64,000 nucleotides of DNA from Spirochaetia bacterium (GCA_963666985.2 CAXXIA010000002.1:2816001-2880000); one strand, 5' to 3'; numbered from the stretch's first letter, positions 1-64,000 are shown. The notes: generated from the sequence alone by a model not told the origin. Made by a program: numbers and translations.

Positions 1-508
1 TGCGGTGTTCAATGGCATCGGGAGAGTCGTCGAAGTTCGCCAGGTGCTTCATCCCGATTAGCATGGGGAGTCCGCTGATCTGATTTAGCAGGTGTCTCAC
101 AGTTATCTCGGCAGAAGAATCTGAGTTGGCTGTTTCGAACCACGGCAGATACTTCTGTACCGGAGAGTCCAGATTTACCTTCCCGGTTTCGACAAGCTGC
201 ATTACTCCCATGGCGGTAAATGACTTGGTCAGCGACCCTAGGATGAATGGTGTCGTCAGAGACGGTTGCTCTCCATCCGGTCGAGCTTCACCGTAACCAT
301 GGAAATGGACGATCCCTGAACTTTCGACAATCGCTAATGCTGCTCCGGGGATATGCAGTTGTTCCAGCTTCCCGTCTATGTAGTTGTCAATATATTCATA
401 GGGGTTTACGGGATTCATTTTTTCGTCTGCTTCAAGAGGTGTAAAAGAGCAGAGAAACAGGATAAATACTGTAATTACAGAGCGGTGACTAAATAAGTTT
501 ATTTTCAT
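1..508 (-). CDS. serine hydrolase / class C beta-lactamase-family protein (runs off window start)
   Basis: Manual minus-strand translation from ATG 508: MKINLFSHRSVITVFILFLCSFTPLEA (signal peptide)...IPGAALAIV...FILGSLTKSFTA (SxxK)...VQKYLPWF...ITVRHLLNQISG. Absent from the ORF track because it is partial. Confidence 0.85.
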   Translation of the reverse strand, partial: MKINLFSHRSVITVFILFLCSFTPLEADEKMNPVNPYEYIDNYIDGKLEQLHIPGAALAIVESSGIVHFHGYGEARPDGEQPSLTTPFILGSLTKSFTAMGVMQLVETGKVNLDSPVQKYLPWFETANSDSSAEITVRHLLNQISGLPMLIGMKHLANFDDSPDAIEHR

Positions 509-549
509 CTTTCATCTTCCTGGTTTTTTGAATGGATAGTTGTCACTAC

Positions 550-1107
550 TCAGATATTGGAAGTTCCGATCGAACTCTTTTGACTGATTAACCTTGAATG
601 CAGGATATCGACGGAGTCTCCAGTCAGTTTATTTATATCAGCCGCTGTAATCCTGTATTTGGAGGTATCATTCCTGTTCGGCTTCGGTTTTGAAGGAAGC
701 AGGTCTGCGATATGCAGGTCTATTACAGCGGCAGGTTCCATCCGGAGCTTACTGGTGAGTTCTTTAGCGATTTTTGGATTCGATCCGTCGGCACCTCCGC
801 TGATGGAAATAAAAGCGTAGGCACCTATTGCCCTCTTCAGACGCTTCATACATGCCCGCATAGGAGATGCTATGCATCCCATCCATATCGGAGCGACGAA
901 TACGATTGTTCCATCAGGGTCTATTTCTTCATATGCATAATTCACTTTTGGGATGCGGTTTAAGAGCATGTCGACAGTCGTTTTCCAGATGGTTCTTTCC
1001 TCCGTTTCTGTTATTCGAATGTGTTTTGCATCAAGTGCTTCAGCAAGGCTTTGCGCCAGGGAGTCGTTGTTTCCCGTCAGGGAATAAGAAATAACAGTCG
1101 CTTTCAT
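550..1107 (-). CDS. flavodoxin-like protein
   Basis: N-terminal YSLTGNN FMN phosphate-binding loop and APIW motif. Confidence 0.7.
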   Translation of the reverse strand: MKATVISYSLTGNNDSLAQSLAEALDAKHIRITETEERTIWKTTVDMLLNRIPKVNYAYEEIDPDGTIVFVAPIWMGCIASPMRACMKRLKRAIGAYAFISISGGADGSNPKIAKELTSKLRMEPAAVIDLHIADLLPSKPKPNRNDTSKYRITAADINKLTGDSVDILHSRLISQKSSIGTSNI

Positions 1108-1149
1108 TTTTTTTCATTCCTTCATCTTGTGTTTATTGCCGGATGACCT

Positions 1150-2226
1150 TCATACGGATGCGATTAGAGAACAGATATCCTTGCCGGCAGGGCAGAGGAA
1201 CGAACAGGCCCCACAGCGTGTACAGTCGTTCCTTCTCTCTTCCGGGACTTCGCCTCCTTTTGCGATTTCGGCAACGATGTCTTCCACCGGGAGGCCGGCA
1301 GGGCAATGCCCGGTGCACTGCCCGCAATGATGGCAGTCTTTTTCGGAAAAATCGGCAGTATCACCGACGGCAATCAGGTTGATACCGCTGCTCAGTATTT
1401 CGCTCCCTTCTGCGGAAATGCCCTGCATGATTCCTCCGCCGAGATAAAGCCGGTCATTCCGTCCGAAGACCTCATTGGACAGCTCGCCAACCGAAGTGTC
1501 CATATCGCACTCGACGATCACGGCGTGTCTGCGGTCCAGGTCCGCCATGGTTATGTATCTGCGCGGAGGCGCGCCGGTCAGGAAGGCATGAAGGACGAGC
1601 AGGGACTGAACGTTCTGGACCCAGATTCCTTTATCGGCGGGATACGTACCCTTTGGATATTCGATGCCGAGGAGCCAGGATACCAGCCTATTCTCTTCAC
1701 CTGCGGGGTAGGTATCCGGAACGTCTATGCATGTTACGCCTTCGATCTTCATCGATGGAGTTCCGGTTTTTTTTGCAAGATAGATACCCGATAATCCAAA
1801 GGCGGAATGGAGGATTCCTGAAACCCTCTCCAGCTCTTTCTGTTTGTTCTCGAGAATCCATTTGTCGTGATACAGCCCCGGATCGCACTCAACGCCGTTT
1901 ATAACAAGAACCGGCTCGGGATTCCCGGAATTCAGGACGGTCTCCAACTTGTCCGCCATGGCAAACCCGGCGCCTCCGAATCCTCGGAGATTGTTCGCTT
2001 TCATTGCCGAAAGAATCTGCGCCCGGCTTGATTGAAAGACGGCTCCCGTAACCTCGCCGTTATTTCGGTGCGAGACCATGGATTTGAATTCAATCGTTTT
2101 CGCGAATCCTGGAATGTACAATTCCTTGATGTTTCCGGTTCTCTGGAATTTCGAAAGGATCATCTTGAGAATATCCAGAAATGAATACTTCTTGCGAATG
2201 AGCGGCTTCCTGTTTCCATCTGTCAT
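1150..2226 (-). CDS. stand-alone RnfC-like NADH/FMN-binding 2x[4Fe-4S] protein
   Basis: LRGFGGAGF, INGVECDPG and YPAGEE motifs; C-terminal CHHCGQCTGHCP and CTRCGACSFLCP; start placed at ATG 2226 behind GGAGG. Confidence 0.75.
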   Translation of the reverse strand: MTDGNRKPLIRKKYSFLDILKMILSKFQRTGNIKELYIPGFAKTIEFKSMVSHRNNGEVTGAVFQSSRAQILSAMKANNLRGFGGAGFAMADKLETVLNSGNPEPVLVINGVECDPGLYHDKWILENKQKELERVSGILHSAFGLSGIYLAKKTGTPSMKIEGVTCIDVPDTYPAGEENRLVSWLLGIEYPKGTYPADKGIWVQNVQSLLVLHAFLTGAPPRRYITMADLDRRHAVIVECDMDTSVGELSNEVFGRNDRLYLGGGIMQGISAEGSEILSSGINLIAVGDTADFSEKDCHHCGQCTGHCPAGLPVEDIVAEIAKGGEVPEERRNDCTRCGACSFLCPAGKDICSLIASV

Positions 2227-2520
2227 GTTAATTCCTCCATTACTTCGGATAATCCCGTCAAAGCGGGACTTGATCCGGATGACTGGAGGGACTATATGCA
2301 AACTTGAGTTTTGAATCGTCCATCGCTATCCAAATGGACGTTTGAAATTTGTTCAGTGAAATCCATTGTGGTGTTTCCCACTGGAAGTATTGGGTAGTTT
2401 TAATGTCGAATGGGGTTAGATATAAAAAAAGCTACACCACGGGTAAAAAGGGCGTCAATACTGGCGTTAGTGATTTACCGGTGTTCAATGGATGGACATC
2501 TGCCTTATTATTAAATAAGT

Positions 2521-2817
2521 ATGACAACCTTGGACCAGATTACACGAATCCTGTCTCAGAAAAAGCCGATTCTTGCCCAGGCGGGAATCAAAGAGATAGG
2601 TGTGTTCGGTTCATATGTTCGTGGAGAGCAGCGTCCTGACAGTGATCTGGATGTCCTGATTGATATTGAGCGACCGGTGAAAATGGATCTGCTTAAACTG
2701 ATTGATCTGGAACAGGAGCTTTCTACGGATCTTGGGGTTTCCGTTGATCTTGTCTTGAAGTCAACACTAAGACCGTCTCTTGGTAAATCGATTCTTTCCG
2801 AGGTCTTATACCTATGA
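2521..2817 (+). CDS. minimal nucleotidyltransferase (MNT, antitoxin-like)
   Basis: 98 aa with FGSYVRGEQRPDSDLDVLI (GS..DxD) signature. Confidence 0.9.
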   Translation: MTTLDQITRILSQKKPILAQAGIKEIGVFGSYVRGEQRPDSDLDVLIDIERPVKMDLLKLIDLEQELSTDLGVSVDLVLKSTLRPSLGKSILSEVLYL

Positions 2818-3017
2818 ATCTGAATGAAATAAAAATGGACCGAAGCTGTTTGAAAGTCGGCAGTCATGCCGATTTGGAAAGAGATGACTGCGAGTATTGG
2901 GCAAATGCTTCGGATCGTGAGCGATTCGAAACCATTACCTATCTCAGGGAGTGTTTCTATGGCGAAGAGGCCACTACCGGACGACTTCAGAGAGTTCATC
3001 GAGTGTTTAAACGATAG
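2814..3017 (+). CDS. small hypothetical protein, probable partner of the downstream nucleotidyltransferase
   Basis: ATGA overlap with the MNT stop; 67 aa, YW...ERF...LR pattern. Confidence 0.55.
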   Translation: MNLNEIKMDRSCLKVGSHADLERDDCEYWANASDRERFETITYLRECFYGEEATTGRLQRVHRVFKR

Positions 3018-3411
3018 CGATGTTCAATACCTTCTTGTCGGCGGTTGGGCTGTAGGCCTCTATGGAAATCCAAGGCTTACGAAAGATATCGATTTTCTGA
3101 TAGGTGTCGATGAGATCAATATTCAAAAACTCCAGGAAGCATTGCATGCTTTCGGTGGTCCAACTGTGGAAAATTCTGTGTTTACTGATCCTGGGAATGT
3201 CTTTAGGATGGGAAGTTCTCCGATACAGATTGATATTATCAATCGAGCGGACGGTGTTGATTTTTCCGAGTGCTACTTGAATCGTAATCTTCTGAAGTTT
3301 GATGACCTGGAAATTTCCGTTATCTCTCGAAATGATTTAATTCGTAACAAGAAAGCTTCCGGCCGACATCGCGACCTCGGAGATGTCGAGTTTCTCGAGA
3401 AGGCTGAATAA
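2959..3411 (+). CDS. nucleotidyltransferase-fold protein (DUF6036-like)
   Basis: YLLVGGWAVGLYGNPRLTKDIDF and C-terminal KKASGRHRDLGDV; start placed at ATG 2959. Confidence 0.8.
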   Translation: MAKRPLPDDFREFIECLNDSDVQYLLVGGWAVGLYGNPRLTKDIDFLIGVDEINIQKLQEALHAFGGPTVENSVFTDPGNVFRMGSSPIQIDIINRADGVDFSECYLNRNLLKFDDLEISVISRNDLIRNKKASGRHRDLGDVEFLEKAE

Positions 3412-3528
3412 AATCTTTCGGTTTGTGGCTTTTTTCTTTACTGACGTCAGTAGTAAAAGCGCCTAAATGCAAAAAAGAGTACTTGCTTGTCAGGTACCTT
3501 CCAATCGTTTGCTTTTAAGTCTTGGTTG

Positions 3529-4118
3529 CCTGGAAGAGGACTCTCCCTACGATCGGCAACGTCCTGTTGCCTTTCTCCGGGCGCTGGTTCGGCCTTTCGG
3601 CGCCATCGTGGCGTCTCAGCGTCCGCAGGACGCCGGCCTCACCCTTCGAGTCCTCTTCCACCGGCGCTTCACCTAAGAGTTCATGGAAATCATGAAGGCA
3701 CAAAAAAACCGCTCTCGAATAAGAGCGGTAAATACCTGGAAGAAGACTCTCACCCTCTGGTCGATTTCGTCCTGAAATCTCCCGGCGGGCCGCCTTCGTT
3801 CGCTTCCGCGGTCATCCTTGACCGCTCATCCTCGCTATCGCTCGGCGCTCACACCGGAGGTTCTCGTCTGTACTCGCAAGAAAAGAAAAGCCCCGACAAC
3901 CTTGCGGCCATCGGGGCTTTTCTATGCCTGGAAGAGGACTCTCACCCTCTGGTCGATTTCGTCCTGAAATCTCCCGGCGGGCCGCCTTCGTTCGCTTCCG
4001 CGGTCATCCTTGACCGCTCATCCTCGCTATCGCTCGGCGCTCTCTCCGGAGGTTCTCGTCTAAACACACAAGAAAAAGAAAGAGCCCGGCAACCTTGCGG
4101 CTACCGGGCTCTTTCTAA
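3529..4118 (-). repeat. tRNA-linked tandem repeat array; 3 units, each ending in a copy of the tRNA-Leu 3' end
   Basis: CCTGGAAGA(G/A)GACTC recurs at 3529, 3735, 3927 and in the tRNA at 4121 (spacing 206, 192, 194); units 3735-3926 and 3927-4118 are nearly identical. Confidence 0.92.
4073..4116 (-). terminator. intrinsic terminator-like hairpin after tRNA-Leu, with related copies at ~3884-3923 and ~3702-3729
   Basis: Minus strand reads AGAAAGAGCCCGGTAGCCGCAAGGTTGCCGGGCTCTTTCTTTTT. Confidence 0.75.
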
Positions 4119-4202
4119 TGCCTGGAAGAGGACTCGAACCTCCACGACCTTGCGGTCACTAGTCCCTGAAACTAGCGTGTCTACCAATTTCACCATCCAG
4201 GC
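4119..4202 (-). tRNA. tRNA-Leu (anticodon CAG)
   Basis: Reverse complement GCCTGGATGGTGAAATTGGTAGACACGCTAGTTTCAGGGACTAGTGACCGCAAGGTCGTGGAGGTTCGAGTCCTCTTCCAGGCA: acceptor stem, CTAGT/ACTAG anticodon stem, long variable arm, GTTCGA T-loop; CCA not encoded. Confidence 0.97.
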
Positions 4203-4216
4203 GGAAGACGAGGTTG

Positions 4217-4245
4217 AAAATACCGGGAGGGGCGGGTTTTGTCAA
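4217..4245 (-). promoter_or_regulatory. sigma70-type promoter of tRNA-Leu
   Basis: TTGACA-N17-TATTTT on the minus strand just upstream of the tRNA. Confidence 0.65.
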
Positions 4246-4337
4246 TATGATTCGTTTTCGGTGCGTTTTGTCGGCGGAAGAATAAAGAAGGCGGGATAGG
4301 CTGCTGCGAGTTCGGATTAGGAGGCAGGCTTTTCATG

Positions 4338-4368
4338 AAAAAGCCGCGGCGGGCCGGCCCGCCGCGGT
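4338..4368 (-). terminator. intrinsic terminator of the nuclease gene
   Basis: CCGCGGCGGGC/GCCCGCCGCGG stem followed by a T tract on the minus strand. Confidence 0.75.
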
Positions 4369-4398
4369 GTGGTCATTTAAAAAATCAAACGGATTGAT

Positions 4399-7300
4399 TT
4401 ACTGAACGCTGTGGCTTCCGAGGTAGTCCCAACAATCTTTATCGTAGACAATCCACTCGGAGTCATCCGTATCGGTTCCCGCGGAGGTGCTCCAATCACC
4501 GGCGTTACCGGTAAGTACGGACGGCTTTCGAACCAGGGTGTGGTCCTTGGTGGCCGACGCGGTTCCCGCGACTTCGGCTTCGGCTTTTTCACCGAAAATG
4601 CCGATTTGATCGATGATGCTGCCGGAGGCATCCAGAAGTCTCATGCAGTCGTCTCCGTTGAAATTGACGGCCGAGCTTTCAATATCGGTTAATCCCAAGA
4701 TTGTTGAACCGGATTGAGGATTGGCGATAACCAAAACATCATTCGCGGCCAGTTCTTCGGTAAAGCTGTACGAAGCGGTTTCGGTGGTGGACCCGTTTGA
4801 GTAGAGCACCAGGGTGTATCCGTTCAGATCCACGGTTTCGGAACCCGGATTGTAGATTTCCACGTACTTGTTGTAGCTCGAACCCTCGCCGTATTCGGAG
4901 AAGAACAGGGTGCCGTCCGTTGAGGATGAGCCGGAATCGAAAGAGAAGGCGGCGACAACCGGGTCGTGGTCGGACTCGCGAACCTGGGAATCGTATTCGG
5001 CATAGCGGTGAACGATATCGACCTGAGCATTTTTCATCAGGCCCGATGTGGCCAGGATGTGATCCAGCTGCTGGCAGTTGCCGTAGTAGAAATAACTGTA
5101 CCGTTCGTTTTCGTCGAGAAGCTCTTCTGTGACGCTTTCAATCGAAGCTTCTTTCAGGATGTCCAGAGTTTCGGAATAAGAATAATCGTTCAGGTCGCCC
5201 AGGACGATAACGTTCGCGTCCGCGTCGATATCAAGGATGTCGTTCACGAAGTCGCGGACGGCTTCGGCCTGAATATGACGTTCGGTTTCACTGGAGAACA
5301 CGGGCGGCTGGTTCTCACCGAAGATGTAGTCGTCGCCGCTCTTGGAGCAAAGATGATTGTTCACCAGGAAGACCTTCTCGCCGTTGAACTCAAACTGGGC
5401 GGCCAGAGGACGGCGGCTGTCTTTAAAAGAGTCAACGGAGAAACGTCCGGGGTTAAGGGTGAGTGAAGGACCATCGCCGTCATCGACCACTTCGGTTTCG
5501 GTGGAGGCCATGGGTGTGCCGGCGGCCGTGAATCCGACTCGGGAAGGATTGTAAAGGTAACCCACCCGGATGTTGGCGCCTTCCCAGCCGCCCTCATCGT
5601 TATTGTTGGGTGCGATTTCCAGGTATTCATACGAGGGGCCGCCGAGGCTTACGACGGCATCGATTATGGACTGAGCGTTATCGGCGGCGCCGACCGTACC
5701 GTCGTCGTCGCTGTAGCTGTCGTCGGTCATTTCCTGAAGGCCGATGATATCCGGAGCGTTCAGAGCGGTTGCGATGGTGTATGCGATGTCTTCGATTTTG
5801 GCCTGAATCTCGGAAGAGTTCATGGACTCATCATCCCGGGGAAAGTTCAGGATGTTGAAGGTGGCCACGACAAGATCGTTTTCATCGGTTTCCAGACCGG
5901 AGGTTTCTTGTTCCACGGGATTGGAAACAAAGCTGGGCACTTCGGTCGGAAGCAGCATGAAGAGGCCGTAATCGTAGCTCATCACGCCCGTAACCGGCGA
6001 GGTGAAATAATCGCCCAGTCCGGCCGAAAGAGTCTCCAGGCCCAGGATGTCCGCATCGTAATCGATGTACAGAAGCTGGGGATTTACGTTGTCTTCGGTT
6101 CGAATGAGTCCGCCGCGGGCGGTGGCCGAATCATAAGTTACGCCGGCGGGGATTACGGGGATTTCGCCATAGGTGGTTGCTCCGATAACCACCGGATTGT
6201 CGAATTCCACGCGCATGCTTTCCAGGCTTTCAAAGAAGTCGATGGCATCTTCATCGGGATCGAAAACACTGTCGTAAACTGTTTCGACGGCATCGTCGCA
6301 GACTGTTCCGGTCGGCGGAAGGATTCCGTCTTTTCCGATGACGACGGCATCGGGCAGGGGGTAATCGGTGCTGATAACTTCAACGGTCGGGTAGGTGAGC
6401 TCGGTCAGCTTCAACTGTCCGCTGTAGCCGTATTCTTTGACGGTACCGTCCACGAGAACCAGATCGCCCACTTCCTGAGAATGGGAGGAGTAGGTATAGA
6501 CGTAGATTCCTTCACTGGTGGATGAATCGCCGTCTCCGGCCGGACTCTGCATCCAGAAGCCGGAATCTTCAACGGCGGTAACAACGCCGAGGACATCTTC
6601 GATGGTTTCTCCAACCATGGGACTGGTGTGTGAGGCGCCCTGGACTTCGGAGATTTTGATGTAGCTGGATACTTCGTCCGAAACGTAGACGCTGAAGCCT
6701 GTGGAACCGGCGCGGCTGCCGTCGGAAGAAAACGCGGCCAGATCAATGCGGTAGGTTCCCTCTTCATCTTCCATGAAGATGTACGCATCTCCCTGCCGGA
6801 CGGCTTCTCCCATGAGATACCAGACATAGCTGACATCGGAGAGATCTTCTTCAACGGAAGCCGAAAGAGCCATGGGCTCGGAAACCCCGATGATGTCGGA
6901 AGCGTTCCCGATAACGGGAGTCAGAGGATTTTCAAGGTTGACGTCGATGGCGACTTCAATGGAACCGCCGTTGATGTTCGCGTCGGTGAAATCAAGCTCA
7001 CCGGTTGTGGTTTGATCGGTGATGATTCGGACGATTTCCATCCAGCCGAAGCATAAGTAATCGTCATCATAGAGAGAGACGCTCAGGCTGTAGTAGCCGG
7101 CGTCCAGGGTTGTTTCACAGGAGGCGACTGCACCGTCGATGGTCATGTCAAGGGTTGTTGTTCCATCGGAATTGAGAAGCGAGGCGTTGAGAAGTGGAGT
7201 TTGAATCTCGGTTTCATCCCAGAAGACGCTGAGGGACAAGGTTCCTTCGCCTTCCAATGGCCGGATGTTTAAAACAACCGAAACTCTTTCGCCTGAATTG

Positions 7301-7644
7301 AGTTCCACGGTTGCCGAAGCACCGCCGATGAGAATACCGTCGGCATTGTAGGCCGCGGCACAGATGGTGTAGGTGCCGAAAACCAGGTCGTCCAGTACAA
7401 TGTATCCGTCCGGTTCGACATCATACTCACTGCTGCCGCCGTTGGGCGAAGTGACGGTTACCGTAATGAGTTCGGCGTCCATGGACACTTCCGGTGCCAT
7501 GGTCAGGCCAAGCGAGTTTTGGAAGCTGATGGTGAGGGCCGCATCTCCCGAAGCGGCTTTGCTCAGAGCTCCGCAGGACGAGAGGACCAGAAGCACGGCG
7601 CCTGCCGTCAGCAGTCCACCAAAACGATTTTTCAATTTCTTCAT
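4399..7644 (-). CDS. secreted lipoprotein nuclease (OB-fold + endonuclease/exonuclease/phosphatase domain + lamin-tail domain; ExeM/NucH-like)
   Basis: Lipobox LSSC; ISEVQG..SP, ATFNILNF, IIGLQE, GDLND, LDHIL and SDHDPV motifs; C-terminal LFFSEYGEGSSYNKYVEIYN; GGAGG before ATG 7644. Confidence 0.88.
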   Translation of the reverse strand: MKKLKNRFGGLLTAGAVLLVLSSCGALSKAASGDAALTISFQNSLGLTMAPEVSMDAELITVTVTSPNGGSSEYDVEPDGYIVLDDLVFGTYTICAAAYNADGILIGGASATVELNSGERVSVVLNIRPLEGEGTLSLSVFWDETEIQTPLLNASLLNSDGTTTLDMTIDGAVASCETTLDAGYYSLSVSLYDDDYLCFGWMEIVRIITDQTTTGELDFTDANINGGSIEVAIDVNLENPLTPVIGNASDIIGVSEPMALSASVEEDLSDVSYVWYLMGEAVRQGDAYIFMEDEEGTYRIDLAAFSSDGSRAGSTGFSVYVSDEVSSYIKISEVQGASHTSPMVGETIEDVLGVVTAVEDSGFWMQSPAGDGDSSTSEGIYVYTYSSHSQEVGDLVLVDGTVKEYGYSGQLKLTELTYPTVEVISTDYPLPDAVVIGKDGILPPTGTVCDDAVETVYDSVFDPDEDAIDFFESLESMRVEFDNPVVIGATTYGEIPVIPAGVTYDSATARGGLIRTEDNVNPQLLYIDYDADILGLETLSAGLGDYFTSPVTGVMSYDYGLFMLLPTEVPSFVSNPVEQETSGLETDENDLVVATFNILNFPRDDESMNSSEIQAKIEDIAYTIATALNAPDIIGLQEMTDDSYSDDDGTVGAADNAQSIIDAVVSLGGPSYEYLEIAPNNNDEGGWEGANIRVGYLYNPSRVGFTAAGTPMASTETEVVDDGDGPSLTLNPGRFSVDSFKDSRRPLAAQFEFNGEKVFLVNNHLCSKSGDDYIFGENQPPVFSSETERHIQAEAVRDFVNDILDIDADANVIVLGDLNDYSYSETLDILKEASIESVTEELLDENERYSYFYYGNCQQLDHILATSGLMKNAQVDIVHRYAEYDSQVRESDHDPVVAAFSFDSGSSSTDGTLFFSEYGEGSSYNKYVEIYNPGSETVDLNGYTLVLYSNGSTTETASYSFTEELAANDVLVIANPQSGSTILGLTDIESSAVNFNGDDCMRLLDASGSIIDQIGIFGEKAEAEVAGTASATKDHTLVRKPSVLTGNAGDWSTSAGTDTDDSEWIVYDKDCWDYLGSHSVQ

Positions 7645-8060
7645 TATTCCCTCCATGGGTGATATCGGTTATCTCATTATTAATCCGATTACTGAGTTTT
7701 TTTAGGTTATAATTGAATGAGAATTCAGTTTTTTTTGTTTGAGGATGATGAAGCATGGATGACCGGGCGGATTGATGGCATTGCTTGGGTATCGGCGGGC
7801 GGCATCGGCTTCCGGTGGGTTATGGCGGATTACGGCGGTTCGGGGAGGACCGTTCGTTCGCGGCGAAGAGACGCAGTACCCGAAAAGGCTTAAGGCGGCT
7901 CGCGGCGGGCGCCCAGGGGTCGGGAGGCGCGGAGCGCCTGCCCCACAACAAATCATTGGAATCTCACGGATTAAATGCGCAGATTTCTATAGGTGACTCG
8001 ATGCCGTCTTATCTCCGTACATCCTTGCCATGAACGGAAAGGATCGCTATCGTGGCTTTC

Positions 8061-8876
8061 ATGCGCGTGTTTTTCATCGCGGAGATTGTCGGAAAAGCCG
8101 GTCATTTTACTCTGAAGGCCAACCTTGGTGATTTTATCAAGGAGAAAAAGGTCGATTTCGTGCTGGCCGACGCCAATGGGGCCACGGGCGGTTTCGGGTT
8201 GGGAAAGAACCACGCGCTCACTTTGCGCAAGAGGGGAATCCGCGTTCTGACCGGCGGGGAATGCATCTATTACAAGAAGGATATCGTCGAGTTTATGCCG
8301 AAGGCTTCGTGGATTCTGCGGCCGGCGAATCTGCCGCCCGGTATTCCGGGACGAGGATGGGGTGTTTATGATTCGCCCGCGGGAGAGATCGGCGTTATCT
8401 GCATGCTCGGTCAGTCCGGATTCACCCGTGTCCATGCGAACAATCCTTATACGTATCTGCCGGAGATCGTGAAAAAAATTCGGGAACGAACGAATACGAT
8501 TCTCCTTGTTTTTCATGCCCTGACCACGGCGGAGAAGCGAACGATGGGGTTCCATGCCGACGGGATGGTTTCGGCGATGCTCGGAACAGGCACCCGCTGT
8601 CAAAGCGCCGACGCAGAGCTTTTTCCCGGCGGTACCGCGTATATCACCGATGCCGGTCGGACAGGAAGCCGCGCTTGTGTGAATGGAATGGAGAATGAAA
8701 CGGAGATGCGAATTCTCCTGAGCCGGGTTCCCGAGAGGTCCAAAGACGGGTGGGGCGATCTCCGCATGCAGGGCGTGCTCATGGATATCGGCGAAGATGG
8801 AAAGGCAACGGCAATCGAGGCGATTGATTTGCCGAGCAGGGAGGAGCCGGATGATCCGTACGGCAAGGGTGGTTGA
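8061..8876 (+). CDS. ymdB: YmdB-family (TIGR00282) metallophosphoesterase, with divergent metal-binding motifs
   Basis: EIVGKAG, ILRPANLP..PGRG, FHALTTAEK, YITDAGRTG. Confidence 0.8.
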   Translation: MRVFFIAEIVGKAGHFTLKANLGDFIKEKKVDFVLADANGATGGFGLGKNHALTLRKRGIRVLTGGECIYYKKDIVEFMPKASWILRPANLPPGIPGRGWGVYDSPAGEIGVICMLGQSGFTRVHANNPYTYLPEIVKKIRERTNTILLVFHALTTAEKRTMGFHADGMVSAMLGTGTRCQSADAELFPGGTAYITDAGRTGSRACVNGMENETEMRILLSRVPERSKDGWGDLRMQGVLMDIGEDGKATAIEAIDLPSREEPDDPYGKGG

Positions 8877-9432
8877 TTTTCAGCCGAAGCTGAGGAAGCG
8901 GAATGATGCCGCTCCCGGCGGTATCTATGTTATGAACGACGATATCCCCTCGGCCAAGGCCGCTTCTTCAAGGCGCTTCTGGGGCGTGCGGGAGAGGGCG
9001 TACAAAGTTGCCGATCCGATGGGACTTTCTCCCAAACCGGGAGATACGGTGGAGATTTTTCTGCCGCCGGGACGAACGGTTCTCTCGGCGGCAATAACGT
9101 TCCTTCTTCCACTGGCTCTGTTCCCCGTGGGCTTCTCTTTGGCGGATCGGCTCTTTCCGGGTATGGGCGCTGATGCGGTGGAAGCCGTGAAGAGTGCGGC
9201 CGAATCGGCGGCCTCCGCGGCGTCCGCTTCCAATACGGCCGCTTCCGAGGGATTCTCCTTCTTGATCGGTTTCGGCTTTCTTTTGGCGGGAATCCCTTTC
9301 GGAGCCCTGCTTCGCAGGATTACGGGAAATGGAAACGCCGTTCCGCAGATTACACGGGTACTGACATCCGCGGAGGCCGTTCGGTGTTCGAAGGATGGTG
9401 CCGGCTGCGGGAGCTGTACGATCTGCGGTTAG
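8851..9432 (+). CDS. RseC/MucC-like membrane protein
   Basis: KPGDTVEI followed by FLLPLALF and two TM segments; C-terminal CGSCTIC. Confidence 0.5.
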   Translation: MIRTARVVDFQPKLRKRNDAAPGGIYVMNDDIPSAKAASSRRFWGVRERAYKVADPMGLSPKPGDTVEIFLPPGRTVLSAAITFLLPLALFPVGFSLADRLFPGMGADAVEAVKSAAESAASAASASNTAASEGFSFLIGFGFLLAGIPFGALLRRITGNGNAVPQITRVLTSAEAVRCSKDGAGCGSCTICG

Positions 9433-9480
9433 CTCTGTTTTTATCCGTCTTTCTTGGGGTTTGAAATTGAGGATTTCGGG

Positions 9481-10611
9481 TTAATCCTCGGCACCGGCTA
9501 TTTCGTTGATGGCTCCGGCCATATCTTCAAGCGCGACGACTTGAGTAATGTAATCATGCTCAATGGCCACTCGGGGCATACCGAAAACAACGGAACTTTC
9601 TTCGTCTTGGGCCAGAGTAATGCCGCCTTCGGCATATATGGAACCAATTTCCCTGGAGCCGTCTTTTCCCATGCCCGTCATGATGATGGCCAGAACCGCG
9701 TTGCCGTATTGTTTGGACACGGAAGAAAAAAGCACCCCCGCGGAGGGTTTGTGTCCGTTGACGTTTTCGCCGTCTTCGAGATGAATTACGGCCGCAAGCC
9801 TTCGTTTTTCAATGGTGACGTGCCTGTCTCCGGGTGCTATGAGAATGCGCCCGGGTTTGGCGATATCTCCCTCGGCGGCTTCTTTAACTTCCAGCGGACA
9901 GATTTTATTCAGGCTGTTGGCGAATTCGGCGGTGAATCCGGGCGGCATGTGCTGAACAACCACAATGGGAACCGCCAGGCTGGGCGATATATCGGCAAAG
10001 ACTTTCCTTAAAGCGTTCGGCCCGCCGGTGGAAATCCCAATGGCGATTATTTCCGGAGGAGCCGGTCCCCTTTTCGGGGTTAGTTTGGGCCAGCCGTCCG
10101 ATATGATTTTTCGCTCGGAAACAGCCGCCGGCGGTGCCTCCGCCGGAGTTCGCTTTCGGGATTCGATTTTTGTCGGAGCTCCCGTTTTTTTTGCCTTGGT
10201 TTTTCGGTAGGTGCTGCCGAAAGCTTTTACCATCTCGATGAGCTGACTTGCGGTTTCTTTGTTTCTGTCCGGAGTTTCTCCGGACGGTTTGGTAATAAAG
10301 TCGGCGGCGCCGAGTGAGAGGGCCTTCATGGTTACCGAGGCTCCTTTTTTTGCCACCGCCGAAAGGATGATAACAGGAACGTCCCAGCCGTTTTCTTTGC
10401 GTTTTTCTAAAAACCCGATGCCGTCCAGTTCCGGCATTTCCAAATCAAGGACAATAACGTCGGGCCGCAGGTTCTCGGTTTTGCGGAGGGCAAATCTCCC
10501 GTTCATTGCGACATCCGCGACTTCTATCTCTTCGTCCGATTCAAGCATTCGCCGGATGAGATTGCGCATCAAAGCCGAGTCGTCGACGATTAAGACAGAA
10601 ACGGGATCCAT
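9481..10611 (-). CDS. cheB: chemotaxis response regulator protein-glutamate methylesterase
   Basis: Receiver domain VLIVDDSALMR plus GISTGGP, VVVQHMP, IMTGMGKDG. Confidence 0.97.
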   Translation of the reverse strand: MDPVSVLIVDDSALMRNLIRRMLESDEEIEVADVAMNGRFALRKTENLRPDVIVLDLEMPELDGIGFLEKRKENGWDVPVIILSAVAKKGASVTMKALSLGAADFITKPSGETPDRNKETASQLIEMVKAFGSTYRKTKAKKTGAPTKIESRKRTPAEAPPAAVSERKIISDGWPKLTPKRGPAPPEIIAIGISTGGPNALRKVFADISPSLAVPIVVVQHMPPGFTAEFANSLNKICPLEVKEAAEGDIAKPGRILIAPGDRHVTIEKRRLAAVIHLEDGENVNGHKPSAGVLFSSVSKQYGNAVLAIIMTGMGKDGSREIGSIYAEGGITLAQDEESSVVFGMPRVAIEHDYITQVVALEDMAGAINEIAGAED

Positions 10612-10620
10612 CCGACCTCC

Positions 10621-11442
10621 TTATTTAATTACGCCTTTTCCGTAAATACAGGCCCAATCGGTTTTAACGAATTCGAATTTCGTTTCCATTCCGAACAGTG
10701 ATTCGGAATGCCCGATGAACAGAAAGGAGTGAGGCGCCATGGCGTTCCAGAAATGATCGATGACATTTTTCTGAGCGGCTTCGTCGAAGTAGATGAGAAC
10801 ATTGCGACAGAATATGATATCCAGATTCTTTAGGCCAGTGTCGAATTTCAGGTTGTGATAATCGAATTTAATAATTTTCTTGAGGGAATCTTTGATCCGG
10901 TATCCGTCGTCAACCGGATCGAAGTACTTTTTCAGGTAGTTCTCCGGTATACCGGTAATCCGTGAAGCGGGATAGAATCCCTCCTTGGCTTTCATTAAAG
11001 ATTTCAGACTCAGGTCCGAAGCTATAACCTCGATGGTCCAATCCGACGGAAGATACTCGCTGAGAACCATCGCGTTTGTATACGGTTCTTCTCCGGTTGA
11101 GCATCCGGCACTCCAGATGCGGATGATTTTTGATCCCGAGGCCGACTTCAGTTTCTTTAAATCCGGAATAACATAGTTAATGAAGGTATCGTAATGAGCC
11201 TGGTTCCGAAAAAAACGAGTCAGGTTTGTCGTAATGGCGTCCAGGAAGTTCTTTGTTTCTTCTCGATCTTTTTTGAGGAGGTCCAGATAGTCGGAAGGAG
11301 AGAAACCGTCCATGTTTCTCAGTCTTTCCTTAAGACGGCTCTCCAAGATGGATCTGTTGGATTCGGAAAAATGGATGCCGCTCTCGGAATAAATGTAATC
11401 CCGCATATTCTGAAACACTGCATCGCTTAAAAAATCGGACAT
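10621..11442 (-). CDS. cheR: chemotaxis methyltransferase
   Basis: TTNLTRFFR, IWSAGCSTGEEPY, IFCRNVLIYFD. Confidence 0.97.
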   Translation of the reverse strand: MSDFLSDAVFQNMRDYIYSESGIHFSESNRSILESRLKERLRNMDGFSPSDYLDLLKKDREETKNFLDAITTNLTRFFRNQAHYDTFINYVIPDLKKLKSASGSKIIRIWSAGCSTGEEPYTNAMVLSEYLPSDWTIEVIASDLSLKSLMKAKEGFYPASRITGIPENYLKKYFDPVDDGYRIKDSLKKIIKFDYHNLKFDTGLKNLDIIFCRNVLIYFDEAAQKNVIDHFWNAMAPHSFLFIGHSESLFGMETKFEFVKTDWACIYGKGVIK

Positions 11443-11471
11443 ATTTAATTCATCCTATTATGTATTATTAA

Positions 11472-11500
11472 AGTCTAGGTTGGCCTTATAAGGGTGTCAA
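11472..11500 (-). promoter_or_regulatory. sigma70-type promoter for cheR-cheB
   Basis: TTGACA-N17-TAGACT on the minus strand. Confidence 0.55.
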
Positions 11501-11587
11501 CAACATCTGATGTTTCCGGGAAATTATGCCCGATACGCCGAGAAAAGAGTCCTGTTTTACGGTATCGATGCGATATAATTTCAGTTG

Positions 11588-12076
11588 ATGTCCTCATTAC
11601 GAAATATCTATAACCTCCATGTCGTCGGAGTGGCTTTGACGGGACGCGATGGATTCCCGGTTGTTGTCTTTCAAGATACCGAGAGGGAGAATTTCCTTTC
11701 CCTGCCGACCGATCCTTTCGAAGCCGAGTTTATAATCCGCGAATTTATCGGTGAAGGGGAAGACTCCGCCGTGAGCTGGCTGGCCGAAATCATCGGCGGA
11801 AAATCTCTCCGGCAAGCCGTTCTGGAAATCGGCGCCGACAATCGCCCCGCAGTCCGCTTTTTCTTCGGCGGACTGAAAACACCCTCCGAAAGGGTTCTGC
11901 CTTTGGGTGAGGGGCTGGGTTTGTGCCGGAGGCTTCGTCTGCGGCTCTCCGCCGAATCGGATATATTTGAATTATTCCGCGACGAATTGGCTTTTCTCTG
12001 CAAGGGAAATGCGTTTCGAGAGAATTTTCTCTACTTGACCCCGCCGCTCTATGCGCCCACGATAGCCGTGGAATAA
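11588..12076 (+). CDS. divergent bifunctional-nuclease (DUF151)-like protein
   Basis: FPVVVFQD...LSLPTDPFEAEFI resembles the DUF151 N-terminus. Confidence 0.5.
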   Translation: MSSLRNIYNLHVVGVALTGRDGFPVVVFQDTERENFLSLPTDPFEAEFIIREFIGEGEDSAVSWLAEIIGGKSLRQAVLEIGADNRPAVRFFFGGLKTPSERVLPLGEGLGLCRRLRLRLSAESDIFELFRDELAFLCKGNAFRENFLYLTPPLYAPTIAVE

Positions 12077-12139
12077 TCGCTCGGGACTATGTTTTTCAGC
12101 TTAAGCCCGCGCGGATATCACTGAAGGAATATTGCTCAC

Positions 12140-12961
12140 ATGAAAATACAAGCTCTCTCCGGAAGGAATGTTTGGATTACCGGTGCCTCCTCCGGTATCG
12201 GACTTGAAATGTCTCTGCTGGCCGCGGAAGCCGGTGCTCATTTGACGTTGTTCTCATCAAGACGGGAAGCCCTGGCCGAAGCGGCCCGTCTTTGCCAGGT
12301 GAAAGGTGCCGCCTCGGTTTTTTTTGAAGCGGTTGATCTCTCCGAAGCCGAATCGGCCGCCGCCGTCTCCAGGAAGGTTTTGGAATCCTCCGGAACGCCG
12401 GACTATCTTATTCTGAATGCCGGAATTTCACAGCGCTCTCCGGCCGCTCTGACGGACATGGCGGTGGTTCGGAAGATTATGAATCTGAATTTTTTCGCTG
12501 CCGTCGCCATGACCCGGGAAGTTCTTCCGTCCATGGCGGAAAAAGGTTTCGGGCGAATCGGCGTTACCAGCAGTCTAACGGGTGTTTTCGGATATCCTCT
12601 GCGCTCGGCGTATGCGGCCAGCAAGCACGCCCTGCACGGGTATTTCGAATCCGTTGCCCTGGAATACGCTTCGTCGGGGATCAAAACAACCTTGGCGGTT
12701 TTAGGTCCGATCAACACACCGATCAGTCTGAATTCTCTTACCGGAGACGGCGGCCGGCACGGAAAAATGGACGCGAATCAGGAGAAGGGCATGGATGCCC
12801 GGATCTGCGCCGAAAAATATTGGAACGCCGTTATCCGGGGCCGCTGGGAAACGGTTATCGGCGGATTTAAAACGATCATGCTGTTCTTTTACCGAAATCT
12901 GCCCTTTCTTTATCGATTTATCGGAAAGAGAATTAGCCCCACCGGAAACCGACGCCCTTGA
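12140..12961 (+). CDS. short-chain dehydrogenase/reductase; candidate 3-ketocapnine reductase
   Basis: WITGASSGIG, NAGISQRS, YAASK; the specific role is inferred from context only. Confidence 0.85.
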   Translation: MKIQALSGRNVWITGASSGIGLEMSLLAAEAGAHLTLFSSRREALAEAARLCQVKGAASVFFEAVDLSEAESAAAVSRKVLESSGTPDYLILNAGISQRSPAALTDMAVVRKIMNLNFFAAVAMTREVLPSMAEKGFGRIGVTSSLTGVFGYPLRSAYAASKHALHGYFESVALEYASSGIKTTLAVLGPINTPISLNSLTGDGGRHGKMDANQEKGMDARICAEKYWNAVIRGRWETVIGGFKTIMLFFYRNLPFLYRFIGKRISPTGNRRP

Positions 12962-13131
12962 GTAAGCGGTATTCTTAAGGGGGGCGAATTTCAGATTCGC
13001 TCTTCCCTTACACGACAAACACAGGTAAACTGTCAACGAAAAATTTCACGCTTCTTCGGTGGACTCGTCTTGCACGGGCGAACTGGGGTTGACGGGCACA
13101 AAGGACGCTCTTTAAGAAGCAATTCCTACAT

Positions 13132-14013
13132 ATGGATCAACTCTCGCAACTTGAAAGCCTTGGCGTTCACATCCTGCGTGAGGCTTACGCCAATTTCCGG
13201 AATTTGTGCATGCTGTGGTCCATCGGCAAGGATTCGACTGTCCTCCTCTGGCTGGCTCGTAAAGCTTTCTACGGACATGTTCCCTTTCCGCTGGTGCACA
13301 TCGACACGCATTACAAAATTCCTGAAATGATTGAATACCGGGACAGACTGACACGGGAGTGGAAGCTTCCGATGGTCTACGGGGAGAATAAGGCGGCTTT
13401 GGAAGCCAAGCAGACATATCCCGACGGCAACGTCGACAGGATTAACTGCTGCCGGCTCTTGAAAGCCGAGGCGCTGAAGAACACTCTCAACGGATCCTGG
13501 CCGCGGTATCGGTTCAACCATGAGGCCGATGAGTATCAGGTGGACAAAGATACGGAGGCGTACACCGGCGTTATCGTCGGAGTTCGATCCGACGAGGAGG
13601 GTTCCCGTTCCAAGGAACGCTACTTCTCGCCCCGTGATACCGAAAATGCCTGGGATGTGGGTGATCAGCCTCCGGAATTCTGGAATCAGTTTAAAACCGA
13701 CTTCGCGCCGGGAACGCATGTCCGCATTCATCCTTTATTGGACTGGACCGAAACGAACATCTGGGAGTACATCGAACGGGAAGGGATTCCGACGGTGTCA
13801 CTGTACTACGACCAGGGCGAAGGCATTCGTTATCGTTCCCTGGGGTGCGGTCCCTGCACGCATCCGGTTGAGTCCGACGCGAAAAACGTCCGGGACATCA
13901 TCGTTGAACTTCAATCCGGCAAGTTCGCGAATATCGCGGAGCGATCCGGCCGGGCACAGGACAAAGAAGACGGCGGCGGATTGGAAACGCTGCGGCGCGA
14001 GGGGTACATGTAA
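13132..14013 (+). CDS. cysD: sulfate adenylyltransferase subunit 2
   Basis: [43 protein letters not shown], ending REGYM. Confidence 0.96.
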
Positions 14014-15839
14014 TGAGTGGCCCCAACGGAAAAAAAATGTCTTCACTTGAGCACATGAACGTCGTGATTACCGGTCATGTGGATCATGGGAAGAGTACGG
14101 TTATCGGCCGGCTTATGGCCGATACGGGAAGCCTGCCGGAAGGTAAACTGGATCAGGTGAAAGCTTCCTGCGCCAGAAACTCGAAACCCTTCGAATACGC
14201 ATTCCTTTTGGACGCTCTCAAGGACGAACAGAGCCAGGGAATTACGATCGACTCGGCGAGAGTCTTTTTCAAAACAAAGAAGCGTCATTACATCATCATC
14301 GACGCCCCGGGGCATATCGAGTTTCTCAAGAACATGGTGACCGGCGCGGCGCGGGCCGAAGCCGCATTTCTCACGATTGATGCCGCCGAAGGCGTTCAGG
14401 AAAACTCCCGCCGTCACGGTTATCTGCTTTCCATGCTGGGCATCAAGCAGATGTGCGTGCTGGTGAATAAGATGGATTTGGTGGACTACGATCAGAAGGT
14501 CTACAAGTCCGTGGTGCGCAAATACACCCGCTTTCTGAAGAACATCAACATGGAAAACGTGAAGTTCATTCCCGTATCGGGCATGGAAGGCGACAACATC
14601 GCCTCGATGAGTAAAAACATGCCGTGGTGGAAGGGCGATACGGTGCTCACCCTGATTGATAAGTTCAAGAAGGAAAAGGCGCCGGTTGATCTGCCGTTCC
14701 GCATGCCGGTACAGGACGTGTACAAATTTACGGCCATGGGAGACAGCCGCCGGATTATCGCCGGAACCATATCAACCGGAACCTTGAAGCTTGGGGACGA
14801 GCTGGTTTTTTATCCTTCGGGAAAGAAAAGCAAGGTTGCCGGAATAGAACAATTTAACGGTGATCCTCCGGAAACCGTGCCCTCGGGGGCGGCCACCGGA
14901 TTCACCATGAGTGAGCAGATTTACACCAAGCGGGGCGACCTTGTCGTCCGCGCGGGAGAAAAGCCGCCGCAGACGGGCAATGTGATGCGCGTGAATCTGT
15001 TCTGGCTGGGAAGGGAGCCTTTCGTTAGGGATAAAGAATATATCCTGAAAACCGGAACCGAACGCGTTCGGATGAAGCTGTTCGACACGATAAAGGTTAT
15101 AGACGCATCGAATCTGAATTCGGACGGAATGAAGAAAATGGTCGAGCGTCATGATGTCGCCGATTGCGTTCTTTCCACCAAAAGACCCATTGCCTTCGAT
15201 TTGGTTGAAGATTTTCCTCAAACCAGCCGTTTCGTCATCGTGGACGGATACGAGATTGCCGGCGGCGGCATTATCCGCGAGGTGATTCGCGATAATAAGG
15301 CCAATTACCGGGACCGGGTAATGGACCGGAATCTGAAATGGGACACCAGCGATATCCCGCGTGAAAGCCGATCGGAAACATACGGCCATGCCCCGTCACT
15401 CATATTGGTCGGAGGGCCGGAAGATAAACGGAAGGCCGCCTTTGCCAAAACCATCGAGAAAAAAATGTTCGCCGAAGGGAATAAAGTTTACTACTTGGGC
15501 GTGCAGAATGTTTTGGCCGGTTTGGATTCCGATATGGAAATCAAAAGGCACCAAACCTATCCCGAGGACAGAGAAGAAATGGTTCGGCATCTTGCCGAGC
15601 TGGCGAACATTCTTCTGGATGCGGGAATCATTCTTGTCGCGACGGTTTCCGGACTTACATACGACGAACAGGAAATGTTCCGTACTTCCGTTTCGCCCGA
15701 AACGGTTCGAACCGTTTGGGTTGGCAATACGGACGGATTGGAAGTGGAGGCCGACTACGTTATTACGGATGTCGGAGAGGCTTCGGAGCATCTGGAATCC
15801 GTCATGAAGATGCTGAAGACAAAGGGGATAGGGAAATGA
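14013..15839 (+). CDS. cysN: sulfate adenylyltransferase subunit 1 fused to a degenerate APS-kinase-like domain
   Basis: GHVDHGKST, QGITID, DAPGH, NKMD; the C-terminal CysC-like region lacks the P-loop. Confidence 0.93.
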   Translation: MSGPNGKKMSSLEHMNVVITGHVDHGKSTVIGRLMADTGSLPEGKLDQVKASCARNSKPFEYAFLLDALKDEQSQGITIDSARVFFKTKKRHYIIIDAPGHIEFLKNMVTGAARAEAAFLTIDAAEGVQENSRRHGYLLSMLGIKQMCVLVNKMDLVDYDQKVYKSVVRKYTRFLKNINMENVKFIPVSGMEGDNIASMSKNMPWWKGDTVLTLIDKFKKEKAPVDLPFRMPVQDVYKFTAMGDSRRIIAGTISTGTLKLGDELVFYPSGKKSKVAGIEQFNGDPPETVPSGAATGFTMSEQIYTKRGDLVVRAGEKPPQTGNVMRVNLFWLGREPFVRDKEYILKTGTERVRMKLFDTIKVIDASNLNSDGMKKMVERHDVADCVLSTKRPIAFDLVEDFPQTSRFVIVDGYEIAGGGIIREVIRDNKANYRDRVMDRNLKWDTSDIPRESRSETYGHAPSLILVGGPEDKRKAAFAKTIEKKMFAEGNKVYYLGVQNVLAGLDSDMEIKRHQTYPEDREEMVRHLAELANILLDAGIILVATVSGLTYDEQEMFRTSVSPETVRTVWVGNTDGLEVEADYVITDVGEASEHLESVMKMLKTKGIGK

Positions 15840-17128
15840 GTTTCATGCCTACCGAATACAGCCTTGTTTCCGTTGCCTCAGGTTCGCGAAGAGCCGATGA
15901 AGGCGGATGGACCCTGGATTTCCCCAACGAGGCTCCTTCACTGATACGGGCCGAGTATGCTCAAAAGAAGCTGAAGCTTCGGGACGATCTGGGAGGTCTT
16001 TATCGATTCGCCGATTGGCTGCCCATTCGGAGAATCCTTGAGGGATCGGCCGCGCCGGTGACCTACCGTTCCGAGGGATTGGGCGAAGAACTCGGGCTTA
16101 AAAATCTTTGGATAACCTTTAACGGCTGGTGGCCGGAAAAGGGTGCCGGCATGCAAACGGGAACGTTTAAGGAATGCGAGGCCTACAGCGTCTGTGCCCG
16201 AATGAGCGAAGACTTCGGGAAAATCCTTGTCGTGGCGTCGGCCGGGAATACGGCCCGGGCATTCGCCCGCGTCTGCTCGGACAATCACATACCTCTGCTT
16301 CTCTTTGTTCCCGAGGATAATTTAAACGCCATGTGGTTCCATACGCCTCTTCATGACTGCGTGAAATTGATTTCTCCCGAGTCCGGAGGCGATTACTTCG
16401 ATGCCATACATATGTCGAACATGGCGGTTGCCGGAAGCGGCCGCTTCATCGCCGAAGGAGGCGTGAAGAATGTGGCCCGCCGGGACGGTATGGGAACTAC
16501 GGTTCTTTCGGCGGCAACAACGATAGGCCGAATCCCCGACTTTTATTTTCAGGCGGTCGGCAGCGGTACGGGCGCCATCGCGGCCTGGGAGGCGGCAATC
16601 CGTTTGGAGGCCGACGGAAGTTACGGCCCGAATCGAATGAAGCTCATGGTAAGTCAGAACGCTCCCTTTGTTCCCATGCGGGACAGTTGGAAGGCCGACT
16701 CACGGGAATTCTTGATTGCCGATGATGATGCGGCGCGATCTCAAGTGGCCGAGGTGAATGCCAAGGTTCTTACCAACCGCCGTCCTCCCTGGAGCATTCC
16801 GGGCGGACTCTATGATGCCTTAAAGGCCGCCGGCGGAGAGGTTTTTGGGGCTTCCAACGAGGAAGCTTCCCGGGCCGCCGAACGGTTTTTACAGCTGGAA
16901 GGGAACGATATCAGTCCGGCCGCGGCCGTCGCGGTTGCGTCTTTATTTCAAGCGGTTAAGGAGAAATCCGTTTCCTCCGAGGACTGTGTGATGCTCAATA
17001 TCACAGGCGGCGGCATGGAGCGGTTCAAGTCCGAAAATGAAATTCATATCGCCGAGCCCTCGGCCGTTTTGAAGCTTGATGCTTCGGATGATGAAATCGT
17101 AAAAGTTTCGGAGAGCCTTTTTCCGTAA
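15836..17128 (+). CDS. cysteate synthase (PLP, threonine-synthase family)
   Basis: TGTFKECEA (PLP Lys), ASAGNTARAF, EGGVKNVARRDGMGT, YFQAVGSGTG, LNITGGG; ATGA-coupled to cysN. Confidence 0.88.
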   Translation: MSFMPTEYSLVSVASGSRRADEGGWTLDFPNEAPSLIRAEYAQKKLKLRDDLGGLYRFADWLPIRRILEGSAAPVTYRSEGLGEELGLKNLWITFNGWWPEKGAGMQTGTFKECEAYSVCARMSEDFGKILVVASAGNTARAFARVCSDNHIPLLLFVPEDNLNAMWFHTPLHDCVKLISPESGGDYFDAIHMSNMAVAGSGRFIAEGGVKNVARRDGMGTTVLSAATTIGRIPDFYFQAVGSGTGAIAAWEAAIRLEADGSYGPNRMKLMVSQNAPFVPMRDSWKADSREFLIADDDAARSQVAEVNAKVLTNRRPPWSIPGGLYDALKAAGGEVFGASNEEASRAAERFLQLEGNDISPAAAVAVASLFQAVKEKSVSSEDCVMLNITGGGMERFKSENEIHIAEPSAVLKLDASDDEIVKVSESLFP

Positions 17129-17239
17129 GAGGCTGCCGGCCTAACACTGCCGGTAATAACGATTTTCCGGCGGACTCAAGGAGTCCGGTATATATACGGC
17201 GGTTTTGGAAAGCCGCTTCAGTTTAAGGAGAATAACAAT

Positions 17240-18520
17240 ATGGCGGATATTTTTGACAAATGCGCAACCGATGAAGGGTATTTCGGCCGTTTCCGCGCCG
17301 CCGGAGACCGTTTTTTCACCCTTCCGGTTATAGACGATCTTCCCGGTCCCCGGATGAAGTACCAGGGCCAGGAAAACATCATGTGGTCGGTGAACAACTA
17401 CATTGGTCTGGCAAACGATCCGGATATCAAAGCGGCGGCTCTGGAGGCCACCGAATACTGGTCGGTGAGTTCCCCCATGGGATCGCGCATGATGAGCGGA
17501 ACCACCAGTGAGCATCTGGCCTTGGAAAAATCTCTGGCCGAACTTGCCCAGAAGGAAGATGCCTTCCTTTTTAACTACGGCTACATGGGCGTTATCGGCA
17601 CCGTGGTGTCCTTAACCGGTCCGGACGACACCCTCATCGTCGATAAATTGGCTCATGCCTGTATCGTCGACGCGGCCTTCAGCGCCAAAGGATCGAACGC
17701 CGGCAAGCCCAATGTCCGTTTCTTCCGGCATAACGACATGCACGATTTGGAATCGGTGCTGAAGATGGTTAATAAGGACCGCAAGGGCGGCGTGATGATT
17801 CTTTCCGAAGGCGTATACGGCATGACCGGCGACCTTGCGGATTTGAAGGGCATCACCGCTTTGGCGCGGCAGTACGACGCCCGAGTGTTCATTGACGACG
17901 CCCACGGCATCGGCGTACTGGGAGAAAATGGACGGGGAACCGCCGATCATCTGGGCGTTCAGGATGAAATCGATATCTATTTCGGTACTTTCGCCAAAAC
18001 CTTCGCTTCCATCGGCGGCTTTTCGGCCACCACCAAACAGGTACGCGACTGGATTGCCTACAACGCCCGCACCCAGGTTTTCGCCAAGGCGCTGCCTATG
18101 CCTTACGTGAAGTCCCTTCAGGTGGCCCTGACGAAAGTGATGAATGACGATTTTCGCCGGAAGCTGATGTGGGAGCGTTCCAACCAACTGAAAAACGGAC
18201 TTCGCGAGTTGGGGTATCACATCGGTACAGGTGATTCACCTATCTGTGCGGTCTTTACACCCGTCGGCGACAACCTCGAGGATGTTGGCATGGGTATGCT
18301 TAAATACCTGCGTGACCATAACATCTTCTGCACAGGTGTTGTGTGGCCGGTTATTCCTCCGGGACTGGTTATGTTCAGGATGATCCCCACCACCGCCCAT
18401 TCCGAGGAAGACGTGGCCCGTACCGTCGAAGTGTTTAAAAGCATGCGGGACGATCTGAAGATTCAGTTCCCCTTAAACGACGACCTTGTAAAACGTATCG
18501 GCAAAATATTCAGAGACTAG
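17240..18520 (+). CDS. alpha-oxoamine synthase, probable cysteate acyltransferase (SulA/CapB-type)
   Basis: WSVNNYIGL, GSRMMSG, DDAHG, GTFAK (PLP Lys253) and QVFAKALP (Lys283); directly follows cysteate synthase. Confidence 0.85.
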   Translation: MADIFDKCATDEGYFGRFRAAGDRFFTLPVIDDLPGPRMKYQGQENIMWSVNNYIGLANDPDIKAAALEATEYWSVSSPMGSRMMSGTTSEHLALEKSLAELAQKEDAFLFNYGYMGVIGTVVSLTGPDDTLIVDKLAHACIVDAAFSAKGSNAGKPNVRFFRHNDMHDLESVLKMVNKDRKGGVMILSEGVYGMTGDLADLKGITALARQYDARVFIDDAHGIGVLGENGRGTADHLGVQDEIDIYFGTFAKTFASIGGFSATTKQVRDWIAYNARTQVFAKALPMPYVKSLQVALTKVMNDDFRRKLMWERSNQLKNGLRELGYHIGTGDSPICAVFTPVGDNLEDVGMGMLKYLRDHNIFCTGVVWPVIPPGLVMFRMIPTTAHSEEDVARTVEVFKSMRDDLKIQFPLNDDLVKRIGKIFRD

Positions 18521-18522
18521 AA

Positions 18523-18692
18523 GGTCTAATTCGTAAAGAAAACAAGAGAGTACCCGCTGTTCGGCGCTGCCGAACAGCTGTTTATCGATGTCTCGTGAGA
18601 GTGTAACGGAAGCGGATTCGGATCTAGGGTCGTACCGCAGCTGAGCGAGGAACGATTTCGGCACAATTCTTTTTGTTTTCACGAATTAGACC
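18523..18692. mobile_element. 170 bp MITE-like element
   Basis: Terminal inverted repeats GGTCTAATTCGT..GAAAACAA / TTGTTTTCACGAATTAGACC, flanked on both sides by GAA (candidate 3 bp target duplication); no transposase. Confidence 0.75.
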
Positions 18693-19787
18693 GAAGGACG
18701 AGGAGCGTGAGAGGGATATCCAAGCTTGATTGAGTATCCCCGAACCGACGATGGCCTCCGCTCAGCGAAGCTCGCTTTCAAGTCAAATTATATAAAAAGC
18801 ACAAAAGGGCTCGGTATCACCGGGTCCTTTTTCGTTATCTGGGAACGGTCCGCTTTACGCTGGTGTGAGAGCTGAGAGGAGCGGCTCATCTTGTTTTTAC
18901 ATTCCCGGGCATCTAAAAAGCCTTATGCTGGGATTCGGCTTTAAGCCCGTCCATTATTAATTTGATTGGTATTTTGCGCAGGAGCCTACTTTGCTCTTGA
19001 TTTGCAGGAGGAATTCGATGCTGATGAAATGCGGTGTAAACGAGATAGAAGAGCCGCCTAAAACGCCGCTGAAGCTTGGATTCCTTTCGCTGCTGAAACG
19101 CTTAAAGTTTTGATGAGTGTTTAATTTACTTTTTTTCGCAGAATCTTAGCAATGAATATGTTTTATTATAAGTAAACTTATTTTTCACTTTTTAGCCTAA
19201 GAAAACTAAAACAAAGCAGAACTGAAATTTCTGTATTAAGAAGTACTTTTTTCTATGAAATTCGGGAATTAATGAACGTAATGTATAAAATAAATTTATA
19301 TAAGAGAAAGAAAATTATCTTGCTGCGTTATTTTGTATGCTTGAATCATCAAGAAAAAATGATGCTCATGGAGGAATTGAAAATATTGAGGACGGCCTCG
19401 AGTAATAGAAACATAATGTTTCATTTATAGTTTGATGAAGAAAAAATTGTTTTAAACTGTTGGACGTTTCTCTCTCAATTGTCTTTTGAATATAAGCTTC
19501 TGAATCCCTCCTTTAGGTTACTTTTTCCTTTCCTTTGATCGTTTTTTCCTTCTTCTCAGGAAAGAGTGATGAAACTTTTTTTTGTGATGATAGGGAATAT
19601 AGATAATTTTAGATGTAAACATTTGGTTGTGGTGTGTGGGAAAAAGAATTGTTTTACAAATGATAATCTCAATAATAAGATCCTTTCCCATAGGAAATAT
19701 GTTCAATATGAAATAAGTGTATTCATGGTTTGAATAATACTTGGATTTGTATTGGGGATATTCCTAAAAAACTATTTCGGAGGAAAC

Positions 19788-21356
19788 ATGAAAACAAAGT
19801 TTTGGAAAGTTGTTTGTCTGCTTGGTGTTTCTGTATCGATTCTTTTTTGTTTTACAGGTTGTTCAGAGAAAAAAGATTCCACAGATGTGAGTGCGGATGA
19901 AGTTATCTCGAAGAAGAAAACTCCTGATGATACATTCGTCTATGGCGGACCGAATGAACCATTTACATTAGCGCCTTATGACGCCAATGCTTTAACAAGC
20001 TGGTTGGCGGGAAAAGTCATCCACGATAACTTGGTTGAAATGGATCCCGATACGGGGGACTTTGTCGGTGTTCTGGCCGAATCATGGGATTACTCCGATG
20101 ATTATTTAACATTAACTCTTCACATAAGGGATGGTGTAGAGTTTCAGAACGGAGTTGAACTGTCCAGTGAAGATGTTCTGTTTACACTGGAACAAATTTC
20201 GAAAACGTCCCGTTTTGCCGCTAATTATAAATGCATCGATTTCAGCAAATGTGAATTGGTTGATGATTTAACACTTAAAATTGTATTTAATGAAACCTAT
20301 GCTCCGTTTTTTGCCTTTCTGGCGCATCCTTCCGCCGGAATTGTTTGTAAAAGCTATTTTGAAGAAGTCGGACCGGATTTGTTTTCACAAAAGCCCATGG
20401 GTACCGGACCCTTCACGTTTAAAGAATGGATTTCCGGCGATAGGATAACTCTGGTAAGAAATGATTCCTATTGGGGTGATAAACCTGCCTATAAAAACTT
20501 GGTAATTCGATTTATTCCTGAAGATACAACCAGAATGATTGAGTTTGAAACCGGCGGTGTTGATGCTATCGGTAATCTTTCCGGAAATGATATGGAACGG
20601 ATGATGAAGGGCAGTGTTGAGAATGCGCGTTTAGAGTCCTGCACCGGTCAGAAAGTTTACAGATGGTGTATGTTTAGAGGCAATGAGGTTCTGAATAATC
20701 AGAAAGTTAGAGAAGCCATTTCTTTAGCTCTGGATTTTGAAGGGATTACCCAATCTGTATTTGGGCCTGCCGGTCAGCTTGCAAAAAGTATATTGCCGCC
20801 GGACAGCAGGTTTTACAAGGAAGTCGGGACTTATAAATATGATCCCGAACTGGCAAAAAAGCTTATGGCTGAGGCCGGTTATCCCGATGGATTTGAAGTC
20901 AATACATATACCGTTGCAGGTGATGAAGAAAAAATATGTGAAATTGCTCAATCCATGCTTGCCGAAATCGGAATCAAGATGAATATCGAAATTGCGGAAC
21001 TTGCGACTTTGATTAAGACGGAGATGAGCGGTGAATGTAATATGGGTATTGTGAAAATGACCGCTACAACTCGGGATCCTGATCAGACGTACAACACCCT
21101 TACCGCCGATACTTCCCTCGGTATTTCGCGTGTTCCTGAGAAAGCTTTGGATGATTTAATCGCTATAGGCCGAACGTCAATCGAAGATTCTGTGCGGGCT
21201 GACGCATACGCCAAGGCGGATCAGTATGTTTATGATAATTATATTCAATTCCCAATACTGGTAAATGTTGTTGGCTATGCAATCAAGGATTACATTGATT
21301 ACTTCGATGCGGATACCGGAAACATTCCTGACTTGGCTAAGGTAACTTTTAAATAG
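19788..21356 (+). CDS. peptide/nickel-type ABC transporter substrate-binding lipoprotein (family 5)
   Basis: Lipobox FTGC; LAESW, PMGTGPF, RNDSYWG; GGAGG before ATG 19788. Confidence 0.93.
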   Translation: MKTKFWKVVCLLGVSVSILFCFTGCSEKKDSTDVSADEVISKKKTPDDTFVYGGPNEPFTLAPYDANALTSWLAGKVIHDNLVEMDPDTGDFVGVLAESWDYSDDYLTLTLHIRDGVEFQNGVELSSEDVLFTLEQISKTSRFAANYKCIDFSKCELVDDLTLKIVFNETYAPFFAFLAHPSAGIVCKSYFEEVGPDLFSQKPMGTGPFTFKEWISGDRITLVRNDSYWGDKPAYKNLVIRFIPEDTTRMIEFETGGVDAIGNLSGNDMERMMKGSVENARLESCTGQKVYRWCMFRGNEVLNNQKVREAISLALDFEGITQSVFGPAGQLAKSILPPDSRFYKEVGTYKYDPELAKKLMAEAGYPDGFEVNTYTVAGDEEKICEIAQSMLAEIGIKMNIEIAELATLIKTEMSGECNMGIVKMTATTRDPDQTYNTLTADTSLGISRVPEKALDDLIAIGRTSIEDSVRADAYAKADQYVYDNYIQFPILVNVVGYAIKDYIDYFDADTGNIPDLAKVTFK

Positions 21357-21377
21357 AAATCATTTTTTTGATAATCT

Positions 21378-21411
21378 TTTGGGCATGTCTGTTTATTACG
21401 GCATGCCCAAA
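21378..21411 (+). terminator. stem-loop after the binding-protein gene
   Basis: TTTGGGCATG...CATGCCCAAA inverted repeat. Confidence 0.55.
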
Positions 21412-21698
21412 TCCGGTACTCTTTAATTGAATTAATATAAGGCTCATTGTCGGAAAAATAGTTAATGTTTTATCCCTTCTAAGGTCTCTTTTATGATTGT
21501 TACGGATGTAAAGTCATTATATTCAGGATGTGAATGCTAATTATATTCCTAAGAAGACATTTGTACTAAAGGAAAGATTAATGTGAGCTTAATGTCATAT
21601 TTGGAAATACTTATAGAGCATTTTTTTGTAAATCCGTTTTTGAGGATATAAAATTAAATTGATGCAGAGAAAATCATCTTAATAAGGAGGGAAAAGTT

Positions 21699-22685
21699 TT
21701 GATTAAGTATATATTACGTCGTTTGCTCGTAATGATACCGGTATTACTTGGGGTTGTATTTATTATTTTTACCATCAATTATTTTTCACCGGGCGATCCT
21801 GCATTGATCATTTTAGGGTCTGAAGCTACGCAGGCGCAAATTGATCAATTACATGCCGATTTAGGCTTGGATTTACCTTTTTTTGTTCAGTTTTTTAATT
21901 ATATAAAAGGAATAGTGACTCATTTGGATTTGGGTACTTCGTATATTACGAAGACTGAAGTTCGGAGTGATATTCTTGCACGATTCCCATCGACGTTTAA
22001 ACTGGCCATTCTTTCCACTGCTCTCGCAACGCTTATCGGAATACCTTTGGGTGTGATTGCCGCAACTAAACAAACGACTCTATTTGATTATGCCTCAACG
22101 TTCCTTGCCCTGATCGGCGCGTCCATGCCCAGCTTCTGGCTTGGCCTTATGCTGATAATTTTATTCTCACTTAATTTAGGCCTTCTTCCCGCATCAGGAC
22201 TTGCAACATGGAGACATTGGATATTGCCGACAGTCGCTATTAGCGTGGTTCCGATTGCTAATATCACAAGAACAACCAGGTCAAGTATGCTGGAAGTTAT
22301 TCGTCAGGACTATATTCGCACGGCTCGTTCCAAGGGTCTGAAAGAGCGGAAAATAATTACAAAGCATGCGTTGGCAAATGCCATTATTCCCGTAATTACA
22401 ATTATTGGGATATTGCTTGCATTTACTATGGGAGGACTTATTGTTCTTGAAACAGTCTTTTCGGTTCCCGGAATGGGTACGCTAATGAAGAAGGCTATTT
22501 CATATAAAGACTACCCGACAATTCAAGGCTGTGTTCTCTTTATAGCTTTAATTATGAGCGTAATGAATCTTCTGATTGATATCTTATATGCCTTTATTGA
22601 TCCTCGGATTAAGTCTCAATACGTAAAACGGAATCCAAAGAACTCCTCAAAGAAGATTGAGAATAGAGGAGACAATGATGATTGA
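21699..22685 (+). CDS. peptide ABC transporter permease (OppB/DppB-like)
   Basis: YILRRLL, PGDPA, TRSSMLEVIRQDYIRTARSKG. Confidence 0.95.
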   Translation: MIKYILRRLLVMIPVLLGVVFIIFTINYFSPGDPALIILGSEATQAQIDQLHADLGLDLPFFVQFFNYIKGIVTHLDLGTSYITKTEVRSDILARFPSTFKLAILSTALATLIGIPLGVIAATKQTTLFDYASTFLALIGASMPSFWLGLMLIILFSLNLGLLPASGLATWRHWILPTVAISVVPIANITRTTRSSMLEVIRQDYIRTARSKGLKERKIITKHALANAIIPVITIIGILLAFTMGGLIVLETVFSVPGMGTLMKKAISYKDYPTIQGCVLFIALIMSVMNLLIDILYAFIDPRIKSQYVKRNPKNSSKKIENRGDNDD

Positions 22686-23544
22686 TAATTGCCAAATGAA
22701 AAAAATGAATCAATCGAAAGAAGTTTGGCAGAGGCTGCGAAAAAACAAACTTACAATATTGGGCCTGATTCTGGCTCTTCTTTTAGTCTTTAGTGCAATA
22801 TTTGCACCCTTCATCTGCAGATATGAGTACGAAGATCAAGATTTAAGAAATGCTTTTCAATATCCAAGTTTTAAGCATCTTTTAGGTACTGATAATTATG
22901 GGAGAGATATTTTTACTCGAATTATTTACGGAGGAAGAACTTCTCTCTTAATTGCGTTAATTGCAGTTTCCCTTGGCCTGATTGTCGGAGGCCTTCTTGG
23001 AGCTTTTGCGGCCTATTATGGTGGAATCTTTGAGAATGTAATAATGCGGGGATTGGATATTGTCATGGCAATTCCTTCTTTATTACTTGCGGTGGCAATC
23101 TCTGCGGCTTTGGGAGTGGGAATGCTCAATTGTGCTATTGCTATTGGGATTGCAACGGTACCCATGTTTGCCAGGGTAATCAGAGCTTCGGCACTTTCAA
23201 TAAAAGATCAAGAGTACATTGAAGCTGCTCATGCATGCGGAGTGGGCAATGTTAAGATAATTTTCAAGCATGTCATTCCCAATTCTTTGGCACCGATTAT
23301 CGTCCAAGGAACTTTAAAAATTGGCGAAGCAATACTCCAGATCGCAAGTCTTAGTTTTATCGGTCTCGGCGTTCAGCCGCCAACACCGGAATGGGGCAGC
23401 ATGCTTGCTTTCGGCCGTGAGTTTATTAGGGACTTTTGGCCAATTGTAACCTTTCCCGGTATTGCCATAATGATTACGTTGATTGTATTTAACGTACTTG
23501 GTGATGGTCTTCGAGATGCTCTTGATCCAAGACTTAAGCAGTAG
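22675..23544 (+). CDS. peptide ABC transporter permease (OppC/DppC-like)
   Basis: HLLGTDNYGRDIF, EYIEAA, GDGLRDALDP. Confidence 0.95.
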   Translation: MMIDNCQMKKMNQSKEVWQRLRKNKLTILGLILALLLVFSAIFAPFICRYEYEDQDLRNAFQYPSFKHLLGTDNYGRDIFTRIIYGGRTSLLIALIAVSLGLIVGGLLGAFAAYYGGIFENVIMRGLDIVMAIPSLLLAVAISAALGVGMLNCAIAIGIATVPMFARVIRASALSIKDQEYIEAAHACGVGNVKIIFKHVIPNSLAPIIVQGTLKIGEAILQIASLSFIGLGVQPPTPEWGSMLAFGREFIRDFWPIVTFPGIAIMITLIVFNVLGDGLRDALDPRLKQ

Positions 23545-23556
23545 AGGGAGGTAATT

Positions 23557-24531
23557 TTGAGCTTACTCGAAATAAAAGACCTATCAATTCATTATGTCTC
23601 CGACAGAGAAACAGTATACGCCGTTAATGGTGTCAGTTTGGAAATAGGTGAGAAAAAAACTCTTGGACTGGTGGGCGAGACAGGAGCCGGAAAAACGTCC
23701 ACGGCGCTGGGCATAATGCGCCTTGTTCCTGAACCGGCGGGAAAGATAGTTTCAGGGGAAATCTTATTTAATGGTGAAGATATTCTAAAAAAGTCTTCCA
23801 GTGAGATGAGACGGTTTAGGGGCAATAAAATATCCATGATATTTCAGGATCCGATGACCGCTCTTAATCCAATTGTTCCAGTCGGAAAACAAATCGCTGA
23901 AGTTATCGAAGAGCATAAGAAATGCTCTAAAGCCGAGGCTGAATTAATTGCTTTGGAAATGTTGGAGAGTGTTGGAATCCAAGCGGAAAGATCCATGGAA
24001 TATCCGCATCAGTTTTCAGGAGGAATGAAGCAAAGAGTCATTATTGCTATTGCTCTTGCCTGTAACCCTAAGCTTCTTATTGCAGATGAACCTACTACCG
24101 CGCTTGACGTAACGATTCAGGCACAGGTTCTTGAAATGATTAATGAGCTGAAAGAAAGAAACGGCACCTCAATGCTTCTGATAACGCATGATTTAGGAGT
24201 TGTCGCGGAAGTCTGCGATATGGTTGCCATAATGTACGCAGGTGAGATTGTTGAGTATGGAAACCTTGAAGATATCTTTGATCATACTTCACATCCATAT
24301 ACGGAGGGGCTTTTTCAGTCGATTCCGAATATTAAAACAGAGGTGAGTAGGCTTCAGCCCATAAAGGGACTGATGCCCGATCCATCAAATTTGCCTAAGG
24401 GCTGCAAATTTCATCCTCGGTGCCCCTATAAAAAAGATAAATGTGAATTGGAAAATCCGGAAATAAGAGAGATTTCAGAAGGCCATTTTATGAAATGTCA
24501 TTATACGGTTAATGAGAGAAAGAGTAATTAA
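23557..24531 (+). CDS. peptide ABC transporter ATPase (OppD-like)
   Basis: [33 protein letters not shown]. Confidence 0.95.
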
Positions 24532-24532
24532 G

Positions 24533-25495
24533 ATGTCGGTATTATTAGATATCCATAACCTGAAAAAATATTTCAAAACACCAAATGGACTTTTACATGC
24601 GGTTGAAAATGTATCTTTCTCAATTGAAGAAGGAAAGACCTTCGGCCTTGTCGGGGAGTCCGGATGTGGTAAATCAACACTGGGACGTATTGTTGTGGGC
24701 CTTCTTGAAGCCACTGATGGTGAAGTGATTTTTGAAGGCAAAAATATTGCTGCGTTGAGAAAAAAAGAAAAAATTGCTCTTAGAAGAAGAATGCAGATTA
24801 TCTTTCAGGATCCTGTTTCTTCTTTAGATCCGCGCATGTGTGTAAGTGAACTTATAGCGGAGCCTTTAAGAAGCTATAAAGAATTTAGTTCAAAAGATAA
24901 CCTTTATAGCCGTATTGGCGAGCTGATGGATACGGTAGGTTTGGCAAGAAGACTGACATATTCATATCCGCATGAATTGGATGGAGGGCGTCGTCAAAGG
25001 ATAGGGATTGCACGTGCTTTGGCATTGAATCCCAAATTTATTGTGTGTGATGAACCTGTTTCCGCGCTAGATGTTTCAATTCAAGCTCAAATTTTAAATC
25101 TTCTTCAGGAACTGCAAGAAGCTCATGGATTAACATATATCTTTATTACACATGATCTTTCCGTTGTTAAGCATATTTCCGACGACATCATGGTTATGTA
25201 TCTGGGATGTGTGGTCGAGAAAGCGGAATCCAATGAACTTTTTGAAAAGCAGCTGCATCCTTATACGAAGGGACTCATTTCGGCAATTCCTATTCCGAGC
25301 ATTCATCGGGAAAAGCTTAAAATTATGCTGAAGGGAGAGTTGGCATCTCCTATTAATCCAAAACCCGGATGTCGTTTTGCATCACGCTGTCCCTATTCGA
25401 AACCGGATTGTGAGGAATCTCAACCGAAACTTAAAGAAATTTTTCCTGGTCACTTTGTTGCTTGTCATTATGCCGGAGAGATAAACAATATTTAA
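24533..25495 (+). CDS. peptide ABC transporter ATPase (OppF-like)
   Basis: GESGCGKST, LDGGRRQR, DEPVSALD. Confidence 0.95.
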   Translation: MSVLLDIHNLKKYFKTPNGLLHAVENVSFSIEEGKTFGLVGESGCGKSTLGRIVVGLLEATDGEVIFEGKNIAALRKKEKIALRRRMQIIFQDPVSSLDPRMCVSELIAEPLRSYKEFSSKDNLYSRIGELMDTVGLARRLTYSYPHELDGGRRQRIGIARALALNPKFIVCDEPVSALDVSIQAQILNLLQELQEAHGLTYIFITHDLSVVKHISDDIMVMYLGCVVEKAESNELFEKQLHPYTKGLISAIPIPSIHREKLKIMLKGELASPINPKPGCRFASRCPYSKPDCEESQPKLKEIFPGHFVACHYAGEINNI

Positions 25496-25572
25496 GCGGA
25501 TTATATGTTTTGAAGATGCGAATGCAACATCGTTAGATGTTCTATACACCAGTTTTATAGGAGTATGAAAAG

Positions 25573-26484
25573 ATGAGAATGGAGCAATTAAAATATTTAA
25601 TCCATATTGCGAAAACTGGGTGTATCAGCAAATCCGCGGAAGAATTATTTATAACACAGCAAGGTCTCAGTAAATCTATCAGGAATATGGAAAAGGAACT
25701 CGATATACAATTGTTGGTTCGCAAAAAAAACGGGACCGAGCTGACAATGGCCGGTAAACGAATTGTTGAAAAGGCCAAAGAAATAACAGATAGCTGGGAC
25801 GCAATGGTATATAAAATATCGGAGGATAGTACCTTAAGAAAAGAAGAAAATATTTGCAGTATCCACTCTACTCCAAGAACTTGTGCAACACTTATGCCCA
25901 TTATTGTAAAAAAGTATTTTGAAAATTATCCGCATATGGGAATAAAGATCATTGAAAATGAATTGGAAGATTTTATGACAAGTCTTGATTTCTCAAGTCC
26001 CGAGATCTTTGTTTTTAATGCTCCTGATTTCTTGTTTAATAGCTATCTAAAAGAACGTTCTGATATAACCTTTAAAATACTTCGCGAAGATAAAATAAAG
26101 GTTGTAGTTCCTGAAAATTCAAAACTTTCTTCACATGAATATATAAAGGTTGAAGAGTTGGAAAATGTTCCAATAGCTTTCTTGGGTGGTGATGAAAGAC
26201 TCTTAAACCATATTTCAAATAGAAAAGTTAATAATATGAAAGCGATCCTTCATACGACGAATTTTGAACTTTTTAGGGAGGTGCTGAAAAGAAGCGATGC
26301 TGTTGGATTATGCAGCGGCGTTTTTGAAGAATGGATAAAATCATCAAAATCAAGAATTATTCCGCTGCAGAATGCAGTGGTTATTGTATCGGCCTATGTT
26401 GTGAATGAATATGTCTCAACTAATCCGATAGCTATCGAAGTTATGAATATGATACAAGAACAATTTAAATTGGCGCAGCCATAA
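25573..26484 (+). CDS. LysR-family transcriptional regulator
   Basis: N-terminal HTH ISKSAEELFITQQGLSKSIRNMEKELD. Confidence 0.9.
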   Translation: MRMEQLKYLIHIAKTGCISKSAEELFITQQGLSKSIRNMEKELDIQLLVRKKNGTELTMAGKRIVEKAKEITDSWDAMVYKISEDSTLRKEENICSIHSTPRTCATLMPIIVKKYFENYPHMGIKIIENELEDFMTSLDFSSPEIFVFNAPDFLFNSYLKERSDITFKILREDKIKVVVPENSKLSSHEYIKVEELENVPIAFLGGDERLLNHISNRKVNNMKAILHTTNFELFREVLKRSDAVGLCSGVFEEWIKSSKSRIIPLQNAVVIVSAYVVNEYVSTNPIAIEVMNMIQEQFKLAQP

Positions 26485-26619
26485 ATTTATGCAATTAATC
26501 AGAACATTAATTGAGCTGCAAATCTTAATGTAATAGATCTGTGTAAATATTTTTCTCAAGGAATGAATTTTGTCGTAATACCGCATTTATTCCTTATGAA
26601 TCTTTAAGGAGAGAATTAA

Positions 26620-27795
26620 ATGAAAATTAAGAGTGTTGATATCATTGAGCCCAAGCCCATTGACGGTATGCGTATTGTTGTCTGCAGGATCAATACGGAT
26701 GAGGATTTATCCGGTTCAGGTGAAATAGGTGTCGCTATCGGAGTCGGAGCAACCGCTGCCAGAGAAGTTATTAAAGATATGGCTCCCATGATTATTGGAA
26801 TGAATCCTCTCGATCATGAAGTAATCTGGGAAAAACTGTTCAAGAGGACTTTCTGGGGTATCGGAAACGGGGCGATAATTATGTCGGCCATAAGTGCGAT
26901 TGATACCGCATTATGGGATTTAAAAGGGAAATATTTTAATCTTCCTCTCTATGCTCTGCTTGGTGGGAAACATCATGAGAAATTACGTGCTTATGCGAGT
27001 CAACTTCAGAAGGGTTGGGGAGTTGATAGTTTTACAGAGTTATCGGAACCTGAAGAATTTGTAAAAGTATCAAAACTGGCTAAGGAGCAGGGATATACAG
27101 CAGTTAAGGCCAATGTGTTGGGTACCGATGACAATAAACAATTCCGTCATCCGCGAGAAACCACGTCTTATATAGAAAGAGATGTTATGCATAAAGCGGA
27201 AAGCAGACTCGCGGCCATCCGGGAGACAGTTGGCCCGGAAGTCGATATTATTCTTGAAAATCATGCAATAACAGATGCGAATACAGCAATTCAATTCTCA
27301 AAGATGGCCGAGAAATACGACATTATGTTTTTTGAAGAACCGGCTATTACGCTGAATCCGCAGGTGTTCAAAAAGATTGCCGATAATACCACCATCCCCT
27401 TGGCAACAGGTGAAAGAACCTTTCTTCGATATGGTTTTAGACCTCTGATTTTAGAAGGCGGTGTATCCGTTATCCAGCCTGATATTGGGAATTGCGGAGG
27501 TGTAACGGAGTTTATAAAAATTGCGAATCTTGCTTACATGTATGATGTATCGGTTCAGGCACATGTCTGCTCAGGCCCTTTGAGTGTTGCTGTGGGTCTT
27601 CATTGTGAAGCGGCCATTCCGAATTTTATTATTCACGAACATCATGTTATGAATACGACGAAGCAAAATACAATTCTTGGTAAATATGATTATCAACCCG
27701 TAAATGGCTATCTGAGCATCCCGGAATTACCCGGAATCGGCCAAGAATTATCGGATTACGCACTTGAGACGGCAAATATTACATCTGTAAATTGA
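26620..27795 (+). CDS. mandelate racemase/muconate lactonizing (enolase superfamily) enzyme, dehydratase-like
   Basis: SAIDTALWDLKGK, LLGG, FFEEP, ATGER, QPDIGNCGG, PGIG. Confidence 0.9.
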   Translation: MKIKSVDIIEPKPIDGMRIVVCRINTDEDLSGSGEIGVAIGVGATAAREVIKDMAPMIIGMNPLDHEVIWEKLFKRTFWGIGNGAIIMSAISAIDTALWDLKGKYFNLPLYALLGGKHHEKLRAYASQLQKGWGVDSFTELSEPEEFVKVSKLAKEQGYTAVKANVLGTDDNKQFRHPRETTSYIERDVMHKAESRLAAIRETVGPEVDIILENHAITDANTAIQFSKMAEKYDIMFFEEPAITLNPQVFKKIADNTTIPLATGERTFLRYGFRPLILEGGVSVIQPDIGNCGGVTEFIKIANLAYMYDVSVQAHVCSGPLSVAVGLHCEAAIPNFIIHEHHVMNTTKQNTILGKYDYQPVNGYLSIPELPGIGQELSDYALETANITSVN

Positions 27796-27950
27796 GAAAA
27801 GATATCAATATTATCGTAGTAAAACGATGAGAAGTTAATGATGCTTTAATGAGTGATCTTTGACTTTTCATCGCCTTTATTCAACGAACAACCTCAATGA
27901 TAAATAACCGAATTGTTTTTTTGAAAAATTCAAAAGGAGACGCTGACCAG

Positions 27951-29231
27951 ATGAAACGCTACGCCGTCGTGGGCTTCGGCTGCGCGGGCTACCATGCCCT
28001 CTGTGCCATCAGAGAGCATGATACCGAAAGTGAGATCCATATCTTCTCCGATCATAACGACCCGCCCTCCAACCCGATGCTGACAACTTACTTCGTCGCG
28101 AACCGGCTTCCCTACAAGGGGATGTTTCCTTTCGGAACCCTTGAAGAGATTCAAAAACGATTCAACGCCGTCATCCATGTCAACACGCAGGTGACTCATC
28201 TGGATGCCGCCCGAAAGAGTCTGCGCTTTCTTGAAGCGGGCAAGGATGAAGAGCGTTCCTTCGATGCCGTTCTTCTGGCCACCGGGGCCACCCCGATCGT
28301 TCCGCCTTTGGGCGTCGAGGTGGGCAAGCGGGTTCTCTGCATGAGGACCGTTCGGGATGCCGAACTTCTTAAAGAACGTCTTGATGTCGGCGATATCCGC
28401 TCGGCCACCGTTATCGGCGGTTCCATGGTGGGCATCAAAATCATCGAGCTGCTTCAGGAACGAGAAATTGCCTGCACTCTGGCCGATATGGCCGAGCGCA
28501 TCTTCCCCCTCTCGGCCTTTCCCGATGTCTCAGAGGAAATTGAACGCCGACTCTCACTCCAAAAAATCGCATTGCGTTTCGGCAGCGCCGTTACCGGCGC
28601 CAAAGAGGATGAATCATCAGTTACCACCAGCTTTGCCGACGGCACCTCGGTTACCGGCGATCTTCTGGTTCTCTGCATCGGAACCCGGGCCAACATCACT
28701 CTGGCCAAAGACGCCGGGATAGAGACGGGCCGGGGAATTGTCGTGGACGACAGGATGATGAGTTCGGTCGAGGGAATCTATGCCGCGGGCGACTGCTGTG
28801 AAGCGCGCAACCTGATGGACAACTCTCATCAGGTTATCGGCCTTTGGGCGAACGCCGGATATCAGGGAGAAACGGCGGGGGCGTGCATGAGCGGCAAGTG
28901 CGCTCTTTTTTCGGGCAACATCATCCACAACATCACCCACTTCATGGGGATGGACTTCATCAGTCTGGGCAACGTGAACGCGGAAGGCGAGATTCATACC
29001 ATCGGAAAGCCCTCGGATTCCCGCCACATCAAGGCGGTCCGAAAAGACGGACAGCTGCTTTGTCTGAACCTTTTGGAGGGCTACCATATCAGCGGTGTTC
29101 TTAAGAACTACATGATGAATCGCTTCTCGGGGAATAAAACTCCTCTGCCGACGGCCCTGCGTGGGCTGTTGGCCCGTGAGGGATTCACCGACGAATTCCT
29201 GTCGCTTTTCGAAGGAGAAGAACATTCATGA
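27951..29231 (+). CDS. FAD/NAD(P)-dependent pyridine nucleotide-disulfide oxidoreductase family protein
   Basis: VVGFGCAG, LATGA, IGGSMVG, IYAAGDC. Confidence 0.88.
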   Translation: MKRYAVVGFGCAGYHALCAIREHDTESEIHIFSDHNDPPSNPMLTTYFVANRLPYKGMFPFGTLEEIQKRFNAVIHVNTQVTHLDAARKSLRFLEAGKDEERSFDAVLLATGATPIVPPLGVEVGKRVLCMRTVRDAELLKERLDVGDIRSATVIGGSMVGIKIIELLQEREIACTLADMAERIFPLSAFPDVSEEIERRLSLQKIALRFGSAVTGAKEDESSVTTSFADGTSVTGDLLVLCIGTRANITLAKDAGIETGRGIVVDDRMMSSVEGIYAAGDCCEARNLMDNSHQVIGLWANAGYQGETAGACMSGKCALFSGNIIHNITHFMGMDFISLGNVNAEGEIHTIGKPSDSRHIKAVRKDGQLLCLNLLEGYHISGVLKNYMMNRFSGNKTPLPTALRGLLAREGFTDEFLSLFEGEEHS

Positions 29232-31357
29232 GCACTGAAGTCGAAATCAAAATCAAGAAAAAGATCCCCGGAGAGGATACCGGGATTATCACGAAGAACA
29301 GCTTTTGCGATGTCTGCGCCCCGGGACCCCACTGCGGGGTGACCTGTTACGTGAAAGACGGAAAGATCATCAAGGTGGAGGGCACCGACGGACACCCGAC
29401 CAATCACGGTCTTCTCTGTCCCAAGGGGCAATCCAACCGTCAGTACATCTACCGAAAAGACAGGATTCAAACCCCGCTCAAGCGAACCGGCAAGAAGGGA
29501 AGCGGTCAATTTGAACCCATCGGCTGGGATGAGGCTTACGCTGAGATCGCCCGAAACCTCAATAAGGTCAAAGAGAAATACGGGGCCAGTTCGGTCGCCT
29601 TCTTTTCCGGCTACAACAAATGGTACCGCCCCTTTTTGCAACGCTTCTGCTATTCCTTCGGCTCGGTGAACTACGGAACCGAATCCTCCTCCTGTTTTAC
29701 CTCCACCATCATGTCCTGGCGGGCGACGACCGGGGCCGATTTTGTCTCGGCGGATCTCTCCAAAGCGGGACTCTTCTTGGGCTGGTGCTATAACGCCTTC
29801 CACTCCATGCATCTGATGGTCAAAGGCGTCCAGATGGCCAGGGCGCGCGGAATGAAGTCCATCATCGTCGATCCCCGCATCACCCCGGCGGTGCAGCAGC
29901 AGTGTGATCTTCACCTGCGCATCAAGCCGGGAACCGATTGCGCCCTGGCGCTCTCTCTCGGGCGGGAACTGATCGTGAACGACTGGGTGGATCATGAGTA
30001 CATCGAGAAGCATGTCCACGGCTATGAGGAATACAAGAACTACGTTATGGACTTCACGCCTGAGAGGGTGGAGACGATCACCGATGTCCCGGCAAAGGAT
30101 ATCCGGCTTGCCGCCCGGATGATTCACGAGAATATGCCCCTGGCCATCAACCAGAGCGGGGCGGCCCTGGTGCACCATGCCAACGGAATGCAAAGCCACC
30201 GGGCCGTCATGGCCCTCTCGGCCCTGATGGGAACCTACGACCGTCCGGGCGGCATGATTCCTTCTCCTCTCACCTACGCCCATTCCATGGCGGGCTTTTC
30301 CACCCACGATCATGATTTTCCTTTCGAGACGTATCCCAAGGACGCTCCCCGGCCCGTGGGCGGTCCGCGCTTTCCTCTCTGGGAAGAGATTGTCAAAGAG
30401 ATGCAGGCCAACGACTTGGCCCGGCAGATCAACGAAGGAACGCCGTATCCGGTGAAAGCCGTTTGGGCTCACGGGATGAACTACCGGATGTTCAACGGCG
30501 ATTTGGAAATGAAGAAGGCTATTGCGAATCTGGACTTTTTCGTGGATATCGACCTCTTCTTTACCGACACCGCCAAGATGGCCGATATCGTTCTTCCGGC
30601 CTGTTCTTCCTTCGAGCGAAGCGAGTTCAAAGTGTACGGCGGCGGTTATGCCCAGTACACCGAGAAGGTCATTGAGCCCCTGTACGAGTCAAAATCCGAC
30701 ACGGATATTCTGGTGGAGATGGCCAATTATCTTGATCTGGATGATGAGCTTTTAAAAAGCGGCGCGGAAAATTGCGTACGCTACATGGTGCGCGATACTC
30801 CGGTGGATATTGATTTTCTCAAAGCCAACAGTCAGTTCCCCCAGAAGGTGGAGGGCGCAGAGATTATTCCCGTCGGAGAGCACGGATTTGCCACTCCTAC
30901 CGGGAAGTTCGAACTCTACTCCACCATTATTGAGAAGCATCCTGCTCTGGATGCTCTGCCCACCCACAAAGACAGCATCGATGCGGCCGATGAGTCCTTA
31001 TACCCCTTCCGTCTGGTCTCCGGCTCCCGGCTTCCCTATGCCCTCCATTCCAGGCTTCATGATGTTCCCTGGCTTCGCTCACTCGAGCCGGATCCTCTGG
31101 CCTACATCAACAACGAGGATGCCCAAGAGATGGGCATTCTCCGGGGTGATGAGGTTGAGGTTTCCACCGCCCTGGGCTTCATCACACTGAAGGCCAATCC
31201 GAGCCTGCGGATAAAAAAAGGGACGGTGCACATTTACCATGGGTATCGGGAAGCGGACGTCAACGCCATTATCCCGGCCGCCCATACCGACCCCTACTCA
31301 GGGTTCCCCGGGTACAACAGTGTCCGCTGCAGCGTGACGAAGAAGGTGACTTCATGA
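29228..31357 (+). CDS. cytoplasmic bis-MGD molybdopterin oxidoreductase catalytic subunit (DMSO reductase superfamily)
   Basis: CDVCAPGPHC...LCPKG Fe-S motif, IKPGTDCALAL, TAKMADIVLPA, HSRLH; no Tat signal. Confidence 0.92.
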   Translation: MSTEVEIKIKKKIPGEDTGIITKNSFCDVCAPGPHCGVTCYVKDGKIIKVEGTDGHPTNHGLLCPKGQSNRQYIYRKDRIQTPLKRTGKKGSGQFEPIGWDEAYAEIARNLNKVKEKYGASSVAFFSGYNKWYRPFLQRFCYSFGSVNYGTESSSCFTSTIMSWRATTGADFVSADLSKAGLFLGWCYNAFHSMHLMVKGVQMARARGMKSIIVDPRITPAVQQQCDLHLRIKPGTDCALALSLGRELIVNDWVDHEYIEKHVHGYEEYKNYVMDFTPERVETITDVPAKDIRLAARMIHENMPLAINQSGAALVHHANGMQSHRAVMALSALMGTYDRPGGMIPSPLTYAHSMAGFSTHDHDFPFETYPKDAPRPVGGPRFPLWEEIVKEMQANDLARQINEGTPYPVKAVWAHGMNYRMFNGDLEMKKAIANLDFFVDIDLFFTDTAKMADIVLPACSSFERSEFKVYGGGYAQYTEKVIEPLYESKSDTDILVEMANYLDLDDELLKSGAENCVRYMVRDTPVDIDFLKANSQFPQKVEGAEIIPVGEHGFATPTGKFELYSTIIEKHPALDALPTHKDSIDAADESLYPFRLVSGSRLPYALHSRLHDVPWLRSLEPDPLAYINNEDAQEMGILRGDEVEVSTALGFITLKANPSLRIKKGTVHIYHGYREADVNAIIPAAHTDPYSGFPGYNSVRCSVTKKVTS

Positions 31358-31875
31358 AAATCATATTCGAGTTCGACAAAGATAAATGCTCTGCCTGCGG
31401 GGCCTGCGCGGTGGCCTGCATGGATCAGAATGATATCGATGTGTCATCAGGCCGGCAGCCGTATCGGAAAACCTATAACTACGAGGGGCAAAACGGAGAA
31501 CTCGTCTCCATGTCCATCTCCTGCATGCACTGCGCCGATGCGCCGTGCATCAACGCCTGTCCGATAAACTGCCTTTATAAAGACAAAGAGAGCGGACTGA
31601 CCCTTTATGACAATGAAAACTGCATCGGCTGCCATTCCTGCGCCATGGCTTGTCCTTACGGGGCTCCGTCCTTCCGGGTTATCGAAGGTCCGCATCATCG
31701 GGAGAAAATGGAGAAGTGCGACAACTGCATTGAGCGCATCCGGATCGGGAAAGATCCGGCCTGCGTGCATTCCTGCCCCACGGGGGCCCTCTCCTGGCGC
31801 TGGGCCGAGGATAACGAGGAGAGCCCTCTGGCTCGGCTCTATAAGAGCTGGAATGCCATGACGACAAAAGAATAA
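31354..31875 (+). CDS. DmsB-like multi-[4Fe-4S] subunit
   Basis: CSACGACAVAC, CMHCADAPCINACP, CIGCHSCAMACP, KCDNC..PACVHSCPTGAL. Confidence 0.93.
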   Translation: MKIIFEFDKDKCSACGACAVACMDQNDIDVSSGRQPYRKTYNYEGQNGELVSMSISCMHCADAPCINACPINCLYKDKESGLTLYDNENCIGCHSCAMACPYGAPSFRVIEGPHHREKMEKCDNCIERIRIGKDPACVHSCPTGALSWRWAEDNEESPLARLYKSWNAMTTKE

Positions 31876-31954
31876 GGGAAAAGCATTATGCTTGCATGGG
31901 ATTATCTACTCCGCAAGCGGACGCGAATTCGTCAAGCAAGGGCTTATGGAATGG

Positions 31955-32932
31955 TCAGCCGTCGTTTCTGACCAGTTCGGGGGTATGGACCAAACTGATG
32001 GATTCGATTTCCCCTTTGATCAGCTTCAGCAGGGATTCGGCCGCGTCCCGATAGATTTGCGAAATTCCGATTTGTATGGAAGCCGGTTTCTTTTCGAGAA
32101 CCAGCAGTTCGGTGCTGTCGTCGTAGCCGACGATGGGATATTTCTTCTGGATATCGATGCCCTCATGGTAAAGACCGGTAACGGTTTGCACCAATGTCAT
32201 ATCGTTGACGAAGGCCATGCCGTCAAAATCATTATTTTTTATATGACTGATCAATTCCGCTGATATGATTCCTCTCCCCTCGGAGTTCACCACCAATGAT
32301 TCGGGATATACCGATTGGAAACCTGTTTGTCTGAGTTTATGAGAGAAGGGATCTTCTTCGTTCATAACGTAAACGGGATTCTTACATCCTTTCACTTCAA
32401 GATACTTCCCCTGGAGGATGCCGCCTCCGGTATTGTCGGTCGCCGAATGATTGAACGCCGTAAGGTGGATTGTCCTGTGGCAGAGCACATATGGGATTTT
32501 CCAGCTTCTGATTATTTCGGATTCTTGTTCCGTAACGAAGTCGAAAACAAGAATCCCATCGCAATGGTCTTTAATTTCGGTTTCTTTGATGGATGATATG
32601 GAATCCGCTTTTTTTACTTCGAAGACGTATGATTGATGCTCAAAGAAATCTGTAAGGGATAGAACCGCTTCCGAAAAGATCCAGTAATTCCGTTTGAGCC
32701 GCGTCCAATAATGTCCGTCATTTCGTTCCAGATAAAGTAATAGGACCGTATTCGATCCTCGCTTTCTCAAGGCGCTCGCATTGCGATCCGGTTTGTAGCC
32801 GAGAGATTTGGCGGTTTCCATGATTTTTTTTCGGGTACTTTCCGATACTTTATCGGGATTGCTGAAGGCGCGTGAAACGGTTGCCTGAGAGACTCCGACG
32901 ATTCTTGCGATAACATAGCTGTCGATCTTCAT
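31955..32932 (-). CDS. LacI-family transcriptional regulator
   Basis: IARIVGVSQATVSRAFS...LGYKPDRNASAL; C-terminal IVGYDD. Confidence 0.92.
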   Translation of the reverse strand: MKIDSYVIARIVGVSQATVSRAFSNPDKVSESTRKKIMETAKSLGYKPDRNASALRKRGSNTVLLLYLERNDGHYWTRLKRNYWIFSEAVLSLTDFFEHQSYVFEVKKADSISSIKETEIKDHCDGILVFDFVTEQESEIIRSWKIPYVLCHRTIHLTAFNHSATDNTGGGILQGKYLEVKGCKNPVYVMNEEDPFSHKLRQTGFQSVYPESLVVNSEGRGIISAELISHIKNNDFDGMAFVNDMTLVQTVTGLYHEGIDIQKKYPIVGYDDSTELLVLEKKPASIQIGISQIYRDAAESLLKLIKGEIESISLVHTPELVRNDG

Positions 32933-33009
32933 TCGAATGCAAATATATCCCATCTGCTTTTTCTTGTATACATGAGAAGTTCTATAAAGCGATATTGGAT
33001 AGAAATATA

Positions 33010-33054
33010 TTGACAAATGGATTTTGCTTCAAATAGAATGCATACGAATGCATT
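33010..33054 (+). promoter_or_regulatory. sigma70 promoter overlapped by a LacI-type operator
   Basis: TTGACA(33010)-N18-TAGAAT(33034); near-perfect palindrome AATGCATACGAATGCATT (33037-33054) with central CG. Confidence 0.75.
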
Positions 33055-33084
33055 AAATAGACATTTTCTGAAAAGGAGTCGGAA

Positions 33085-34362
33085 ATGAAAAGAATCTCAG
33101 CGGCAATCATTCTCTTCTTGTTGGCCTTCGGAGTCTTTGCAAACGGAGGCGGTGAATCCGCACTCGGTAGTGACGAACCCGTTACACTGACTTTCGCCAG
33201 TTGGAGCATTCAGGAAAAAGGTGCTCAGGATTACTTCAATGAGCTGAAGAGTGATTTTGAGGCGGCGAATCCCTTAATTAAGATCGAATTCGCAGGATAT
33301 CCGTACGGCGAGTTGAAAAAGCAGGTGCTGATTATGGCCAATGCCGGCGAATCGCCGGATATTATTCAATGTGCCCGTTCCTGGTATCCCAGTTTCGTTT
33401 CCGGCGGATATGTCGCGGAATTAGATTCTCTTCTTGGGAAGGACTACATCAAAGATATCTATCCGGAGATTTTGGCCGATATGCAGGTTGACGGCGTGAC
33501 ATACGGTATCCCCTGGAAGGTCAGTCCTTTTGTTCTTTTTTACAATAAAGATTTGTTCGCCCGCGCCGGTTTGGATCCGAATACTCCTCCGAAAACGTAT
33601 GAAGAGGCCATGGGCATGGCTGCGAAATTATCGCTTTTGAAGGATGCCGACGGGAATTCGGTCTACGGATTCGGGCAGACGACGGGCGCCGTTCCGGTCA
33701 GCGGCGGTGCCGTGCTGAGCATGTTCTTCAGTTACGGCGGGGGAATCATGGATTCCCGGGGAAACCTCGATGTGGTTAACAATGGGAATAAGGCCGCTCT
33801 CTCCGCGCTTGCGGAGATGCACCGAAAGGGTTACAACCCGGAAGGCGCCAAACTGAAGGATTTGAGGAATCTTTTCGCCATCGGCCGTTTGGGAATGTAT
33901 TTCGATCAGCTTTGGGGAATGGTCGGGGCTTACGCCATCAATCCGGATCTTCGTTCATCGGTCGGAGTAACCAATCCTCTCGGCGGCAACGGCGCCGCGG
34001 CAGGTTCCACACTCGAAGCGCATCTGATTCTCATCAGTGAAGATTCCGCTCATAAAGAGGCTGCCGCCGAATTCATCAAATTCGCCACCAGCCCGGCTCA
34101 GATGGCCAAATACTATGCGATTACTCCGTTCCTTCTTCCCAGAGCGAGTCAGGCTAAAGCGGCTCCCGATTATACCTCCGATCCGGGAATCGTTCCGGTT
34201 TTGAATTATGCCGAAACAATCAGAACCGTTGAAAAACATCCGGAAATGGAAAATGTTTTCTTGGCGCTTACCACGGCGGCTCAGGCCGTTACCGTCGGCG
34301 GCAAGAGCCCCGATGCGGCCCTTGCCGATCTTGATGCCGAACTGAAGACTCTGCTGAAATAA
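33085..34362 (+). CDS. carbohydrate ABC transporter substrate-binding protein
   Basis: Signal peptide ending FANGGGE (spirochaete-like); PDII, LFYNKDLF. Confidence 0.92.
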   Translation: MKRISAAIILFLLAFGVFANGGGESALGSDEPVTLTFASWSIQEKGAQDYFNELKSDFEAANPLIKIEFAGYPYGELKKQVLIMANAGESPDIIQCARSWYPSFVSGGYVAELDSLLGKDYIKDIYPEILADMQVDGVTYGIPWKVSPFVLFYNKDLFARAGLDPNTPPKTYEEAMGMAAKLSLLKDADGNSVYGFGQTTGAVPVSGGAVLSMFFSYGGGIMDSRGNLDVVNNGNKAALSALAEMHRKGYNPEGAKLKDLRNLFAIGRLGMYFDQLWGMVGAYAINPDLRSSVGVTNPLGGNGAAAGSTLEAHLILISEDSAHKEAAAEFIKFATSPAQMAKYYAITPFLLPRASQAKAAPDYTSDPGIVPVLNYAETIRTVEKHPEMENVFLALTTAAQAVTVGGKSPDAALADLDAELKTLLK

Positions 34363-34370
34363 TAATCCCG

Positions 34371-34394
34371 GGGATGCTCCCGAGGGAGCATCCC
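34371..34394 (+). other. intercistronic stem-loop after the binding-protein gene
   Basis: GGGATGCTCCC-GA-GGGAGCATCCC. Confidence 0.6.
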
Positions 34395-34408
34395 GATTTG
34401 ATAAAGAG

Positions 34409-35305
34409 ATGGTCATGACTCGAAACAGTAAGACCGGCGACAGGCTTTTCGGAGTTCTCTTGCTTGTTCCCTCGATTCTTATCGTCGGCGGATTCATATT
34501 CTTGCCGGTAATTCAATCCGTGTATTACAGCTTCTTCGATTTCAAGCTTACCAGGAAGAAATTACCTCTTCTCTGGAACGGCGGAGCGAATTATCGGGGG
34601 CTTTGGGAAAGCGGGAAACTGCAAAACGCCTTCTTCATTACATTTCAGTTCATGTTGATCGTTCTGATAGCCGTTTTCCTGATAGGGCTTCTTATGTCCT
34701 TGGCCATGAACAAAGGACGGAAGGCCGAAAGAACGGCCCGGAGTCTGGCTCTTCTGCCGTGGGGCACCCCGACGGTTATCGTCGCTCTTCTTTGGAGCTG
34801 GATGTTCCAGCCGGAATACGGCGTGGTGAATTTCCTGCTTATGCATTTCAAGATTATCAGTGAACCCTTGGGCTTCCTCGTGAATCCGGATACGGCTCTG
34901 GCTTCCGTGGCGGTCGCGGCGGTGTGGCGTCAGCTGCCGTTTATGTTCATCATGCTGCTGGCCGGGCTTCAGGGAATCCCCGCGGAAATGTATGAAGCGG
35001 CGGAAATCGACGGCGCTTCGCCCCGGCAGTCGTTTTGGCATATCACGCTTCCTTTTTTAAGGAATGTGATCCGATCCAGCATTCTGGTAACGATTATTAC
35101 GAATTTTAAGCAATTCCCTCTGTTTTGGACGATGACCGGCGGCGGTCCGATGGGCCGAACGGAAACACTGGCCATCCTGACTTACAAGAATGCCTTCGTA
35201 AATCTGAATTTCGGAGTGGGCGCCGCTGTTGCAGCCTCATGGATGCTGACTCTGATTCTGTTTTCTCTTCTTTACAACCGGATTTTCAAGGAGGCGGAGT
35301 ACTGA
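34409..35305 (+). CDS. carbohydrate ABC transporter permease
   Basis: LAGLQGIPAEMYEAAEIDGA (EAA motif). Confidence 0.95.
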   Translation: MVMTRNSKTGDRLFGVLLLVPSILIVGGFIFLPVIQSVYYSFFDFKLTRKKLPLLWNGGANYRGLWESGKLQNAFFITFQFMLIVLIAVFLIGLLMSLAMNKGRKAERTARSLALLPWGTPTVIVALLWSWMFQPEYGVVNFLLMHFKIISEPLGFLVNPDTALASVAVAAVWRQLPFMFIMLLAGLQGIPAEMYEAAEIDGASPRQSFWHITLPFLRNVIRSSILVTIITNFKQFPLFWTMTGGGPMGRTETLAILTYKNAFVNLNFGVGAAVAASWMLTLILFSLLYNRIFKEAEY

Positions 35306-36141
35306 TGAAGCATCGATGGAAGACTTCAGGATTACCGGGATGGATCGGTTTTATCATTTTGATGATATTTCTTCTTTTTCCCTTGTACTGGCTCATCATC
35401 ACATCGTTTAAACACAACATGGATATTTACCGGTTTCCGCCTCAGTTCATACCCCGGAATTTTACACTTGCGAACTATCGGGCGATTTTGAACGACAACT
35501 CGGTGGTCCGTTATCTTTTCAACAACCTTCTTGTATCTTCCGGAACGACACTGCTTACTCTGGCGGCCGCTTCACTCGCGGGATATTCCCTCTCAAGGTA
35601 TTCCAGTGTTTTCGGTTCGGTAACGCGGACGGCGCTGCTTTCCACGCAAATGTTTCCCATCGTCGGTTTGATTTTGGCTCTGTATGTGATTTTCCGGAAT
35701 CTGAATCTTATCAACACCCGTTTCAGTCTGATTCTTTCGTTATCTGCGGTGACGATTCCTTTTTCAACCATCCTCATAAAGGGCTTCTTCGACGATATTC
35801 CCCGTTCTCTGGAAGAAGCCGCCCGGATTGACGGATGCCCGAGACTGAAGACTCTTTTTTCCATCATTATGCCGTTATCCAAACCTGGACTTCTGGCCAT
35901 CGGACTCTTCACGTTCATGCAGGCTTGGGACGATTTTCTTTTTGCCATTACATTTATCCTGAAGGATTCCAAACGAACATTATCCGCCGGAATCGCGATG
36001 AAGTTTCTGGGAGAGGTATCCTACGATTGGGCGCAGGTAACGACCGTTTCCGTTGCCGGAGTTCTTCCGATGTTCATACTGATTTTTCTTTTCCAGCGAA
36101 ATATGGTTACCGGACTGACCGCCGGAGCCGTGAAAGGGTAG
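35305..36141 (+). CDS. carbohydrate ABC transporter permease
   Basis: FFDDIPRSLEEAARIDG, ending GLTAGAVKG; start placed at ATG 35305. Confidence 0.95.
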   Translation: MKHRWKTSGLPGWIGFIILMIFLLFPLYWLIITSFKHNMDIYRFPPQFIPRNFTLANYRAILNDNSVVRYLFNNLLVSSGTTLLTLAAASLAGYSLSRYSSVFGSVTRTALLSTQMFPIVGLILALYVIFRNLNLINTRFSLILSLSAVTIPFSTILIKGFFDDIPRSLEEAARIDGCPRLKTLFSIIMPLSKPGLLAIGLFTFMQAWDDFLFAITFILKDSKRTLSAGIAMKFLGEVSYDWAQVTTVSVAGVLPMFILIFLFQRNMVTGLTAGAVKG

Positions 36142-36145
36142 CCTC

Positions 36146-37726
36146 ATGAATCGAATTACGTCTTTTTTAAATCCTAAAACAGGCAAAGGTCCTTTTTCCT
36201 ACACTGAACACGAAAAGCGGCCCAACATTCTTCTTGTCACCATGGATATGGTCCCGCCGGAATTTCACGACGGCAGTGCGCCCATTCGAACACCGGCTCA
36301 GAAATCACTGGTAAACGAAGGGATCAGTTTTTCAAACGCCTTTGCATCATCGCCTCTCTGCGGACCTTCACGGGCATCCACTCTGACCGGGCGCTACACG
36401 TATATAACCGGGAATTCCGAACGGTCGCATGACGGTCATAGAACCGTTCTCCGTTCGGAAGATATCATCTGGCCCGAATACCTCAAGGCAGCCGGTTATC
36501 ATTGCAGGCATATCGGAAAATCTCATGTCGGAACCGAACATTTCATGCGCGCTTTTACGGAAAACAGCTCACCCTGGGACCGCTGGTCTCCGCCTTGGTA
36601 CGATGAAGATTTGTATATTCGATTTCTCCGGGATAAAGGGCTGGAGAGGTTCAGTTTCCGCAAAGAAATCCGAGGCTGCGGCTGGACGGGTGAACGGAAC
36701 GGCAACTCTTACGGCGGCTGGCTCGCCGATCAGAACGGAAAGCCGTTCCCTGAAGATGCCCTCTATCCTTCCTTCCTGGTGAACCGAGCCATCAATGCAC
36801 TGGAAACCCAGGGCAATACCAAACCTTTTTATCTGCAGCTGGATTTTTTCGGCCCTCATCAACCCTTTGCCATACCGGGGGGATGGGACGAGAGGGAAGA
36901 TGAAATCCGCTCACGGACAAAGCTGCCCGAATCGTGGCTTGAATGGGAAGCGGCGGGATTTCCGGACAGCTTCGGCGATTCGCGTGTTTATGATCTTTAT
37001 CGCCGGAACTGGGGCATGAAGAACAGAAGCGACATGACGGATTATCTGGTTGCCAATCAGCTGCAGTATGAAATCCTCGATAAACAGCTTGGACGTCTGC
37101 TTGATTATTTAAAAGAATCGGGCCTCTACGAGAACACCCTGATTTTCTTCATCGCGGATCACGGAGAGATGAACGGACGGAAAGGGTGTATCGACAAAGG
37201 GGCCTATCTGAATCCGCAGGTTCTCCGTGTTCCTCTCTATTTGAAGCCTCCGAAATCTTTCGAAATATCCGCAGGATCGGTCGTTGAAACGCCGGCGTCT
37301 CTTCTCGATCTTTTCCCGACGATTTGTGAAATCGTCGGCTTGGAGATTCCCGAGCGCATCGACGGCATGAGTCTCCTTTCTCTGCGAGATGCCGAGCATC
37401 GTCCGGAAGACCGGCCCGTGATGTTCGATGTCTGGAATCATGTCGTTCCCAATCCCTGCGTCGGCCGTATTCTGGAAGAAAACGGCCGGAAATACCTTTA
37501 CAGCTATAACGCCATGATTCCGGAAGACGAATTGTACGATCTTTCGGAGAAAGGCCGAATCGGTAATATTATTAATGATGATGAGGATCTGCGCCGCCGA
37601 CTTCGCCTCCGGATGGATCATTCTCTCTCCGCCGATGCCCGCTGGGAGGTCTACAAGGGATACTTCCGGCTGGAATACGCCGCGGAATTGGAACTGACGC
37701 CGCATGACAATCAGAAATTTGAGTAA
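36146..37726 (+). CDS. Cys-type formylglycine-dependent sulfatase
   Basis: PNILLV, PLCGPSRASTLTG (CxPxR), GKSH, ADHGE. Confidence 0.93.
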   Translation: MNRITSFLNPKTGKGPFSYTEHEKRPNILLVTMDMVPPEFHDGSAPIRTPAQKSLVNEGISFSNAFASSPLCGPSRASTLTGRYTYITGNSERSHDGHRTVLRSEDIIWPEYLKAAGYHCRHIGKSHVGTEHFMRAFTENSSPWDRWSPPWYDEDLYIRFLRDKGLERFSFRKEIRGCGWTGERNGNSYGGWLADQNGKPFPEDALYPSFLVNRAINALETQGNTKPFYLQLDFFGPHQPFAIPGGWDEREDEIRSRTKLPESWLEWEAAGFPDSFGDSRVYDLYRRNWGMKNRSDMTDYLVANQLQYEILDKQLGRLLDYLKESGLYENTLIFFIADHGEMNGRKGCIDKGAYLNPQVLRVPLYLKPPKSFEISAGSVVETPASLLDLFPTICEIVGLEIPERIDGMSLLSLRDAEHRPEDRPVMFDVWNHVVPNPCVGRILEENGRKYLYSYNAMIPEDELYDLSEKGRIGNIINDDEDLRRRLRLRMDHSLSADARWEVYKGYFRLEYAAELELTPHDNQKFE

Positions 37727-37732
37727 GGGAAT

Positions 37733-39112
37733 ATGAAAAAACCGAACGTCATCGTGTTTTTCACCGACCAGCAGCGGGCCGACTCGACGGGCGCCATGGG
37801 CAATCCTCTGGGCCTCACTCCCCATTTCGACGCCATGGCCCGGAAAGGCTGCCTTTTTTCTCAGGCGGTTACCTGCCAGCCTGTCTGTGCTCCGGCCCGC
37901 TCTTCTCTGCAGACCGGCTTATACGCGACGGAAACCGGCGTTTGGCGGAACCGTCTTCATCTGAAGTCTGGGGAACGCACTCTGGCCCACCATTTCAATG
38001 AAGCCGGTTATCACACCGGATATATCGGCAAATGGCATCTTTCGGGTGTTTATGGGGGGAAAGAGGATTGGCGGCAGGAACCGGTTCCCGGAGAAAAACA
38101 GGGCGGTTACCAATATTGGCTGGGCGCCGAACTTCCGGAATTCCTTTCCGATGAATACCATCCGTATCTATTCGATAATGATTGCCGGCCCGTCCGGCTC
38201 CCGGGATACCGCTCCGATGCCTATGTCGACGCCGGAATCCGTTATATCCGGGATCGGCTGAGTTCGCAGCCGGAAACCCCGTTTTTTCTGTTTCTTTCCG
38301 TTTTCGAACCGCACCATCAAAACCATCGGGATCATTTTCCTCCTCCGGCCGGGTACAAGTCTCTCTATAACGGTGCCTGGACGCCTCCGGATCTTTCCGC
38401 CTCGTCGGCCGCCGCCGCCCAGCTGGGCGACTACTGGGCCATGATAAAGCGTGTCGACGAGGGATTGGGCCGCCTGATGGATGCGCTGCGGAGTTTTGAT
38501 ATTCAGGATGAGACGATTCTTCTTTTTGCTTCCGATCACGGGTGCCACTTTAAAACACGGAATTCCGAATACAAGCGAAGCTGTCATGAGAGTTCCGTAC
38601 GCGTTCCCTGCGCGGCGATCGGTCCGGGATTCAACGGGAAAGGGTGCCGAGAGGAACTCGTCAATCTGGTTGATTTGACGCCGACGATTCTGGAAGCGGC
38701 CGGACTGCCTGTTCCCGAATCGATGCAGGGACGCAGTGTGATGGCATCTCTGCGGGGAGAGGCCGATTTCGAGAGAACGGAACAGTTCATACAGATTAGC
38801 GAGGATAAAGTTTCCCGGGCCCTGCGGACCCGGAGGTGGAAATACGCGGTGACCGCGATGGGCCTGGACGGAAATGCCCGGCCGAATTCCGATACATATA
38901 CGGAAGAATTCCTCTACGATTTGGAAGCAGATCCGTACGAGCAGCAGAATCTTGTTTCGGCCGCACAGCTTTCGGCGGTTCGGGAACACTTACGATTACG
39001 GCTCACCGAATGGATTCGGGAGATTGAAGGTTCCGAGGTTCGGATTCTGCCGGTGAAGGACTGCGCGGAAGTCGGTCAGCGGCGGGTTCTGCCGGGAGAA
39101 GAACTCCTTTAG
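37733..39112 (+). CDS. Cys-type formylglycine-dependent sulfatase
   Basis: KPNVIVFFTDQQR, VCAPARSSLQTG, GKWHL, SDHG, LYDLEADPYE. Confidence 0.94.
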   Translation: MKKPNVIVFFTDQQRADSTGAMGNPLGLTPHFDAMARKGCLFSQAVTCQPVCAPARSSLQTGLYATETGVWRNRLHLKSGERTLAHHFNEAGYHTGYIGKWHLSGVYGGKEDWRQEPVPGEKQGGYQYWLGAELPEFLSDEYHPYLFDNDCRPVRLPGYRSDAYVDAGIRYIRDRLSSQPETPFFLFLSVFEPHHQNHRDHFPPPAGYKSLYNGAWTPPDLSASSAAAAQLGDYWAMIKRVDEGLGRLMDALRSFDIQDETILLFASDHGCHFKTRNSEYKRSCHESSVRVPCAAIGPGFNGKGCREELVNLVDLTPTILEAAGLPVPESMQGRSVMASLRGEADFERTEQFIQISEDKVSRALRTRRWKYAVTAMGLDGNARPNSDTYTEEFLYDLEADPYEQQNLVSAAQLSAVREHLRLRLTEWIREIEGSEVRILPVKDCAEVGQRRVLPGEELL

Positions 39113-39148
39113 TTCTTGGTGCCTTTGGAGACGGAATCGATCTTATTA

Positions 39149-39469
39149 TTAGAAGGTGACCATTTTATCGGCCCATTCAACGACTTCCAGACAATCCTTC
39201 ATTGTTGAGAGCGGACAAGCCTCGGTTCCCTCTTTTTGTCTCGATTTCAGACATGTTCCGCAAGCCTGAATTGTTCCGCCTGCGGAAATAAAGGCCTTGA
39301 GCTGTTCGTCCACGTTATATTTTTCGTGAATGAGACCTTCGCATTCCACGGCCTCACCCATTAAGAAAACCTTGACTTCGTGATTTTGTTTTTTTGCGGT
39401 TACGGCGAAGCGAAACGCATTCCAGGCTTTCTCCGGTTCTTTGGTTTCGATGATGATTCCAATGTTCAT
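39149..39469 (-). CDS. DsrE/DsrF-like family protein
   Basis: VFLMGEAV, ACGTCLKSR, ending ADKMVTF. Confidence 0.85.
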   Translation of the reverse strand: MNIGIIIETKEPEKAWNAFRFAVTAKKQNHEVKVFLMGEAVECEGLIHEKYNVDEQLKAFISAGGTIQACGTCLKSRQKEGTEACPLSTMKDCLEVVEWADKMVTF

Positions 39470-39605
39470 TGCATAAACTCCTTAATTCGTTCAAATGACC
39501 CATTTGTCCGTTCAACCAACGTATGTTAGCCCAATTTTCGGATGTCTTCCGAGGTTTTTATAAAAGCGGCATGACCTTCATAACGGATTATGTACAATAG
39601 AAGTA

Positions 39606-40982
39606 ATGGATACGCCTTCTTTCCGGGCAAAATGCGCCGCTGTTCTTCATCGAATATTCCTGTTTTTCTTCTATTTACTTCTTCGCTCCACAGTTGGACT
39701 TTATTGCCGCATCAGGTACAGAGTTCGCTATCATCGCCCTCGTGAAGTACGGCGATTGCGTACGCCGTATGTCGTCCTGGCGGACCATGTTCATATCATG
39801 GATATGTTTTTTATAGGGCTGGGACTTCGGCCGGTGATTCATTGGGTGGCCGCGGACGCGAACTTTCGGACGCCTTTCATGAAATTCGTCATGACCTTTC
39901 TCGCGGGTGCCGTTGCGAAGTCCAAGAACCGTTCGGATATGATTACCTTGAGCCGGATGAAGCTGTTAACGGATATAGGCAGCGTTATCGGTATTTATCA
40001 GGAAGGAGAGCGGAGCTGGGACGGCGTGAGTCTGCCGCCGGTTCCGGGAACCGACAAACTGATCCGTTTTCTTAAAGTTCCGGTGGTGTATGCGCATTTG
40101 GAGGGAGCGTTCTTGAACCACCCCCGGTGGTCCTGGAAGAGCAACCGGAATCGCGTCAATGTCCGATATGAACTTGTTATTGACAGAAATGAAGTGAAGA
40201 ACATGCCTCTTTCGGAAATTACCGACCGTATCGGACGGGCGGGAACATATAACGAATGGGAGTATCAGAAAAAGGCGGCCCTGCCGTTGGGAACCGATAC
40301 AAGGGCGGAACATCTGGAACTGGTCTGCTTTCTCTGTCCGAAGTGCCGGTCGGTGAATACTTTGGTTTCTCAAGGGAATACGTTCTCCTGTTCCGCCTGC
40401 GGCATGAATGGAGTTGTTGATTCCTTCGGGAGTCTTGTTTGGCATGATGAGCCGGAAGCGTGGCCGCAGGGAAAGCCTTTCGAGAATATCCGGATGTGGA
40501 ATCTTTGGCAGATTGACTATTATCGCCGGGTTGTCGCCGAGCTTTATCCCGAACCCATCGAAGCGGGTACCGATGCTTCCGTTTCTTCAGATTACGCCTC
40601 GGCGCGAGGTGATACAGCCCATACTCCGCCTGCTGCTCGATCTGCCGGCGATGTGCTGCTCGGCGATCATCTTTTCTGGGAAGATGCGAACACGGTCTAT
40701 CTGAGCCGAGGCCGGCGGAATCGGAGAATGAAAAATCTTGGGCTGGGGACGGCCCGATTCTTCGGCGACCGGATTGAATACGAATCGTCCGAGATCAATC
40801 TTGTGATGCCGCTGGATACGATTTCTTCCTTCAGCGTGTTCAAACAATATTACGTTGAGTTCTACCATAATCGGGTGCTCTACCGGTTTGCCTTCGCGAA
40901 CCGGTCCGTTTCCGGCTACAAGTGGCTGATGCTTTTCCGAATTATCCTGGAAAGGATTTCAAGGATAAAGAATGGTGGATGA
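39606..40982 (+). CDS. PlsC-type acyltransferase with a zinc-ribbon C-terminal extension
   Basis: HVHIMD (HxxxxD), YQEGERSWDG, CPKC...CSAC. Confidence 0.82.
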   Translation: MDTPSFRAKCAAVLHRIFLFFFYLLLRSTVGLYCRIRYRVRYHRPREVRRLRTPYVVLADHVHIMDMFFIGLGLRPVIHWVAADANFRTPFMKFVMTFLAGAVAKSKNRSDMITLSRMKLLTDIGSVIGIYQEGERSWDGVSLPPVPGTDKLIRFLKVPVVYAHLEGAFLNHPRWSWKSNRNRVNVRYELVIDRNEVKNMPLSEITDRIGRAGTYNEWEYQKKAALPLGTDTRAEHLELVCFLCPKCRSVNTLVSQGNTFSCSACGMNGVVDSFGSLVWHDEPEAWPQGKPFENIRMWNLWQIDYYRRVVAELYPEPIEAGTDASVSSDYASARGDTAHTPPAARSAGDVLLGDHLFWEDANTVYLSRGRRNRRMKNLGLGTARFFGDRIEYESSEINLVMPLDTISSFSVFKQYYVEFYHNRVLYRFAFANRSVSGYKWLMLFRIILERISRIKNGG

Positions 40983-41138
40983 AGGTATGTTTGTATGGCG
41001 GCCTTTTCGTGTTGGTGCCGCCTGATGCGGAGGGAGTTAAGGCGGGCGTTTTAGGGCGGTGAGGTATCGGCGAGGCCCGCCTGCCCGCGACACGGCGGGG
41101 AGGATGAGCGGCGGGCTTCGGGGGTTACCTATAAAAAC

Positions 41139-42218
41139 CTATCCTTTGACGCTCTCGCAGCCTCCTTTGACGCGGCCGAGGCCGAGGGCGTTGAGAACGA
41201 GTTTGGGCAGCGGTTTGCCGGCCGGTCGTTTGGAGAGGTCCATGTACCAGCCGATTTTTTTCATGACAGGGAGTTTTTTTGTTTCGACGAACTCGATGAG
41301 GGTGCCGTCGGCATCTTCAATGTAGGTGAAGCGGCCGGCGGCTTCGCCCATGTCGAAGGGTGTGCCCGAATCGACGGTGAAGGGGAATCCGAGGGTTCCG
41401 AGGTGCTGCTGCAGGGCGTCCATGTCCTGGATGTCGAAGCAGAGGTGGATGAATCCGCCGTCGCCCCAGTAGCGGCCGGCAAGGATTTTATCGGGTTTGC
41501 GGTTGAGGGCCTGGACGAGTTCGATGCGGCTGGAGCCGAAGATGGGCGCGAAGGGGCCGGTGGGTTTTTGGCTTCGGGTGAGGAGGACGCGCCGGAAGTT
41601 CCCGCCGCCGCCGTTTAAGGGAGACCAGTCGGTGAAGCTGCCTTCCTGGTCGTAGAGGACGGTGTCGTAGCCTAATCCGTCGCGGTAGAGTTTCAGGGAT
41701 TTTTCAATGTCGGAGACGCCGATGAGGGCGCCGGCGGGTCCGCCGGTGGGGTGGCCTTTGGTTTTGTACCATTCGTCGGAATGGACGATTTGAAAGATGT
41801 TGCCCCAGGGATCGCGGACGAAGAAGGTGGGCTCGCCGTCGGGGCCCACGGCGGGGTTGCCGAGGACGGTGGCGCCCGAATCCACGAGGTATCTGTGAGC
41901 GGTTACCGGGTCGTCGGTTTTGATGCGGGCGGCGAAGATGCCGGTGTCGCCGAGTTTGGGCGGTTTCTCCGGGAAGACGGTTTTCCGGCTGGTGTACTGC
42001 CAGATTTCAAAGCCGCCTCCTCCGCGGAGGTTGACGGCCAGGATGGCGTAGCGGGATTGGACTTTGCCGCCGGTGTATTTGGTCATGAAGGGAGCTTCGG
42101 CGGCTTCTTTGAACACGGGGATGTCCATGCCGAAGCGGCACCGGTACCATTTCCATGCTTCGTCGGCGTCCGGGATGCCGATGCCGATTTGCTGTATTCC
42201 GCTGATAAGATGGGCCAT
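41139..42218 (-). CDS. VOC (glyoxalase/bleomycin-resistance) family protein with tandem domains
   Basis: IQQIGIG, FEIWQY, RDPWGNIFQI, IHLCFD, EDADGTLIEFVE. Confidence 0.85.
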   Translation of the reverse strand: MAHLISGIQQIGIGIPDADEAWKWYRCRFGMDIPVFKEAAEAPFMTKYTGGKVQSRYAILAVNLRGGGGFEIWQYTSRKTVFPEKPPKLGDTGIFAARIKTDDPVTAHRYLVDSGATVLGNPAVGPDGEPTFFVRDPWGNIFQIVHSDEWYKTKGHPTGGPAGALIGVSDIEKSLKLYRDGLGYDTVLYDQEGSFTDWSPLNGGGGNFRRVLLTRSQKPTGPFAPIFGSSRIELVQALNRKPDKILAGRYWGDGGFIHLCFDIQDMDALQQHLGTLGFPFTVDSGTPFDMGEAAGRFTYIEDADGTLIEFVETKKLPVMKKIGWYMDLSKRPAGKPLPKLVLNALGLGRVKGGCESVKG

Positions 42219-42708
42219 GTTTTCTCCTTGGGGGGCCGCGCCGCCCGATGAGGTGGGGTTCGGCGGCTTTTTGCTTTTTCTTTTATCACTGCCGGCGGGT
42301 TTGACGCCGACGGTTTTGTTACTCCGATTACCAGCAGGATAGGCCGGGCTGCGGCGGTTCTGCCGCGCCGGTTCGGCTCTTCCATGCCGCTGCCGCGCCG
42401 CCGGTTCGGTAATTCTCAGCTCCTATTCCGCGATTATGCGGGGTCTGTTCCGATCCGGCGAATCCGTTATCGAATCCATTATAGAGAATCTCGGTGATTT
42501 CCGCCGCTATTATCGGACGATAAAATCCGGAATCGTTCGGGCGGCTTGAAGATGGCGTCCATAATCCTGATATGCCGCTTCTTAACAAAAAGTTCATCTG
42601 TGTTTATGCCGTTTTTATACTCATGTATTTTTAACACGGGTAAGTTCAATGTGGATCTTTTAGTTTCTCATGTCCTTCTCGGGCGATTCTTTTTCTATAG
42701 GATACGGC

Positions 42709-43740
42709 ATGCGCTTACGGACAATTCTTACGGCATCGATTTTTATCGGTGTTGTCTCTTCCTGTTTCGCGGATCTTTCATTGGCGAAAGGATTGGATCT
42801 GGAATCGAAAATGCGTTTTCGGACCGATCAGGACAGTATCGATGATGAATACTTTACTCTCGACGCGGAACTGAAACTCAAGTACGAAACGAAAACCGAT
42901 TTTGATTTTCGGATGGAATCCGAACTTGATAGAGACGGTGTCCGATTATCGGAACTTTGGGGCAGATATAAATTCGACGAATGGCGTATGAAGGCCGGGA
43001 TGTTCGAAAATATTCTTCTCGGAGACGATTTTCTCTCCGGAGAACGGTGTTTTTTTTCATCCGATAATATCGTTTCGGAGCGACTGCGGTACATGGGATG
43101 GTATTCTTCCGCCGCGACCGGAGTCTCTCTTTACAGGAACGCAAAGGATGATGAAAGCGCGTACGGGGTTTATTCGCATGCCTTTTTTCATCCGTCTTCG
43201 GCGGAGTTTCAATTTGATGTCGGCGGATATTGGGCCTATGCCGGCGAAGATACTTTTCTCGGCGGAATCGCCGCGTATTATCCGTTCTTCATTCATGATG
43301 CTTGGTACGGTGATTCGTCGTATGTTCAAAAGCATAATTTTCTGATGTCCGTCTATGCGGCGGATTTTCGCGAAGAAAAAGCGTTTGTTTATAAAGTCGA
43401 GGCCCTCGTTGCGAGCAATCTTATCGATCCGGTCGGATTCATTCATTTCCCGAGCGGTACCGACGGAAGCCTGTTTTTCGGAACCTGCACGTATTTCGGT
43501 TTTCCAATCGCGGGAGAAAGCGTTGTTGTTACACCGGGACTGCGTTTTTCTTATCTCATGCACAGCTTTGAACAGCCTCGTTCAAACGACATGGAATATG
43601 TGTTCTCGGGAACGTTTCGGCTGCATGACGTTCTAACAATGAACGGCGGAATCGGAATCGGGACGAGCACCTACTACGATGCGAAATGGGTTACGGCTCT
43701 GGAGCTGTTATGGAATCTGGAAGTCTCCGTTCGAATCTAG
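42709..43740 (+). CDS. exported protein, possibly an outer-membrane beta-barrel/porin
   Basis: Signal peptide and alternating aromatic beta-strand pattern; first gene of the CotH cluster. Confidence 0.5.
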   Translation: MRLRTILTASIFIGVVSSCFADLSLAKGLDLESKMRFRTDQDSIDDEYFTLDAELKLKYETKTDFDFRMESELDRDGVRLSELWGRYKFDEWRMKAGMFENILLGDDFLSGERCFFSSDNIVSERLRYMGWYSSAATGVSLYRNAKDDESAYGVYSHAFFHPSSAEFQFDVGGYWAYAGEDTFLGGIAAYYPFFIHDAWYGDSSYVQKHNFLMSVYAADFREEKAFVYKVEALVASNLIDPVGFIHFPSGTDGSLFFGTCTYFGFPIAGESVVVTPGLRFSYLMHSFEQPRSNDMEYVFSGTFRLHDVLTMNGGIGIGTSTYYDAKWVTALELLWNLEVSVRI

Positions 43741-44804
43741 CCGTTCTCGCGGGTGTGTTTTTTCTCGCTTCTTGCGGGGAAATCGTCGGATTCCGAGAAC
43801 AAACGACGGAGATCGGCGACTTGCCGAGATTCGATATTCATATCGGCGATGACGAGCTGGAAATCCTTTACGAAAGTTTGACCAACGATGCGTATGCCTC
43901 CTGCCGTTTCGACGACGGTTCCGGAAGCCGGTCGGCGGGGATTCGGATACGCGGAGATTCATCGAGAATGCATCCGAAGAAATCCTTCACGCTTGTTTTC
44001 GACGAGGAGGGGACGGAAGTCAAGACGGCACTGGATTCCGGAGGAGATCCCTGGTTCCTTTACAATATGGCGATGTATGCCTACGGCAGCGTCGGTCTTC
44101 CGGCGCCGCAGCTTCAGCCCGTGGCTTTGTTCCTGAACGATTCGTATCTCGGTTATTACAGCGTGATTCGGATGTATTCCGAAGATTTGAATGAGTTTTA
44201 CCGAAGCGATAACGGCGAGCTGTTCAAATTCTCATACAATGCGGAGAACGGCGCCGAGAAGAAATTTCCGGATAACGGCGACTATTCCCGATTCCATGAA
44301 CTTTTGCTGAACGCCGAACAGATGTCTTCCGAAGAATGGGTGGACTGGTGTGAAGAACACATCGATATCGAATCCGCCGCGAAGTACGTGGTCGTCAGTG
44401 ATTATCTGGGCATTTGGGATATCAAAGATAAGAATTTCTATGTGTATTTCGGGGATACGATCCGCATACTGCCGTGGGACAACGATCAAGGACTGACGTA
44501 CTCCAATCCCGGCGGCGATGATGTGATTACCTCGCGTCTGTTCGAATCGCCGGTGTTTCTGGAATATTACGGCGAGTCTCTGAAAAAATACTTTTTGAAT
44601 ACCGGATCGGATAATATCGTATCTCTCTTGGAGGAACGGCTGGAAGATTTGGCGGAGATTCTGGATACTCCGGCGAGGAATTCGTCGGTTTTCTTTCTTA
44701 CCTACGAGGATTTCCTCGAAGAATTGGATGAGTTTCGAACGTTTCTGTATACCAGGAGCGATCAGATCCGTTCCGCTTCCGAATGGACGGAGTATATCGA
44801 ATGA
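43710..44804 (+). CDS. CotH kinase-family lipoprotein
   Basis: Lipobox LASC; IRIRGDSS..PKKSF, KNFYVY, ILPWDND. Confidence 0.85.
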   Translation: MESGSLRSNLAVLAGVFFLASCGEIVGFREQTTEIGDLPRFDIHIGDDELEILYESLTNDAYASCRFDDGSGSRSAGIRIRGDSSRMHPKKSFTLVFDEEGTEVKTALDSGGDPWFLYNMAMYAYGSVGLPAPQLQPVALFLNDSYLGYYSVIRMYSEDLNEFYRSDNGELFKFSYNAENGAEKKFPDNGDYSRFHELLLNAEQMSSEEWVDWCEEHIDIESAAKYVVVSDYLGIWDIKDKNFYVYFGDTIRILPWDNDQGLTYSNPGGDDVITSRLFESPVFLEYYGESLKKYFLNTGSDNIVSLLEERLEDLAEILDTPARNSSVFFLTYEDFLEELDEFRTFLYTRSDQIRSASEWTEYIE

Positions 44805-45592
44805 TCGACCCACAACGTCTGCAATTCGGATTGGCCGAGGCGCTGGACCGACCGATATCCGGCATCGAACTTACTCCGAAGATTATCCTGCTCAGGCTCG
44901 GCATGACATTCATGCTGACCTTGATACTGTCTCAGCTTTACAGATATACGAATCGGGAGAAGAGGGATTCTCATGTCATGATGCATTCGATGGTTTATAT
45001 CGGAACCATCCTTTCCGGCGCCATGATGATTATCGGTACGAATTTGGCCACGGCATTCGGCCTCCTGGGGGCTGTTTCCATTATTCGCTTTCGGACAATC
45101 GTCGAGAACTCGGTGGATATGTCCTTCATTTTCCTTTCCATTGTCATCGGGATTTCTTCGGGTTTGGGACTTTTTGTCCATGCTCTGGTTATCAGCGTTT
45201 TCGTCGGTACGGCGATGTTTCTTCTTAATTTCGTCTACAAGAAGAAACATCCTCCGAATCCGAATGCCGTTCGCCTGGTGGTTTCCGTGAAGCGAAAGGT
45301 CTTCCAGTCCCGGGAAGTCACGTCCCTTTTGGAGGAACTCGGCAGCGAGGCCAGCTTGAAGAGTCTTCAGACGAAGAATAAAACGGTCGTTTTGGACTTT
45401 GAAATGCCCGTAACCGAGGATTCTGCGCGGAACCTCAGAATCATGCTTGACGATTTGACCGCGATGGACGATTCGGTCCGGGTTAAGATTTCGAAAATCT
45501 CGGCTCGAGATTTCAGTAATGCCGGGGAAGATCTCCAGTCCGTCTGGCTGTCGGGGAAAAAAGCTCCGTTGTCTCTCGACAGCAAGGATTAA
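44801..45592 (+). CDS. DUF4956 membrane protein
   Basis: IGTNLATAFGLLGAVSIIRFRT signature. Confidence 0.85.
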   Translation: MIDPQRLQFGLAEALDRPISGIELTPKIILLRLGMTFMLTLILSQLYRYTNREKRDSHVMMHSMVYIGTILSGAMMIIGTNLATAFGLLGAVSIIRFRTIVENSVDMSFIFLSIVIGISSGLGLFVHALVISVFVGTAMFLLNFVYKKKHPPNPNAVRLVVSVKRKVFQSREVTSLLEELGSEASLKSLQTKNKTVVLDFEMPVTEDSARNLRIMLDDLTAMDDSVRVKISKISARDFSNAGEDLQSVWLSGKKAPLSLDSKD

Positions 45593-45645
45593 TCGCTCAT
45601 CATTATTCCGTCCTGAATAACTTCCGTTATCTAGGACGGCCCCAT

Positions 45646-48600
45646 CTATTTTAATCCGATGGGGAAATCCTGGCCGAAAACAAATCCGGTCGGGAACTGA
45701 GCTTCGCCCGCGTACTCTTCTGTTAATTCGGGCAGATTCGTTTCCACGTAGCTTTTCAGGCTCCCCACGGTTATTTGACCGTTGGATTGCGCGGCCTCTC
45801 CGGCCAGCCCGTTCAAAATCGCTTTGGTTAAGGCTCCCTGTCCGAGGGTTGCGAATTCCTGTGCGAATTGATCTTCGCGGCTGGCGGCGATAAGCGTGGA
45901 TCCGGTTGCTCGGCTCAGACGCGACAGGGCGATTTCCTCTCCCGCGCCGCGGACGGCAAAGGCGGAATTGATGGCTCCCGAATTGCAGGCATCCAGTACC
46001 ATAAACTGCTTTCGTGCGGGTACGGCGCTGATAAGTTCTTCGAATTCAGGCCCCGATAGGCCCAATCGCTCCACCTGACTTAAATCGGTCATCTGCGTAA
46101 CATCGGTGGGAATGAAAAAGAATTCCGAGCGCTCGGTTTCCTCATACTCCAGAGCGATTCCGTGACCGGCAAAAAAGAACATGAACACATCTTCCGGTTT
46201 CGATTCGGATTGGATGCCGCGGATGGCGGAGCTAATGCCTGCGCGGGTTGCCTCGGTATCCGTGAGAAGCGTTGATTCAATGTTTTTAAAGAGCCCTCCG
46301 GCGGCTTTTTCAACCGCGGCGATGAAGCTTATCGCATCGGTTTTGGCATAATTCAAATCGTAGCGGCCGTTTCTGTATTCGTTTATTCCAACGGAAATAA
46401 TCCAGAGAGTCGGTTCCGCCCTGCGGGGAGCCCGATAACTGATCAAAGCCTGGGCGGGATTGCTTTCCACCCGGGAATCGGAAAAGCCGACGGCTCGGAG
46501 AAGATTTTCACCGCCGCTCAGTTGGATTGTAAACGTATGGATGTTTTGGGAGTGCGCCGTTGAGCCGAGCCCTCGGGTTGTTCCCGATACCCGGGTGCCG
46601 TTGTGGAAGAGCCGGATTTCGTCGACGCCTCCGCCCTGATCGGACGCTTCAACCCGAATCCTTAAGTTCCCGTCGCTGATTTTGTAATCCGAATCTCCTT
46701 CGTTTATAAGAGAGAAGACTCCGTTTGTTCTTTCGGCTTTAATTGTAATGTTCGGTGGTGCTTTAAAACCGTCCGTCAGGTTTCGGGACGCGGGGAGGTT
46801 TGAGATATCTCTTCCGGCAGCGGTGGCTTCGACGATATCCGGCCGGTAAAAAACATCAAAGAATTGGTCTATGGAATAGGCCGTCAGGCCGTTGACGATA
46901 TACACGGCTTTGCGCGCGAATTCTTTATCACCGGAAAAGTACCCATCCGGGGTCCAAACAACCGAATTCCCTTCGGGGTTAAGGACGATCGAATAAATCA
47001 GCCGTCCGTCGGGGATGCTCCAGAGGTTGATGATTCCATTCTCCGAGCAGGAGAGCAGCCGGCTGCCGTCTATGGTGAAAGCCAGAGAATTAACCGATCC
47101 TGTAAATCCCCGCAAGGTGAGAATCTCTTTTCCGGTTGCCTTCTCCCAGAGCCGCAGAGTTCTGTCGTTTGAACCGGAAGCGAGCAGACGGCCGTCCGAA
47201 GAGAAGGCGATTGTATTCACAACATTCTCATGTCCGATGAAGGATCTGATGAATCTTCCGCTTTCCATATCATACAGATGGATTTGATTATCCAAACCAC
47301 CGCCGGCAACCAGAGTTCCATCGGAAGTAAAGGCAACGCTTTGCGAGAAGTTTATGCTGCTCCGGTCGTGATATTTCCGGATATGCCGGCCCGTCGCGCC
47401 GTCGATGAGAGCCATTCCCCCATTGCTGTGGGATAAGATAAATCGGCCGTCCGGAGAGTAGGCGAAATCACGCGGCGTATCCCCGCCGGTTCCACTGTCG
47501 ATTTCACGAAGGAGTTCTCCTGTTTGAACATCAACGGCATAAATGGTCTTGTCTCCTCCTATTGAGTAGAGCAGGGTCCTGCCGTCCGGAGAAATCTCAA
47601 CATCGGTAATTTTTCCGTATATGTTTTTTCCGTTAAACGTGTTGAGCAGGCGTTTGTTCGGAATATCCCAGATAGAGACGGTTCCGTTGTCTCTGCCTGA
47701 AACCGCCAGCGCACCGGAGGGTGTAATGGATATGTCAAGAATCTCTCTGTTTTTGAGTACGATTCTCTGATTGTTCGGATGAACAAAGGTTTGGACGGTT
47801 CGGCCGGTGGCAAGGTCGAATCGTCCCATGAGCCCGTTCATTCCGCAGCAGTAAAATGTTTTTCCGTCGGGGCCTATCCGGAGGGTATTCAGGGCTGTGG
47901 CCGCCGGTTCCAGACTGTAGCGTTTTTTGCCGTCGCCGGCATCCAGCATAACCAGAGTCCGGTCATAGTCGCCCGTAATCGCTATCTTCGAATTATCCGG
48001 TGTAAGAGAGATGCGATGGTTGTATATATCGGAACTTTCCCAGTCCATGTTTCCCGTGGCAATATTCCAACGGTAAATTTTCCCATAAGCATTGGATATC
48101 AGAAAACGGCCGTCTTTTGATATTTGAACATCCTTGATTTCCCTCTCGTGGGAGAAGGTTCTGATAATCCGTCCGGTGGCGGCATCCGCGAGAGTTATTG
48201 TTTTATTATCGTTGGATGTGAACGCCAGATAGCGGCCGTCGGGGGACCATGTCGAGGGCCGGATGCCTTCCCATTCCTGTTCTATTTCGCCGCTTTCCAT
48301 ATTAAGAAGCTTGATTCCGCTGTCGGCCGCTCCAAGGTTGGCAAGCAGAACGGTTTCGTCCCGCGGTGAAAAATGTACGGAAGAATAATTGAAATGGAAT
48401 CCCGAAAAATCCTGAAGTTTCCGGCCTGTTTTTAAATCCCAGAGCATAACGTGGTTGTCATTGGAGCAGGTAACGAGTCTCTCTCCATCGCCGGACAGAT
48501 CCGTTCCGGAGGGATGTCCTTGGTGACCGCTTAAGCGGAGGCTCCGTATCTGCCGACCGCTGCCGATTTCGAAAACAGAGTAATTGATGGCGTTACCATC

Positions 48601-49020
48601 TTTTCGGCCTCCTGTTTGGGTATATATGACATTTTTGCCGTCGTCTGAGAATCGGAAGTACATGATATGCTTATCGATGGCGCCTTCAACCAGTGTACGA
48701 ACGATAAAACCGGAAGACGATTCCACAAGATACAAATTGCGGTCCGACATAATCAGGAAATAAGCTCCGTCCGGAGACCAGACAACTTTCCCGTATCTGA
48801 AATATTTTCCGGCCGAAGCAACCTGAATACCCAGTTCATCGGAACGAAGACGTCCGGCCCATCTCCGGAAATCCTCCGCTTTCTGCTGCCGATCATTCCG
48901 CAGGGCCGCCAAATACGCCGTATCGGGCGTGTACTGCTGCGCGGAAAGTGAAGCGGGAAGAAGAAAGGTAAGCAGACACAGTATTCGGAAGAGTCTTCGC
49001 GGCTGGGAGTTCTTGTTCAT
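45646..49020 (-). CDS. exported WD40-repeat protein with a C-terminal caspase-like (peptidase C14) domain
   Basis: Signal peptide; many SPDG..WD repeats; FFFAGHG and VLDACNSG catalytic His/Cys. Confidence 0.92.
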   Translation of the reverse strand: MNKNSQPRRLFRILCLLTFLLPASLSAQQYTPDTAYLAALRNDRQQKAEDFRRWAGRLRSDELGIQVASAGKYFRYGKVVWSPDGAYFLIMSDRNLYLVESSSGFIVRTLVEGAIDKHIMYFRFSDDGKNVIYTQTGGRKDGNAINYSVFEIGSGRQIRSLRLSGHQGHPSGTDLSGDGERLVTCSNDNHVMLWDLKTGRKLQDFSGFHFNYSSVHFSPRDETVLLANLGAADSGIKLLNMESGEIEQEWEGIRPSTWSPDGRYLAFTSNDNKTITLADAATGRIIRTFSHEREIKDVQISKDGRFLISNAYGKIYRWNIATGNMDWESSDIYNHRISLTPDNSKIAITGDYDRTLVMLDAGDGKKRYSLEPAATALNTLRIGPDGKTFYCCGMNGLMGRFDLATGRTVQTFVHPNNQRIVLKNREILDISITPSGALAVSGRDNGTVSIWDIPNKRLLNTFNGKNIYGKITDVEISPDGRTLLYSIGGDKTIYAVDVQTGELLREIDSGTGGDTPRDFAYSPDGRFILSHSNGGMALIDGATGRHIRKYHDRSSINFSQSVAFTSDGTLVAGGGLDNQIHLYDMESGRFIRSFIGHENVVNTIAFSSDGRLLASGSNDRTLRLWEKATGKEILTLRGFTGSVNSLAFTIDGSRLLSCSENGIINLWSIPDGRLIYSIVLNPEGNSVVWTPDGYFSGDKEFARKAVYIVNGLTAYSIDQFFDVFYRPDIVEATAAGRDISNLPASRNLTDGFKAPPNITIKAERTNGVFSLINEGDSDYKISDGNLRIRVEASDQGGGVDEIRLFHNGTRVSGTTRGLGSTAHSQNIHTFTIQLSGGENLLRAVGFSDSRVESNPAQALISYRAPRRAEPTLWIISVGINEYRNGRYDLNYAKTDAISFIAAVEKAAGGLFKNIESTLLTDTEATRAGISSAIRGIQSESKPEDVFMFFFAGHGIALEYEETERSEFFFIPTDVTQMTDLSQVERLGLSGPEFEELISAVPARKQFMVLDACNSGAINSAFAVRGAGEEIALSRLSRATGSTLIAASREDQFAQEFATLGQGALTKAILNGLAGEAAQSNGQITVGSLKSYVETNLPELTEEYAGEAQFPTGFVFGQDFPIGLK

Positions 49021-49307
49021 TTATTTCCTCCGAAGCATCAGACCGTGATTGTTTAAAAAAGAAATGGTTGTTTTGAAGAACACTAAAAAGGATTGTATCG
49101 GCACAAAGCTCGTTTTTCCATGACTTTATTCGATGAACGGCGGTTATTGCCGCCGGCTTTGCCGAGAGCCGAACGGCGGTGTTTCTCCGATGAGCCGCTG
49201 TGATTTTTCATCGGCGGACCGCCGATGATTACCGAAAGCGGTTTTTACCGTATCCTAATCTCCGCTCGGCTTGACTGTGCCGTCTTCCGACTTCGATAAT
49301 AACTCCG

Positions 49308-49940
49308 ATGAACGGGAACATGCCGTCGATGGGTTTCTTTTTCTGCTTATTCCTCCTTGCGTTTCCTTCCTGCCGGAACAGTGGGGACATTGCGGCGGTT
49401 GCCGGCGAAATCCCCGATACGGTTTCCGAAAACTTCCGGCAGGTGACTGTTTCTTCAACGGGCCGGATTGAAATTGAGAGTCAAAGGGTGGAAACCTTCG
49501 CCAAGAAGGAGCTTACGGTTTTCTCCGAGGCGTCCGTGAAGGAGTTTGACGCGGAAGGAACACCCACTTTGGAGGGCCGAGCCGATCATATCGAGACCGA
49601 AGGCGGCGGGGAAGGGCATGCCCACGGAGATATTTTTATTCACGATATTCCCGGCGAGTTTCGGCTTGAAGCCGAACGGCTTGAATGGAACGATAAGGAA
49701 CGGCTTCTTACGGGTGTAGGGCCGGTCGATATTGAAACCGGCGACGGTTTGACGGTACGGGGCGAGGGGTTTACGGCGGATATGGCAAGAGAAACGTTTT
49801 CATTTTCCGAGGGCGCCGAAGGGACGTTAACGTCAAAAGATTCGAAGGATTCGGAAGGGAAAGACTCTTCCGGTTCCGTACGTGTGGATTTTAATGATGC
49901 CGGCCGTGAAAAGTCCGTTTCCGGAGGGGAATCATCTTAA
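49308..49940 (+). CDS. lptC: LptC-like lipoprotein
   Basis: Lipoprotein-like N-terminus; LEAERLEWNDKERLL...GEGFTAD; upstream of lptA/lptB. Confidence 0.7.
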   Translation: MNGNMPSMGFFFCLFLLAFPSCRNSGDIAAVAGEIPDTVSENFRQVTVSSTGRIEIESQRVETFAKKELTVFSEASVKEFDAEGTPTLEGRADHIETEGGGEGHAHGDIFIHDIPGEFRLEAERLEWNDKERLLTGVGPVDIETGDGLTVRGEGFTADMARETFSFSEGAEGTLTSKDSKDSEGKDSSGSVRVDFNDAGREKSVSGGESS

Positions 49941-50743
49941 TGTATTGCTTCCGGATTCCATGCTTTTTCACTCTCTTTGTTTTATTGGTTTTTTCCCCGA
50001 TTCTTCCGGGCCTTTTCGCCGAAACATGGAAGTTTTCCGCGGATAAGGTTTCCAGCGCACAGAGTGAGAGGGAAAAATCAACGGTGCTGGAAGGGAATGC
50101 TCGGGTGGAATCCGAAGAAATGGTTATTCTTGCCGAACATTTGAATCTTTCGGGAGACGATTACGGCAATATTACCGGCCGCGGCGGCGTTTCTTTGGAT
50201 GATACCGGAAAGGGCATCCATATCGAATCGGGCCGCTTTGAATACGATAGGGATACGAACATTCTGAAGTTTCGTGATTTGGTAACATTGGTGGACGAGG
50301 AGGAGGGAATCGTCATCAGGTGCGAGTCTTTGGATTTTCTGGAAGACGAAGAGCTCCTTATCCTCCAAGTGGCTGTGCGGCTTATCAAGGACGGGACGGT
50401 GTGTCGAGGCGAATTCGCCACCTTCCGGCGCGAAGAGAATGTTCTGGATATTTCGGGACGCCCCGTGGTATGGCGCGATAGCGATGAGTACCGAGCGGAT
50501 CGCATCCGTATTGATTTGGAAACGGATGAAATAACCATGGAAGGAACCGTTGTCGGAGAACTTACGGCCGAGAACGACGAGAAAAAAGGCGCGGAGGGGA
50601 GTGAAAAAGCGGAAAGGCCGCAGGAACCGTCTTTCGGCGAAAACAGGGATTCCGAAGCACCGCCGCAGGCGCCTCCCGGAGAGTCCCCGAATTCGAATTC
50701 GCCGCCGAACGCTCCCCCCGGCCCGACGGAAGGAACCGAATGA
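49940..50743 (+). CDS. lptA: LptA/OstA-like periplasmic protein with a Pro-rich tail
   Basis: FSADKV, LEGNARV, ISGRPVVWR...YRADRIRIDL; position in the lpt operon. Confidence 0.7.
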   Translation: MYCFRIPCFFTLFVLLVFSPILPGLFAETWKFSADKVSSAQSEREKSTVLEGNARVESEEMVILAEHLNLSGDDYGNITGRGGVSLDDTGKGIHIESGRFEYDRDTNILKFRDLVTLVDEEEGIVIRCESLDFLEDEELLILQVAVRLIKDGTVCRGEFATFRREENVLDISGRPVVWRDSDEYRADRIRIDLETDEITMEGTVVGELTAENDEKKGAEGSEKAERPQEPSFGENRDSEAPPQAPPGESPNSNSPPNAPPGPTEGTE

Positions 50744-51492
50744 GCGAAACACACGGTACGGAGACTAAAGCGATTCTTCACGCCGAGGGATTAAGGAAGC
50801 AGTATCGGGCCAAGCTGGCCGTCGCCGATGTTTCTTTCAGCATGAAACAGGGACAGGTGGTGGGCCTTTTGGGGCCCAACGGCGCCGGGAAGACAACCTC
50901 ATTTTACATGATCGCGGGATTCATTAAGGTTACGTCGGGCAAAGTCTGGCTCGATGAATGCGATATTACGGGGGAGCCCATGTTCAGAAGGGCTCGGCTG
51001 GGGATTAATTATCTTCCGCAGGAGCCTTCGGTTTTCCGTAAGCTCACCGTTGCGCAGAACGTCCTGGCCGTCCTGGAAACGAGGTCCGATTTGGGGAAAG
51101 GCGAAAGACGGGATTTTCTGGATAAGCTTCTCGACGATTTGAAGATTACCGATTTGGCGGGACGGCGGGCCGATACGCTTTCCGGCGGCGAACGCAGACG
51201 GACGGAAGTGTGCCGGGCTTTGGCCACCAATCCCCGGTTTCTTCTTCTGGACGAACCTTTCAGCGGGATTGATCCCATCGCCGTCGGCGATCTTCGCGAT
51301 ATCATCAGCAGTCTGGCCGAACGGGGTATCGGAATTCTCCTTACCGATCATAACGTACGCGATACATTGGCCATAACGGAGCATGCCTACATCATCAATC
51401 ACGGGGAAATCCTTACGGGTGGAACCGCAAAGGAGCTGATGGAAGATGCGCGGGCGAGGGAGATCTATCTGGGGCGTGATTTTTCAATGTAG
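50740..51492 (+). CDS. lptB: LPS export ABC ATPase
   Basis: GPNGAGKTT, YLPQEPSVFRKL, LSGGERRR, DEPFSGIDP, TDHNVR, IYLG. Confidence 0.95.
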   Translation: MSETHGTETKAILHAEGLRKQYRAKLAVADVSFSMKQGQVVGLLGPNGAGKTTSFYMIAGFIKVTSGKVWLDECDITGEPMFRRARLGINYLPQEPSVFRKLTVAQNVLAVLETRSDLGKGERRDFLDKLLDDLKITDLAGRRADTLSGGERRRTEVCRALATNPRFLLLDEPFSGIDPIAVGDLRDIISSLAERGIGILLTDHNVRDTLAITEHAYIINHGEILTGGTAKELMEDARAREIYLGRDFSM

Positions 51493-51598
51493 TTTGGGCG
51501 AAAAGCGCCGTAAGAAGACCGCCGTATAATGACGATTTCTTCTCCGCTTTCCTTGACGCACGCCGAGTATTGAGGGAGCATATCCGTGGAGGTGTATT

Positions 51599-52990
51599 TT
51601 GCCCTTGCAAGGTCAGCGGCTGACGACGACGCAGAGTCTCGCTCAGAAGCAGGTCATAACGCAGAAGCTCATTCAGTCCATCAAACTGATGGCTATGCCC
51701 CTGACGGAGCTCAGGGAGACCATCAGTCAGGAAGTGGAGAAGAATCCGGCGCTGGAGGTTGTTCGGGAAGCGGGAGAAGTGGATGCTCCCACCATTCCGG
51801 AAAGTTCGATTCGCGATGACCGCGTAACCGAATCCGATTTATTCGCCGACAGCTCGGATCCGGGATACCAGCCTGTTCCCAAAGGTGATGCCGACAGCAA
51901 ACAGCGCTTCCTTGAAGGCACGGTATCACGAGCGCCGTCTCTTCACGATCGGCTGATCGACCAGCTTCGATTTCTGGATTTGCCCGCTTCCGTCGCCGAT
52001 CTTGCGGAGAAAATCATCTGGAATCTCGATGAAGACGGATTTCATCGCGAGCCGCCGAATCTGCTCTCTTCCCGCATTCATCCGGAAGATTTGGAGGCCG
52101 CCCTCGCCGCGGTCCGTTCTCTTGATCCCATCGGATGCGGCTGCTCGGATTGGAAAGAGTCGCTGATTATTCAAGCCCGGGTACTCGGCGACGGACCGGA
52201 AGAGTTTGAAAAGTATGTTTCCGAAGCCCTTCCCATGCTTGAAAAAAAGCGCCACGAGGATGTCAGGACGGCATTGAAGTTTTCCAAGGAGGATTGGGAC
52301 GATTTCGAGGAGTACGTGAGGACTCTGAATCCTTTCCCGGGCCGTCTTTATTCCACGGAAACTCCGCAGTACATCATTCCGGATTTAATCGTCCGGAAAG
52401 AGAAGGGCGAGCATGTTCTCATCTTAAACGATGAGGTGCTTCCCGTGCTTCGGGTGGATCCCGAATTTGAACGGATAAAGGATGATGCCGACGGCAACCG
52501 TGAAGCAAAGAGATTTATTTCCGATCATTCCCGTGAAGCCCGATTCTTTATCAACAGTCTTGCCCAAAGAGACAATACGCTGCTGAAAACGGCGAAATGC
52601 ATTATCGAATTTCAGCGGGATTTCTTTTCCGGCGGTCCCAGGTTTTTAAAGCCGCTTACTTTGAAGGACGTGGCCGGTGAAATCGGTGTTCATGAAGCGA
52701 CGGTGTCACGGATTACGACGAATAAGTATATCCAGACCGATTGGGGGCTTTTTGAGCTGAAGTTTTTCTTTACCAATTCCATTTCCGGAGCGGGCTCGTC
52801 CGGTTCGCGTGTTTCCAAGGTGGCGGCCAAAGAAGTTATTAAGGAAATCCTTAATGAACTGGGACCTGACCAGCGCCTTTCCGATCAAAAGCTCAGTGAT
52901 CTTTTAGCGCGGCGCGGCATCAATCTTGCCCGGCGTACCGTGGCCAAATACAGGAAGGAGCTTGATTTGCCATCTTCCTACTATCGATAA
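51599..52990 (+). CDS. rpoN: RNA polymerase sigma-54 factor
   Basis: Gln/Leu-rich region I, HEATVSR, RpoN box ARRTVAKYR; GGAGGT before TTG. Confidence 0.97.
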   Translation: MPLQGQRLTTTQSLAQKQVITQKLIQSIKLMAMPLTELRETISQEVEKNPALEVVREAGEVDAPTIPESSIRDDRVTESDLFADSSDPGYQPVPKGDADSKQRFLEGTVSRAPSLHDRLIDQLRFLDLPASVADLAEKIIWNLDEDGFHREPPNLLSSRIHPEDLEAALAAVRSLDPIGCGCSDWKESLIIQARVLGDGPEEFEKYVSEALPMLEKKRHEDVRTALKFSKEDWDDFEEYVRTLNPFPGRLYSTETPQYIIPDLIVRKEKGEHVLILNDEVLPVLRVDPEFERIKDDADGNREAKRFISDHSREARFFINSLAQRDNTLLKTAKCIIEFQRDFFSGGPRFLKPLTLKDVAGEIGVHEATVSRITTNKYIQTDWGLFELKFFFTNSISGAGSSGSRVSKVAAKEVIKEILNELGPDQRLSDQKLSDLLARRGINLARRTVAKYRKELDLPSSYYR

Positions 52991-53019
52991 TTATAATATC
53001 TACGTCATAGGAGAATGCG

Positions 53020-53319
53020 ATGACGATCGAAGTCAGAGGAACCCACGGTTACAATCCGGGCGACAGCACCAAAGAGTATGTTGAAAAGAAATTGAAGCGC
53101 CTGGACCACGTACAGGATTATGTGGCCAACCTGCATGTCACATTGGACAAGCAGACCAGCGGTGAATTCAAGGCGGAGTCCAACATCCATTTTCGGCGGG
53201 GAAGCATGGGACACATGGCCGTTACCGATCGGGATTTATTTAAGGCCATCGACCTTCTTTTCGATAAAATCGAGCAGAAGGTGAGAAGGGATAAAGATAA
53301 GCTGCAGCAGCATAATTAA
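53020..53319 (+). CDS. hpf: ribosome hibernation promoting factor / RaiA
   Basis: YVEKKLKRL...DLFKAIDLLFDKIEQKVRRDKDK; downstream of rpoN. Confidence 0.9.
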   Translation: MTIEVRGTHGYNPGDSTKEYVEKKLKRLDHVQDYVANLHVTLDKQTSGEFKAESNIHFRRGSMGHMAVTDRDLFKAIDLLFDKIEQKVRRDKDKLQQHN

Positions 53320-53400
53320 AAGCGGTCCGTCGGCCGAATAGTTATAGTCTCTCAGGGAATTCATATCGGACAAGATATCCATACATGGTATATTGGGACT

Positions 53401-54396
53401 ATGAGCAAGTTCACAGTACTGGATTTGATCGATCTCGAGCCGGAACGTCCTAACGCCTTGGATCTGCGGTGTTACTGCGGCAGAAAAGGACTGTCCCGAG
53501 AGATTTTTTCGACGGAAATCAACAGGCCGAGTCTGGCTCTGGCCGGTTTCTTCGAGAAATTCGTCGGGGAACGGATTCAAATCATCGGACGCGGGGAGTT
53601 CGCCTACATAGAAGCGACACCGCGGGAAATCCTTTCACCCCAGCTGGATGAGCTTTTGCAGTACAACATCCCCTGTTTTATTTTTTGCTACGACCTTGAA
53701 CCGCCCGAATATTTCCGGGATGCCGCCGAAGCGGCCGGGATTCCGATTCTTCTTACCCCGCTGGACTCCTCGGCAACGACAATTCGCCTGCTTCGGGCGC
53801 TGGATGATGTTTTCGCACCGAAACAGACCGTTCACGGCGTGTTCGTGGAAGTCGAAGGAATGGGGGTGCTGATCCAGGGAGAAAGCGGTGTCGGGAAAAG
53901 CGAGACGGCTCTGGAACTTCTTGATCGCGGTCACCGTCTCATCGCCGACGATGTGGTTCTTATCAACTGCCTGAACGGCAATATTCTCTGGGGACGCGGC
54001 GCGAGCAAGGTTATGGGACACCATATGGAAATCCGAGGACTGGGGATTATCGATATAGCCCAAGTCTACGGAATGAATGCCGTCCGCGATACGAAGCAGA
54101 TTGAAATAGTTTTTCAGCTTGAAGAATGGGACAGCGGCAAAAATTATGATCGGCTGGGAACTTCCGAGGAGACGACGACGCTGTTAGGTGTTAACATACC
54201 TCTGATAACATTACCTGTGAAACCGGGGCGGAATATCCCCATCATCATCGAGGCGGCCGTATTGAACCAAAGATTGAAGTATCAAGGATTGCATGCGGCT
54301 AAGGAATTCAATAAGAATCTTATTCAGTGGATAGAAAGTGAGAACGCTCGAAATCTTTGGTTCGACAGGTTCTCGAACAGACGGGGTTTAACATGA
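53401..54396 (+). CDS. hprK: HPr kinase/phosphorylase
   Basis: HGVFVEV, GESGVGKSETALEL, LIADD, MEIRGLGII, PGRN. Confidence 0.97.
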   Translation: MSKFTVLDLIDLEPERPNALDLRCYCGRKGLSREIFSTEINRPSLALAGFFEKFVGERIQIIGRGEFAYIEATPREILSPQLDELLQYNIPCFIFCYDLEPPEYFRDAAEAAGIPILLTPLDSSATTIRLLRALDDVFAPKQTVHGVFVEVEGMGVLIQGESGVGKSETALELLDRGHRLIADDVVLINCLNGNILWGRGASKVMGHHMEIRGLGIIDIAQVYGMNAVRDTKQIEIVFQLEEWDSGKNYDRLGTSEETTTLLGVNIPLITLPVKPGRNIPIIIEAAVLNQRLKYQGLHAAKEFNKNLIQWIESENARNLWFDRFSNRRGLT

Positions 54397-54659
54397 CCAC
54401 GCGCGACGTAATGATACTCAATAGGGCCGGGATTCACGCCAGGCCCGCATCTCTGATTGTTCAGACGGCTCAGAAATTTGAAAGTTCCATATGGATCGAA
54501 AAGGAAGATTTTAAAATCAACGCCAAATCGATCATGAACATCCTCACATTAGGGGCAACGTACAAGACAAAGCTCGTTGTTTCCGCGGAAGGACCGGATG
54601 AAGAGGAAGCTGTTGCCGAACTTGCGGCCCTCTTCGACAACAAATTTAAGGAAGACTGA
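54393..54659 (+). CDS. ptsH: phosphocarrier protein HPr
   Basis: GIHARPA (His15), NAKSIM (Ser46). Confidence 0.95.
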   Translation: MTTRDVMILNRAGIHARPASLIVQTAQKFESSIWIEKEDFKINAKSIMNILTLGATYKTKLVVSAEGPDEEEAVAELAALFDNKFKED

Positions 54660-54810
54660 TGACTCCGGCGCCGCTTGTCGCCGAAATCCTTTCGACCTTT
54701 TCAGCGGTTTTCGCCGTTCCGTTCCTCATGGCCGGATTCGCTCATATGAATCCGACCGCTGCCGATGGAATCCCGCGGCCGTGTTTTAATTCTCTTGTGA
54801 GCGTTATAAA

Positions 54811-56550
54811 ATGAAGAAAACCGACAGAATTCTTATACCGCGTTCGGTCGGCCTTGTTTTCGGAATCTCCGCCGTTGTTATTCTTCTGCTTATCATTTGG
54901 GCCGCTCAGTTTCTGAACATCGTGACAAAGAGCAGTTTCGAAGAGATTCCGTTTCTGGTGATTCTCTCTTTTATTTTCCCCATCGCTTTTTTTGTTCCCG
55001 TCGCCGTAAGCCTCCTGCGGTTCTTGATACAGAGGAAAACCGGAGAACCGGGAAGCCGGCTTCGACTTCGTCTTATCGGATCATTCGGTTTGATTATTCT
55101 GGCGACTCTGCTGCCCGCGGGACTTTTTTCCGCTTTATTTTTTCGAACGGCGATTGATATCTGGCTGAATCCCGCCAACGGCCGTGCCCTGGAATCAGGA
55201 GAAGCCTTTGCCGCGAATCTTTATGAGGATTCGATCAAACGTCTTAGCGCCGTAGCCGAAAGCGATTTTCTTGCGGAACTTCTGGAAGAAGAAGAGAACA
55301 TCGGAGATATCTGGAAAGCCTTAAAAGATATTGCACCCTATCTTCACGCCGTGCAGATTATCGGCGGCGGAGAGGCTTGCTGCATGGGAACTCCGTCGTT
55401 GTTCTTTTCGCCGCGCGATATTTCCGGCGGACCGGATAACGGACTTCTTCCTCGGCGCATTACGGAAGAAGGGATGGCTCTTTCGTGGTGCCGAAATATC
55501 GGAAAGAGAACCGTAATACTCACAACACTGCTTCCCGAAAGTTTTCATGCCGATTGGGACCAAGTTACGGAGGCTTTGGAGCAATGGAATCGTTATAACG
55601 GTCATAAAGGGCGAATCGGCGGCACCTTAGCCTTCTTTTTTATATCCCTTATCGGTCCTCTCGCTTTGATCGCGCTGCTCATCGGCATGGCTCTGAGCGA
55701 ACGCATCATCAGCCCTTTGGTAACTCTCGGAGAGGCCACGGCGAAGATTACCGATGGAGATTTCAGTTTTCGTGTTCTGGCGCCCAAGAATGATGAGCTG
55801 ACTTTTTTAACCCAGTCGTTCAACCGCATGATTCGGGAATTGGAAGTCAGCCACGCGAAGATTGTCCAAACCGAAAAAATCGCGGCGTGGCAAATTATAG
55901 CTCAAAGGCTGGCTCATGAGCTTCGCAATCCGCTTACACCCATAAAGCTGACGGCGCAGAGAGTTCAGCGAAAAGCTCTTGAAGATCAATTGGATGCCGA
56001 TTCGCTCGTTAAGTCGATGGAACTTATTCTCCGGGAAGTGGACGGCCTGGATAAGCTCCTTCAGGATTTTCGGTCTTTCGCCGGCAGCGGACCTCCGCAA
56101 TTTGAAGCGGTTCCGCTTAAGCCTTTATTGGAAGAAATCCTGGAGCGGTTTCGTTCCGTAGCTCCCTCGGTTGAATGGGTTCTCGTACCCATGGAGAATG
56201 AACCTGTAATGCAGGCTGATGCCCTGCAGCTTCGGCAGGCGATCGTCAATCTGCTGAAAAATGCCATGGAAGCCGGAGCTGTCAAAGTTTCGGTGAGAGC
56301 GGATATGGTTCGGCGCGGCTCCACCGATTATGCAAGACTGCAGGTAAAAGACGATGGTGAAGGCATTGCTCCCGAGAGAATCTCTTCGGTTTTTCATCCG
56401 TACGATTCCACAAAAGACAGAGGAAGCGGTCTCGGATTGGCCGTCGTTCAGCGAATTATCTATGACCACCGGGGACGAATTTGGTTAGAATCCGAATTGG
56501 GAACGGGAACGGTGTTCTATATCGATTTGCCGGTTAAGGAGGATTCATGA
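54811..56550 (+). CDS. NtrY-like membrane sensor histidine kinase
   Basis: HAMP domain; AWQIIAQRLAHELRNPLTPIKL H-box; NLLKNA, DDGEG, GSGLGL. Confidence 0.9.
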   Translation: MKKTDRILIPRSVGLVFGISAVVILLLIIWAAQFLNIVTKSSFEEIPFLVILSFIFPIAFFVPVAVSLLRFLIQRKTGEPGSRLRLRLIGSFGLIILATLLPAGLFSALFFRTAIDIWLNPANGRALESGEAFAANLYEDSIKRLSAVAESDFLAELLEEEENIGDIWKALKDIAPYLHAVQIIGGGEACCMGTPSLFFSPRDISGGPDNGLLPRRITEEGMALSWCRNIGKRTVILTTLLPESFHADWDQVTEALEQWNRYNGHKGRIGGTLAFFFISLIGPLALIALLIGMALSERIISPLVTLGEATAKITDGDFSFRVLAPKNDELTFLTQSFNRMIRELEVSHAKIVQTEKIAAWQIIAQRLAHELRNPLTPIKLTAQRVQRKALEDQLDADSLVKSMELILREVDGLDKLLQDFRSFAGSGPPQFEAVPLKPLLEEILERFRSVAPSVEWVLVPMENEPVMQADALQLRQAIVNLLKNAMEAGAVKVSVRADMVRRGSTDYARLQVKDDGEGIAPERISSVFHPYDSTKDRGSGLGLAVVQRIIYDHRGRIWLESELGTGTVFYIDLPVKEDS

Positions 56551-57911
56551 GCCGAATACTGATTATCGATGACGAACCGGCGATTCAGGAGGTTCTTAAG
56601 GATATTCTTTCCGATGAGGGTTATGAAGTTTTAACCGCTCATGACGGAATAGAAGGACTTCGACTTTTAAAGACGGAACCCATAGATGTCGTTTTTCTCG
56701 ATGTTTGGATGCCCGGGAAGGGCGGAATCGAGGTTCTGGAGAATATTAAGACCTCATGGCCGGACGTTGAAGTGATTATCGTCTCAGGACATGCGACGGT
56801 GGAAACCGCCGTGAAAGCCATCAAATTGGGTGCCTACGATTATCTGGAGAAACCTCTGGATATCGGACGTGTTCTCACCATCACCCGAAATGCCGTTCGT
56901 ATGGAAGCTTTGCGCAGGGAGAATAAAGCACTGCGCCGCGGAAGGTTCATCGAAGGGGAGATGATCGGAGCCACCGAAGGCATGAAGCGTATCAGGGAAA
57001 TCGTGGAACAGAGTGCTCCCTCCGATTCCCGGGTAATGATTCTCGGTGAGAACGGAACGGGAAAAGAATTGGTTGCCAGGATGATTCACGCCAAGAGCTC
57101 CAGAGTGAATCATTCTTTCGTTGAGGTTAATTGCGCCGCCATTCCCGATAATTTGATTGAAAGTGAGCTTTTCGGTCATGAAAAAGGGGCTTTTACCGGA
57201 GCCGTGGCGAGGCGGCGGGGAAAATTTGAGGCGGCCGACGGCGGAACCCTCTTTATGGACGAAGTGGCCGATATGTCTCTTGAGGCCCAGGCAAAAGTTT
57301 TAAGGGCCATACAGGAGATGACTTTTGAGCGGGTCGGCGGCGAGGAGCCCATTCATGTGGACGTCCGCATTATTTCGGCGACGAATAAGGATATTCTTAA
57401 GGAAGTGAGGGAAGGCCGCTTCCGGGAAGATTTGTATTTTCGCCTGAATGTTATCCCCTTGTCCGTGCCGCCTCTTCGCGAGCGCCGTGAGGATCTTCCC
57501 GATTTGATTCATTACTTTCATCGGTCGCTCTCGAACGGGACTGCGAAGGCTCCGCTGCGTTTTACTTCGGAGGCTCTGCGCTATCTCGGTGAGTATCCCT
57601 GGCCGGGTAATATTCGGGAGTTGAAGAATTTTGTCGAGAGGGTTACCATTCTCGTGGATGAAGCCGAGATTACCGAGGAAACGGCCCGGTATTACCTCGA
57701 TGAAGTCGGAACAAAGCCGGTCGGTTCTTTGGATACGGCATACGAATCCATGAAACTTGGAGAGGCCAGGGATTCTTTTGAGAAGGATCTGATTGAACGG
57801 CGGCTGCAGGCGAATGGATACAACATCGCGAAAACCGCGCAGGCATTGGGTGTGTATCCCAGCAATCTGCACGGAAAGATAAAGAAGCACGGTATCGAGA
57901 TTAAGAAATGA
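56547..57911 (+). CDS. NtrX/NtrC-like sigma54-dependent response regulator
   Basis: Receiver domain; GENGTGKE, ESELFGHEKGAFTGA, WPGNIREL; Fis HTH. Confidence 0.93.
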   Translation: MSRILIIDDEPAIQEVLKDILSDEGYEVLTAHDGIEGLRLLKTEPIDVVFLDVWMPGKGGIEVLENIKTSWPDVEVIIVSGHATVETAVKAIKLGAYDYLEKPLDIGRVLTITRNAVRMEALRRENKALRRGRFIEGEMIGATEGMKRIREIVEQSAPSDSRVMILGENGTGKELVARMIHAKSSRVNHSFVEVNCAAIPDNLIESELFGHEKGAFTGAVARRRGKFEAADGGTLFMDEVADMSLEAQAKVLRAIQEMTFERVGGEEPIHVDVRIISATNKDILKEVREGRFREDLYFRLNVIPLSVPPLRERREDLPDLIHYFHRSLSNGTAKAPLRFTSEALRYLGEYPWPGNIRELKNFVERVTILVDEAEITEETARYYLDEVGTKPVGSLDTAYESMKLGEARDSFEKDLIERRLQANGYNIAKTAQALGVYPSNLHGKIKKHGIEIKK

Positions 57912-58510
57912 AAGCTCCGACGAGACGACAGACCGAAGTTCTCGGATTCATTAAATCGTATATCGCCGGACACAAGTATCCGCCTACAATCAGGGAAATC
58001 GCTTCCCATTTCGGTATCTCGGTTAAAGGTGCCTACGATCACGTCAAAGCTCTTGAGAAGAAGGATCTGATCTCCTGCGACAACAACAGATCCAGGGCCA
58101 TAGAAATCATCGATCCTCCATCGGATGAGAAAGCCGGTCAGATTCAGGTTCCCTTAATCGGCCATGTCGCCGCGGGGCTTCCTCTCTTCGCCGAGGAAAA
58201 CTACGAGGGCTCTCTTTCACTCCCGATTTCCATGGTGGGGAAAGGACAAGTTTTCGCTTTGCGCGTCGAGGGCGACAGCATGATCGGCGCGGGGATTATG
58301 GACGGTGATATTGCCGTTTTTACACATCAGGCCACCGCGGAGAACGGTGAAATCGTCGTGGCGACGGTCGAAGAGGCCGTTACATTAAAGAGGTTTTACC
58401 GGGAAAAGAACCGAGTCCGCCTGCAGGCCGAAAATCCGGCCTATCCTCCCATTTATACGGTTGATGTCCGGGTGCTCGGGCGTCTGGCCGCCATTATCCG
58501 TTCCTACTAG
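57908..58510 (+). CDS. lexA: SOS repressor LexA
   Basis: PPTIREIA wHTH, VAAG cleavage site, GDSM (Ser), TLKR (Lys). Confidence 0.95.
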   Translation: MKAPTRRQTEVLGFIKSYIAGHKYPPTIREIASHFGISVKGAYDHVKALEKKDLISCDNNRSRAIEIIDPPSDEKAGQIQVPLIGHVAAGLPLFAEENYEGSLSLPISMVGKGQVFALRVEGDSMIGAGIMDGDIAVFTHQATAENGEIVVATVEEAVTLKRFYREKNRVRLQAENPAYPPIYTVDVRVLGRLAAIIRSY

Positions 58511-58518
58511 GATTTCCC

Positions 58519-59511
58519 GTGCCGAAGATGCCTCCGTCGGTTTATTTTTTTCCGGGTCCCGAAGTGGGCAGGAAGCGCGAGCGGATTGAAGCCGTCGCGG
58601 AGGCCTTGGAACGCGCCGACGGCGAGGCACCGGAACGGCACCGCTTTTATCCTTACGATACGGAAGTTTCTCAAATTGTCTCGCTTCTTCGGAACGGTTC
58701 TCTTTTTTCTTCCCGCCGGCTGGTCGTCGTCGCAGACGCCCATGTTCTGAAAGCATCGGATATTAAAGTCTTCAAGGAATATATATCTTCCCCTTCTCCC
58801 GAAGCGGTCCTGATTTTCACCACCGATGAAGGACCGGGTTCGCGTAATTATCCCCGAGGATTGGCAGATGCTCTTCCTAAGGGTTCGGTTGAAGTTTTTT
58901 GGGAAATGTTCGAGCGGGACAAAAAGGGTTGGGTGATGAGGTTCTTCCGTGAGAAGGGCTTTCGTGCCGACCCCTCGGCCGTTGATTTGCTTCTGGATGT
59001 TACCGCGGGAACCACCGATGCTCTCCGGGAGGCCTGCGATCTGTTGGTTTTCTCCGCCTCGGAAACACGAAACATCACCGAAGAAGATGTGGATAAAATC
59101 CTGGAGCATGGGCGTGAGGAAACCGTCTACACTCTTTTTAATCGATTCTGCCGGAAAGATCTCGGCGGCGTTTTGGAAGCTTATCGGAAGATGCTTCACT
59201 CCGATCCGGGTTCCGTGGACCGCGTGCTTTCCCTTCTGGCCGATCCCCTGGTGCGTCTGAAAGATTTTACATCTCTTTTTCGCGGCGGCCTTCCTCCGGA
59301 GATTGCCGCCAAGGAGCTCGGCATTCGCGGAGGAAAAAGGGCCGTAACCGCCTATACCGACGGCGCCCGTCGATTTTCGGAAAAGGAACTCGATGGAGCG
59401 CTGAAGCGTCTTGTGGATTTGGAAGCCTGGCTTCGAACCGCTCCCCGGGAATTACGGGCTCCGAAAACCGAATTGTGGTTCTGCGGGATATTGGGGCAAA
59501 GCGTTTCGTAA
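58519..59511 (+). CDS. holA: DNA polymerase III delta subunit
   Basis: VYFFPGPE, SLFSSRRLVVV, ITEEDVDKI. Confidence 0.8.
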   Translation: MPKMPPSVYFFPGPEVGRKRERIEAVAEALERADGEAPERHRFYPYDTEVSQIVSLLRNGSLFSSRRLVVVADAHVLKASDIKVFKEYISSPSPEAVLIFTTDEGPGSRNYPRGLADALPKGSVEVFWEMFERDKKGWVMRFFREKGFRADPSAVDLLLDVTAGTTDALREACDLLVFSASETRNITEEDVDKILEHGREETVYTLFNRFCRKDLGGVLEAYRKMLHSDPGSVDRVLSLLADPLVRLKDFTSLFRGGLPPEIAAKELGIRGGKRAVTAYTDGARRFSEKELDGALKRLVDLEAWLRTAPRELRAPKTELWFCGILGQSVS

Positions 59512-59546
59512 GAAGCGGCCGCGGAATACAAGCGGGAACCGTGAAC

Positions 59547-59583
59547 GCCCGCCGCCGGCGGGCGGCGGCACGCAAGTTTTTTT
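59547..59583 (+). terminator. probable intrinsic terminator after holA
   Basis: GCCGCC/GGCGGC stem followed by a T tract, between convergent genes. Confidence 0.5.
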
Positions 59584-59659
59584 GAATCACGGGAAGAAGT
59601 TGATCCGAGGCCGATGAGAAACGCAGATCCGGCGCATGAGGATCCGCTTGAAATCTCAA

Positions 59660-61546
59660 TCAACCGGCCGTTTCGGGCGCGGGAGACGGAGCCGGAGAGC
59701 CCGCTTCCGGATCGTAGTGAAGAATCCGGATTGTCTCCGTTGTGCTTCTGTGACGGATTTTCACGTAGAGCGTTTCATTCGCTTCGTCGTAATTCCACCC
59801 TGAGTGATACCGCTGAAAAGCCGGATCGCCGTTCCATTTGATGCCTCTCATGTAAAGAACCTGGAATTTCTTAATCCCCTTGACGGCGAAATGATGGATG
59901 GAATCCGCCGGGAAATCCATGGTGATGGTGGTTTCCCGCGGGGTGCCGCGGACCGTGAAGCGTTCGGCTCCCGTGATGGCCCAGGAACCGGGACCCAGTT
60001 CCGCGGCGAGCGAGACGTGGCGGGGATAAGCGGGAGGGGCAATAACCGTCGGATACAGTGTTTCGGGAGCGATGCGTCCTTCCCGAATAACCTCACCTTC
60101 ACCTTCGAAAAGAATCTTTGAAGGCACCGAACCGTTCGCGTCGGCATAATCCAGCACCGAAAGCATCATTTGTCTTCCGATGCCTTGATATTGGCTGTCG
60201 TTGTTCCATTTGGATTCTTCCATCAGCAAATCGGCAACGGCAATGTTGATTCTCATATCGATGGATCCGTCGTCTTCCACCAGCCAGAGTCCGTCTTTCA
60301 CCCAGAAAATCTTGGGGATGATGATTTCGTCGAATAATCGGCGTCGAATAAGAGGATCGGACGAGGTGTCTTCCAGCGAAAGCCTGACGGCTTCGTGAAG
60401 GAGGCTCAGACGCGCAACCGCTTCCGGATTGGAAATGTCCCGCCGCGCGTCAAGCCGAATCGTTTTCAGGAGGGAATCGGCCGATCCTCCGGCACCGAAG
60501 TCGAGAAGGGCCGTCAGCGCGGATTTATCGCCCGGCTGAAATCTTCCCGGCTGGAATTCTCCCGATTGCAGGGCCGCGGTTAAGTTTTTCGCTTCGGCCG
60601 ACATCTCATCGGTATGGATTCGGCTTTGATTGACGATATTGCCCAGGTAAGGACAGGAAAGCCATCCGATGGATCGGGGGAAACGGTCCGCGAGGGAAAG
60701 AATCGTCTGAAGCTGGGAGGGAAGATCGCGGCGCTGCACGGAATCGGCGAGAACGGCGGCCGCCAGAGCATCATTCCACCGGACTTCGCCCGTGGAAGCG
60801 CTTAAAGTCGCTTTCCAGCCGTTTCGCGCCAGCGAAAGCCAGTCTCCGACGGCTCTGTCGTACGTTTCCTGAGACGGCGCCACGCCCTGCTTTATCCATT
60901 CGACGGCATTCAAGCCGCTTCCCCGCTGATTATCGGAGATAACAAGGACCGGATCGGCCTTGTCCAGAACAACCAGATTCAGGCGGCCGTTTTCGGGATT
61001 CCAGGATGAATCCTTGGGAAGAGACGCCATGTATTTCATCTCCGGAGTGCTGACCGAAAGGCTTTCCGGATTGTTCGGACTCAGCGTCATGCCGCCGCCT
61101 TTTTCAGGATGAAAAGGAATCTCAAGAGAACGTACCGGGGGCACGGTTTTCGGGATTTCCGGAATCAGAATGATTTCCTTTCCGTGGGTATCCGTTTTCA
61201 GAGTGAAGGCGGCGCCCTGATTGAAGGAAATTTTAAGCGTGTTTCCTTCCGAACTCCAATTTTCAATGTTCAGGGAGTGGCGAATCCCGTCGTCGGTGAC
61301 AAGAACGGCACGATCCGATTTTCGGAAGGTGATATTCGTACCGTTGGCCCGGAGGGAAAGACGCCTGATCTGCGGCGGTGAGAGGCTTGTTCCGATACTG
61401 GAACGTCCCTTAACGACCACGCCGCCCACAACGGCACTGAAATTCTCAACCCTGGTAAAATGGATGGTGAGGAAGCCGATGGTAAGAAGTATATAGGCCG
61501 CCGTAAAGAAGGTTCGGCCGGGTAGAACTCGATTCATTGGACTCAT
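59660..61546 (-). CDS. hypothetical membrane-anchored protein
   Basis: Long ORF with one N-terminal TM helix; start uncertain (61546 or 61537). Confidence 0.75.
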   Translation of the reverse strand: MSPMNRVLPGRTFFTAAYILLTIGFLTIHFTRVENFSAVVGGVVVKGRSSIGTSLSPPQIRRLSLRANGTNITFRKSDRAVLVTDDGIRHSLNIENWSSEGNTLKISFNQGAAFTLKTDTHGKEIILIPEIPKTVPPVRSLEIPFHPEKGGGMTLSPNNPESLSVSTPEMKYMASLPKDSSWNPENGRLNLVVLDKADPVLVISDNQRGSGLNAVEWIKQGVAPSQETYDRAVGDWLSLARNGWKATLSASTGEVRWNDALAAAVLADSVQRRDLPSQLQTILSLADRFPRSIGWLSCPYLGNIVNQSRIHTDEMSAEAKNLTAALQSGEFQPGRFQPGDKSALTALLDFGAGGSADSLLKTIRLDARRDISNPEAVARLSLLHEAVRLSLEDTSSDPLIRRRLFDEIIIPKIFWVKDGLWLVEDDGSIDMRINIAVADLLMEESKWNNDSQYQGIGRQMMLSVLDYADANGSVPSKILFEGEGEVIREGRIAPETLYPTVIAPPAYPRHVSLAAELGPGSWAITGAERFTVRGTPRETTITMDFPADSIHHFAVKGIKKFQVLYMRGIKWNGDPAFQRYHSGWNYDEANETLYVKIRHRSTTETIRILHYDPEAGSPAPSPAPETAG

Positions 61547-61628
61547 GATACCGTCGGGCGCGTCTCGACGGCAAGGTTGCCCGTTACCGCCGCACTCGGC
61601 TATCATATGCCGTCAAGGAGACGTTTGA

Positions 61629-63101
61629 ATGCGCCATTTCCCTCTTTGGTTTCTCGCTTTATTTTTCCTGTTGATATCCTGCGGCACCGAAGGCCCAAGC
61701 GGATCGGCAGCCGTGGAAGCACCTTCATCCGGTGAGGAGCAAGCGGTGCGGGAATCGCCTCAAAAAGAGAGTCCCGCGGAAAAGTCTGAAGAAACGGTTG
61801 TTTTGAAGCCGGAAGAGAAAGCTGAAGAAAGCGGCGAGTTGGAAACGGCTGAGATTATCAATGCTTTGTACGAGAATGCCGGCGACAGCGAAAAAACGCT
61901 GGAAGCTCTTGAACGGTCCGGTACGGACGATATGAGTCCTCGGGCGCGTCTTGTTTACGCCGTACTGCTGAGGAATGAAGGACAATACGATGCTTCCCGA
62001 GAACAGATTCAATTGATTCTCGACGAGGAGCCGGATATGGCCGAGGCGTGGTTCAATCTTGCTTTGCTGGAACATGCCGTTATGAATGAAACGGCCCGGG
62101 ATAAGGCTTTGAATGCCGCGATCGACGCCGACGGAACGTATGACGAAGCCTATTCCTTCCGCGGGATTCTCGCCGCTTCGAAATCGAATTGGACCGCGGC
62201 CGAAGCCGATTATCGCAAAGCCTTGAGTCTGAATCCCGAATCGGTTGATTCGTTGGCCGGGCTCGGCCGAATCATGATGAACACCAAAGAATGGGATAAA
62301 GCGCTGCCTTTATTGAACAAGGCCTTGGACATCGAACCTGACGATACGTATGTTCTTGTGGATCGTTCCCGCGTTTTAACGGCCCGGGAAGAATACGTGA
62401 AAGCTTTGAAAGATTTGGGCCGCGCCATCGAGCTTGAACCGGATGTTCCCTGGCATTATCTTGATCGGGCTCGAATTCGTTTCCGCTTTATCAATGATTT
62501 GAACGGAGCTCTGGCCGATTTAAAGGAAGTGGAGCGGCTTGATCCGGGTAATTTTTTCGCTCAGGTTTATCTTGCCGGCATTTACGATCAGAAGCGTCAA
62601 TTCGCAACCTCGCTGGACTATTATCATCGAGTCATCGAAGCGCGACCCGATTACATTTGGGCCTTCATGCCTCTGGGGAAGCTCGAATATATGAATGGAA
62701 ATTATGAGGCTGCCGCATCCTGGTTTGCCAAGGCTTCCTCAAGAGATTCCGATGAATTTTCCTTCCGTCTGATGCGGGGCGTTTCCCTGCTGCGGGCGGG
62801 CAAGGCGAACGAAGCGGGCCGGGTGTTCTCGGAGGTTCTTAAATCATACAAGTCCGGGGACACACATTATGAGGTTATTCGTTTTTGTGCCGAGAGAAGT
62901 TCGGATTATTATGCCTTAAATGCGTTAAATAAGGAGGCCGACACCGTACTTCGGGAACGGCTTTGGTTTTATATCGGTGCGGTCTATGACTCCATGAATA
63001 ATACTCTCGGAGCTCAGGCCGTATACGGAAGACTCGCGGAGAAAAAAGGTCAAATGGAATATGATTTAGCTTGGGCCGCTTTGAATGGGATGGGCGGCTG
63101 A
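61629..63101 (+). CDS. TPR-repeat lipoprotein
   Basis: Lipobox LISC; repeated A..L.P TPR motifs (AWFNLA, YRKALSLNP, KALDIEPD). Confidence 0.88.
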   Translation: MRHFPLWFLALFFLLISCGTEGPSGSAAVEAPSSGEEQAVRESPQKESPAEKSEETVVLKPEEKAEESGELETAEIINALYENAGDSEKTLEALERSGTDDMSPRARLVYAVLLRNEGQYDASREQIQLILDEEPDMAEAWFNLALLEHAVMNETARDKALNAAIDADGTYDEAYSFRGILAASKSNWTAAEADYRKALSLNPESVDSLAGLGRIMMNTKEWDKALPLLNKALDIEPDDTYVLVDRSRVLTAREEYVKALKDLGRAIELEPDVPWHYLDRARIRFRFINDLNGALADLKEVERLDPGNFFAQVYLAGIYDQKRQFATSLDYYHRVIEARPDYIWAFMPLGKLEYMNGNYEAAASWFAKASSRDSDEFSFRLMRGVSLLRAGKANEAGRVFSEVLKSYKSGDTHYEVIRFCAERSSDYYALNALNKEADTVLRERLWFYIGAVYDSMNNTLGAQAVYGRLAEKKGQMEYDLAWAALNGMGG

Positions 63102-63103
63102 AT

Positions 63104-64000
63104 ATGGGTGAAATACATGTTGAAACTCTTTCGGAAACCCGAACGAGGATTCGGTTCGATTCCAAGGAAATCCTTCTTGTAGGAACGGCGCACGTATCGG
63201 CCGAAAGTCTCGCCGAAGTTCGCGAAGCGATTCGTTCGGAACATCCGGATCATGTCTGCGTTGAAATGGACAAGGGGCGTCTTAAGAATCTCGAAGAAGG
63301 CCGCCGATGGTCCGCGACGAATCTGAAGAGTATCCTGAGAACCGGGCAGGGATTCATGCTGATGGCGAATCTGGCTCTTGCCTCGTTTCAGAGGCGCATG
63401 GGTGAAGATACAGGCGTTCAGCCGGGTGAGGAGATGAAAGCGGCCGTGGACGCCGCCCGGGAGGCCGGTATTCCGTTTTCCTGCAGCGACCGTTCCATCC
63501 AAACCACTTTAAGCAGAGCCTGGAGGCTCAGCGGATTTTGGTCGAAAATTAAGCTTCTTTCATCCCTTATCGCTTCTGTTGTTTCGAACGAAAGTGCCTC
63601 GGCGGAAGAAATTGAGAATCTTAAGAACTCGGATGCCATGCAGAGCATGATGAAAGAACTCGCCGATTATCTTCCGGCGGTTAAAGCGGTCCTTATCGAT
63701 GAAAGGGACTTTTTCCTGGCTTCCCGTATTTATACGGCTCCCGGATCGAAGGTTCTGGCGGTTGTCGGAGCCGCCCATGTTTCCGGAATCGTTGCGCTGA
63801 TGCGGGAAATGGAAGAACAAAAGCGTCCGACCGATACGTCGAAAATTGAAACCGTTCCTCCGCGCCGATGGTACGGCAAGGCCCTCCCTTGGATTATACC
63901 GGCTCTTATCGTTTGTCTTTTCGTACTGGGAATTGTCCGCTCCGGCTTTGAAAAGGGTTTGGAAATGAGTCTGGTTTGGGTTTTGGCCAACGGCATTTTG
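63104..64000 (+). CDS. TraB/PrgY/GumN-family protein (runs off window end)
   Basis: Manual translation MGEIHVETLS...ILLVGTAHVS...VCVEMD...PGEEMKAA...DRSIQTT...LIDERD...AVVGAAHV. Confidence 0.9.
   Translation, partial: MGEIHVETLSETRTRIRFDSKEILLVGTAHVSAESLAEVREAIRSEHPDHVCVEMDKGRLKNLEEGRRWSATNLKSILRTGQGFMLMANLALASFQRRMGEDTGVQPGEEMKAAVDAAREAGIPFSCSDRSIQTTLSRAWRLSGFWSKIKLLSSLIASVVSNESASAEEIENLKNSDAMQSMMKELADYLPAVKAVLIDERDFFLASRIYTAPGSKVLAVVGAAHVSGIVALMREMEEQKRPTDTSKIETVPPRRWYGKALPWIIPALIVCLFVLGIVRSGFEKGLEMSLVWVLANGIL

Follow-up and report, generated by a model that had tools for sequence, protein, structure and literature searches.

Organization of the locus

The window, that is, the whole stretch of 64,000 nt of DNA that we analyzed, carries five genes on one strand that are predicted to encode an SDR, the ATP sulfurylase subunits CysD and CysN, a cysteate synthase and an alpha-oxoamine synthase resembling cysteate acyltransferase (CFAT), together with a terminator-like hairpin and a more distant gene for a tandem VOC/glyoxalase-fold protein (Table 1). 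The initial annotation had described the five genes as co-oriented, with cysD, cysN and the synthase gene overlapping at their stop and start codons, and we found both overlaps: the last A of the cysD TAA is the first letter of the cysN ATG (at 14013), and the cysN TGA and the synthase ATG are joined as ATGA (15836-15839). Gaps of 170 nt and 111 nt separate the SDR gene from cysD and the synthase gene from that of the alpha-oxoamine synthase, and an in-frame TTG at 15716 lies ahead of the synthase ATG. The hairpin has 10 pairs, 7 of them G-C, and a T-rich tail; since 18 hairpins of that type were observed, compared with 11.3 ± 3.4 in shuffled sequence, it is weak evidence alone.

Table 1. Features of the locus, in window coordinates
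Feature	Position	Strand	Length	Domain or remark
SDR, DHRS7B-like	12140-12961	+	273 aa	PF00106
cysD, ATP sulfurylase catalytic subunit	13132-14013	+	293 aa	PF01507
cysN, GTPase subunit	14013-15839	+	608 aa	PF00009+PF01583
Cysteate synthase	15836-17128	+	430 aa, counted from ATG	PF00291
Alpha-oxoamine synthase, CFAT/CapB/SulA-like	17240-18520	+	426 aa	PF00155
Terminator-like hairpin, 3' of CFAT	18556-18578	+		consensus match only
Tandem VOC/glyoxalase-fold gene	41139-42218	-	359 aa	PF00903

An assembly artefact could be ruled out, since a single 33-kb contig from a second study spans 11500-18525. It differs by ∼160 substitutions and an intergenic replacement at 17122-17223, and the only indels within genes are one compensating 1-nt deletion/insertion pair. 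Measured against the related locus L001, dN/dS was ∼0.02-0.2 for each of the five genes and likewise for that of the VOC protein, with dS near saturation.

The host genome is a spirochaete. The flanking genes had already looked spirochaetal in the initial annotation, and nearest relatives, synteny and FlaA all pointed to Spirochaetota: 26 of the 32 best-matching loci carry titles beginning with Spirochaet, L001 shares cheB and cheR in synteny at 75-80% identity, and FlaA, the periplasmic flagellar sheath protein, had three matches in the genome and none in 14 controls. The gene GC of the cluster (0.52-0.56) compares with 0.51 for the genome.

Predicted cysteate synthase and cysteate acyltransferase

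By sequence, the fourth gene encodes an archaeal-type (threonine-synthase-derived) cysteate synthase. Its product scored 461.7 bits with the cysteate synthase model TIGR03844, a search suggested in the initial annotation, and thus passed the cut-off of 324.9. The PDB entry 9K3C ('Cysteate synthase') matched at 556 bits across residues 2-429, whereas the second-best match, a threonine synthase, reached 36 bits; the PLP lysine motif TFKEC aligned with 9K3C. We rejected an identity as the CBS-like CapA, since the PDB matches were 9K3C and threonine synthases only and, compared by eye, the protein was unlike CBS-type CYS sequences. In passing the equivalog cut-off it resembles the cysteate synthase of coenzyme M synthesis in Methanosarcinales, but a search for ComD found none in this genome, and the neighbor here is an acyltransferase rather than an aminotransferase or decarboxylase. 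Archaeal-type cysteate synthases also occur in Alistipes and Odoribacter (PMC10191378).

The alpha-oxoamine synthase is a fold-type I PLP enzyme with an FGTFAK motif containing the catalytic K253 (K250/K251 in the references). Its best PDB matches were 28EH (347 bits) and SulA 7U7H (336 bits), ahead of SPT (209), KBL (185) and BioF (145), and the alignment covered the full length, including the N-terminal thumb (residues 1-421). Conserved residues were N52, Y115, H139, C141, E190, F248, A252, K253 and K283. Radka 2022 (PMC9304779) gives Lys281 as the residue separating SulA from SPT; K283 aligns with this residue of 7U7H and with K280 of 28EH, and the position is K in all 108 rows of the CFAT clade, A in SPT-like rows and N in KBL rows. 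Nine of the 10 residues lying ≤4 Å from PLP-cysteate in 28EH (N52, F113, G114, Y115, H139, C141, H219, T247, K250 and K280; PMC13692747) are identical here, the exception being F113, replaced by Y as in the CFAT of A. machipongonensis (by eye). Among positions discriminating CFAT from SPT, 8 of 11 are identical to 28EH; the three differences (A82S, F113Y and M277V) each occur among Bacteroidota homologues, and CFAT specificity is, according to PMC13692747, not determined by a few residues.

A tree of this protein had also been proposed in the initial annotation. Among 116 proteins, 108 formed a CFAT clade (support 100) that included the window enzyme and was separate from the SPT-like, KBL and BioF rows; the assayed CFAT/SulA enzymes were not among the 116 and are tied to the tree via the PDB ranking and shared residues only. 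The window enzyme fell into a spirochaete branch of 40 rows (support 99) ordered by kinship, and the non-Bacteroidota CFATs were sister (support 83) to a 48-row Bacteroidota branch, with ∼40-44% identity. SPT, KBL and BioF identities were rejected because the enzyme stayed under every cut-off (NF047600, 270/640 bits; NF047599, 268/500; NF005394, 268/460; TIGR01822, 222/493; TIGR00858, 273/426). The CapB/SulA-type assignment made at the outset thus agrees with the PDB matches, the diagnostic residues and the tree, and also with gene order and co-occurrence (below), and the enzyme likely condenses cysteate with long-chain acyl-ACP.

Predicted sulfate activation and sulfite supply

CysD is of a divergent type. 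It exceeded the cut-off of NF003587 (339.6 versus 195 bits) and fell below that of TIGR02039 (234 versus 397); the motif CC...CxxC (C106, C107, C239 and C242) was kept in 11 of 11 homologues checked, and the ECGLH tail was not found in the protein. It adjoins a CysN GTPase (PF00009, 162 bits; TIGR02034, 327 bits, slightly below the cut-off of 336), and the pair corresponds to a CysDN ATP sulfurylase. The C-terminal APS-kinase-like domain of CysN reached 33 bits with PF01583, compared with 207 for the canonical CysNC of the same genome, and has GGPEDKRKA in place of the P-loop GLSGSGKST; most of the six CysN homologues shown also have a degenerate P-loop. We consequently rejected a bifunctional CysNC with APS kinase activity.

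The clustering of sulfate activation with the synthase, as initially annotated, holds for CysDN, whose product would be APS; the APS reductase needed for sulfite is encoded outside the window (G000:C1:1162297-1163472; TIGR02055, 250 bits, cut-off 235). In other loci, CysH lies directly 3' of CFAT (L128, L129 and L134) or ahead of the synthase (L131). Siroheme sulfite reductase (PF01077) was absent from this genome and from three of three same-family genomes tested, and was present in two other operon carriers, G218 and G273. Since this genome has neither a PF01077 sulfite reductase nor ComD, cysteate is the evident sulfite sink.

Gene order and co-occurrence

The order cysD-cysN-synthase-CFAT was found in 8 of 80 loci in one set and 8 of 20 stretches in another (the two sets have one genome in common), and spans the genus, the family and other classes. 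Synthase and CFAT genes were adjacent in 10 more spirochaete loci and in 4 WOR-3/Stahlbacteria loci of the 80-locus set. Among 400 Spirochaetota genomes, 20 had the synthase and 19 had CFAT, all 19 within the 20. In family f33, the synthase was present in 14 of 14 genomes and CFAT in 13 of 14, with the two genes unlinked, so that linkage alone cannot account for their co-occurrence. Exceptions were G034 (95% complete), with CFAT and no TIGR03844 match, and G558, with a synthase homologue and no CFAT match. L254, the sole Bacteroidales synthase locus checked, had no cysD, cysN or CFAT within ∼8 kb.

SDR and VOC proteins

The SDR matched PF00106 at 145.7 bits and KdsR (NF049977) at 89.8 bits, below the cut-off of 400. 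It has the classical SDR motifs (TGxxxGxG, NAG, S and YxxxK), with TGxxxGIG at 14-21 and YxxxK at 158-162, and its homologues are labelled DHRS7B-like. Compared by eye, it was unlike CapC of O. rhinotracheale (QAR30703.1) and resembled another SDR subfamily, so that its role is read from gene context: it stands 5' of cysD in L001, L005, L029, L147 and L258, and its homologues (35-38%) occur in the order SDR-VOC-CFAT in L036 and L061 and SDR-VOC in L212 and L213. Of the initial assignment as CapC, the classical SDR and the conserved context stood, whereas CapC orthology became doubtful in the comparison by eye. On this context, we slightly favor a role of the SDR in reducing 3-ketocapnine to capnine.

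The VOC gene was not part of the initially annotated cluster and belongs with it by co-occurrence. Its product matched PF00903 at 61.7 bits and had weak profile matches to glyoxalase I and methylmalonyl-CoA epimerase (E ∼1e-4), isomerases of the VOC superfamily. Across 108 rows, Q9, E71, E233 and E309 were invariant and H258 was present in ≥90%; the Q/E/H/E set of Q9, E71, H258 and E309 resembles the metal site of glyoxalase I, whose metal ligands are Q/E/H/E. The single-sequence structure model had a pLDDT of 35, so the geometry of the metal site is not readable from it. In contrast to the known isomerases, the protein has no close solved or named relative and belongs to a distinct ∼355-aa family (of 8000 candidates scored, 7986 reached E ≤ 1e-30) confined, in the samples examined, to CFAT-positive genomes. 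It occurred in 17 of 400 Spirochaetota genomes, all pathway-positive, corresponding to 17 of 20 spirochaete carriers, and in 23 of 121 genomes of a Bacteroidota sample (23 of 43 CFAT-positive and 0 of 78 CFAT-negative); no match was found in G218, G263 and G273 despite the operon. The gene was present in 20 of 47 neighborhood loci, often adjoining CFAT, and lies ∼170 nt from it in L258; in the window, an inserted block has displaced it. Judged from context, a role of the VOC protein in the sulfonolipid pathway is probable. More tentatively, it might be a metal-dependent isomerase or epimerase that works together with the DHRS7B-type SDR, its substrate being 3-ketocapnine or the N-acylated form, whose alpha-amino ketone would react via an enolate.

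Proposed pathway and alternatives

We consider it likely, from the predicted functions, that the cluster is a spirochaete operon making capnine-type sulfonolipid bases, and infer the individual reactions from characterized homologues. CysDN would convert sulfate to APS, which the APS reductase encoded elsewhere would reduce to sulfite; cysteate synthase would form cysteate from sulfite and O-phosphoserine; the CFAT/SulA-like enzyme would condense cysteate with long-chain acyl-ACP to 3-ketocapnine; and the upstream SDR may reduce this to capnine. The clustering of all three capnine steps, as initially annotated, applies to the synthase and CFAT, with CysDN, and to the SDR step by gene context. 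A search of the genome for an OlsB/GlsB-type N-acyltransferase (PF13444) found none, and the distribution of a PlsC-type gene at 39606 does not follow that of CFAT; since no N-acylation enzyme was identified, the product could be free capnine or, via another enzyme, N-acyl capnine. An SPT-like gene and an SDR gene lie elsewhere in the genome.

Bacteroidota origin of the contig itself, which the initial annotation had noted would remove the novelty, is excluded, and we give next to no credence to Bacteroidota DNA that was mis-binned, chimeric or recently transferred. Although the closest homologues of the synthase beyond the genus are from marine Bacteroidales (61-64%), the contig measures 3.1 Mb in a genome that is 93% complete, 1.4% contaminated and encodes FlaA, a CFAT-type gene is present in 13 of 13 same-genus genomes (in pieces in two), the CFAT branch is made of spirochaetes only, and the second-study contig also carries the cluster. 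It is very unlikely that the alpha-oxoamine synthase is an SPT, KBL or BioF acting on serine, glycine or alanine, with cysteate going to coenzyme M or another sulfonate. In its favor, public records label close homologues 'glycine C-acetyltransferase' or '2-amino-3-ketobutyrate CoA ligase,' and the enzyme shares S82 with SPT; K283, Y115, C141 and E190, the clade placement, the best model scores of 270-273 bits against cut-offs of 426-640, the near-perfect co-occurrence with cysteate synthase, the lack of ComD and the separate SPT-like gene all argue against this.

There is a considerable, if smaller, chance that the 3-ketocapnine pathway is real but that another SDR acts as reductase and the one encoded at 12140 is merely a neighbor with no part in it. 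Besides its gap to cysD and its dissimilarity by eye to CapC, the gene is unlinked in the same-genus genomes G003, G005 and G009, escaped detection in 4 of 13 genomes of the genus (73-87% complete), and is only 33-37% identical beyond the genus; the genome has at least 10 further SDRs, and the reductases that work in C. gleum and A. finegoldii are diverse and encoded at scattered sites (PMC11211663). Yet in the four Bacteroidota loci SDRs of the same subfamily accompany VOC and CFAT, matches at E ≤ 1e-28 beyond the genus were present in 7 of 7 CFAT-positive but 3 of 20 CFAT-negative relatives, and in G002 the SDR gene abuts CFAT (both are frameshifted, possibly through assembly error). That the enzymes use cysteate for something other than a capnine-type membrane lipid is improbable: the acyl donor might be short, or VOC and SDR might remodel the ketone into a different sulfonate, such as a deaminated 2,3-diol, a soluble signal or an osmolyte. 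The separate branch of spirochaete CFATs, the missing N-acyltransferase and the frequency of VOC among spirochaete carriers would fit such a product, but the full-length likeness to long-chain CFATs, thumb included, speaks for a capnine, and VOC was not found in two genomes of Cyclobacteriaceae, to which the organism that makes the diol inhibitor IOR-1 reportedly belongs. Moreover, in a locus of Lutibacter, a genus reported to have capnines (PMC11129491), an SDR-VOC-CFAT block (L036) lies beside a CapA-like gene.

PMC11129491 also reports cardiolipins and glycolipids, and no capnines, for Oceanispirochaeta piezotolerans M1; this would count against the capnine-type reading if the strain carries the genes.

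Relation to known systems and implications

To our knowledge, capnine-type sulfonolipids have so far been described as Bacteroidota-specific membrane lipids. On its gene content, the locus likely represents a variant form of an established pathway, encoded here by a phylum not previously associated with it. It shares a cysteate synthase, a PLP acyltransferase with a conserved pocket and an SDR with the CapA-CapB-CapC system of Capnocytophaga ochracea and Ornithobacterium rhinotracheale. In contrast to that system, the host belongs to Spirochaetota, an archaeal-type synthase replaces CapA, a DHRS7B-like SDR stands instead of CapC, the acyltransferase is of the sister branch, and the operon includes dedicated CysDN and often CysH. 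It has the equivalent of Lys281 of Alistipes finegoldii SulA, but whereas the reductase genes of that organism are scattered, the synthase gene here has CFAT as its neighbor and the genes for sulfate activation in the same cluster. Bacterial SPT and 3-ketodihydrosphingosine reductase have the same fold and chemistry; at the positions where SPT has A, F, S and D, however, K, Y, C and E are found in the window enzyme.

A broader proposal, which we regard as speculative and, taken as one claim, rather unlikely, is that sulfonolipid synthesis is ancient and spread over several phyla (with two branches in spirochaetes, and with WOR-3/Stahlbacteria and some Legionellaceae) rather than peculiar to Bacteroidota, that in it a so far unrecognized enzyme, a tandem VOC metallo-isomerase, together with a DHRS7B-type reductase changes the stereochemistry or C2/C3 groups of 3-ketocapnine to give an undescribed backbone, that the host also makes sphingolipids, and that the marine Bacteroidales synthase came from spirochaetes.

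If the genes work as predicted, the compact operon would offer a sulfate-to-ketocapnine route rebuildable in E. coli, and the VOC family is a candidate for an unassigned step of the pathway in roughly half the CFAT-positive genomes of the Bacteroidota sample. When capnines are detected in sediments, in soda lakes or in symbioses with animals, they would no longer be readable as Bacteroidota markers. Sulfonolipids signal to choanoflagellates and to mammalian TLR4, and the spirochete endosymbiont of the gutless worm Olavius algarvensis (L029) would make this class of lipid. Sulfonolipids have also been linked to gliding, a link that would need rethinking for carriers that swim with periplasmic flagella.

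Layout of the cluster and its host

The five co-oriented open reading frames described in the initial annotation were all present at the positions reported there (see the table), with the same tight spacing: cysD and cysN share 1 base, and the overlap of cysN with the cysteate synthase gene is ATGA. A contig from a second study (n = 1) spans positions 11500 to 18525 with frames intact and then departs from the window sequence. Between the window and the locus of a relative, L001, dN/dS was ∼0.02 to 0.2 for all genes. No sigma-70-type promoter was seen upstream of the SDR gene or cysD.

Features of the window and their coordinates
Feature	Position	Orientation	Remark
SDR	12140-12961	co-oriented with other four	ORF
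cysD	13132-14013	co-oriented	ORF
cysN	14013-15839	co-oriented	ORF
Cysteate synthase	15836-17128	co-oriented	ORF
Alpha-oxoamine synthase (CFAT)	17240-18520	co-oriented	ORF
Terminator-like hairpin	18556-18578		downstream of CFAT
Intervening block	18700-39500		between CFAT and acyltransferase/VOC genes
PlsC-type acyltransferase	39606-40982		adjoins VOC gene
Tandem VOC/glyoxalase-fold gene	41139-42218	-	
AbiEii-like nucleotidyltransferase	2866-3408		weak Pfam match
ExeM/NucH-type extracellular nuclease-like protein	4399-7656		1085 aa; under NCBIfam cut-off
WD40-repeat protein	45646-49020		1124 aa

The host is a spirochaete, as had been supposed. Its genome measures 4.86 Mb (93.1% complete, 1.4% contaminated), and the window lies in a contig of 3.1 Mb. 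With the alpha-oxoamine synthase protein as the query, 26 of the 32 best loci (57 to 88% identity) bore titles of Spirochaetaceae, Spirochaeta, Alkalispirochaeta, Spirochaetales or an Olavius spirochaete symbiont, the other 6 being from bins of WOR-3, Stahlbacteria and Legionellaceae. The 48 lower-ranked loci of the 80 (39 to 44% identity) came almost entirely from Bacteroidota. Consistently, cheB, cheR and the entire cluster are syntenic between the window and L001, FlaA gave 3 matches in the genome versus none in 14 control genomes, and the GC content of the cluster matches that of the genome.

A predicted acyltransferase of the CapB/SulA type

The assignment of the alpha-oxoamine synthase to the CapB/SulA type, that is, to the cysteate acyltransferases (CFAT), was upheld by several lines of evidence. 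Its best solved relatives were 28EH (347 bits) and 7U7H (336 bits), the latter described as SulA in PMC13692747, followed by the related enzymes SPT (209), KBL (185) and BioF (145), and the protein fell under all SPT, KBL and BioF cut-offs in NCBIfam. Lys281 has been proposed as a marker of SulA versus SPT (Radka 2022, PMC9304779); the window protein has K283, as does each of the 108 CFAT-clade rows, with A in SPT-like rows and N in KBL rows. Nine of the ten residues placed within 4 Å of PLP-cysteate by Pang 2026 (PMC13692747) are identical in the window protein, F113 being replaced by Y. At the eleven positions said there to separate CFAT from SPT it equals 28EH at eight, and the differences (A82S, F113Y, and M277V) are each also seen among Bacteroidota homologues.

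A quick IQ-TREE run on 116 proteins, experimentally tested CFATs not among them, placed the window protein inside a CFAT clade of 108 rows (support 100). This clade divides into 48 rows that come mostly from Bacteroidota (99) and 60 others (83). The latter comprise spirochaete branches of 40 rows (99), which holds the window, and 14 rows (100), along with 4 WOR-3/Stahlbacteria and 2 Legionellaceae rows. Branching inside the 40-row branch tracks kinship, a pattern that fits vertical descent rather than recent transfer. Public labels of ten close homologues were generic, glycine C-acetyltransferase or KBL, and a cluster look-up of ten spirochaete CFAT proteins returned no cultured isolate and no CFAT label among the members listed.

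CFAT-clade genes with the diagnostic lysine also occur in the two Legionellaceae bins (L027:7983-10316 and L030:7983-10710), with an AMP-binding (acyl-CoA synthetase-like) gene 3' of each; the genome of L027 gave neither a match to TIGR03844, the cysteate synthase model, nor a VOC match.

Predicted cysteate and sulfite supply

The cysteate synthase likewise kept its proposed identity, scoring 461.7 against the TIGR03844 cut-off of 324.9 and 556 bits against PDB 9K3C ("Cysteate synthase"); several spirochaete records already carry this label. It is of the archaeal, threonine-synthase-derived type, whereas CapA of the capnine pathway is CBS-like. The archaeal type has been ascribed to Alistipes and Odoribacter (review PMC10191378). 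In the synthase tree, 10 marine Bacteroidales rows were sister to the window's genus (support 97), nested among spirochaete rows. Topology tests rejected a monophyletic grouping of the 36 spirochaete rows (p-AU, 2.75e-6) but not one of the 15 family rows (p-AU, 0.13). Since 9 of the 10 Bacteroidales rows had been selected as best matches to the query and an archaeal outgroup is absent, we do not claim a transfer donor.

Sulfate activation is clustered with these genes, as the initial annotation had it, but the sulfite-forming step is not. CysD passes NF003587, and CysN has lost the P-loop of its C-terminal APS-kinase-like domain, so that the operon should yield APS. An APS reductase (TIGR02055, 250 versus 235) is encoded on the other large contig (G000:C1:1162297-1163472; L101:946-2121); it has an extra N-terminal CxxC domain, which by eye resembles thioredoxin/glutaredoxin, together with a low-complexity linker. 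Elsewhere, cysH lies directly 3' of the CFAT gene (L128, L129, and L134) or 5' of the synthase gene (L131). This type of CysD is 77 to 93% identical across distant spirochaetes, with a kinase-degenerate CysN partner, and its CC...CxxC motif, kept in 11 of 11 homologues checked, resembles the 4Fe-4S site of APS reductases. A bifunctional CysD acting as APS reductase through this motif was rejected, since there is no ECGLH tail and true APS reductases adjoin it or lie elsewhere. A coenzyme M route from cysteate was also discarded, as no ComD was found in the genome. Siroheme sulfite reductase was found neither in this genome nor in 3 genomes of the same family; it is present in two more distant carriers. 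A second, canonical cysDNC (L102:2316-3362, G000:C1) adjoins an AT-rich gene that is sulfotransferase-like by eye.

Conservation and co-occurrence

The order cysD-cysN-synthase-CFAT recurred in 8 of 80 loci in one set and 8 of 20 stretches in another, in genomes ranging from members of the genus to those of other classes. In ten further spirochaete loci and in four from WOR-3/Stahlbacteria, the synthase gene is next to that of CFAT. A CFAT-type gene was detected in 20 of 40 relatives, including all 13 from the genus (in two of these it is in pieces), and the synthase in 19; the mismatches were G002 (71% complete), G018 (74%) and G034 (95%), the last having CFAT but no synthase match. Of 400 Spirochaetota genomes sampled evenly (CFAT threshold, E ≤ 1e-85), 20 carry the synthase, and all 19 CFAT carriers are among them. 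Both genes are near-universal yet unlinked in one sampled family (f33), and the largest sampled families (80, 52, and 37 genomes) have neither. Because kin are not independent, we regard this co-occurrence as a pattern and not as statistical proof, and Fisher tests overstate it.

In G002 (L237:6484-8625) an SDR gene adjoins the CFAT gene, both are frameshifted, and cysDN-synthase is missing; in G034 (L132:5600-8750) CFAT is intact, VOC is split, and there is no synthase match. The cluster could be decaying in these two genomes, or the appearance could be due to assembly error.

Proposed reduction step and a putative accessory VOC gene

The SDR is present in the cluster and carries classical motifs, but by eye it differs from CapC in the PMC11525784 supplement. 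Among its named homologues from outside spirochaetes, the nearest (41 to 48%) are SDRs of the DHRS7B-like kind from Bacteroidota and Rhodothermales. Several unrelated SDRs are able to reduce 3-ketocapnine (Wu 2024, PMC11211663). The gene lies 5' of cysD in five loci and is unlinked in three same-genus genomes; homologues occur as SDR-VOC-CFAT in L036 and L061 and as SDR-VOC in L212 and L213, the full order in L036 (Lutibacter) being SDR, CapA-like, SDR, VOC and CFAT. This gene context makes a role in the pathway somewhat probable.

When the genes around CFAT were clustered, one family recurred. Its product is a tandem VOC/glyoxalase-fold protein of ∼355 aa, and the gene, usually convergent with CFAT, is present at 20 of the 47 loci, which belong to spirochaetes and WOR-3/Stahlbacteria. 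Six Bacteroidota loci have it before or after CFAT, and in L258 the five cluster genes and VOC are contiguous. In the window, ∼22.6 kb with a low-GC segment at its start separates the two genes. Among the 400 Spirochaetota genomes, VOC was detected in 17, each of which also has the synthase. It was likewise detected in 20 of the 40 relatives and, in a Bacteroidales-centred sample of 121 genomes, in 23 (23 of 43 CFAT-positive genomes and 0 of 78 others; mostly unlinked). As only part of the CFAT-positive genomes carry it, VOC appears to be accessory and non-essential.

Across 108 rows, residues Q9, E71, E233, and E309 never vary and H258 is almost always kept; the Q/E/H/E set resembles the glyoxalase I metal site. 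Profile matches were weak, to glyoxalases and methylmalonyl-CoA epimerase, and a single-sequence structure model (pLDDT 35) was unusable. Our tentative guess is an enolate-forming isomerase or epimerase that would act on the alpha-amino ketone, paired with the SDR. The alternative of an IOR-type 2,3-diol maker was weakened by a VOC count of 0 of 5 genomes (2 Cyclobacteriaceae, 2 other Cytophagales, and 1 Legionellaceae; mostly MAGs).

Four WOR-3 and Stahlbacteria loci (L014, L026, L028, and L031) combine synthase-CFAT with a divergent VOC (∼31 to 33%) in which H258 is replaced by E; three of them have a GNAT gene upstream, a candidate N-acyltransferase. The intervening block of the window is absent at that place in L001 and L258. 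It holds low-GC (0.37 to 0.42) genes for a peptide ABC transporter, a LysR regulator and an enolase-superfamily protein, then an FAD oxidoreductase, a molybdopterin oxidoreductase, an Fe-S protein, a LacI-type regulator, a sugar ABC transporter and two sulfatases.

N-acylation and sphingoid bases

The PlsC-type gene, which in L001 lies directly 3' of CFAT, was rejected as the N-acyltransferase: its family is present in 34 of 41 genomes irrespective of CFAT, close orthologues occur in only 3 relatives, and it gave no BLAST match to the VOC-neighbour acyltransferases of Bacteroidota loci L212, L214 and L215. An OlsB/GlsB-type N-acyltransferase (PF13444) had no match in the genome. In one lineage only, a co-oriented 416-aa gene (L005:9686-10936) directly follows CFAT; it has no Pfam match at 1e-5 and resembles an Eis-type GNAT by eye.

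A second alpha-oxoamine synthase gene (G000:C2:2052163-2053446), outside the window, has an SPT signature, scores 513 bits against NF047600 (cut-off, 640) and is SDR-flanked (L165:7315-10268, that is, G000:C2:2051314-2054267). An SPT-like gene adjoined an SDR gene in 4 of 8 relatives examined, and one Bacteroidales genome (G447) also carries both a CFAT-type and an SPT-like gene. This suggests that spirochaetes may synthesize sphingoid bases beside the products of the sulfonolipid genes.

Earlier reports and proposed pathway

Literature pairing sulfonolipid, cysteate or capnine with spirochaetes contained no spirochaete pathway report by title or abstract start, and none of the listed matches linked sulfonolipids to VOC/glyoxalase at that level. 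The term "spiroch" is absent from the main text and seven readable supplements of PMC11525784 (word search outside figure images) and from the supplement text of PMC13692747 and PMC11211663. Loose homologues from 13 phyla, only some of which the text names, have been reported by Wu 2024 (PMC11211663). In the accessible parts of the respective sources, T. denticola is not named among sulfonolipid makers (PMC11052126), O. piezotolerans is described without capnines (PMC11129491), and an unidentified aminolipid is among the lipids of Salinispira pacifica (PMC4511686). Distribution figures of Liu 2022 (CapABC), Vences-Guzman 2021 and Hou 2022 could partially anticipate a spirochaete pathway.

In the proposed pathway, CysDN would convert sulfate to APS and CysH would reduce APS to sulfite, which the synthase would combine with O-phosphoserine to form cysteate. 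CFAT would then condense cysteate with acyl-ACP to 3-ketocapnine, the putative substrate of the SDR, with tailoring by VOC possible. Gene identities and linkage were observed directly, and with each reaction read from homologues we consider this scheme probable. The proposed capnine cluster is upheld in its synthase, CFAT and CysDN; the synthase is not CapA and the SDR, by eye, is not CapC. The core chemistry is already known. What appears to be new is a distinct cysteate acyltransferase branch in spirochaetes and candidate phyla, in a predicted operon with its own sulfite supply, as well as a candidate extra pathway enzyme. If CFAT and the SPT-like enzyme both work, the cell would make sphingoid as well as sulfonated bases.
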